Of a stretch of DNA of 29,449 nucleotides, positions 1 to 29,449 are shown one piece after another. Position 1 is the stretch's first letter. The number at the start of each line of letters is the position of its first letter. The stretch lies in the NCBI GenBank assembly GCA_002269645.1, contig NIVC01004985.1, forward strand, positions 1-29,449. The letters run 5' to 3'. This DNA comes from Macrostomum lignano. Taxonomy: Eukaryota. The notes beneath the pieces are model-generated. The model was not told the origin of the DNA. It was given only the letters and a program-made list of their open reading frames with translations, and ran no database searches. A program made the translations under genes and the position numbers.

Positions 1-180
1 AAACTGCAGCTTTTAACGGCAGGTGGAGTGACTCTGTATAGAAGCGGTGAGGCGGAGATGGTCCCATTAGGCAAGGCTTGAGCTCACTGGAGAGGAATAG
101 TGTGCTCGACTGTCTCCACTGTTTCTTTGTTTGACTGCTTTCTGCTCTGCTGAACTTGAGCTGCTTTTGTTTAGCGACAA

Positions 181-648
<468 letters not shown>

Positions 649-664
649 ATACAGGCGTTTAAAG

Positions 665-770
665 ACAGGGTTTAGGGCCAGGTTTTTTATTGACAGGGAT
701 TTTAGGGCCAGGGGTGAAGGGCGAAGGGTTTAGGGACAGTGGTTTAGGGGGAGGTCGTAAGTGGCAAGGG
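665..770 (+). repeat. Degenerate G-rich GGGTTTAGGG-type repeats
   Basis: Several agggtttaggg / gggatttaggg / ggtttagggg units, including a duplicated acaggg..ttagggccagg. Confidence 0.45.
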
Positions 771-2604
771 TTTTAAGACTAGGATTAACGGGGCTAAATG
801 AAAGGAATTAAGAATTAGTGGGGTTTATGGAGTGGGGCGCAGACGGTATGAATATGAATTGCGGGGTTACGCGTCGTAGGGCTAGACTTTTATGTAATCC
901 ACTTGCGAGCTATCTTAACAATGACTTTCAATCTTCAACCGAAACCATTCGTTGGACTCTGGGAAATTGAGTTTCGAATGAGAATTCTTGACTTTAAACA
1001 CGTTTTCTCCATAGAGAAAGGCGTGTGAATGCAGCAGGAGTCTTTAGGAGATGCAGGAGATGCTAAAGCTTGCAAGCAGGAGAGTTCCGCTTCAAAAACT
1101 TTTTGCCGATCGGGTGAGGACCCCAAGGCACAATGCGCCTGGCAATGATCAACCAACCATGGTAGAAGGAAAGCAGTGGCACGCAGACAGAAACTAGTGA
1201 CCCACAGACAGCTGCTGCTTCAATACTGCACATCACGTCAAAGGAAACTCAACAAAATGCAGGCTGTGGTGTCTTGATAGACAAACACAGGAAAACGCGA
1301 GTAATTAGGCGGTTTTCCGCAGAAACGCGAGTAACTTAGGACAACCCGCGCTTATATTACACATCCAACCACGAATTATTACGCGATCGATAAATTTGGC
1401 AACAAAAAAATGTATTAATTGTCTGCATCACATTTACGGTGACGCCTACTTACAGTAGAGTAGTAAGAAAAATATCCCTTTTAGTTAGTTAGTAAAACGA
1501 CCCTTTTAAGGGCTCCTTGCCACGACACAACACAGGCAAGAAGAAATTCAAAGACAGCACCCATGATGAGGCCAAATACAGGGGGAAATATAGGGAAATA
1601 CTACACAAATTATCTGATTACATTCGTTACACTCGTCATATGAAACTGAGGAAGACAAATGTGGCAATAACTTTGGCAGTTTTTCTGAGGTAAATCTGCA
1701 AGGATGGATATTGAGCTAGGAAGTCCTTTATGTCTTTGTTTTTCCTAATTGGTAGACATTCACAACTCCAGCCCTCAGCCGTTTCTATGGCGTGTTATGT
1801 AGCTCTTTCACAGCAAGTGTGCGGACGGAAATTCTCACAATAGACAGAGCTTAAGGGGTTTGACGTAGACTTGACAATGCTTCTTGTGCATTCATACAGG
1901 TCTTCCAAACTGCATGTCTTCTTGGCTAGCTGGAAAGAGCCCTTCTCTTTTGACAACTTGATTGACTGACGCGTTGCCTGCTCTCCAATGGCAGAGATTG
2001 AACCTCCACAAAGCTTTTGCTTGGTTTTGATGCAGTGCCATTTCTACAACTGTTTGCCCTTTGACAGCAATATATACGCTGTAGGACTTGCCAGCATCTT
2101 TTGGTATTATCTCAGTTGGAAAACTGATTGCGCTTTCTAGCCATTTTGGTTTGGGCCATAGACTATGACTGCATAGAATGCAGTCATACTCGTATTTGCG
2201 AAGGGGGGTGCCTAAAACCATATTTGTTTTATGTAGCTTATTAGAATTTTCGTTCCAACGCGTGTTTAAAATAAAATGAGAGAGACAGTGTAGGCGCTCG
2301 CTTCACTTCTTCTCTCGCCCGCTTCTGCGGGCCCAAAGGCATGGCCATTGCCCGAAATATTTGTTCATGGCAATGACCTCCGGACAATGACCGGCCATTT
2401 TCTGGAGGTAAAATAACAAGACTGGACAACAATACCATAGGCGAAAAAAGTAACACGAAGCGTGAAATTCTTATATTTATTGAAGTCCAACAAAAAATGT
2501 TCCAACAATAACACTGCTTAGTCAATTGAGTGCAAGTCTAACCTATGGTCATGTTCTCATCACGACAGCAGGAGAAAGTCCAGAAAATACGACGGTTGAG
2601 TCCA

Positions 2605-4067
2605 TTACTCAAATTTGCAACCATTGAATGAACAGTTGTGGAAACTGTACCTGACCGACGGATTGTCATGACTGATGCCGGTGATCTGCACGGAAGACGA
2701 CACAGGTACTGGCACCGGTGAACTCTCACGCAATGGAGTCGCAACAGCTTGTGAAGAACCATTCAAATCAAGTGCCATAGAAACAGCCTCACTGGTAGAC
2801 TGCAGCGAGCGATCACGGCGCTTGGACAGGTAACGGCGAGTTGTCCTCTCAGAAACCTGACCGGTTATCGACATGATGTCAGCCAGGTTGTACCCAGCAG
2901 CCTCTAGATCAGCAATCCTGCTCACTCTACAACAGAAATAAAGTATTGCATAGAAAATATGCAACTGGTTTAAAGCAATATGAAGAAAAAGGCTTACCGA
3001 ATGCAATGATTCGTGTACATCTTGGACAAACCGGCCTTCTCGCTCAAGTTTCGCATGAAACGCAGGAAGTAGTTCTCCCCGCGATTCTGCTTTGTTGAGA
3101 ACATAGGCTGTCCATTGGAATCCGTGTTGGATAGTGGACGCGGGAACAGATGGTTGTCCTTGGTTGTTGGAGGTAGCAGTTGTACATGTAGATATCTCCT
3201 CACTTTGGCCGTGTCGTAGATCCGAGCTTGTTTGTTGTCCGGCCTGGCCTTCGCCTTCACAGGATCGGCTGACTTATTCTTCGTTGGCAGAGCAGGAAGA
3301 CAGTAGTACTCCTTGCCGTCAGAATCCGTGTGCAATTCAAGCGAGTCCCTTTGTCTCAGGAACTTCAGATGCTCCTGGCCACGCTCTCCAAAGGAGTAAA
3401 GAACATAGAACAGAAATTTAGCCTGCTCGATTTCAGCCGTAGTCCCTTCAAAGTAGCACCGCAACTTCTGCATGTCGCCTTCTTCAATTGGTTCATACTG
3501 CCTGGTGCAGCCACCATCTCGATGGAAATCACGAACCTTGACACGCAGCATCTCGTTGCAGGAATTGAATTCCTCACCACCGATTATATCGACAGGCAGC
3601 TTCAGAACCATGCGTAGGAAACGCTGAATTCCAGCCCGGATACAGATGAGAGAGGCCGGCGAGTAGAACGAGCCATCCTGTTTCTTCAGCTTGAAGTAGA
3701 AGTACCGAAGATATTGGTTCAATGTAGGATTGTTGACATGCTGAATGTTGCGCAGATTCTCCCCTTCCAGGAAGTCTCGAAAACGTTGGCCATGCTGGTA
3801 CATCTGCTTCCGAGTATCCTCAGGCAGACTCTCGATCTCGATTCTGTCCATCTCGGAAACGTCTATCTTTTCATCTCCATCGATCATTGGCAGCCCAGTA
3901 TCAGCTGGACCATTTTGGACATACTTCAGGAACGCATCGAAATCTTCGTCGTGCCGATCAACGGCAGAGGATTCCGAGAGGAAGTTCAGTTCATCCTGCG
4001 TGATGTTGCCGAGGTCCTCACACGGGAGGTTACCCCAATTAATATAATGTATTATCGGGTCGCTCAT
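2605..4067 (-). CDS. Crypton-type tyrosine recombinase (DUF3504-like); exons 4067-2998 and 2926-2605
   Basis: Motifs LRYFYFKLKKQDGSFYSPASLICIRAGIQRFL, GERGQEH, YTNHCIR. A 71-nt GT-AG intron (2997-2927) joins in frame to VSRIADLEAAGY..IMSITGQ..RRY, completing the YR catalytic set with Q in place of the second His. Confidence 0.85.
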
Positions 4068-4999
4068 GATGGACAGAAAACTCTTGAATCAACAGGTTTG
4101 GACAGACTACTTACTGCCTGGGAATCCCTCACACAAACCCCTTCACCCCCACTGAAAGTTTTGGTGGAAGACATTTCAACCCTCCATTCAATCAATAGGA
4201 TTGTCATTGCCATGAACTCTCCCCGCCTTTTGGCTTTCGTGCCATAGACGTTTGTGCCTCCTCCTTCTGGGCCACTTCGATTCGTGCCATAGATATTTCC
4301 TGCAATCCTGCAATGTTGCTAGCCGCTCGTGGCTTTGGCCGTTGCCTGGAGTTCTCTCTTCCAGTTAACCCCCCATTGCCTCGGCTGGGCTTCGCTGGAC
4401 TCGGCTCGGCTGGACCGCAGCAGCCTGGGCCCAGAAATACCGTGTTTCGAATTCAATTCTTTGTTATCCGACGTGAGCAGAAGTTGTAGGCAGGACGCAA
4501 AATGCTACCTGTTACAAAAACTACTTCTCCATGTCCACTTTTGCAAGCCCCAATAAAGAAATTGACTACAAAAAGCGATAATTACTCCACAGACAGGTGC
4601 TAAGCTTAGAACTATATATAAAATGATCAAATTATATCATCAAGGTCTGCCAAATTGAGGCTACGAGCGTATTTACTCGTAGAAAAGCACTGGCTCGTCG
4701 CAAGAGAAACGGTGGCGATTGAGCTGATTAAGAGAGATTTAAGGATGGCATTCGTTTCCAGGAAACTACTAGAGTAATGAAGTAAAATGCATCCTGAGTA
4801 ACTAACTTACTCGCTGAAATTTCTGCGTTCTAGTTAAAAAATAAACCAATCAGAAGTTTTCTGACTGAAAAAAGTTGCTTCCTGACCGTTCATAAAAACC
4901 TTAGAATTTCCTTCTAACCTGTTAAGACCCGGCGTATCTTAAAAGGTATTAACGTTTACCGAATTATTTGTTCATTAGAAGCAAAACAAATTAAGCCCA

Positions 5000-5752
5000 A
5001 TGCAGCTTTGTGTTTTTCTACTGCTGCTGTGGGTCCCTGCGGTGCTGTCCGAGTCCTGCAGCTCCGCCAGGCTGAAATTCCACCAAACCACCGGACTGGA
5101 CTGCGTGAGCTCCGACTTCACCAGCATCGTGTCCGGTCTGTGCACTCCGCTCGAATGCAGCCTCGTCTGCGCTAGGAAGGACAAGTGTCAGGCCTTCTCA
5201 GTGCTGACAGCTGGAGCCTGTCAGTGCAAGCTGTTCCTGTTCGATGCGTGCAGTCACCGTGTGCAGTCTGTGCCGAGCTGCACTCACCAGGTGACTGTGT
5301 ATGTGAGGTCTCTGCCCGGCGTACCTCCGGGTCGCCTGTGTCCGTCCGGATACGAGCACACGAGATACGGCACATCGTACAAGGTGGTCACGTCGGTGAC
5401 ACTCACCTGGAACAACGCCAACCTGACCTGCAGTGCGGATCCCGGACTGACCAAGTTCTCTGATGCGATCGACCTTGATGAGGCTCTGCACCTGAGGTCG
5501 CTGAAGCAGCTGATGGGCAGCTCGTCTGATTTTTTCCTTGGCGGATCTGGAACTTCGAATGCGCACTCTGACTGGTTCTGGGCCGCCTGCAACCTGCCCG
5601 TGAACGCCAGCGTATGGCACTCTGGAGAGCCGAACGGTCCTGCGTCATTGGAGTGCACAAATCTTTGGCATGGCCATTCAACTGGAGGCGTTGACGATGA
5701 CTCCTGCAGCAGTGCTCGCAAGTACATCTGCGAGTGCCAGTCCGTGTTCTGA
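5000..5752 (+). CDS. Secreted C-type lectin with an N-terminal Cys-rich (PAN/apple-like) domain
   Basis: Signal peptide MQLCVFLLLLWVPAVLS; CSLVCARKDKCQAF; CTLD motifs TWNNANLTC, WHSGEPNG, EC, DDDSC..KYICEC. Single exon; EPN motif is mannose-type. Confidence 0.9.
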   Translation: MQLCVFLLLLWVPAVLSESCSSARLKFHQTTGLDCVSSDFTSIVSGLCTPLECSLVCARKDKCQAFSVLTAGACQCKLFLFDACSHRVQSVPSCTHQVTVYVRSLPGVPPGRLCPSGYEHTRYGTSYKVVTSVTLTWNNANLTCSADPGLTKFSDAIDLDEALHLRSLKQLMGSSSDFFLGGSGTSNAHSDWFWAACNLPVNASVWHSGEPNGPASLECTNLWHGHSTGGVDDDSCSSARKYICECQSVF

Positions 5753-8700
5753 AGAGTCTAACATTGAAATTATGATCCAACAATGACGAAATCTTGCGTG
5801 TGTTAAAAACGGTTACAAAAAGTTTTTTTAATATCCTTACATTGCTATACGAAGTAGCTTATGATTTTCAACTTCATGAAACCTACATGTACCTGCTTGC
5901 GTTCAAAATTTATTTTCAGTTTTTCTCCAACCAAGTTTTTGAAAAGCAGCGAAAAAGCTTTATTTAGAAACTGCCTTAGCTTGTAATCCGTCTTTTTTCT
6001 TGATAATAAACAAACTAAATATGTAACCACTGTATCTCAACTAATTGTACGGCAGAAGTAGACATATTTTTTAGCCTAAAGTAACTTTCTGAATTTTCGA
6101 CGAAAATGTATTGCGTTGCCTTGGTTAGTCCTACCTTCATAGAACAATTACCCTTGCCTATTCTAGCTCTATGCAACGTTTGTCTTAACTTTTTAAATTC
6201 TCTTTCTTATAGCTACAGCCACTGCAGAGATGCTGCCTGCATAAAATGATATTAGATACTAGTAGAATCAATAATTACTCGCATACAAAAAGTTTATATT
6301 GCAAGAGAGAACTTATAATTCAAATACACTACGACCTGTCGAAGGAAACGAATTAATCGTTCTTCATTCTGCCCTCAGCTTGCAGTCACCCTAGCAACAC
6401 GGGAACTCTAATGGTAGTGTGCTTTCACGGCAGAAATTCTGCTTGCTCTTCTATGTGGCTGGAAATTTCCTCTGGGAAAAACCCGGCTGCTGGAGAATGA
6501 CATTGAAGAGACGTTCGCCACCTGTAGTAAAGATAAAGTTAGGGAAAAGATAAAATGGAGGATTTGAATAGGCCGGTGAGGCTGCGTTTCTGCCTCAGTC
6601 TGACTTTCTGTCTTCATGGGGTTACTCCCAAAGTCTGTGGGAAGGCGACTTTTGTCCTCAGATGTCTCTGCAATCAAGTGGAGTGCTCAGGCCTGCCGAC
6701 ACAATGCGATGGTTTGCTCTGGCCTTCTAAAGTTTCCTAAAATTTAACATCTGCGCCCTTGAGTTCTCATATTCTCTCACTCTCAAGTCTGTTTCTCTTC
6801 AAATATTTTTTTATTTTCATTTCTCGTTTAGGTAAATCTCTCTGCGATAACCGGAGTGCTGCAATGCCCAGGAATTTTCATTTTACATTATTGATTTATT
6901 TGCAAACCTGCCTAGCGATTAGAAAGTCGGGGCCGTTTACACCCTGTGTGCGTGCCTGTCTACAGTATTTGTGATTGTTCTCAGCCTCTCAGATCATTTC
7001 ATGACCTCTGAGGCTACTTTTAAGTTAAGGGAGTCGAAAATTTGCTGGCACGGTACATCATTGAATTGGATAATTCAGTTAGTTTAAAGTTTTTAAAAGG
7101 TTTCAAACTTGGTTAACTACTACTTGAAGTAGAAGAAGTAGAAGAAACTGGTTTTCGGACGATGTGTCTGAAGGCGTTGCAACAGGGTGCCTACAGTCCA
7201 CTTGCAAGTATCATTAGTACTGCTATTATTATTACTACTACCATTAGTGTTACTAGTATTACTTTTAGTCTAAAATAATCGTTTTGTCTCTCGTTCAATA
7301 TTTGAAGACTTGTCGATTTGTCAAGATATCCTTTCCACCAACATTTGTACCGGAAGCTTGCTTAAAAAGGTCAAAAAAACTTAACAGATCCTTCGTCGTG
7401 TATCTGACTTTGAGACAGACAGCAAGAAATACAGTAGGCAGCAGTGGAATTTCAGTTACTCTTAGCTACTCGTGTTTGGGCCTCAAGGTGTCGACCCACA
7501 CCTATCAGAGGCATAGAATAAAAATCAAAATTATATCTTTGACTCATAAATTTGCCACGATTATTCGAATCAGACGCTGGTGACATATCTATATGCTACT
7601 AATAGTATGAAAATCAAAATTGAACTTGACAAAAAAAGATATGGAAGCCTATATTTTAACCAAGGTAAGAGATTTTCCGAGGAAAATTAATTGCAACTGT
7701 TTTTACTGCAGAATAACAACTCATTCAAGCCCAACACGTCAAGGGAGAAATTTTTTGCATAGAACAAAGGTTTTTGCTGTCTGTTTGCTTTGCTTTTTGT
7801 GCCACACCAAATATCGAGAGAGCCCCTCAAGGAGCCCCTCGAGAGGGCCGACCCTTGGAGTCGACGACTGCACCACACGGTACAGTCGAGACCGCTTTCC
7901 CGTCTGTCCAACAGGACATGCTGATAGACCTGCCATTAGACCACTGAGGTCATTATTTTCGGCTGGGGGCCACGTATTCCGGCTATTCGTGACACATGGC
8001 AAGCGAACTTTTGCCCGATACCTGACAGCCCAACCTGGCGGCTAGCCAGAGTCCGGAACTGCTAGTAGGTTTGCCGGAAGTCCGGCGGCTGCTGCTGTTA
8101 GAATTCTCGTCGAGATTGGCCGATGATGCATCGATTTGGTTCGGCTACTATTGCAAGACGCCACTCGATGCCCCATCGCATATTCGCATTCAAGTACAAC
8201 TCACTGTACAGTACGGCACCCCTACTGACTGCAAGAACAGATCCATCAAGATCTCCAAGACAATCCTGCCTCAGTTTGATCTGCATGCATGAAAAGCAAA
8301 AAGCTGCTGCAAGCGCGGCGAATGTTTTGCATACGTTCATGTATTATATGCGCATGTATGGATAGCAATGCTCGACAAGTACAACTGCAAACTCATTCTT
8401 GGCCTACAGAAACTTCTTTCTACACCGAAAATTACACCGCAGGATAAGATTTAAGACTCTCTGTCGTGGTCGAGTTTAAAACCCGACTGCAGTCACTCAA
8501 TGATTTTTCCATTTTCTACACAATGGGTGGTTGTCTGAAATCTCAATTCCAGACGACATCATTGTCCAAATTGTCAGCTATGGGTTAGAAATCAAAGTGG
8601 GTGGGGGACGGAAATGAAGGTGTGGGGGCGAAGCCCCCACATCTTAATATCTGCCACGTCTATGGTAAAAGCCAAGGGTTAGAAAAAATCAGTTAGTTCA

Positions 8701-8824
8701 GTTCCAGACAACGGCAGAACACACGAAATCATAGCGAATGATATGTCTATGGTCAAGATGACGGAGTTTTAAAGAGTCTCTGTTCATAGGGCGAGTAGAA
8801 TCATTTTCATAGAGTCGCGATAGA

Positions 8825-9367
8825 ATGGAAGGCATTCATTTTCCAATCAATCTGACAATCTGCCTATCGACGAATTAGGCAATCAATGTCGACTCGTTCG
8901 AACTGAACTTTATTTCTGAGACTTCAAACATCGAACCACGCAACGACGACTTTGCCGCGTTCCTTGACTATACATTCAAAGTGATCGTTCTAACGATGAA
9001 CTGCCGTGCCTAGATGGCGAGCAACTTGATGTTAACGAGATGGATCGAGTAGAAATTGAAAGCCTACCTGCCGAAACGAGGAAGCAGATGTACATTCACG
9101 GTGAACGCTTCCTTAATTTCCTAGCGAGTGAGAAACTACGAGACGTTTCAGAAGTGCCGGCCGAAACCCTCAATCAGTACTTCAGGTACTTCTAATTTAA
9201 ATTGAAGCGGCAGGATGGAAAGTCATATTCCCTGCTCCTGGCTCGGATGCCACTGTCTCCATCCAATCGGGCCGCGCCTATGCTTTACCGGCTTCAATAG
9301 TCACGACAACCCTGTGGCTAAGTTCAGTTTCAATGGATGCAGCTTTAATCAATGCAAGTTCAACTAA
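8825..9367 (+). mobile_element. Internally deleted, decayed Crypton relative
   Basis: Translates to LPCLDGEQLDVNEMDRVEIESLPAETRKQMYIHGERF and TLNQYFRYF*FKLKRQDGKSYS, matching the N-terminus of the 2605-4067 protein. It jumps near 9230 to HDNPVAKFSFNGCSFNQCKFN*, matching that protein's C-terminus. Has stops and frameshifts. Confidence 0.8.
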
Positions 9368-9700
9368 ATTTTGTGAGACATTTGTGCGACGAATTAACTA
9401 TAGCTAAAAGTGTGCTTTTGATTGTTATATGTTAAGTTTAAAATATACGCGTTAACTTAAAAAATTATACCACTTCTAAAAATTCCAAACAATGACCGGT
9501 CATTGTATGAATGTCATTGCCTTGAACTAAATTACCATAGACATTTTGAACATTGCTATTGTTTAACTGTGACTTGATAAAAGCTGTCGAAAGAATCACA
9601 TATGCTGGTCTAGGGAGCGGAACAGAGAACCATCGACTTGACGCAAGCGTTAACGCGTAATTTTTAAGTTGCAACTCTAGATTCCTCTTTCCGCAACTAA

Positions 9701-12128
9701 TTAGTCCTCATTGATGCACTTCTGGCCATCTGTAACAAGTCCAATAGCGGCCAGTGCTATCACCAAAGACACGGTAATGCCAAAATAGAACGCAAACAGG
9801 CAGGTGTCAACGCCTGAAATTATGGTGCTCCATTGACAGCGCAGAGCGTTCTCGCAGGCGGTCTCAGACTCGTTGTCGGGCGACAAGCTCTGCCGGACTG
9901 AACCGTCGGCTTCCGGCTGCCGACGGCTCCGACGAGCGACGAACGAGTGAAAGAACAGCGTCCGGAGCAGACGTCCCGGGGGAGCGGCGCGGCAACACCG
10001 GCTGTGGCAGCTGAGAACGAAGGCGTTGCCCAAGACGACGGTCATTGTCATCACCACCGCCAGAGTGCAGTAGCAGGCTGGACCAGGAAATAGAAGAGAG
10101 TGGGCGAGTGCGTATGAGAAAAATTTGAAATCGAGTGGGTTAACGTCGAGAGGAAGTGGTACATACAAAGCCGTGGGTACAAGTAAAGGATGCCGGAGCT
10201 CGTGCTACATTGATAAGAAGAATAAACAACAAACTAGCTCGTACGAGGTCCGGCAAGTAAGTATGCAGTCATTCATTCACAAGGTCGTCTGGTATGCAGA
10301 TAGACTCGCATTAAAAAACAACTCAACAAAGAACGTGATAACCCAAGCCACTCTAAGTTTATAGCTAAATTTCTTTTGCGAATTTTAACTTGAGTAACTT
10401 TGCTGTTGTTACTCAAAAATCATTACAAATCATTTTCATCAACATAAACGTAAATCATAAACGAATAGATTTATATCGTTTTTTGTCGAGTGACACAACT
10501 CCTGTGCAATTAACTGCAGCAGATATCTGGATTTATGTCCACAGAACTCACTTAGCAGAGGGACGGATTCACTCTGCGTGGGCGTGTGCTCATTCACCAT
10601 CTGCAGGAACACGCACATGGACAGCACGATGGTGATGCTGAATGACATCCGCTCGCCGCAGTCCGGTGGCAGTCGGAAGGTGACGGTGGAGATGGCGAGC
10701 AGCAGGAGGCTGGGCAGGATTAGGTTTATCACGTAGAAAATGGGCCGTCTCTGAAAAAAAATATTGGAACGTGATGTTGCCTAAAAATTTTGCAAGCCAA
10801 TTAAATTTTTTAGATACAGACGCAATATTCTTACCTTGAAAGTGATGGCAAACTGCAGAATATCAAAGTAGTAGTCCACAGTCTTCCTGATTGTCGCTCC
10901 TGTAATGCAAAACTCGTCGTTGCGGGCCAGGTACTTCGTGATGGAGTCGTTCTCTAGGTAGGCTCCGATGTGCAAAGCCAGCACCTGCTTCGAATGAATG
11001 GCTGACGAGATGGGCACTACGCAGCGCTGCTTGTCATAGGGAAACTCGAACATGCTCATTGGGCACTTGCTGGTAATCACGTACTGGGAGGTGTACATTA
11101 CCGATCCCTGAGAGCTAACGTGAGCCATTGCGTTGCTAAATGACACCCGCTGTATGAACAAGCTGCAAGTTTTGGTTGGACAGTGTAACGTTGCAAGCAT
11201 CCCGAGGATTGCTTTTTTATTGCTCTTGAGTTTAGTAACGTCTATTAGAGCTTCCATTAACCATGCAGTTCAGACACACGATTTGCTTACTCTTAAAATG
11301 CTTCAGTAATGCCGCATCGTCAACTCGTTGAATCCGCAAGAAAAATGTTGTACAAAGTCCCAGTAATATTCTATAGAGGGCTTCTACTTACCAGTTAGAG
11401 GAATATACAAAAGCAAAGTGGGTATCCACATTGCAGACTGTACACTCGTATAAACAACCAATGGACTCATTGATTTTTTTTTCATTTATATTAATTAATA
11501 CACAAACGAGTATCTACCTAGTAGAACAGAGCAGCTAGTGAGAATCAAAATGGTAACGAACACATCCCGGTCTCACAGATCGATGAAAGACACATCCGGT
11601 AGCCACAGCAGCCTGGCCGGAAAGTAGACCGCCGTCTCGCTGTCCAAACTGTCGTTGAAGCGACCGTGCCAGGCAAGTCGGCGGTCTGTCCAGGACTGGA
11701 AAAAAGTTGATGACTTTTTACCTGTTGCTGATCCTGAAAAATCTGCAGAACATTAGAGAGTGATTCGCGGTCTCTAAATATGTCTTACCAGTGTAAGCCA
11801 CAGGAGTAGACTGACCTCCTGAGATGCGGAATTCTGAACAGCAGAAATAATGAATAATTAATGAGTAAATGCGAGGAACATTACGTACATAAATCAAGTT
11901 CATTAGTTGATATCGTCCAAAACTCACGACAGCCACCAGACTATTAAAGTTGGTGTGCACCCGGACCAGATTAGCCGTCCCATTATCCGGTGGCGGTCTC
12001 ACATCCGGGTTGTAGCCGTTGGCAGACTTTAACCGCAGTGCCGCGGCAATTCGTTCATCAGAGGAGACATCTGGCACCGTGGCGGTCGCGGTGGCAGCGC
12101 AGATCAAAATTAGGCCTAGTAGCAGCAT
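9701..12128 (-). CDS. Cys-loop ligand-gated ion channel subunit A (nAChR-like, non-alpha), apparently intact, ~422 aa
   Basis: Six exons with GT-AG introns in consistent phase: 12128-11928, 11833-11789, 11695-11577, 11162-10835, 10750-10552, 10077-9701. Signal peptide, WTDRRLAW, LWLPDV, Cys-loop CPMSMFEFPYDKQRC, M1-M2 FRLPPDCGERMSFSITIVLS, M3, M4. Confidence 0.88.
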
Positions 12129-13086
12129 GTGAGATCAGTAGCCCTGGTCGCACGGAATTGCTTAGAACTTCAGCTGAAGTCTTGTGGGTCTAACTGCATC
12201 TACCACTGGTCATGCAGGCCATCCTATATCCTTTTTAGTGGCAGTGCTTTCTGTTCGTCTATCCCTCAGAATCCACTCATCTCAGTCAGTTCCACATCCC
12301 TGGCCTCAGTGTTTACCCTTCTGCCCGGATCCGCTGGCCCGACCTTGCTTGGCAAAGCACTCTGTTTCATCAAATTTGGTCGTGCATGGCTCACTAAAGC
12401 TGCATATATGCATATCGTTATATAACATCACGTTTCTCCCTGGGCCACCCTTCCAATGTTCAGAATCGTACCTTTTCTGCACGTTAAATCGCCTGTCTCT
12501 GCAGATAGGAGTATCTGCTTTTTATGTGCCAATTTCTCTTCTTTGTTTTTCTCCTTGCTAGCTCCCAGAGAGTCTAAACGCATTCTACTCATTCTCTCTG
12601 ATTCAAGCCTTGTGGCCCGCTGTCAGAATCTTTTCATAATCCTATTCATATTTGAGCTTTCAGTCAATCGTTGATAGTTATTAACAAACAGAGATTCGCT
12701 GAGCAAACAAAATCTGTCCGCTTGCTCTGACACGAGCTTCATAGTCAGTTGGCTCAAAAACTTTCAATTAATAAAATCAGCATGACAGCTTTTTGCTGAT
12801 CCCAAAAAGGCATCAAAGTCAGTGAGTAATGCTCCTTTTGCGTCAAAGGTGATATATATTTATAGGACTTTCCTATTGTAGTTTAATTTGCAACGAGTAG
12901 CACTAGTAGTAGTTTGTGCAGCTGTTAAAAATATAGTATTCATTACGGTTTTCTACTATAAATAAATATTCCTTCTTCGGATATACTCTTCCGACTATCT
13001 AAAGTCCATCTGTAACTCGAAGTTGTCTCTGTTAATCCAAAATACTTCGTGGTCGTGACTGCCCAGTTCTTCACAACTCTTCATCT

Positions 13087-15152
13087 TCAATAATTACTCG
13101 ACATGTCGCAGTTGGTCCGCGAGTTCGTGATCTCCAGGATTAACAGCGTCAGCGTCAGCGCCAGCTTCAGGCTGAAGAAGACAGCGAAGAAGCAGCGGTC
13201 GGCGGCGAACAGCAATGGGGATCCATTCTTTGCGAGGGTCGTTGTCCCGGCAACGCGGAGTCTGCTCCGCCTGCGGTTGACTTGGCGTAGCTGGTCGCCT
13301 GGGCGAGACGACGTTCAACTCGCTCTCGTTGGATTCCTGCGAATGGGGTGCCAATTTTAACCGCAAATGGACACAGAAACTTATAGATCTGCCAAATCTG
13401 ACACAGGCTTGGCAGTCTTAACAAAATCCAACCCAGCTCTCCGTCTCTCCCTTACTCTCACCGCGTTCCGGACAGCGGCGGTGGCGCTGTGGTTTCGAAC
13501 CTGGTAACACTTTCTGCACTGCAGCCGGGCACATGCGAACATATTGAGAAACAGAAGTCGCATTAGCCGGCTTGGGACTTTGGTATGCTCATTCTCGGAC
13601 GAATGCTCAAAGTAGCAGCTCAGTACGAAAATGTTGGCAATCAAGTGAAGCATTGTCAGAAACACCGCGAGGCTGAAGTACCAGGCTGGAAATTGGAGGA
13701 GGACAAATAGGTCATGAGTCTCAATATTCCAGCCTGTAGTTCACTCTCAGTGTTGGATTGAAATTAGCTCGAAACTCACTGAGCAAAGGCACAGATTCCC
13801 CCTGTGGAGGCATATAGTTGCTGCTGAGCTGCAGGAACACGCACATAGACAGCACGATGGTGATGCTCAATGATATTCGCTCTCCGCACTCGGGCGGCAG
13901 GCAGAAGACCAGGGTAGAGATGTAGAGCAGCACGAGACTCGGAATGATCAGGTTCATGAAGTAGAATAGTGCTTTACGCTGAAAGTGTCAAAGGTGAAAC
14001 TGGCTCTGCGAAAAAACGGGGACTATGACAGGGGAGTCCACAAAAAGTGTGTGATCCCCGTTCCAACTCAACCAAATTCTGAGAAGTTTCTACCTTTATT
14101 TCCACCTGCAGCTGAACAATATCGTAGTTCCACTTATCGATAGAATTTGAAACGCTGACGTTCATCACGCAGAAGTCGTGGTTCTTGAAGAGGGAAGGCG
14201 TGATTCCAGGTGGTCCAGGCTCGATGCGCAGTGGTTTTTCTCGTGTGCACCACCGAAGATACGCGCTGGTGGCAGATCTGCGTGTCGTGTAGGGAAAGTT
14301 GGCCATATTCATTTCGCACTTGGACCAGGAGAGCAGCTCAACAAGGAACAGCACCGAGCCGTCGCTGCTTAAAGTCAGGAAAACTTTATCGCTGGAGGTG
14401 CGCCGGAAGTGCAGGCTGAAAGGTTACATGAGTACCATTAGATGAATGTCACCGTTAGTCCATTATCTTGAAGTTTCTCTAAGAGAACAATCGGGGTGCC
14501 ATTGGGAGACTTAGCAAAGCGGTATGGCTGCAATTGCATAGGAATGATCAAGCCCAAGGAAAAAGTGTCGCACTTACAGGTTGCCGAAGGCCACATCCGG
14601 TTGCCAGAGCAGACTGGCTGGCACAAAAATGGAGCTCACGTTATCGAAGGTAGAGTTGAATTTTCCTTTCCAGGCCAGGCGGCTGTCCCGCCAGTACTGT
14701 AGTGAAAGTGCAAATTAAATGAATCGATAGCTCACTGCTGCACCGTGAGTCTGATGTAATAAAACTCGATGCGTCAATGTCTGCGGCAGCAATGAACTTA
14801 CGAGTCACGTACCAAATTGAACCAGGTTTGCAGCACGATCTCCTGCGTTGCCGAGTCCTTCATTTTTTGGTTAGAAATGATTTAATGCTCACGATCTGCT
14901 CCAAAATTCAACATTGTTCTCACAAAAAATCGACAAAGCCGAAGTACTCACCACATGAGCCAGGCTTTTCAAGTTGAACAAGACGGTCACCAAGTTGGCT
15001 GAGCCGTTGTCCGGTGGCGGCCGGACGTCTTTGTTGTAGTCGGAATTTAAATTCAGCGCCGTTTTCAGGGCCTCATCCGGGGACACTGAGGCAGCCGCCG
15101 CGGCACGGCAGAGCAAGAAAACTATGAAGCTTGATAGCGGAGACTGCGGCAT
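13087..15152 (-). pseudogene. Cys-loop channel subunit B, frameshifted
   Basis: Same exon layout (YNKDVRPPPDNG; DSATQEIVLQTWFNL; YWRDSRLAW; CEMNMANFPY; FCLPPECGERISL). Has +2/+1 indels inside the Cys-loop exon (~14290, ~14233) and a +1 shift before M4 (~13208). Confidence 0.8.
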
Positions 15153-15715
15153 GCTAATGAGCTGGAGTCTGGACGCGGCTCAGACAGGTGGTTTGGGCTC
15201 ATTATTTATCCAGCAGTTGCAGCCCCTCCATTCCCCACTTCCCCAGCCAACTTGGACATCCCCGGTAGAGTCTGCCTCGGTAATTATTTCTCTTTTAAAA
15301 CCTCTAAAAGCGTTGACAGCTTGAGCTGCAGCCAATAAATTCCTGCCCGTTAACAACCCGATAGGGGCAATTATTATTGGATGCGAAGACAAATTGAGAT
15401 AATAAAATTTATAAAAAGAGTTAAGACTATTTATTGAATTTTTGACAAATAGAGTTTGCAGGTAGTTAGGCTACGGAGCAGCTAAGTAGGTTTTATTACC
15501 TCTACGTTGCTCAAAGCCCATTTACGTAATTGACAAAGTAGTTACAGACCACTAATTGCACAGAGGGTGGCTCACTCGCATTAGGTTTTGTTGTGGAGTG
15601 CGTATTAAAAATTAAAGCATTTTGATGGGGCAGCTGCAGGCCTATGGCTGCCAAAAAAAGTATGAGAAGTATGTCACCAAGGATATATTATTAGCTAAAC
15701 TCAAGAAACTATTTT

Positions 15716-16475
15716 TTAACTGTCAGACAGACACGCTACTCATAGCAGAATCTAAGCCAGCGTCAGGCCGAAAAAGATCGCGAAAAAGCAGCGGTCAGCA
15801 GTGGCCACGACAGCGCTCCAGCTGTTGACATCAGTGGCCCGGCAACGCGAAGGCTGCTCCAACTGCGAGTCGAAGTTGACGGTTCGTCGCGACGAGATGT
15901 CGCTCATTTCTTTGCTGTCAGCATCACTGACCTGTGGGACCGTGACACATTTGGTTTGGCTTCTCCTGATAAAACGGCACTAGCAGTAAACGAACACTTA
16001 CTCCGATGGAGCTTCGTTGCGCAACACTGTTAAAATTTTTACTTCTGGACGGCTCTCGACAAAATCGGCGCCCGCAGACGAATCTATTGAGAAACAGCAG
16101 CCGAGTCAGACGATTGGGGACTCGAGCATGCTCAGAAAACTGCTCAAAGTGGCAACTCAGAACGAAGGCGTTAGCAACCAGATTAGCCATGGTCAGAAGT
16201 ACCGCGATGCTGAAGTACCAGCCTGCAGAATTTCACAGGAGCAGGTCCTTATTCAACAGACACTATTTTTAATCTCAATAAAATAAAAGAGTCCGGCCGC
16301 GACACTCACTGAGCAGCGGTACAGAATCTCCTTGAGTTGGTATGTAATTGTCAGTGAGCTGCAGGAACACGCACATCGACAGCACGATGGTGACGCTCAG
16401 TGACATTCTCTCGCCGCATTCCGGCGGCAATCGGAATACCAAAGAGGAGATGGCGAGCAGCATGAGGTTCACGAC
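15716..16475 (-). pseudogene. Cys-loop channel subunit C, transmembrane half only
   Basis: FRLPPECGERMSLSVTIVLS, WYFSIAVLLTMANL and ADRCFFAIFF exons are present. M1 lacks the IIPSL segment, M4 has TAG at 15754-15752, and no extracellular-domain exons were found before the viral element. Confidence 0.8.
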
Positions 16476-16684
16476 AGAATGCTGTCCTTCGCTGCAGTTT
16501 GAAATGCATGACAAACTTGTATTGCCTATCAGCATAGAATACAAAGTGAAAAGAACCTGAGCACCAAACCTACATAGCAACTCGGAGCTCCACATATTCG
16601 TATTGCACATCTACTGACTTGGCTGTGCTGACGTTGACAATGCAGAAATCACTGTTCCTATCCAGGTAGGTTGTCAGCGAGTCC

Positions 16685-16933
16685 AGTAGTATATACGATA
16701 CAAAATAGCCAGCAAACCGTTCTCACCATTGCAAACAATTTAACCCTTTATCAGTGTGAAATGACTTGTTTTCCCTTCATTTTCGCTCGTCTTCACTTCG
16801 CTCAACTCGCTTCGCTCATCCTCGCTTCATTTCGGTCAAACAAGTCATTTCACACTTACAACGATTAATTCTCTTTGAATGGTGAGAACACGCTCTCGTC
16901 GAACGCTTTGGTTTGCTGGCTATTTTGTATCGT
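16685..16933 (+). repeat. Left terminal region with an internal inverted repeat
   Basis: 16695-16718 is the exact reverse complement of 16910-16933, and 16719-16730 of 16878-16889. Confidence 0.85.
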
Positions 16934-17023
16934 CAACGCTTCCAACTCTCCCCAATACACACAAACTCTCTATAACCCGTCGCACGCGCCGCAGGCGCGA
17001 AGGGTCTTTTTCTGTTACTAAAA

Positions 17024-17338
17024 ATGACCCGAGTTTACACCTTTTCTGTTAGTGATACTTTTGAGACTGTTGCTAAAAATGCAGAGATAATAAAACAACA
17101 TATCTTGAACGGAATAATTGATGAAGTTTATTTAAAATATGACGATAAACATGACCTAAAACTTTATCCATTAGAGTTAGATGAGATGTATGATTTAGAA
17201 CAAGAGGGAGAGTTAATATTTCAACTTGGAGATTATTTAAATTCGGATGATTGGGAGGTTAGATCAACAGATTCCGAATCAACAAATAGTTCATATGAAA
17301 CCAGTGATTCTGAGAATGAAATTGAAATTTTTATGTAA
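17024..17338 (+). CDS. Small acidic hypothetical viral protein (104 aa)
   Basis: ORF preceded by TAAAAATG, like other element genes; D/E/S-rich; no motif recognised. Confidence 0.6.
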   Translation: MTRVYTFSVSDTFETVAKNAEIIKQHILNGIIDEVYLKYDDKHDLKLYPLELDEMYDLEQEGELIFQLGDYLNSDDWEVRSTDSESTNSSYETSDSENEIEIFM

Positions 17339-17353
17339 AAAAATATTTAAAAA

Positions 17354-17578
17354 ATGAATTATTATTCTATAACAGAAACGACGTTTATTATGAAAAATAT
17401 ATATAAAAAAATGAAGGTAAATTATTCCTACATCGGAAATGTGCCGGTTAATGAACTTAATCAAAATTTAAGTTTGATATCTGTTGAACAAATGTCAATA
17501 ATAATCTTAGTAACAATAATAGTAATAATATTGTTTTTGTTTGTTATAAAAAATTTACTACCCTGTTGTCTTAAGTAA
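17354..17578 (+). CDS. Small single-pass membrane protein (74 aa)
   Basis: AAAAAATG start; hydrophobic IIILVTIIVIILFLFVI followed by PCCLK. Confidence 0.55.
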   Translation: MNYYSITETTFIMKNIYKKMKVNYSYIGNVPVNELNQNLSLISVEQMSIIILVTIIVIILFLFVIKNLLPCCLK

Positions 17579-17588
17579 CTGTTCAAAC

Positions 17589-19195
17589 TTAGTTCGCAGA
17601 CATTAGCTGGTTCTCATAAAAAGAACCCAATATTTCTTCACCGTCCTTATCAGCAATTATATAGGTTGTAGGATTGGTATTTAAAACTTTACTGATAGTA
17701 AATTTCTCACTTATTTTCCAATATCCTTTTCTTCCCTTTTCAAACTTATCTTTCCATTTATAGATATAAACAGAATCACCAACCTTAAAACCTTTAGTTT
17801 TCTTTTTTTCAAATTCTCCAAAAGTAACTTTAACTTTTTCAGGATTGTTATAAGCTTGTTGAGGAGTCATCTTTATAGCCGAATGATATGAATTGTTATA
17901 ATCTTTCACAACGTCTGGTAATATTTTTACCCACTTTTGATTTCCATTCAGACTAAATTGAAACCACAATTTCTTACCTAAAGTTCGATTAAATCTTTCT
18001 ATTAATGCGTTTTTACTTTCGCCGTAAATAGAATAAATTTTATTAATATACTCCCCATTCGCGTCTTTTTTCCTTTCTTGTCCTTTTTCAAAATGATATA
18101 ATTTATACATATGAGGATTGTAAAATTCTTTTCCTTCATCAACACACAACCTTTCACTTTTTTCTCCAAGACTTCTAAAAGCAGCCGCAACATCCTCTCC
18201 TTTTTTGGATTTTAAAGGAACAGCCCACGCATATCGAGTAAAACCATCTAATATGGTTAAGATATATTTATATCCTCTTTCGTTCGGCATCGACATTAAA
18301 TCAGCATACCAAATTTCATTCTTTTTGAAGTTCATGATTTTTCTATAAAATTTAGGTTTTCGATATTCTTTATGAAGAATCTTTGCCTCATCAGAACTTA
18401 ACCCGCCGCCACTTAATAATAAACACTCAACACAATTATTTCCATGTTGATTGTAATTAATTCCCAATCCAAATTTAACTTTAGACTGTAAGATTTTTTT
18501 AACCATCCACCGAGTTAATCTTTGGCTTACCGATAACCCCTGTAAGTTATCTAATCCTTGAATCATTTTTCTATCAGCTTCATGTTTTAATCTTAATGCT
18601 TCCTCGGGTGAGTTCTTATCAGCATCTCTGTATGCTAAGTCATGATAGTATGCTAACCAATCAATACCGTTAATGGGAATTGAATCGGCTTTTGGTGTAT
18701 TATCAGGATTTAATCTCAAATCTAACCTAGTACCCGGCAGTTTGCCCTAAATCTTTCGAAATAGGCTGGAGCACACCTTAAGCGGATAAATTACCGCCCA
18801 CCTCCGTCTGCTCTCTGAACCTTCTCCATATCTGCCGACTTAGGAGCTTGGCTGCGCATTGCCACCGTGTCTTCAAGCTTGTTACCTTTGGGAAGAGGAG
18901 TTACCTCTGTTCCTTCAAAAGATTTCTCAATTGAAGTGGTACTTGAAGCTGTATGACGGGTTTCGCGCAATTTGAAGGTGTCGCCACAAATAGTGACTAG
19001 CAAGGACATTGCCTTCCTCACTCAGGCCACGGGTTAACCTGCGAAGTTGTAAGACGGGATGTGTAATTCATTTGTATACCTTCCAGTAGTAAAGATTGGT
19101 GGTAAGCTTGTTAATCCTTTTTGAACATCTAACAATCCTCCTTCAAATACTAATTGTTCGAACCTTCGGTTCGCATGCGTCGCATGATCGCTCAT
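17589..19195 (-). CDS. PLA2-RVE integrase fusion, 435 aa after intron removal (exons 19195-19037 and 18737-17589)
   Basis: Spliced junction ELHIPSYNFAG|PGTRLD..PINGIDWLAYYHDLAY..EADRKM is a parvovirus-type PLA2. It is followed by the DDE triad WYADL, CVDEGKEF, NALIERFNRTL and the Polinton-type C-terminus FEKG..W..EKF..GEEILGSFYENQL. Confidence 0.92.
18738..19036 (-). ncRNA. Group I self-splicing intron (IC1-like), 299 nt, no internal endonuclease
   Basis: Exon ends in U and intron ends in G. P1 CAGGU/GCCUG with U.G at the splice site; P3 CACCUUC/GGAGGUG; P4 UUGCGC/GCGCAG; P7 GA-GAGCA/UGCUCC; P5abc with A-rich bulge and GAAA loop; CCUAAG/UAUGG receptor; P8, P9, P9.0, P10. Excision restores the reading frame and the GPG motif. 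Confidence 0.96.
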
Positions 19196-19745
19196 TTTTA
19201 ATAGCCTTAAAAATACATGAAAGCACCAATTGTTTTGCAAATTCTTCAATGGTTGGTTGCTTAACTTTTTTATAGTTATTATCTACGCTAGTTAAGTATC
19301 TTTTATTTCTCCAATTTTCAGACTTTTTAATCTGATCTTCGTCTTTGTAACTAAATGAAGAAGCGGGAATGAAATGATCAATATCTAACTTTCCAGTATA
19401 ATTTTTTGGAACATAATAATTTCTTGTGAAATTTAACCAATCAAAAAAGAATTCTTTTGTGCAACCAAGATAGGAGATATAATGCTTGTCATGAAAAGTT
19501 CTCAATGCCCAATTTATTCTACCTCTAATTAGACTAATATTTTTGTAATTTTCATCAGTGCGATATTTATTTTTTGCATATTTATTACATTTATCTTTAT
19601 TGTTTATTCTCCACATAGTACATTTAACTTTCTCACAAGATCGACAAAGATTTTTAATTTTTTTTGTGTCATTTCTCCAACAAAAAAATTCTTTAGTCAT
19701 CGGTTTCTCAATTTTACACGTAGTACAAATCTTTTTAGATTCCAT
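19143..19745 (-). CDS. Free-standing HNH-family endonuclease with N-terminal Zn finger
   Basis: CTTC..CRSC, YLGCTKE, DIDHFIP..SFSY..WRNKRYL..DNNYKK resemble HNH endonucleases of large eukaryotic DNA viruses. Its 3' end overlaps the PLA2 start by 53 nt. Confidence 0.75.
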   Translation of the reverse strand: MESKKICTTCKIEKPMTKEFFCWRNDTKKIKNLCRSCEKVKCTMWRINNKDKCNKYAKNKYRTDENYKNISLIRGRINWALRTFHDKHYISYLGCTKEFFFDWLNFTRNYYVPKNYTGKLDIDHFIPASSFSYKDEDQIKKSENWRNKRYLTSVDNNYKKVKQPTIEEFAKQLVLSCIFKAIKNERSCDACEPKVRTISI

Positions 19746-19772
19746 TTTATAAAAAATAAATTTAACAATTAA

Positions 19773-20444
19773 TTAAATACCTGTATGTCCAGCAGCTTTC
19801 GCGGCAGCTAAAACAAGTTTTCTAGGAGTTTTAAATCCTTCACCAACAGCCGGCATGTTATTTATAGAATTAACAATCCTTTTATACAAGCTGGTATTTT
19901 TAACATGGGCTACTCCTAACTCATCGTAAAAATTTTTAGCACTTACTAATTCGTCTCTAGTATATAAATCAGGGTTAAATTTTACCCTAGGGTTCGTAAT
20001 AATATTAAATGCTCCACCCAATTCTCTATATAGTTCATTTCGATTTTTATCAACTCCACCAATTCGATAATTACCACCACCTAAATCTGTCACAGCAATA
20101 CTACGTGGCGCATCTCTTGGAAATTCTACCCGATTACCCCGATCTGCAGCCCTAATCTCTGCAACTCTCAATTGAGCTTGATCAACATCATAAGCAGGTG
20201 GCTCATCCAAAATTTCATCCTCTTTTGGCTCCGTATTTTTAGCAATTTTTTCCAGAAGGTCTTTATCTGTTTTTTCTAGTTCACTAATTTTCCCCGTAAT
20301 AGGATTAACAAAAGGAGCAGCAAATTTTTCACCAGCTAATTGTATTCCTAACTTTCTTTTTTGTAAATTTCTAACAAAATCAGAATATCTTTGTTTCTCT
20401 TTATAAATCGCTAACTCTCCATCAACGTCCATAAATTGGCTCAT
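19773..20444 (-). CDS. Hypothetical viral protein (223 aa), possibly core/DNA-associated
   Basis: Clean ORF divergent from the capsid gene with AAAAAATG start; charged helical N-terminus (KFAAPFVNPITGKISELEK). Confidence 0.7.
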   Translation of the reverse strand: MSQFMDVDGELAIYKEKQRYSDFVRNLQKRKLGIQLAGEKFAAPFVNPITGKISELEKTDKDLLEKIAKNTEPKEDEILDEPPAYDVDQAQLRVAEIRAADRGNRVEFPRDAPRSIAVTDLGGGNYRIGGVDKNRNELYRELGGAFNIITNPRVKFNPDLYTRDELVSAKNFYDELGVAHVKNTSLYKRIVNSINNMPAVGEGFKTPRKLVLAAAKAAGHTGI

Positions 20445-20478
20445 TTTTTAACATAAAAAACTTTTTTAACATAAAAAA
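20444..20478. promoter_or_regulatory. Candidate bidirectional promoter with a tandem 17-nt repeat
   Basis: TTTTTTAACATAAAAAA at 20444-20460 and 20462-20478 fills the 34-nt gap between two divergent ATGs. Confidence 0.5.
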
Positions 20479-21951
20479 ATGGCTGAAACAAAAACTATAT
20501 GGAGTGATAAATTTCATTTCAAAAAGCACCGTCAGTATATTAATGAGGTCAGAGCGAGAGATTTAAACTATACTCTACCAACAAGCGATAATACAAATAA
20601 CTTTACTAGCGGAACGGTAGCTTTTGACATCGGCGCAACCAACACCATATTGGATATGAAAAATGCATTTTTCCGCGTTAGATGGTTGTATACTAGAAAT
20701 GATGGAACTGCTCTAGCAGCCGGAGATATCGCAGATCGATCTGGAATAATAATAGAAAATGATTGGTTTTATAAATGTTTTTCCCAAGCTCAACTAACTG
20801 TTAATGGTGCCGAGGTTGAGACATCATCAAACCCCGCAGAGATTAATGGAGTTTTGAAACATTTAAATTATACTTATTTATCAAAACAAGTTGGTGATAA
20901 TGTTGGGTGGATGCCGGATAAGGGCAATGGTCAAGCAGTAGTTTTCCCTAATGTACAAAACGCAGCTGGTGCAGATACTGCAGCTCTTATTGCTTACATT
21001 AATACAAACATAGTTCCAGTTGTAACCACCATGACTAATACAAAAGATATTAATACTGGTTATATAGATAGACAGAATAAATTCCCAGTTGCAGTTTTAA
21101 CCACGGCAACGGCATATGAGCAGGACTTTTCAATCTTTCCACTATTTGGATTCTTCTCACCAAATCGGGTATGGAAAGGATTAAAATTTGGGGTACAGTT
21201 GCAAATATCTGGTGGATATCAGCCTAGGATACTTTATGGAACCTCTATTTCAACCGATATAGCAGTTCGCATAGCATCAATACAATTAGTCGTGCCAACT
21301 ATTGAGGTAACAGCACCACTTTTAAAACATGTCGATAATCAGTTAACGCATGATCAAGAAATATTTTATTTGAATCGTAGACATTTTATGCGAACCATTA
21401 ATAATAATCAAGATTCATTCCAGTGGCAAATACTGACATCAAAACGTCGGGTGAGATATATTTTTGTTTGGTTTAAGATAACAAATAGAAGGAGTAAAAG
21501 AGCAAATGGGGATTTATATTGGCTTCAATCAGGTGATGTAGCAGCACAGGGTGCCACTGCAACAGACAATGCGGTTGCGGCCATTAACGAGTTTAATGTT
21601 CAGAATATCCGCCTGCAGGTTGATGACCAATACTATCCGGTTAAAGATCCTCTTAATCTAAATATTGCAAATAATGATGTTAATGATTTTATAAAATATT
21701 ATCAAGATTATGCCAAAAATGAAGCGTTTGCCGTCCCTCAGTACACACCCACAGAGTTTCTAAACATTCATCCAGTAGTTGTTTATGATCTAACGGCACA
21801 GAAAGAAAATGTAGCCAATGTTGGGCTTAATTATATGTTAGAGATTAATAAAACCGGTAATCAGGCAATAGACGCCCACGCTTTGTTTCTAGAGGAATAT
21901 ATGTCAATTGCTAAAGCCGACGGCACCATCGTTCGGGACGCCCCGCTGTAA
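20479..21951 (+). CDS. Major capsid protein (double jelly-roll, Polinton PY/hexon-like)
   Basis: 490 aa, beta-rich; KCFSQAQLTVNGAEVETSSNP, RRVRYIFVWF, NIRLQVDDQYYP, HPVVVYDLT; located upstream of ATPase and penton. Confidence 0.88.
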   Translation: MAETKTIWSDKFHFKKHRQYINEVRARDLNYTLPTSDNTNNFTSGTVAFDIGATNTILDMKNAFFRVRWLYTRNDGTALAAGDIADRSGIIIENDWFYKCFSQAQLTVNGAEVETSSNPAEINGVLKHLNYTYLSKQVGDNVGWMPDKGNGQAVVFPNVQNAAGADTAALIAYINTNIVPVVTTMTNTKDINTGYIDRQNKFPVAVLTTATAYEQDFSIFPLFGFFSPNRVWKGLKFGVQLQISGGYQPRILYGTSISTDIAVRIASIQLVVPTIEVTAPLLKHVDNQLTHDQEIFYLNRRHFMRTINNNQDSFQWQILTSKRRVRYIFVWFKITNRRSKRANGDLYWLQSGDVAAQGATATDNAVAAINEFNVQNIRLQVDDQYYPVKDPLNLNIANNDVNDFIKYYQDYAKNEAFAVPQYTPTEFLNIHPVVVYDLTAQKENVANVGLNYMLEINKTGNQAIDAHALFLEEYMSIAKADGTIVRDAPL

Positions 21952-22000
21952 GCGGTGCAGGTCTCCGACCGTCGCACCAATTTAAATTTTATCTTTAAAA

Positions 22001-22763
22001 ATGGCAAAAGCAAAACACAATAAGATATTTCCAAATGATCCTTTTCTTTGTTTAGTAATTGGTGGGTCGGGTAAAGGAAAAACACACTTTGTTTATGACC
22101 TGTTAACAACGGATGGAATGATAGACTATAATAATTTAATAATTTATACTAACAAACCTAGAATAAAATATTATGAATTTCTTAAACATGGATTAAAAAA
22201 CAAATTAAAAAAAGATGTCTTGTTTAGAATGTTAAGAGCATATGAGCAATATGAGGATGATGACGAACCGCGATTTACACTCGATGACATTGAGGATTTA
22301 TGTAAAACAATGGCACAACAACCGGAAAACATCACCGAACGAGCCCCAACCGTTAGAGTATCAACCCGATTACCCTATCATCAAATTCCAAAAAATGATA
22401 AAACACTAATTATTTTTGATGATTGTATTAACGACAGTGATCAAGAATTGCAAAAGGATATTTTTGTTAGTGGTAGAGGGGATGGAATTGGCGCTTTTTA
22501 TCCAACACAGTCCTTTAGAGAATTAGAATCGATTATAAAAAAATGCAAGTTGTTGTGTAATGTTTGATTTAGATAATTATGATTTACAAAATATACACGC
22601 TAGATTTAATCCCGGGTTGGATATAAAACCATTTAAAAGTATGTGTAAAAAAATTTGGGATGACAGCCAATACAAACATATATATATCAACCCTAGGTTA
22701 GAAAGGAAAAATCGAATCTTAAGAGATCTGATAAAAGAAGATAATGAGGAAGAAGAGACTTAG
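22001..22763 (+). CDS. A32/FtsK-like packaging ATPase, one frameshift
   Basis: Walker A GGSGKGKT, Walker B LIIFDD, GRG..FYPTQS. The frame changes in the A7 run at 22537-22543 and continues as NASCCVMFDLDNYDL..YKHIYIN. Confidence 0.9.
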
Positions 22764-22811
22764 TTCGTTCCGAAGGAACGCGACCCTACGGGGCGATTTA
22801 CCACTATAAAA

Positions 22812-23597
22812 ATGGCAACAAATTTAAATACTATAAAACAATTGGTAGATAGAACTAATTCAAAATTTAGTACAACCTTACAGTTTATAATGACAACCAG
22901 TGAGCAACGGATTCAATTGCGCGATCCGTTACAACTCGATCAAAGCCTAAGTTATCAAATAGGTTTGATATTATTTTCGGTTTTTAACATGCCTCAATTA
23001 ATTAATGCAACAAATAATCAATTTAGATATTCTAAAGATTCAGGAGCCAATTGGACAACATTTAGTGTTAGCCCGGGTGCGTATAGCTATACCGATTTGA
23101 ATGCTTATATCGAAGGAGAATTAACAGCTAATGGCGATTGGGTAGCGGGCGCGATTGTTATAGGTGTGGATTTACCGTCTGGAAGATTCACACTATCACT
23201 AGAATCCGGATATCAGGTTGATTTTACAATTGCAAATTCACTCAGAACCATACTTGGATTTAATTCCCGAATAGTTACCACATCAAGCACCGGCGATACA
23301 GTTGGAAATATTGAGGGTGGAGTCAACACAATTAATATAACAACCGACATATCAAACGGCGGTTATATAACAGACGATAACGGAGTTTTGGTTCAACGTG
23401 GAATTATATATTCAATACCATTTCTTGCTGTTCCAATTGGAGAGAAAATGATTGTTTCACCTCAAACCCCAATATATTACCCATTAAATCAATATAGTGT
23501 TCAATCAATTTATATTAGGATTGTAGATGAAAGCGATAGATTAATAAGTTTTGGTGGGCAGTCAATAACAGTGATTTTACGTATAAAACAGGTTTAG
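22812..23597 (+). CDS. Minor capsid protein (penton, single jelly-roll)
   Basis: INATNNQFRY, PGAYSYTDLN, PQTPIYYPL, IRIVDESDRLISFGGQSITVILRI are typical of Polinton PX proteins. Confidence 0.88.
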   Translation: MATNLNTIKQLVDRTNSKFSTTLQFIMTTSEQRIQLRDPLQLDQSLSYQIGLILFSVFNMPQLINATNNQFRYSKDSGANWTTFSVSPGAYSYTDLNAYIEGELTANGDWVAGAIVIGVDLPSGRFTLSLESGYQVDFTIANSLRTILGFNSRIVTTSSTGDTVGNIEGGVNTINITTDISNGGYITDDNGVLVQRGIIYSIPFLAVPIGEKMIVSPQTPIYYPLNQYSVQSIYIRIVDESDRLISFGGQSITVILRIKQV

Positions 23598-23607
23598 TAC
23601 TGTAAAA

Positions 23608-23778
23608 ATGGGTAACAATAGTTTAAAAAAGCAATCATATAAAGTTCAAAATGCAAAAGATAATTATGAAATCGAATTAACAAAATTAAAACAATTACAG
23701 GCAGAAAAAATCCGAAAGGAGCTGTTAAAATCCAAACCTACAAAACTAACTAAAACCAAGAGTTTTTCAGGAACATAA
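23608..23778 (+). CDS. Small basic protein (56 aa) not in the ORF track
   Basis: TAAAAATG start; MGNNSLKKQSYKVQ..FSGT*; exactly fills the penton-protease gap. Confidence 0.6.
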   Translation: MGNNSLKKQSYKVQNAKDNYEIELTKLKQLQAEKIRKELLKSKPTKLTKTKSFSGT

Positions 23779-23779
23779 A

Positions 23780-24220
23780 ATGACCATGACGTGGGATGAT
23801 TTTAAACAAAGATATGGAACAGACACAACAAGCAATATCGAATTAACAAATTGGGCGCGGCAACTAAAGATAAAACCATTCAGATGTGTTATGCGGGATG
23901 AGATAAAAAATTTACCAATATATGGATGTTTCATTGTTAACATCGAAACGACAAAAGAAAATGGTGTTCATTGGTCAGCAATTTATTCAAAACCTAAACT
24001 TGTTTATTTTTTTGATTCATACGCGCTTCCTCCGTTACAGGAAATAAAAGATAAATTTAATCATACTAAAAATCGTTTATGTGGAGATCATCACGAACAA
24101 TTTCAAACTTTTGATAAAAGTTATTGCGGACAAGCGGCGTTGTATTTTTTATATAGGGTCGAAAAGGTAAAACAGGTAACTCCCGAAGTATTTAAGATAA
24201 TTTTAGATTCTATAAAATAG
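23780..24220 (+). CDS. Adenain-like cysteine protease (maturation protease)
   Basis: GVHWSAIY, YFFDSY, QFQ...CGQAALYFL give the His/Asp/Gln/Cys catalytic set. Confidence 0.92.
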   Translation: MTMTWDDFKQRYGTDTTSNIELTNWARQLKIKPFRCVMRDEIKNLPIYGCFIVNIETTKENGVHWSAIYSKPKLVYFFDSYALPPLQEIKDKFNHTKNRLCGDHHEQFQTFDKSYCGQAALYFLYRVEKVKQVTPEVFKIILDSIK

Positions 24221-24229
24221 ACAGTAAAA

Positions 24230-26275
24230 ATGTTATTTTCTGGAACGCCCTCATGGAACGGAACAACAAGTACTGGTGGTGGTACGTCTGGTGGAATAAG
24301 CGTCACATTCGGAGATAACCGATATATTAATGAAGATGAAGGTTATAAAAAAAGTGAAGTTGATACTAAACTAAATTTAAAAAGAAATGTTGCAGATTCC
24401 TATACCAAAACTCAAATAGATGATTCATTAAATTTAAAACGCAATACGGCCGATTCTTATACCAAAACCGAAGTTGACAATGGGTTAAATTTAAAAAGAG
24501 ATATAACTGATTCTTATTCTCGAACTCAAATCGATGATTCATTAAATTTAAAACGCAATACGGCCGATTCTTATACCAAAACTGAAATAGATAATTCATT
24601 AAATTTAAAAAGAGATATTGCTGATTCTTATACCAAAACCGAAGTTGATAATTCCTTAAATTTGAAAAGAGATATAACTGATTCTTATACCAAAACCGAA
24701 GTTGATAATTCCCTAAATTTGAAACGGAATGTTGCCGATTCCTATACCAAAACCGAAGTTGATAATTCATTAAATTTAAAACGGAATGTTGCCGATTCCT
24801 ATACCAAAACGGAGGTTGATAATTTAGTTGGAGGTGGAGCCCCAAAACAAGATCGATTCCAAACGGTTGAAACTGGTCACATACCTACCATGGCAGATTG
24901 GAGTGGAAATGGTTTTGCAATAACCGCAAGCACCGCATTTAATACAACCGATTTTGCAAGCTGGAAAGCGTTTGATGGTGATGATTCAACAGATTGGGCA
25001 ACAAATAATACTCAAACCGATTATTGGATTCAAGTCCAATGCCCTTCCGCAATAATGTGTTATAAAATTGATTTGCGTGGTAGGCCATCGCCATCAACCG
25101 AACACCCAGCATCATGGCGATTTGAGGGGAGTAACGACAATACAAGTTGGGACGTATTAATACCTGCGGATAGTTCTGTAGTAATAAATAACTCAACTCA
25201 AACAATTAATGTCACACAAAATTTTGATAAAACATATTCATATTTCAGATTGTTCTGTCTTACATCAACCTCGGGTTCAACCAACCCCGGCTTGTCAACC
25301 TTCCAGATTTATAGACAGACGTTTACAATTCTTGATTTAAATTTAGGAGTGGTTAATCAATCAATTGATATGGGTAATAATACAATTACTAATATCTCTA
25401 CAATAAACGATAACACTTCTGTTGTTACTAAAGGTTATGTTGATACGCGAGTAACCCAAACGGCGGATGGCCGAATGTCTTTTAACGATAAAATAAAATT
25501 GGATGGAATACCCGCGATTGATGCCGCTTTGTACGAGCCTGTGATTTTCAATTGGACTGGATATCAAAACCCAACCACAGCCGGCGATATTTTTCCAACT
25601 GGAAGTTTTGTTGGTGACGCTACTTATATTGATTATCAAAATGGAGCTAGAATTACTGATGAAGCAAGTGGTCAGTCTGGAGCGTTGCAATTTAATTTCA
25701 CCCATTTTCGTAATATATCCGCCTCCTTCTATTTCCGAGTTATTAATGCCACAGGAAGTGGTGCTGATGCGGTTTGGTTTTATGCATATTGTCACGAACG
25801 TCCAACAAGTGAATTTGGATCCGGGTTAACAACCAACGCCGGCTTGATTGTGTTTGCGAGTGAATGGCATGATAGAGTTGGAGTTGTTTGGAGTAATATA
25901 AAATCAGACGGAGCAACAGTTCGTAATGATGTTCTTAATGATGCTGATCAAACTATAACTTATGCAAATATTGATAACGGCGATTGGCATTTATTTGAAA
26001 TTAATATTTTAAATCAAAGAGTTTGGTATCAAATAAGCACATACAATGTTTCAGCTAAAACATATACGCTAATTGGGCAAAACTTTTTTACATATGATAG
26101 TGGAACTTGGGGAGAGTTAGATAAAACGGGAACTCTTATGGGGTTTGGTGCTAGAACTGGAGGGGCAGATGCTGCACATTTTATTCGTGGCGCTGCCGTT
26201 TGTGGTAGCACATCAGCAGGATCTGATTTTGCTGCGACCGCATATTTGGAACAGCCACAAGCCGAAATAGCCTAA
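24230..26275 (+). CDS. Fiber/receptor-binding protein: repeat shaft, discoidin (F5/8C) domain, L-type lectin-like domain
   Basis: 19-aa YTKTEVD repeats; AFDGD..W..WIQV..SWRFEGSND..W; VVTKGYVD fiber motif; SGADAVWF..WHLFEI..GFGARTG. Confidence 0.8.
   Translation: MLFSGTPSWNGTTSTGGGTSGGISVTFGDNRYINEDEGYKKSEVDTKLNLKRNVADSYTKTQIDDSLNLKRNTADSYTKTEVDNGLNLKRDITDSYSRTQIDDSLNLKRNTADSYTKTEIDNSLNLKRDIADSYTKTEVDNSLNLKRDITDSYTKTEVDNSLNLKRNVADSYTKTEVDNSLNLKRNVADSYTKTEVDNLVGGGAPKQDRFQTVETGHIPTMADWSGNGFAITASTAFNTTDFASWKAFDGDDSTDWATNNTQTDYWIQVQCPSAIMCYKIDLRGRPSPSTEHPASWRFEGSNDNTSWDVLIPADSSVVINNSTQTINVTQNFDKTYSYFRLFCLTSTSGSTNPGLSTFQIYRQTFTILDLNLGVVNQSIDMGNNTITNISTINDNTSVVTKGYVDTRVTQTADGRMSFNDKIKLDGIPAIDAALYEPVIFNWTGYQNPTTAGDIFPTGSFVGDATYIDYQNGARITDEASGQSGALQFNFTHFRNISASFYFRVINATGSGADAVWFYAYCHERPTSEFGSGLTTNAGLIVFASEWHDRVGVVWSNIKSDGATVRNDVLNDADQTITYANIDNGDWHLFEINILNQRVWYQISTYNVSAKTYTLIGQNFFTYDSGTWGELDKTGTLMGFGARTGGADAAHFIRGAAVCGSTSAGSDFAATAYLEQPQAEIA
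24344..24823 (+). repeat. 57-bp coding tandem repeat, 8 full units plus a partial
   Basis: Encodes YTKTEVDNSLNLKRNVADS variants; explains the antisense pseudo-ORF 24366-24845. Confidence 0.95.
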
Positions 26276-26331
26276 GGCTAAAGCCTAAGTCGCGAACCAA
26301 AGGTTCGATAACTTAAATATTTCTATATAAA

Positions 26332-26661
26332 ATGGCTTTTAGTAGAACTCCATCGATGCGACAAAATAACAATGTTATTATTCCTATTCCTAAACAAGAA
26401 TCAAATATAAAAACATACAAATCTCATACCAAATATTTATTTAGCCATGTGAATGTTCAGGATAATAAGAAACTTCAAGAATTAATTAAATTGTTAAAAA
26501 ACCATATCATACTTCAAGAGTTTTGGAAAATAGGATTTAAATGGGAGAAAAAAGAAAGAATCACTCCGATACAATACCTATTGAGCTCCGGACAAATACC
26601 CAAAGAGCGTGGGGAATTCATTTTGGTGCTATTAAAAATAGACGAAAATGTCGGTGTCTGA
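26332..26661 (+). CDS. Hypothetical viral protein (109 aa)
   Basis: TATAAAATG start, codon style of the element. Confidence 0.6.
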   Translation: MAFSRTPSMRQNNNVIIPIPKQESNIKTYKSHTKYLFSHVNVQDNKKLQELIKLLKNHIILQEFWKIGFKWEKKERITPIQYLLSSGQIPKERGEFILVLLKIDENVGV

Positions 26662-26790
26662 GGCAGATAAAAGGGAACGTGACCATTTTAACCAACGTAA
26701 AGGTCACATGTTAAGTAATGTTGATCGTATTAACTATGATTATATTTATATGTTAAAAAAGTAAGAAGGATTTCAAACCATATCAGAAAT

Positions 26791-27299
26791 ATGGATTTTT
26801 TCAATATTGGTTTTGGAAGCTTATCGATGTTATGTGTAATCGTTTTAGGTATTTTACAATCTATTCCAACTCTTAATTTATCTCAATTATTTTTAGGTAT
26901 TTCAATTGGCTCAATATCAGGATTTGAATTAATCAGAAATTTATCAATACTTATGGCAATTAAATTATATCTTAAAAAACGAAAGGATAAATATAAATCA
27001 TTAAGAGATATTGCAAAACAATATAAAAATCAGTTGTATTTATATGTGCAAAAATATTGGATGATGGAGAGATAACAATTCATGAGTTATCAACGGCGGT
27101 TGAATTATATGAAAAATATTTAAAAGATCGAAATAGAATTTTAGATGTTGAAACTTTTACCGATATGGAGTTAAAAGAGTTGAGACTCGATAAACCCAAA
27201 GCTCCGCCGATAGAAACTATTGAATACAAACCAGAAACTATGGCTATGGGGGTACAAAGCCCCCGATCAGGTAGCGCTGTAGAACTTCAAGTTGTTTAA
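26791..27299 (+). CDS. Polinton-type membrane protein split by one frameshift
   Basis: Two hydrophobic segments, then a shift at the A5 run 27050-27054 giving QKILDDGEITIHELSTAVELYEKY, similar to the DGxI..E..KY tail recalled from Polinton membrane proteins. Confidence 0.6.
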
Positions 27300-27779
27300 T
27301 TTTTCTAACGCATACGTTATATATTCTTCCCAAAGTGGTAATTCTCTTGTAATTCTAGGTTTAAATTTTTTATCAATACATAAAAATTCCAATGACTTTT
27401 TCAGTAACATTTCGTTAGGTATGTTACCTATCCTTATAAACTTTGTATTCTCTCGAATAAGAAAATTAAAATAATATCCAACTAAAATTAAAATCCTTTC
27501 GGAGTCTTTCGAACTTAATCCCTTTCCTTTATTTAAATTGAAAAAGTTGTTATATAAATAAACATTATTTCCGGGAATTAAAATTGGATGAGAAATGTCT
27601 CTTGTAAGATTTCTTAATATTGTGTTTTTAAAATAGTAATATGAATTTTCAATCTTTTTTGTTTTTTCAAATTGATATATTTTAGAACATGAATAGCACA
27701 TATGATATATATCTCCGCTTGCTGTTTGAGCTCTATGCATAGTCACGTTACATTTTTTACATTCGTAAATGTCTTTCAT
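27267..27779 (-). CDS. Hypothetical protein with N-terminal Zn ribbon
   Basis: CKKC..CYSC; AAAAAATG start. Confidence 0.65.
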   Translation of the reverse strand: MKDIYECKKCNVTMHRAQTASGDIYHMCYSCSKIYQFEKTKKIENSYYYFKNTILRNLTRDISHPILIPGNNVYLYNNFFNLNKGKGLSSKDSERILILVGYYFNFLIRENTKFIRIGNIPNEMLLKKSLEFLCIDKKFKPRITRELPLWEEYITYALEKLNNLKFYSAT

Positions 27780-27805
27780 TTTTTTGTTATTTTTTTAGAT
27801 TAAAA

Positions 27806-28138
27806 ATGGAAAGTTGGTTGAAAACCGATTCTAATGTGATTAATTATGTCACCCCCAATATGTTGGAGAATAAAGAATATAATATTATATGTTTGAGACA
27901 GGTTAAATTTATTGGACTTCAATCGATATTTTTACAATTGGATTCACATACAGTTCTATGTCTAAGTGGGAATGATGTTAAAAATTTTCCAGTTTTAGTT
28001 ATTAATAAACCTAAAGCGTTCATTATAAAATACAGCACCGAGGGTGGGTTGCAATTTAAAATAAAACAAACAAAAAATAAAAAGAGTGACAGGACTGTAA
28101 AATTAGCTTCCGTTTGGGAGACTGACGAAGATGACTAA
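27806..28138 (+). CDS. Hypothetical viral protein (110 aa)
   Basis: TAAAAATG start; no motif recognised. Confidence 0.55.
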   Translation: MESWLKTDSNVINYVTPNMLENKEYNIICLRQVKFIGLQSIFLQLDSHTVLCLSGNDVKNFPVLVINKPKAFIIKYSTEGGLQFKIKQTKNKKSDRTVKLASVWETDEDD

Positions 28139-28222
28139 ATTTTTTTATAAGAAAATGGAGATACAAATTATCCTTATCACTAAAGAGCGTGAACTTAATT
28201 ATATTAATAAAAAATAAATACT

Positions 28223-28498
28223 ATGTTTTATAGTGATTATGGGGACGATATGTTTCCTATCCGATACGACTTGGATAAAAGAAAGCGTTTTATACAAAAA
28301 GCAATTGATTATGCTGAAACAGTAATTGAAATTGAAATAGATAGATTGGTTAGACGAATAAAAAAACTTAGGAAAAAAATAAAGGAATGTTTAAGTTACC
28401 CTGCCGACTGCGAGGACAATTGGCCTTCAATAATATATGAAATTGAAGTTAATGATATGGTCAAACAATTACATGCTTTGGTTTTTTTCAAGTGCTAA
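28223..28498 (+). CDS. Hypothetical viral protein (91 aa)
   Basis: Clean ORF, helical and charged; no motif recognised. Confidence 0.5.
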   Translation: MFYSDYGDDMFPIRYDLDKRKRFIQKAIDYAETVIEIEIDRLVRRIKKLRKKIKECLSYPADCEDNWPSIIYEIEVNDMVKQLHALVFFKC

Positions 28499-29449
28499 TT
28501 CATCAATATCAAACTCAAAACAATTATAATCAACATCAAATAGTAAACTGTTATAATATGCAATTGAATTTTCGTGTTGTGGTTTGTCATCAAAATAGTT
28601 TTTAAAGAATGGTTTCATAACTCCGTTTTTATCCGGTTTTTCTCTTTTAAATGTGTTTATCGTAGAGGTATATGTTTTTGATATTGTTGATCCACTTTGG
28701 GAGATTATTATGCCTCCTTCAAACGATCGTTTCCATGGGGCATTATTATTTACTTTTATTGACTGCCCATCATATAACGTTTTAAACGATGCAAAATTAA
28801 TCTTATCATTTGCACATCCTTTAAATGTTTTTTTCTCTTCCATAATAAAATCGTCTTTCAATAAAAGACAATATTTAATTTTAGGAGCGATAAAATAACC
28901 GAATATAATTCCACCCTCTCCATAATCATTTTTTCCTTGACTTAAATTATTTCCAACATGCCCGTTTTTATTTAATGTGTCCCAATTTTTTTATGTATAT
29001 ATAACGAATCTGTATCGCCGTAATAAATTTCTGGAGTCTTTGAGCCGTCTATAGAGGTGATAAATATTATTCATGATCCTTCTTGAATGAGCTAAGATAA
29101 ATATTCCTAATTGTGCTGGACAAAGGCTTGTTATAGGACAATCCTCTTCCTCATCTACATATTCTTGCGTGTCTTTATTTTTTTCAACATAATATAAATC
29201 GTCACATATTTTCTCATATGATTTGATTGTGTCATCGTATTCTGTTTTTAATGTTTGCAAATTCCAGAGATGTGTTGTGAAAGTAATGTCTCTTTGAACT
29301 GTTTTGCCATAATGAATTTAATAGTGTTTTTACCAATTCAGAACCTGCCTCGTTATTTTCTTTTTTAAATACTTTTCTCCTTTCAAAAAGGCTTGTAATA
29401 TAATTCTGAAACGGAGAGAAATCGTAATTTTTTTCATATACAATTCCAC
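28469..29449 (-). pseudogene. Protein-primed family B DNA polymerase, 3' part, frameshifted
   Basis: KTLLNSL[Y]GKTVQRDI (2-nt loss ~29310), PAQLGIFILAHSRRIMN, YYGDTDSLYIHK (DTDS at 29016-29005, out of frame), GKNDYG, FIAPKIKY, KTFKG; three indels. Confidence 0.93.

Follow-up and report, generated by a model that had tools for sequence, protein, structure and literature searches.

Two alternating nucleases beside a group I intron in Macrostomum lignano Polintons, with a predicted GGNCC cutter as the intron's best-supported candidate partner

Introduction

The window analysed here, the whole 29,449-nt stretch at positions 1-29,449 (forward strand) of contig NIVC01004985.1 in the Macrostomum lignano assembly GCA_002269645.1, contains a group I intron without a nuclease gene and, close by, a free-standing gene for an HNH-like protein, an arrangement that raises the question of whether the two spread together. 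An initial annotation proposed that they do: the HNH protein would cut the intron-less DNA of co-infecting or co-resident Polintons at the intron insertion site, the intron would give immunity, and both would be co-converted, as in the collaborative homing reportedly first described by Zeng and by Bonocora and Shub, both in 2009. Following this proposal across the copies of the element in the genome, we find that the signs of a nuclease directed precisely at the insertion site favour an Eco47II-like allele which is absent from the window, and it is this partner outside the window that makes the locus more interesting than it first appeared.

Results

A Polinton with an interrupted PLA2-integrase gene

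A Polinton occupies the far end of the window, starting at 16685 with its left terminal inverted repeat (TIR; 16685..17006, unstranded, 322 nt, beginning AGTAGT), which matches the TIR of one full-length copy at 95% over 322 nt. Polintons, or Mavericks, are recognised by TIRs, a 6-bp target duplication, an rve integrase, an A32 ATPase and PolB, and all of these hallmarks were found: paired TIRs lie about 17 kb apart in 5 of 10 copies, 6-bp direct repeats flank 2 copies, and the integrase, the ATPase and PolB motifs are present, the capsid and protease calls being based on position and short motifs only. The 13 element ORF starts inspected (window 17024-29449) all have a TAAAATG or AAAAATG context with AT-rich DNA before it; that of the PLA2 gene described below (ATG at 19195) is of the TAAAAATG/AAAAAATG type, as at the 12 others. 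We take this context to be reminiscent of the late promoters of cytoplasmic large DNA viruses.

Several features of the element and its surroundings are recorded here for completeness. Only 2 of 10 long copies are matched by the PolB region (window 28490-29449), and in another copy an endonuclease VII domain is part of a 1029-aa ORF; at least two PolB alleles appear to exist in the window's family of elements (family 1). The 681-aa ORF at 24230-26275 combines tandem repeats of 19 aa with an F5/8 type C domain; its C-terminal part varies between copies, and its product is likely a fibre or receptor-binding protein. In the host flank, repeated exons of neurotransmitter-gated ion channel genes (PF02932) extend over 9701-16610, the last ion-channel ORF ending about 75 nt from the Polinton start; a C-type lectin gene lies at 5000-5752, and a 357-aa ORF at 2994-4067 (minus strand) has a weak QRICH1-domain match and a C-terminal stretch that, we presume, resembles tyrosine-recombinase transposons.

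The interrupted gene lies on the minus strand. Exon 1 (19037..19195) ends with a Gly codon and exon 2 (17589..18737) starts with the Pro codon of an F/Y-x-G-P-G motif, which presumably resembles the calcium loop of parvoviral PLA2. Exon 2 is one open frame matching both PF00665 (rve, E 8e-8) and PF08398 (PLA2-like, E 0.022); since it is in frame with the rve integrase, the host gene is a PLA2-integrase fusion, a point missed in the initial annotation. The two exons are contiguous in intron-less copies, which set the intron boundaries and show a precise insertion between the Gly and Pro codons.

The intron itself (18738..19036, minus strand, 299 nt, here called type A) scores 60 bits against Rfam RF00028 (gathering threshold 50, E 2e-13), and three other copies score 61-85 bits. 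A P1 with a U.G pair at the 5' splice site is present in its fold, and P7, P9.0 and the terminal G can be read from the sequence. As first annotated, it carries no nuclease, the sole ORF of at least 60 aa being a 72-aa frame across the ribozyme core. The terminal G is found in the window copy and in the inspected copies of a second Polinton family (family 2, see below); 83 of the 112 family-1 type-A introns end in A and not G, with P7 and P9.0 unchanged, which puts their splicing efficiency in doubt. An A-ending group I intron is known from Coxiella. In the contigs of four public runs (three guessed to be RNA, one other) no join skipping 18738-19036 was found, a negative that says nothing about splicing. 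At the same 5' site, L106 (1467-1800) and 23 other loci hold a type-B intron of about 326 nt, which shares positions 35-167 with type A at 78% and differs from it in the core and the 3' end; it has no Rfam match at E<=0.01 and is possibly a ribozyme of chimeric origin. An optional 30-nt piece, a GC-rich hairpin, is present in those type-A introns that measure 333 nt, and short GC-rich hairpin inserts also occur at gene junctions in the window (19159-19174, 22781-22795 and 26292-26307); they are possibly terminator-like or a miniature mobile repeat. The intron core matches viral introns at about 70% over 180 nt, and the intron resembles those of giant viruses.

A predicted HNH nuclease next to the intron

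The free-standing HNH gene (19143..19745, minus strand) encodes 200 aa, with an N-terminal Cys finger and a predicted domain of the beta-beta-alpha-metal type. Its annotated position holds throughout: the ORF stops 106 nt from the last base of exon 1 (19037) and overlaps the start of the PLA2 gene (19195) by 53 nt, the overlap being about 20 nt in three other copies inspected and the window copy having about 33 extra nt. The gene is preceded by an AT-rich start motif ending in TAAAATG (19746..19772, minus strand), which is common to the alleles of both nucleases described below and resembles the sequence preceding the intron-encoded ORF, and the nuclease slot is bounded at its upstream edge by a conserved 223-aa Polinton gene (19773..20444, minus strand).

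The zinc-finger/HNH-like identity proposed from the start has gained a catalytic motif and a confident structural model, with fold matches that stay weak. An HMMER search returned 1,437 relatives (a word-index homologue search gave no match), and across 104 aligned homologues H124 never varies and D123, N147 and N156 hardly ever do; the alignment places the predicted active-site codons, D123-H124...N147...N156, at 19278..19379 (minus strand). The AF2 model (pLDDT 93) has a strand-strand-helix at residues 120-159, fold searches repeatedly returned HNH domains (Cas9, IscB, Cap5, BrxU) at low scores (best E 0.066, Z at most 5.4), and the N-terminal finger was matched, also weakly, by Hpy99I (best Z 5.4). 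The window protein matches no Pfam HNH family, PF01844 being matched by 6 of the 104 alignment members, and nothing in PHROGs; in the Atlas it reached unnamed viral clusters at 0.95 and HNH clusters below 0.9. Among the 102 copies with the gene, a full ORF is kept in 71, with both catalytic asparagines in 70 of these, and the median dN/dS of 0.46 (78 allele pairs) indicates that the gene is under purifying selection. Its alleles diverge to 53% identity, and the flanking genes stay near 90%. The window protein is most likely an active, diversifying HNH nuclease, as predicted from these data.

Relatives of this protein are found in introns. The homologues P0008 (a cluster of 7) and P0051 end in translations of the core of the window's own intron type, and another relative runs into the group I intron of a giant-virus capsid gene (L262). 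The intron-core tails of P0008 and of P0173, a homologue of the second nuclease described below, are near-identical, suggesting that both nuclease types swap within one intron family elsewhere; the read-through tails of both types can be aligned with the window's intron, starting at its positions 34-88. A quick tree groups the free-standing HNHs in a clade of their own (SH-aLRT 98) that excludes P0008. Viral contigs searched with PLA2-integrase, HNH and restriction endonuclease queries yielded no relative, and the 28 loci that a 5'-junction motif search picked out there were without similarity.

It could be argued that the HNH protein is passive or structural, acting for example in packaging or terminal processing, or that it is a decaying remnant which lies close to the intron by coincidence. 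A packaging role of an HNH is suggested for one PLV in the available text of PMC12220804, and 31 of the 102 copies are without a full ORF. However, the gene is optional, an unrelated nuclease standing in its place in 37 copies and no HNH occurring at the slot position in 14 family-2 loci; its alleles have diverged far beyond the genes around them, and its relatives are intron-encoded. We regard this explanation as very improbable.

Two nucleases alternate in one slot

The genome was searched with the junction DNA, the HNH and exon 2, the exon-2 search being blind to intron and nuclease (150 of its 512 candidates were scored), and we classified 180 fetched loci, 17 of which were dropped as duplicates and some of which may be assembly haplotigs. 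Family 1 accounts for 149 loci, 10 unclassifiable and 139 classifiable: 82 with HNH and intron A, 17 with HNH and intron B, 3 with HNH and no intron, 30 with an Eco47II-like restriction endonuclease (REase) and intron A, and 7 with the REase and intron B. A nuclease thus fills the slot in 139 of 139 copies, HNH in 102 and REase in 37, never both and never neither, and the intron is present in 136, that is, with 99 of the 102 HNH copies and all 37 REase copies. Two of the three intron-less HNH copies have a full-length HNH ORF with the catalytic motif; integrated copies may be silent. The same three intron-less family-1 copies were recovered by a search with the intron-less family-2 protein.

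Because the intron is near fixation whichever nuclease is present, co-occurrence of nuclease and intron says little. Linkage is no more telling of a pair: across 81 copies the nuclease-intron AMI is 0.08-0.21, against 0.20-0.24 to distal exon 2, several hundred nucleotides off, so that a co-conversion tract cannot be seen; three HNH clades and the REase all stand in front of the commonest exon-intron haplotype. The near-fixed intron, the intact intron-less HNH copies and the lack of excess linkage together indicate that HNH and intron are not a fixed unit.

These results bear directly on the initial annotation. The co-occurrence that it predicted is seen in 99 of 102 HNH copies and broken by the two intron-less copies with a full HNH; its view of the HNH as the intron's specific partner finds no support, since 37 intron-bearing copies carry the REase and three HNH copies have no intron, and neither does HNH-intron co-conversion, linkage being no higher than for distal markers. 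On both of the co-occurrence grounds that had been fixed beforehand as counting against the pairing, the REase-slot copies, the intron-less HNH copies and the absence of excess linkage tell partly against it. What remains of the proposed collaborative homing unit is its architecture, a free-standing nuclease beside an ORF-less intron, with HNH relatives in related introns.

One might nevertheless maintain that the HNH cuts the intron-less Gly-Pro junction, that the intron confers immunity, that both co-convert, and that the REase is a parallel solution. We consider this rather unlikely. The 99 of 102 HNH copies with an intron agree with it, yet the intron is near fixation regardless of nuclease, accompanying the REase in 37 of 37 copies. 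The HNH shares its slot with a nuclease that other elements encode within the intron at this site, and the tails shared by P0008 and P0173 place the HNH type in the same intron family; against this, the free-standing clade stands apart from P0008 in the quick tree. Two intron-less copies retain full HNH ORFs with the catalytic motif, and there is no excess linkage. Taken by itself, cleavage by the HNH at the exact Gly-Pro junction is doubtful. The preferred reading is that the HNH is an interchangeable occupant of the slot, likely a free-standing homing nuclease.

An Eco47II-like enzyme beside and inside the intron

The other occupant resembles type II restriction enzymes. Its intron-encoded form scores 26.2 bits against PF09553 (RE_Eco47II; cut-off 25.9), and the free-standing forms score 20.6 and 23.8 bits. 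The REase model (pLDDT 89.6) finds EcoO109I as its best fold match (Z 9.8, the next at 7.1); in Foldseek it gave four matches at E<=0.001, DdmD at the top and EcoO109I and AvaII, whose site is GGWCC, among them. A PDB sequence search with the REase profile returned nothing relevant. EcoO109I is described as cleaving RG^GNCCY (PMC3089450), and GGNCC is assigned to Eco47II homologues in PMC10305163. The REase is accordingly predicted to cut GGNCC, fold likeness being no proof of specificity and the true site possibly being longer than GGNCC. The full ORF is present in 25 of the 37 copies, with a dN/dS of 0.29.

Family 2, about 60% identical to family 1 in PLA2, holds the same enzyme in another position. 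In 23 of the 28 family-2 loci fetched (L211-L238) an intron at the same site contains the REase ORF, a 62-66% identical homologue, within a peripheral loop; the family-2 intron aligns to positions 7-43 and 51-225 of the window's intron, flanking its ORF, which places the corresponding loop position at 18987..18993 (minus strand). About 20 intron-less family-2 copies occur alongside the intron-plus-REase copies. An independent JGI metagenome contig (L383) likewise has a REase inside an intron at the same site, and, of nine REase homologues found in other assemblies, six have an intron-core translation at their end, five of them passing tblastn. In one family-2 copy (L162:917-1594) an unrelated 225-aa ORF lies directly upstream of the PLA2-integrase gene.

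No methyltransferase family was found among the 14 ORFs of one full REase element or among the window ORFs, in a scan that could miss short or divergent ORFs; the cognate methyltransferase that marks a type II restriction-modification system was thus not seen among the ORFs scanned. If the enzyme is active, self-protection would rest on site avoidance and the intron.

GGNCC is avoided and persists at the insertion site

Intron-less alleles read GGN/CCN at the Gly-Pro junction, the slash marking the insertion point, so the intron interrupts a GGNCC word. The word was found at the site in 16 of 16 intron-less alleles (17 loci checked), and silent escape from it is impossible because Gly-Pro codons spell GGNCC whatever the wobble bases.

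Elsewhere in the elements the word is avoided. Of 256 gapped words GGNCC shows the strongest depletion in each of 11 element stretches, which amount to two or three independent observations and not eleven, as copies within a family are related. Its counts are 0-2 where a Markov model expects 8-19, an expectation that can overshoot up to about 2-fold (the flanks have 11 against 20.8, and the longest ORFs used as a control have 41 against 76). The window element has none where 12.9 are expected, four REase elements have none where 15-19 are expected, and four further HNH elements have 1-2 where the expectation is 10-17. In the host flank (16.7 kb), by contrast, 36 were counted against 35.8 expected, and six unrelated, GC-richer Polinton stretches of the same genome have ratios of 0.73-1.14. 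A 10-kb stretch of an intron-less family-2 element contains GGNCC once, at the insertion site. That the depletion extends to elements without the REase suggests past or population-level pressure and not self-protection alone. Whole-element counts (REase 0, 0, 0 and 0; HNH 0-1 besides the junction) are too small to use. The words CCNGG and CTNAG are also under-represented, 2-3-fold, in family-1 elements. A tolerance of GGNCC near the slot in HNH but not in REase copies was considered and rejected, the word occurring there in 3 of 99 HNH and 0 of 37 REase copies (p 0.56); in the three HNH copies it appears to fall within foreign insertions. Among 640 palindromic words scanned, none was clearly depleted in HNH elements specifically.

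Taken together, the intronic REase, the EcoO109I-like fold, the GGN/CCN site and the depletion of GGNCC make the predicted GGNCC cutter the intron's best-supported partner. As a unit, REase and intron show the intron in 37 of 37 free-standing copies (weak evidence, as 136 of 139 copies have one), a target interrupted by the intron if the predicted specificity is right, and a composite form.

The last 30 nt of exon 1 (19037..19066, minus strand) form a polymorphic tract. Diversity at codon positions 1 and 2 reaches 0.195 there, compared with 0.069 immediately before it and 0.005-0.075 in exon 2. Such an amino-acid-changing peak is beyond what a GGNCC cutter can account for; a long-site nuclease could explain it, and the tract is a candidate target for one. 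This peak, lying at most 30 nt from the site, also accords with homing by the HNH at the junction, and it could alternatively reflect relaxed constraint.

A different possibility is interference without homing: the nucleases would destroy competitor, helper-virus or host DNA, and the intron would be selected for immunity. A 5-bp cutter would hit unprotected genomes often, as a restriction enzyme does (36 sites in 16.7 kb of host flank), no co-conversion signal is seen, and interference of this intron-nuclease kind is proposed for Bodo saltans virus in the available text of PMC5871332. In rivals purged of GGNCC, however, the single copy at the insertion site would make the cut site-specific; moreover, transfer is suggested by an intron at the same site in two families that share only about 60% identity in PLA2, and about 20 intron-less family-2 copies coexist with intron-plus-REase ones. 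As the sole explanation we hold interference to be unlikely, and it can act together with the one that we prefer.

Discussion

We somewhat favour a combined mechanism, in which the intron shields a lone GGNCC site and homes with the REase, and the HNH is an alternative occupant of the slot with a longer target nearby; for the REase-intron part of it our confidence is considerably greater. The GGNCC at the insertion site would be the one site that the Polintons likely cannot mutate away. The REase would cut it in competing intron-less elements, repair from an intron-bearing copy would transfer the intron, which is homing, and repair would sometimes carry a free-standing REase gene along, which is collaborative homing; the gene would travel inside the intron in family 2 and beside it in family 1. 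HNH alleles would invade the same slot, borrowing both the start motif and the stop within the PLA2 gene, and would probably cleave or nick rival alleles close to the insertion site, with the polymorphic end of exon 1 as the candidate target; they would escape self-cleavage mainly via flanking polymorphism and not strictly via the intron.

As a 5-bp cutter would be lethal in a nucleus, the gene is probably expressed only while the element is extrachromosomal, in a viral phase that may take place in a giant-virus factory; by analogy, the uniform start motif and the giant-virus-like intron would fit transcription in the factory of a helper virus. The fullest account is one on which we are evenly divided: that Polintons made a methylase-free type II REase into a homing nuclease, purging its site except for one intron-masked Gly-Pro junction, that free-standing, intron-encoded and HNH-replaced stages of collaborative homing are found side by side among the copies of one animal nucleus, and that the elements, as this would imply, still compete as extrachromosomal viruses, probably in giant-virus factories.

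If this is true, a restriction enzyme with a short site does the work of a homing nuclease because that site is avoided genome-wide, a different way to specificity from the long sites that known homing families recognise, and one genome documents both the free-standing and the composite stage that have been predicted for the birth of a mobile intron. It would also be an indirect, testable sign of an active viral phase in which Polinton copies meet and compete, a long-open question, and it would mean that the nuclear assembly of an animal harbours more than 130 group I introns; the available text of one review has group I introns absent from metazoans except for basal lineages and five sharks (PMC10964413). 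In the literature searched we found no animal Polinton intron and no restriction-type nuclease paired with an intron via site avoidance, although subscription papers, Repbase and supplements (such as tables S11-S12 of PMC12220804) may bear on this. In the available text of the PLV papers, collaborative homing is only a hypothesis, for other genes (PMC11296320; 10.64898/2026.10.13.758929), and that of a nematode Polinton paper merely speculates on an intron origin of a PolB-fused HNH (10.1101/2023.08.22.554363).

By analogy, the arrangement would work like the collaborative homing of phages, and it shares features with four known systems. (i) F-CphI and the ORF-less psbA intron of cyanophage S-PM2 are described as a case of collaborative homing (PMC6083498), and here, as there, a free-standing nuclease adjoins an intron-containing conserved gene and the intron interrupts the target. 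The proposed end state of the process is a nuclease inside the intron (PMC2988022), and a REase-in-intron form is present in the same M. lignano genome. Unlike the cyanophage case, the present one concerns a eukaryotic virus that integrates into an animal genome; its slot is taken by one or the other of two unrelated nucleases, and the best-supported candidate partner is restriction-like, with a predicted 5-bp site and element-wide avoidance. (ii) The seg and mob genes of T4 undergo intronless homing, and mobE promotes homing of the nrdB intron in trans, according to PMC2988022; as in that system, an optional HNH-type nuclease gene lies between conserved genes and overlaps the start of the downstream one, whereas here the distance to an intron is very short and the activity is a prediction. 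(iii) Group I introns are described in giant viruses (Bodo saltans virus, PMC5871332) and in protist PLVs (PMC12220804), and with these the Polinton introns share a related core, HNH relatives inside introns and ORF-less derivatives; they differ in the PLA2-integrase host gene, the animal Polinton, the REase-type ORF and the number of nuclear copies, more than 130. (iv) With the type II enzymes Eco47II, EcoO109I and AvaII the REase shares its Pfam and fold matches and a predicted target word that coincides with the insertion site; unlike them, it has no cognate methyltransferase among the ORFs scanned and lives in or beside an intron.

Follow-up and report, generated by a model that had tools for sequence, protein, structure and literature searches.

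Introduction

Among the closest described systems is collaborative homing in phages (PMC3984707, PMC11296320), where an intron without an open reading frame (ORF) lies beside a free-standing nuclease gene and where, in the end state of the model, the same nuclease is also embedded in the intron. Both arrangements recur at the locus presented here, a PLA2-integrase gene of Maverick elements in Macrostomum lignano; the setting is instead an animal genome, the nuclease is similar to restriction enzymes with short sites, and the uniqueness of its target would come from a purge of that site. A further relative is intron-endonuclease interference, described for gp210 of phage PhiPA3 (PMC11620839) and for Bodo saltans virus (PMC5871332), in which an intron masks its carrier's target; such masking has been proposed or shown to act in viral competition (PMC5871332, PMC11620839). 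The present locus is alike in the masking, and its nuclease would harm intronless relatives. The enzymes of those two systems are, however, of the HNH or GIY-YIG type, and the available text of the two accounts describes no genome-wide avoidance of the site.

The nuclease itself is comparable to the Eco47II-family type II restriction-modification systems and to the restriction-modification pairs of chloroviruses (PMC10305163, PMC7019647), with which it has in common the Pfam family, PD-(D/E)XK-type residues, an EcoO109I-like fold and a C5 methyltransferase beside its viral homologues. The site GGNCC has been assigned to Eco47II homologues (PMC10305163), and host DNA is believed to be a target of the restriction enzymes that chloroviruses package (PMC7019647). 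The Maverick nuclease differs in that no methyltransferase occurs in the ORFs scanned, and self-protection would consist of site loss plus the intron.

Introns of about 300 nt that match RF00028 are on record in protein-coding genes of eukaryotic DNA viruses, namely protist Polinton-like viruses (PMC12220804) and chloroviruses (PMC7019647). A 2013 review knew group I introns of the nucleus only from microbial eukaryotes, in their rRNA genes (PMC3679873), and the 2025 survey, in its available text, lists those of Polinton-like viruses from three protist groups only, the elements of Paulinella, Desmodesmus and Rhodomonas, the one in Rhodomonas lying in an unannotated short gene (PMC12220804). 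Here, in contrast, the interrupted gene is the PLA2-integrase gene of animal Mavericks, and the intron is present in many copies, polymorphic and accompanied by a nuclease. The Alpha adintoviruses with PLA2X (PMC8502044) share with our elements pPolB, an rve integrase, a packaging ATPase, a parvovirus-type PLA2 and terminal repeats; their PLA2 has a pX-like tail, whereas here it is fused to the integrase, and in the available text the sole mention of an 'intron' concerns another virus group. No group I intron is reported in the accessible text on coral polintoviruses (PMC11131425), adintoviruses (PMC8502044) or nematode Polintons (10.1101/2023.08.22.554363), and the arrangement is not reported in the literature covered by our search on group I introns, Mavericks, Polintons, adintoviruses and animal nuclear genomes, a coverage that most subscription journals fall outside.

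Here we describe a group I intron, by prediction a self-splicing one, that masks a GGNCC site nearly purged from the Mavericks that carry it. Sequence comparisons make it probable that the intron protects its carriers from an Eco47II-family nuclease, and spreads together with it; many copies encode this nuclease, for which no accompanying methyltransferase was found. We regard the arrangement as a new variant of homing and interference systems, set in a protein-coding gene of animal-integrated elements.

Results

A Maverick element in host DNA

The window analysed is the whole contig NIVC01004985.1, 29,449 nt in length. A Maverick/adintovirus-like element occupies positions 16685–29449 and continues past the contig end. 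Its left terminal inverted repeat (TIR; 16685–17007) has a 6-bp target-site duplication directly outside it (16679–16684), and repeat and duplication are matched at both ends on contig C3108, which carries the same insertion with a 324-nt repeat at each end and an identical 6 bp flanking each. Both features were present in four of the six Maverick copies checked, three of them besides the C3108 insertion. With near-identical flanks, this one insertion is assembled on three contigs (C4985, C1446 and C3108), and copy counts from the assembly thus overstate the number of independent insertions.

Pfam identifies the rve integrase domain in the window element and a protein-primed PolB (PF03175) in the same insertion on C3108. 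The virion module (20479–26275, plus strand) is made up of a putative major capsid protein, an A32-like ATPase, a putative minor capsid protein and protease, and a fibre protein with an F5/8 domain; the capsid and protease labels in the window rest on ORF size and order, the Pfam matches being Pox_A32 (E 4e-4, below cut-off) and F5_F8 (E 1e-11), with no capsid match. Related copies fall into two Maverick families, the window copy belonging to family 1, and in family 2 a double jelly-roll capsid and an A32-like ATPase both score above cut-off. Replication modules appear to differ within family 2, given that the intron-bearing L287 has a PriCT-2/D5 primase-helicase gene (8082–9998) where the intronless L291 has PolB-related ORFs. 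PolB ORFs with an endonuclease VII domain were seen in L295 (5145–9125) and L291 (8661–9719).

Many gene starts of the element share a T-run and AAAATG, and two genes have the same short inverted repeat close to their ends (19159–19173 and 26293–26307). Hairpins related to this repeat are inserted in intron loops, and exon 1 thereby varies from 42 to 63 codons. These gene starts and hairpins are, we presume, reminiscent of giant-virus transcription signals. The left part of the window is host DNA with coding pieces of a ligand-gated channel and a C-type lectin. Tandem host genes for Cys-loop ligand-gated channel subunits, spaced about 2.5–3.2 kb apart, fill 9701–16610, and a 357-aa ORF at 2994–4067 with a weak QRICH1-domain match is possibly part of another mobile element.

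A group I intron in the PLA2-integrase gene

The PLA2-integrase gene lies on the minus strand. Exon 1 (19037–19195, ATG at 19195) has 53 codons, a length particular to the window copy (42–44 in most copies), and ends in the Gly codon GGT. It is followed by a 299-nt group I intron without an ORF (18738–19036, RF00028), which begins with UAA, ends in G, and comprises P1–P9 with a P5abc extension; we take it to be IC1-like. Exon 2 (17589–18737, 382 codons) encodes the remaining PLA2 domain, the rve integrase core (Pfam rve, E 8e-8) and a C-terminal part. The covariance match to RF00028 runs from 19046 to 18747 and scores 60 bits against a gathering score of 50 (E 1.3e-14). The earlier note had read the intron as opening with an in-frame UAA that would leave unspliced RNA with 53 aa and the two exons with 435, and the ORFs of the window together with the Rfam match bear this out: the first in-frame stop is the TAA at 19036–19034, after 53 codons, and the exons joined in frame encode 435 aa. 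If retained, the intron also shifts the reading frame.

Natural alleles of this family that lack the intron (L055, L062 and L091) pin down the junction independently. The L055 allele is a single ORF of 424 aa in which PLA2 (PF08398) passes the Pfam cut-off and rve (E 1e-6) falls short of it, and both Pfam domains occur in many of the 120 database homologues listed. The first internal Met of exon 2, Met58 (18566), a candidate start from which the integrase alone could bypass splicing as the earlier note proposed, has the AAAATG context of the element, lacks the T-run found before many of its gene starts, and is a largely conserved residue of a PLA2 helix. An Rfam scan of the whole window at the gathering threshold in fast mode missed the intron, and an E-value scan of seven loci recovered it only in L025; narrow scans found introns in L119 and L128, with L065 below threshold, and we attribute the misses of the broad scans to filter effects. 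Contigs of four runs guessed to be RNA (short, from a many-copy family and maybe DNA) covered both exons and the intron with no joint skipping the 299 nt, a result that counts neither way.

The ribozyme fold is conserved

In the P1 helix (19023–19041, minus strand), the internal guide sequence pairs with the end of exon 1 and places a U-G pair at the 5' splice site, which is retained in all 34 aligned copies; the UAA begins at the top of this helix and extends into its loop. The P3–P9 core is present, with the guanosine-binding G-C pair in the catalytic helix P7 (18768–18815, minus strand; 18815–18809 with 18773–18768). All P7 cells are paired, and three P7 pairs differ on both sides between the two Maverick families. 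With helix columns set by us, and the P6 columns left out of the between-family comparison, 99.7% of 3025 cells (89 pairs, 34 copies) were paired, against 38–47% when the partners were slid, and 9 of the 89 pairs had changed on both sides. Divergence of the intron from the window copy was 3.7–12%, against 12.7–29.7% at fourfold sites, in 13 family-1 copies most of which had been chosen by intron likeness; this fits either selection or recent spread. Pairing, two-sided changes and divergence agree with the earlier expectation of a conserved intron fold.

Intron classes at a single site

We classed 114 contig places of this genome, drawn as top matches of searches with DNA, exon 2 and the nuclease (197, 515 and 115 candidates) and not a census. 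Duplicate entries for one place were removed, together with L046, L056 and L087, which are rearranged or incomplete, and with L360 and L361, whose loci have no PLA2 gene. Some of the 114 are copies of one insertion, and the distinct junction haplotypes number 71. The places divide into 54 with a short intron, 27 with a long intron containing an ORF, 20 with a second intron and 13 without an intron, and each of the two families has intronless alleles whose frames are open. Intron starts are UAA in 39 of the 101 intron-bearing loci, UAG in 2, UAC or UAU in 40 and GGA in 20. UAA as a conserved gate was rejected, given that only 41 of the 101 introns begin with a stop codon. An in-frame stop nevertheless falls within 17 codons of the intron start in every one of them; such a stop near the 5' splice site is described as common in coding-gene group I introns and read there as aiding folding (PMC3984707). 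At the other end, 43 of the 54 short introns terminate in A (for example L005, L014 and L060) and the window copy in G; many of the A-ending copies retain a full exon 2.

The second intron is group I-like, occupies the same site in 20 loci (L065:1167–1494, L090, L333 and others) and scores 30.5 bits in Rfam, below threshold. It has P2, P2.1 and P5abc in common with the first intron and a different core, which we take to be IE-like; depending on which candidate 3' splice site is taken, the loop would lack Pro-Gly or be altered, or the frame would shift. In 12 of the 34 aligned copies (L005, L050, L053, L059 and L063 among them), the P2 of the first intron is swapped as a block for that of the second, which suggests recombination between the two.

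Two contigs from outside this genome, L119 and L128, have an intron at the same site, starting with UAU and CGA. In database proteins from other assemblies (P0001–P0008, P0012, P0015 and P0018), the nuclease continues into the core of the intron, or the end of the intron continues into exon 2, and these read-through proteins indicate that the pair of intron and nuclease occurs in further samples.

The intron divides a GGNCC site purged from the elements

The last three bases of exon 1, GGT (19039–19037), and the first two of exon 2, CC (18737–18736), together form a split GGNCC (18736–19039, minus strand) within the Gly-Pro codons of a PLA2 loop. Adjacent Gly and Pro codons always spell GGN CCN, and the intron lies between them, inside the site. 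Across 57 homologues, the loop reads Gly-Pro in 52 and Gly-Ala in 5. All 13 intronless loci have GGNCC at the junction, against none of the 101 that bear an intron.

Elsewhere in the element the motif is missing. The 12,765 nt of the window element contain no GGNCC against about 15 expected from dinucleotides (14.9–15.3), and a stricter Markov model gives 5.5 expected and none found for 17020–29449; the host flank in the window has 35 against 34.4 expected. Only 2 of 300 synonymous shuffles of the element reached zero, and in all four element stretches GGNCC was the most depleted of 16 such motifs under the Markov model. With the two exons set apart, the ORFs of the window element (3457 residues) have no Gly-Pro against 6.2 expected. 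Outside the loop, the 57 homologues have 6 Gly-Pro against about 48 expected, a figure confounded by conserved positions and of little weight.

The pattern recurs in related copies. Over spans of about 10 kb (9–10 kb) in family 1, nine of ten intron-bearing copies have no GGNCC; the tenth, L275, has four, within an inverted-repeat insert. Intronless family-1 copies have one (L267, at the junction only), two (L268) and four (L269), the junction site included in each. Eight of nine family-2 stretches have none in their bodies, intron present or not, and the ninth, L293, has seven from position 4541 on, probably in flank. Near the junction, the 101 intron-bearing loci have nine GGNCC in all against about 250 expected. 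The outside contig L119, whose gene is 35% identical, has none in its 8.6-kb locus against 4.5 expected. Depletion is partial in other polymerase families of the genome (1–7 against 2.9–10.4 expected, nine ORFs), which suggests that some of the pressure may be external.

An Eco47II-family nuclease inside and beside the intron

The long introns (family 2, 27 loci) carry in a peripheral loop an ORF for an RE_Eco47II-family nuclease, and in 30 family-1 loci a free-standing form, 62–69% identical to the intronic one, lies just upstream of the PLA2 gene. Against Pfam PF09553 (RE_Eco47II; cut-off 25.9), the intronic form scores 30.1 bits and the free-standing form 19.2, below the cut-off. The nuclease has about 160 aa, without an extra DNA-binding domain, and across 18 sequences E-x-K is invariant and a D near-invariant. 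Its structural model (pLDDT 92.6) had as best match among 48,161 chains the restriction enzyme EcoO109I (Z 9.8, rmsd 3.7, 162 aligned), the next reaching Z 7.4. The recognition site of EcoO109I contains a GGNCC core. Similarity to annotated Eco47II proteins is distant (28% over 50 aa), and this, together with the free form falling below the Pfam cut-off, means that the site of the nuclease may differ or be longer.

All 57 nuclease carriers bear the intron, and none of the 13 intronless loci has the nuclease (Fisher p 1e-4, the copies not being independent); no intronless contig carrying it appeared among the 103 matches listed. The Eco47II-family nuclease is absent in cis from 44 of the 101 intron-bearing loci. 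In the outside contig L128 it lies inside the intron at the same site. In Mavericks its neighbouring genes are that for PLA2 and one of 223 aa that belongs to no known family, and no methyltransferase was found among the 17 window proteins and 14 sister-copy ORFs scanned.

Homologues of about 30% identity occur on viral and metagenome contigs, many of them labelled giant-virus bins; searches of plasmids (tblastn), PHROGs and PDB sequences gave no match. In 20 of 20 viral loci checked, chosen for long flanks, a convergent C5 methyltransferase adjoins the homologue. The best plasmid match of one such methyltransferase adjoins an annotated Eco47II-family gene; annotation of the viral methyltransferases gives no specificity. 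GGNCC is only mildly depleted in viral restriction-modification loci (376 against 461 expected, 75 loci in sum), and in 37 loci picked for larger expected counts its median is lower than that of the other motifs among 16 compared. An 18-nt intron pattern had three matches in viral contigs, all unrelated.

In 47 loci, the window included, the slot upstream of the PLA2 gene is filled by a weakly HNH-like ORF. In the window this putative nuclease ORF has 200 aa and overlaps the start of exon 1 (19143–19745, minus strand); it matches no Pfam or PHROG family, and its nearest named Atlas clusters, HNH at 0.87–0.88, are only a lead. The HNH-like ORF and the Eco47II-family gene replace one another in this single slot, and in L016, L078 and L089 the former continues in frame into exon 1.

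Discussion

The locus shows a hallmark of a homing intron, with a nuclease inside or beside an optional intron and with intronless alleles extant. On the reading we prefer, the nuclease would cut unmethylated GGNCC and would derive from a viral restriction-modification pair whose methylase was lost. The element would protect itself by losing the site, and the intron would hide the one copy of GGNCC that coding forces it to keep. With the site purged throughout the element, even a short-site cutter would hit an intronless relative essentially once, at the point of insertion; the cut would either disable that competitor or be repaired from an intron-bearing copy, which would amount to homing. 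Splicing would restore the Gly-Pro codons in RNA only. The window copy, which has no gene for this nuclease, would be an immune, ORF-less carrier, and the dependence of PLA2 and integrase on splicing would be the cost of the shield, one that would keep the fold under selection. Jointly with this reading, and on the same balance of probability, the early stop would be a by-product of the DNA-level shield. Several observations weigh against it. Host DNA has GGNCC at a normal rate, and an active short-site cutter would damage the host unless confined or active in the lytic phase only; any restriction of the enzyme to a cytoplasmic or lytic phase, by which the host would be spared, is conjecture. 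Intronless alleles, moreover, persist. The distant relation to annotated Eco47II proteins, the partial depletion in other polymerase families, the mildness of the depletion in viral loci, the 44 intron-bearing loci without the nuclease in cis and the copies with extra sites (L275, L268, L269 and L293) also count against it.

A broader proposition, which from sequence we hold to be evenly balanced between true and false, is that these Mavericks run restriction without modification: an enzyme of viral origin for GGNCC would have dropped its methylase, the site would have been erased down to the avoidance of Gly-Pro, and a self-splicing intron would hide the one that an essential protein imposes. 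The cutter would then serve both as homing endonuclease and as a means of attacking competing elements or large DNA viruses, with its free and embedded stages coexisting in a single genome.

The main competitor, which we consider possible though unlikely, is an ordinary homing intron whose nuclease has come to recognize a long target around the insertion site, as classical homing endonucleases do, the purge answering some other enzyme, for instance one from the restriction system of a large DNA virus that co-infects, and the intron masking the site against that foreign cutter. The problem of host DNA damage would disappear, the occurrence of one nuclease at a single site both free and encoded in an intron follows the route described for collaborative homing (PMC3984707), homologous restriction-modification pairs do exist on viral contigs, many labelled giant-virus bins, and other Maverick families here are partly depleted of the motif. 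Such a nuclease would, however, have to read a long target with about 160 aa and no extra DNA-binding domain; the two families that bear the nuclease are purged completely and others incompletely, and the motif purged is the nuclease family's own site. Entry by chance into a conserved motif, followed by neutral amplification with the elements and decay of the A-ending copies, seems to us the most improbable account, even though group I introns have a preference for conserved sites, the terminal G is missing from most of the short ones and many copies have broken frames. The helices are kept, with changes on both sides, and many copies that end in A retain exon 2 in full; exact exon ligation is described for a coral mitochondrial intron that has no terminal G (PMC6545197). 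That site, purge and nuclease family agree would also have to be a coincidence.

Scarcely more probable is the proposal of the earlier note that splicing gates PLA2 and integrase as a switch, the ribozyme answering Mg2+, GTP, temperature or, as could be added, a host factor and so timing expression. One part of it stands, in that the full fusion is impossible from unspliced RNA, a property generic to coding introns; the A at the end of most short introns, 43 of 54, could also slow the second splicing step, and a group I intron under ligand control has a precedent in the c-di-GMP riboswitch of Clostridium difficile (PMC3984707). That intron, however, lies in a 5' UTR behind an aptamer. No known aptamer was found here, with no other Rfam match in 18500–19300 at E up to 10, and the regulated part of the proposal finds no support: a stop opens only 41 of 101 introns, 13 loci are intronless, several of them with full open frames, and a second, different intron occupies the same site in 20 loci. 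A switch would also leave the GGNCC pattern unexplained, and a role at the level of DNA, as read from these sequences, would account for the position of the intron better than an expression switch.

Many copies of a group I intron thus reside in a protein-coding gene of elements in an animal genome, beyond rRNA genes and protist viruses. If the masking of GGNCC from an Eco47II-family nuclease is true, the intron would have a concrete protective job at the level of DNA, and a restriction enzyme would have a route to becoming a homing endonuclease without lengthening its target. One genome would then display the two stages of collaborative homing, and Mavericks would be seen to compete as active viruses.

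What the first reader, a model, noticed from the sequence alone, without database searches (positions are those of the whole stretch)
18738..19036. Complete group I ribozyme intron inside a protein-coding gene of an endogenous animal Polinton-like virus
Seen on the minus strand: the 5' exon ends GCAGGU, the intron begins UAACCCGUGGCCUG and ends CAAACUG, and the 3' exon begins CCGGGU. Ligation gives AAC UUC GCA GGU CCG GGU ACU = NFAGPGT, the PLA2 Ca2+-binding loop, in frame with the integrase ORF. The core pairings are present: P1 with U.G wobble; P10 (ACCCG/CGGGU); P2.1 GUCAC/GUGGC; P3 18980-18974/18805-18799; P4 18970-18965/18857-18852; P7 18815-18809/18773-18768; P8; P9 with a GAAA loop; P9.0 AG/CU; omega-G. 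Established: nuclear group I introns are essentially confined to rDNA of microbial eukaryotes. They also occur in organelles (in animals, mitochondria of non-bilaterians), bacteria/phage and some algal or giant viruses. Inference: this is a self-splicing mRNA intron in an animal nuclear viral element. I cannot check whether it has already been reported.
Basis: partly seen in the sequence, partly recalled or inferred. Interest (0 to 1): 0.98.

Follow-up and report, generated by a model that had tools for sequence, protein, structure and literature searches.

The report
Group I intron in Polinton integrase gene
A genuine, structurally intact self-splicing-type (group I) RNA intron interrupts the phospholipase–integrase gene of a Polinton-type virus-like element lying next to animal-like genes. 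It belongs to a small family of mobile introns that always sit at the same codon of this gene.

Summary
Window 19036..18738 (minus strand, 299 nt) matches Rfam RF00028 over the full model (60 bits, cut-off 50, E 9e-15). Joining the flanking exons gives one 435-aa open frame: a parvovirus-type PLA2 domain whose Ca2+-loop motif spans the junction, followed by an rve integrase. Many homologues are contiguous across this point.

Six other metagenomic or SRA contigs carry a homologous intron at exactly the same codon boundary. Three of them hold an Eco47II-like PD-(D/E)XK endonuclease ORF in the P2.1 loop. The window copy has only a 5-nt loop there.

Across five copies, 95.7% of 303 pair cells are standard pairs, and 19 of 63 pairs show compensatory double changes, including P3 and the P7 pseudoknot. 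The P1 and P10 guide sequences covary with the exons.

The element has a double-jelly-roll capsid gene, a weak A32-like ATPase match, the integrase and a protein-primed PolB-like fragment. It therefore looks like a Polinton/Maverick rather than a PolB-less PLV. The flank carries Cys-loop receptor and C-type lectin genes, but the host species was not identified.

Splicing itself is untested. RF00028 introns were already reported in protist PLVs (2025). I found no report for an animal-integrated element or for this gene.

The parts
18738..19036 (-). Group I intron, 299 nt, with no internal ORF. It starts with an in-frame UAA and ends with the terminal G at 18738.
   Evidence: RF00028 at 60 bits, full model. 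Homologous introns sit at the same site in L001, L034, L036, L037, L002 and L033. Covariation is shown.
19037..19195 (-). 5' exon (53 codons from the ATG), the N-terminal part of the PLA2-like domain. It ends in a GGU Gly codon whose U forms the P1 U.G pair.
   Evidence: It is homologous to the N-termini of the intron-less relatives P0001 and P0004.
17589..18737 (-). 3' exon (382 codons plus stop). It holds the rest of the PLA2-like domain (HD catalytic dyad) and the rve integrase core.
   Evidence: H85, D86 and Y89 are invariant in 17 homologues.
19023..19034 (-). Internal guide sequence. ACCCG (19034-19030) pairs with 3'-exon CGGGU to form P10. UGGCCUG (19029-19023) pairs with exon CAGGU plus intron UA to form P1.
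   Evidence: Read from the sequence. Both parts covary with the exons across alleles.
18983..19022 (-). P2 hairpin (19022-18999) and P2.1 hairpin (18997-18983, 5-bp stem with a 5-nt loop). P2.1 is where sister introns carry the endonuclease ORF.
   Evidence: The L001 P2.1 stem closes around ORF 776-1477.
18819..18969 (-). P4-P6 domain. It includes a P5abc extension (18948-18871), an L5b GAAA loop (18926-18923), and the CCUAAG/UAUGG 11-nt receptor motif in P6a (18844-18839 and 18830-18826).
   Evidence: Calling these a loop and its receptor is my reading of the sequence, based on what is known of Tetrahymena-type introns.
18799..18980 (-). P3, a long-range helix: CACCUUC (18980-18974) with GGAGGUG (18805-18799).
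   Evidence: 7 pairs, 100% paired in 5 copies, with 1 compensated pair.
18769..18813 (-). P7 pseudoknot, GAGCA (18813-18809) with UGCUC (18773-18769), enclosing P8 (18798-18781).
   Evidence: 5 pairs, 100% paired, with 2 compensated pairs (GC/CG in two copies, CG/UA in three).
18746..18765 (-). P9 hairpin with a GAAA loop.
   Evidence: It is absent in L034, L036 and L002, which go from P7 to the terminal G in about 10 nt.
20479..21951 (+). Major capsid protein (double jelly roll) of the element.
   Evidence: 24% identity, E 6e-32, to the L001 protein that carries PF21738 DJR-like_dom.
22001..22567 (+). A32-like packaging ATPase. The match is weak.
   Evidence: PF04665 at E 3.9e-4, below the curated cut-off. 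tblastn matches the A32-like genes of L034 and L035.
24230..26275 (+). 681-aa protein with an F5/8 type C (discoidin) domain and seven 57-nt tandem repeats. It is a candidate fibre or attachment protein.
28472..29449 (-). Candidate 3' part of a protein-primed DNA polymerase B gene that runs off the window. Only its upstream-most open segment matches polymerase profiles, and the frame is not continuous. The lower bound is uncertain.
   Evidence: PF03175 at E 4.6e-5 (below cut-off) and phrog_11768 DNA polymerase at E 8.5e-5.
1..16690 (.). Host-like flank (GC 0.40-0.48). It contains an 8-nt microsatellite, a QRICH1/Crypton-like ORF, a C-type lectin gene and three tandem sets of Cys-loop receptor exons.

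Best explanation
Shown:
- Window 19036..18738 (minus strand) is a bona fide group I intron. Its architecture is Tetrahymena-like (IC1-like): P1, P2, P2.1, P3-P9 and a P5abc extension.
- It sits between the Gly and Pro codons of the [Y/F]xG|xG Ca2+-binding loop of a PLA2-integrase fusion gene.
- That gene belongs to a Polinton/Maverick-type virus-like element adjoining animal-like genes.
- The intron belongs to a family that occupies this one site in diverged elements of the lineage.

Inferred mechanism:
- The transcript folds so that the guide sequence pairs with the last five exon bases (P1, splice-site U.G).
- A free guanosine attacks the 5' splice site.
- P10 (ACCCG with CGGGU) aligns the 3' exon.
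- The terminal G (18738) enters the P7 pocket and the exons are ligated.
- This removes the in-frame UAA at the start of the intron and creates the 435-aa PLA2-integrase ORF.

Inferred history:
- The family spreads by homing, using an Eco47II-like PD-(D/E)XK endonuclease encoded in the P2.1 loop of sister copies.
- The window copy has lost that ORF and is a non-autonomous but structurally intact derivative.
For: 1. RF00028 hit above the curated cut-off, full length.
2. The exon join gives an open 435-aa frame with PF08398 across the junction plus PF00665.
3. Sixteen aligned homologues show no extra or missing residue at the junction. The close relatives P0001 and P0004 are contiguous there, and the DNA of L003 reads ...ACUGGC|CCAGGA without an intron.
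4. Homologous introns lie at exactly G53|P54 in L001 (835 nt), L034 (339), L036 (797) and L037 (824), and in the contig-truncated L002 and L033.
5. Covariation:
   - two copies: 63 of 63 pairs standard in both, 10 compensated, none changed on one side only;
   - five copies: 95.7% paired, 19 compensated pairs, including P3 (1) and P7 (2); slid controls 37-50% paired and at most 5 compensated.
6. Guide-exon covariation:
   - the Pro-codon third base G/A/C pairs with guide base C/U/G in the window, L001 and L034;
   - exon base -5 C-G (window, L001) becomes U-A (L036, L037);
   - all seven intron-bearing alleles have GGU, and every intron ends in G.
7. The intron ORF family has 13 clusters. Twelve match PF09553 RE_Eco47II (best 2.6e-8), with invariant D...ExK. 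The AF2 model is confident for residues 1-165, and its best fold match is EcoO109I (prob 1.00).
8. Ten of the 13 ORF products have C-terminal tails that are translated ribozyme core, in two frames. Those ten therefore sit in such introns, and three contigs were inspected directly.
9. L034 (no ORF) and L036 (ORF) are 98% identical in both core and exons and come from the same sample. The core is 96% identical between L034 and L037, whose exons are only 79% identical.
Against: - No expression or splicing data were available.
- The thermodynamic signal alone is weak (z = -1.54).
- The element may be dead. The PolB-like region at the window edge is not in one frame, and only one end of the element is in the window.
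- The subgroup assignment rests on reading motifs, because no subgroup model was available.
- The endonuclease role is inferred from fold, motif and location only.
- Higher conservation of the core than of the exons could reflect purifying selection on the ribozyme rather than horizontal transfer.
Confidence: 0.86

Rival explanations
1. Fossil intron. The sequence is a real group I intron, but the element is an inactive endogenous copy. The intron is then neither transcribed nor spliced in the host, and its intact structure only reflects a recent insertion.
For: The PolB-like segment at the right edge is not continuous in frame with the following open segments. The copy has lost the endonuclease ORF. 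No transcript evidence is available.
Against: The spliced 435-aa ORF, the capsid, the ATPase and the 681-aa ORF are all open. All 63 pairs of the window copy are standard pairs, and P1 and P10 match the copy's own exons. The polymerase region is too weakly matched to tell damage from mis-delimitation.
Confidence: 0.35
2. The element is not in an animal genome. Either the contig is an assembly chimera, or the flank belongs to a non-animal eukaryote, and the element is a free virus or an element of a protist present in the sample.
For: GC drops sharply from about 0.45 to 0.27 near 17000. Only one junction is present, and no terminal repeat or target-site duplication could be checked. Close relatives are all low-coverage metagenome or SRA contigs. 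The host species could not be identified.
Against: The flank and the element lie on one contig. The flank has three tandem Cys-loop receptor exon sets whose best solved relatives are GABA-A and glycine receptors, plus a C-type lectin. More distant PLA2-integrase homologues lie on contigs of 0.2-13 Mb. L037 abuts an LTR-retrotransposon pol gene.
Confidence: 0.12
3. It is not an intron. The 299 nt would be an unrelated insertion or a spliceosomal intron in a disrupted gene, and the group I resemblance would be chance.
For: The default Rfam run at gathering threshold found nothing. The RNAfold z-score is only -1.54.
Against: The same model scores 60 bits once the filters are relaxed. The boundaries are UA...UG, not GU...AG. 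Six other copies sit at the identical codon boundary and show compensatory changes in the long-range and pseudoknot helices.
Confidence: 0.01

Closest known systems
IC1-type nuclear group I introns (Tetrahymena LSU rDNA type)
   Same: The core P3-P8 and the J3/4, J6/7 and J8/7 sequences are close to the RF00028 consensus. P2, P2.1 and a P5abc extension are present. So are an L5b GAAA loop and the CCUAAG/UAUGG receptor motif in P6a (the motif reading is my own knowledge).
   Different: It sits in a protein-coding gene of a virus-like element, not in rDNA. There are no P9.1/P9.2 extensions, and some sister copies lack P9 altogether. The P7 sequence GAGCA/UGCUC differs from the usual GACUA/UAGUC by two compensated pairs. 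Subgroup membership was not tested with a subgroup model.
RF00028 introns reported in Polinton-like viruses of protists (PMC12220804, Microbiome 2025)
   Same: They are group I introns of about 300-380 nt inside endogenous Polinton-like elements, found by Rfam scanning.
   Different: Those are in Paulinella, Desmodesmus and Rhodomonas elements. In Rhodomonas they lie in a ~50-aa gene upstream of the capsid gene, with no endonuclease annotated. Here the gene is the PLA2-integrase, the flank is animal-like, and sister copies carry an Eco47II-like ORF.
Group I introns of giant viruses (Nucleocytoviricota) in capsid and RNA-polymerase genes
   Same: They share an exact 18-nt J6/7-P7-P3 core word with this intron. 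L004 has the NCLDV capsid gene split by three RF00028 introns, with a fourth intron nearby next to an HNH/NUMOD ORF. L007 has RPB1 with a GIY-YIG ORF.
   Different: The host genes differ, the endonuclease families differ (HNH, GIY-YIG), and only the core is alignable.
Homing group I introns of phage T4 (td, nrdB, nrdD) and the homing cycle of gain, ORF loss and intron loss
   Same: The intron is inserted in the coding sequence of a conserved catalytic motif. The ORF sits in a peripheral loop. Close relatives include ORF-bearing, ORF-less and intron-less alleles.
   Different: This is a eukaryotic virus-like element with a different endonuclease fold. Homing has not been shown.
I-Ssp6803I, the PD-(D/E)XK homing endonuclease of a cyanobacterial tRNA group I intron
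   Same: It is a PD-(D/E)XK-type nuclease encoded inside a group I intron.
   Different: It did not come back in the sequence search of solved structures, nor among the listed fold matches, which were EcoO109I, McrC, DdmD, Hef/XPF and BamHI. The family here matches PF09553 Eco47II.
Mitochondrial group I introns of cnidarians, sponges and placozoans
   Same: As far as I know, these are the only group I introns described from animals.
   Different: They are organellar, lie in cox1/nad5-type genes and have LAGLIDADG ORFs. The intron here is in DNA contiguous with nuclear-type animal genes.
PLA2-like genes of Polintons and adintoviruses (Yutin et al. 2013; 'PLA2X' of Starrett et al. 2021, PMC8502044)
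   Same: A parvovirus-type PLA2 domain (PF08398) is encoded by Polinton-type elements.
   Different: In adintoviruses the PLA2 domain is fused to a pX-like core-protein domain. Here, and in more than 1000 database relatives, it is fused to the rve integrase.

Membership tests
Group I intron (RF00028) | Covariance-model score at or above the curated gathering score, full length | tested here: met
   60 bits against 50, model positions 1-253, E 8.8e-15. The default filters missed it.
Group I intron (RF00028) | P1 formed by the 5' exon end and an internal guide sequence, with a U.G pair at the splice site | tested here: met
   CAGGU|UA pairs with UGGCCUG. All 7 alleles have U at -1. Exon base -5 and its guide partner covary, C-G versus U-A.
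Group I intron (RF00028) | Terminal G at the 3' end, and P10 between the guide sequence and the 3' exon | tested here: met
   All 7 copies end in G. P10 covaries with the Pro-codon third base: C-G, U-A, G-C.
Group I intron (RF00028) | Conserved core helices P3-P8, including the P3/P7 pseudoknot, supported by covariation | tested here: met
   95.7% of 303 cells are paired, with 19 compensated pairs, 1 in P3 and 2 in P7. Slid controls give at most 5.
Group I intron (RF00028) | Removal restores a continuous, conserved coding sequence | tested here: met
   The 435-aa ORF has PF08398 spanning the junction, and intron-less homologues are collinear with it.
Group I intron (RF00028) | Guanosine-dependent self-splicing activity | not testable with these tools
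   No transcript or biochemical data were available.
Subgroup IC1 | P2/P2.1, a P5abc extension with an L5b tetraloop docking into a P6a receptor, and P9.1/P9.2 | tested here: inconclusive
   P2, P2.1, P5abc, GAAA in L5b and the CCUAAG/UAUGG motif are present. P9.1/P9.2 are absent. No subgroup model was available.
Mobile (homing) group I intron | An intron-encoded homing endonuclease ORF | tested here: not met
   The window copy has a 5-nt P2.1 loop and no ORF. Sister copies L001, L036 and L037 carry an Eco47II-like ORF there.
Mobile (homing) group I intron | Presence/absence polymorphism at one conserved target site among related genes | tested here: met
   Seven intron-bearing alleles share one codon boundary. 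L003 and many protein homologues lack the intron.
Polinton / Maverick | rve-family integrase | tested here: met
   PF00665 at 32.6 bits, equal to the cut-off. There are 1112 homologues.
Polinton / Maverick | Protein-primed family B DNA polymerase | tested here: inconclusive
   One 71-aa open segment at the window edge matches PF03175 (E 4.6e-5, below cut-off) and phrog_11768 (E 8.5e-5). The gene runs off the window and its frame is not continuous.
Polinton / Maverick | Double-jelly-roll major capsid protein and an FtsK/A32-type packaging ATPase | tested here: met
   Capsid: E 6e-32 to a PF21738-bearing protein. ATPase: PF04665 at E 3.9e-4, which is weak.
Polinton / Maverick | Adenain-like maturation protease, terminal inverted repeats and a target-site duplication | tested here: inconclusive
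   No protease was found in the window. Only one end of the element is present, so the repeats cannot be checked.
Spliceosomal intron | GU...AG boundaries | tested here: not met
   The boundaries are UA...UG.
Parvovirus-type PLA2 domain (PF08398) | Score above the curated cut-off, with the [Y/F]xGxG loop and HD dyad | tested here: met
   31.2 bits against 23.9. FAG|PG spans the junction. H85 and D86 are invariant in the alignment.

The most novel reading that the evidence does not exclude
The intron is spliced from transcripts of a still-active Polinton/adintovirus-like element in animal cell nuclei. That would make it the first functional group I intron of an animal nuclear genome. Its family would spread between co-resident elements by a previously undescribed Eco47II-like class of intron homing endonuclease, which targets the PLA2 Ca2+-loop coding sequence.
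Probability: 0.35. Interest if true: 0.8.

Novelty: new member of a known kind. Interest (0 to 1): 0.62.

Why it matters
As far as I know, group I introns in animals have been described only from mitochondria of non-bilaterians. Nuclear ones are described from rDNA of microbial eukaryotes. Here a structurally intact one lies in DNA contiguous with animal-type genes, carried by a Polinton-type element.

It also shows that the recently reported PLV introns of protists are not an isolated case. One conserved codon boundary of the PLA2-integrase gene is a recurrent homing site in diverged elements.

The set of ORF-bearing, ORF-less and intron-less alleles is a compact natural example of the homing cycle in eukaryotic virus-like elements. 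The endonuclease belongs to a restriction-enzyme family (Eco47II-like) that I did not find described as intron-encoded.

There is a practical lesson for annotation. Gene callers truncate these integrases at the intron. In addition, a default Rfam run at gathering threshold missed a 60-bit hit in a 29-kb window.

Tried and rejected
- Whole-window Rfam run at gathering threshold: no hit. This was a filter effect, since the same model gives 60 bits on the region.
- A second intron in the element: none found in 16500-29449 at E <= 1.
- Host identification:
  - a protein search with the Cys-loop receptor exon found nothing;
  - exact-product look-ups for the capsid, lectin and QRICH1-like ORFs found nothing;
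  - a literature search for the sample and run accessions of related contigs found nothing.
- RNAalifold on two copies proposed a different pairing for the 5' strand of P3. I rejected it for the canonical P3/P7 pseudoknot, which is fully paired and compensated.
- P0026/L035 looked like another intron-bearing allele from its protein N-terminus. The DNA shows no intron, and the gene is broken once.
- RF00028 did not report the L034 intron in an 11-kb search at E <= 0.01, although it is plainly homologous.
- I compared the 871-aa open frame at the start of L036 with the right end of the window to test for a shared polymerase. There was no match.
- Terminal inverted repeats: only a weak 33-nt pair (79% complementary), which I did not accept.
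- Sequence search of solved structures with the intron-ORF profile: nothing significant. The fold search was needed.
Full report
**1. The observation**

On the minus strand the sequence reads ...AACUUCGCAGGU | UAACCCGUGGCCUG ... CAAACUG | CCGGGUACU...

A default Rfam scan of the whole window at gathering threshold returned nothing. A scan of 18600-19150 with relaxed filters gave RF00028 (group I catalytic intron) at 19046..18747. The score was 60 bits against a gathering score of 50, E was 8.8e-15, and model positions 1-253 of 253 were matched. A 12.9-kb scan of the element gave the same hit at E 2.1e-13 and found no second intron. The earlier miss was therefore caused by the speed filters.

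**2. The splice model**

Joining 19195..19037 to 18737..17589 as they stand gives one 435-aa open frame. Pfam finds two domains:
- PF08398, a parvovirus-type PLA2-like domain, at residues 43-121 (31.2 bits, cut-off 23.9). The splice junction lies at residues 53/54, inside this match.
- PF00665, the rve integrase core, at residues 191-259.

The intron begins with an in-frame UAA. An unspliced message would therefore stop after 53 codons.

A search of 5.8 billion proteins returned 1112 relatives, and most of the best have the same PLA2 + rve architecture. In an alignment of 16 of them the window protein has no extra or missing residue at the junction. The motif there is ...NF[A/T]G|PGT..., and H85, D86 and Y89 are invariant. 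The DNA of the closest relative, L003, is contiguous across the site.

**3. The same intron elsewhere**

Several relatives had odd N-termini. They either began at M-PGT or had a non-homologous leader before PGT. Their contigs explain why.
- Four contigs carry a complete homologous intron at exactly the G53|P54 boundary:

| Contig | Intron coordinates | Length |
|---|---|---|
| L001 | 694-1528 | 835 nt |
| L034 | 687-1025 | 339 nt |
| L036 | 3934-4730 | 797 nt |
| L037 | 3027-3850 | 824 nt |

- L002 and L033 begin inside an intron that ends at the same point.
- All seven intron-bearing alleles use GGU for the Gly codon, and every intron ends in G. The intron-less L003 has GGC.
- L035 has no intron, and its gene is broken once.

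**4. Structure and covariation**

I wrote the canonical group I structure onto alignments of the part from P3 to the 3' end. It comprised P3, P4, P5, P5a, P5b, P5c, P6, P6a, P6b, P8 and P9, with P7 as a pseudoknot. The ORF-bearing copies were compared as separate pieces and never excised.

| Copies compared | Pairs or cells forming standard pairs | Compensated pairs | Slid-partner controls |
|---|---|---|---|
| Window and L001 | 63 of 63 pairs, in both copies | 10 (none changed on one side only) | 40-52% paired, at most 1 compensated |
| Five copies | 95.7% of 303 cells | 19, including 1 in P3 and 2 in P7 | 37-50% paired, at most 5 compensated |

The guide sequence covaries with the exons:
- The third base of the Pro codon is G, A or C in the window, L001 and L034. 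The P10 partner is C, U or G.
- Exon base -5 pairs as C-G in the window and L001, and as U-A in L036 and L037.

P2 and P2.1 are also compensated between lineages.

By sequence reading the P4-P6 domain has a P5abc extension, a GAAA loop on P5b, and the CCUAAG/UAUGG motif in P6a. From my own knowledge of Tetrahymena-type introns I read this as an IC1-like architecture. No subgroup model was available to test it. Thermodynamics alone is unremarkable (z = -1.54).

**5. The endonuclease**

In L001, L036 and L037 the P2.1 stem closes around an ORF. In the window, P2.1 is a 5-bp stem with a 5-nt loop.
- The L001 ORF (233 aa) has 12 database relatives.
- Twelve of the 13 match PF09553 RE_Eco47II, best E 2.6e-8.
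- D65, E76 and K78 are invariant, giving a D...ExK pattern.
- An AlphaFold model from the alignment is confident for residues 1-165 and disordered after that.
- Its best fold matches are EcoO109I (prob 1.00), McrC, the DdmD nuclease, Hef/XPF and BamHI, all PD-(D/E)XK nucleases.
- The C-terminal tails of ten of the 13 proteins are translations, in one of two frames, of the conserved P3-J3/4-P4 core. Those ORFs therefore sit just upstream of a group I core. The other three are too short to show this. Three contigs were inspected directly.

Further points bear on the intron's history:
- L034 (no ORF) and L036 (ORF) come from one sample and are 98% identical in both core and exons.
- L034 and L037 are 96% identical in the core but only 79% in the exons.
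- Between the window and the other lineages the core is 74-81% identical, while exon 2 is 57-64%.

This is the pattern of a homing intron family with ORF loss. Homing itself is inferred, not shown.

**6. The element and its host**

*The element.* GC falls from about 0.45 to 0.27 near 17000. To the right lie:
- the PLA2-integrase gene;
- a 490-aa capsid protein homologous to a PF21738 double-jelly-roll protein (E 6e-32);
- a weak A32-like ATPase;
- a 681-aa discoidin-domain protein with seven 57-nt repeats;
- at the window edge, an open segment matching protein-primed polymerase B profiles (PF03175 at 4.6e-5; phrog_11768 at 8.5e-5).

The open segments that follow the polymerase-like piece are in other frames. 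Either the gene is broken at least twice, or those segments are not part of it. I could not decide which. The element is therefore better called Polinton/Maverick-type than a PolB-less Polinton-like virus.

*The host.* To the left lie:
- an 8-nt microsatellite;
- a QRICH1/Crypton-like ORF;
- a secreted C-type lectin;
- three tandem sets of Cys-loop receptor exons, whose best solved relatives are GABA-A and glycine receptors.

This is an animal-type flank, but the species could not be named. Only one junction is in the window, so integration is likely but not proven.

**7. Relatives of the ribozyme**

An exact 18-nt core word recurs in viral and metagenomic contigs. L004 is a giant-virus capsid gene split by three RF00028 introns, with a fourth intron nearby next to an HNH/NUMOD ORF. 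L007 is an RPB1 gene with a GIY-YIG ORF upstream. Only the core aligns with these.

**8. Literature**

- A 2025 paper reports RF00028 introns in Polinton-like viruses of Paulinella, Desmodesmus and Rhodomonas. In Rhodomonas they lie in a short gene upstream of the capsid gene, with no endonuclease identified (PMC12220804).
- PLA2-like genes of Polintons and adintoviruses are known (PMC8502044).
- I found no paper in the library linking group I introns to animal Polintons, Mavericks or adintoviruses, to the integrase/PLA2 gene, or to Eco47II-like homing endonucleases. The library does not cover subscription journals.

**9. Verdict**

The intron is a canonical group I intron, so it is a new member of a known kind. 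What appears new is:
- its location in an animal-associated Polinton-type element;
- its fixed site in the PLA2 Ca2+-loop codons;
- the associated endonuclease family.

Activity in vivo is untested. I put the identity and mechanism at 0.86, and actual splicing in animal nuclei at roughly 0.35-0.5.

Noticed in passing
window 53-700: A long, perfect 8-nt microsatellite (59 registered copies of a 216-nt frame at 8-nt spacing). It produces spurious 'SIYL' ORFs.
   Followed up: no
window 10439-11257, 13381-14354, 15924-16610: Three tandem, diverged copies of Cys-loop (GABA/glycine-receptor-like) receptor exons at about 2.5-3.2 kb spacing (repeat families D3, D4, D6, D8). The element lies directly after the third copy.
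   Followed up: partly
window 16690-16935: A palindrome of about 240 nt (outer arms ACGATACAAAATAGCCAGCAAACC / GGTTTGCTGGCTATTTTGTATCGT plus inner arms), immediately outside the GC drop. It could be a MITE-like host repeat or part of the element's terminus. It has no match in any fetched locus.
   Followed up: partly
window 24343-24912: Seven 57-nt (19-aa) tandem repeats in the N-terminal part of the 681-aa ORF that also holds an F5/8 type C domain. PHROG tail-fibre families match it, suggesting a fibre or attachment protein.
   Followed up: partly
window 2994-4067 (-): An intact 357-aa ORF with a weak QRICH1-domain match. It may be a Crypton-derived or domesticated recombinase-like gene in the host flank.
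   Followed up: no
window 1-29449 (method): Rfam cmscan with default filters at gathering threshold missed a 60-bit RF00028 hit in a 29-kb query. An 11-kb query at E <= 0.01 also missed the clearly homologous L034 intron. Scans for group I introns in AT-rich viral DNA need relaxed filters.
   Followed up: yes
L001 776-1477; L036 4001-4483; L037 3095-3694: An Eco47II-like PD-(D/E)XK ORF family of 13 clusters. Its members appear to occur only inside this intron family. In L001 the reading frame runs about 70 codons into the ribozyme core, and that part is predicted to be disordered.
   Followed up: yes
L004 130-4472: A giant-virus major capsid gene (Capsid_N + Capsid_NCLDV) split by three RF00028 introns within about 1.7 kb. 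A fourth intron lies next to a 482-aa HNH/NUMOD endonuclease ORF.
   Followed up: partly
L001 3124-3567 and 2684-3115: The relative's element encodes a small protein with a sub-threshold match to the adenovirus pX/mu core protein (E 6.8e-5), and another with a weak SAD/SRA match. No counterparts were recognised in the window.
   Followed up: no
L037 6343-7694 (-): An LTR-retrotransposon pol gene (protease, RT, RNase H, integrase) abuts the intron-bearing element. That relative therefore also sits in a eukaryotic genome.
   Followed up: no
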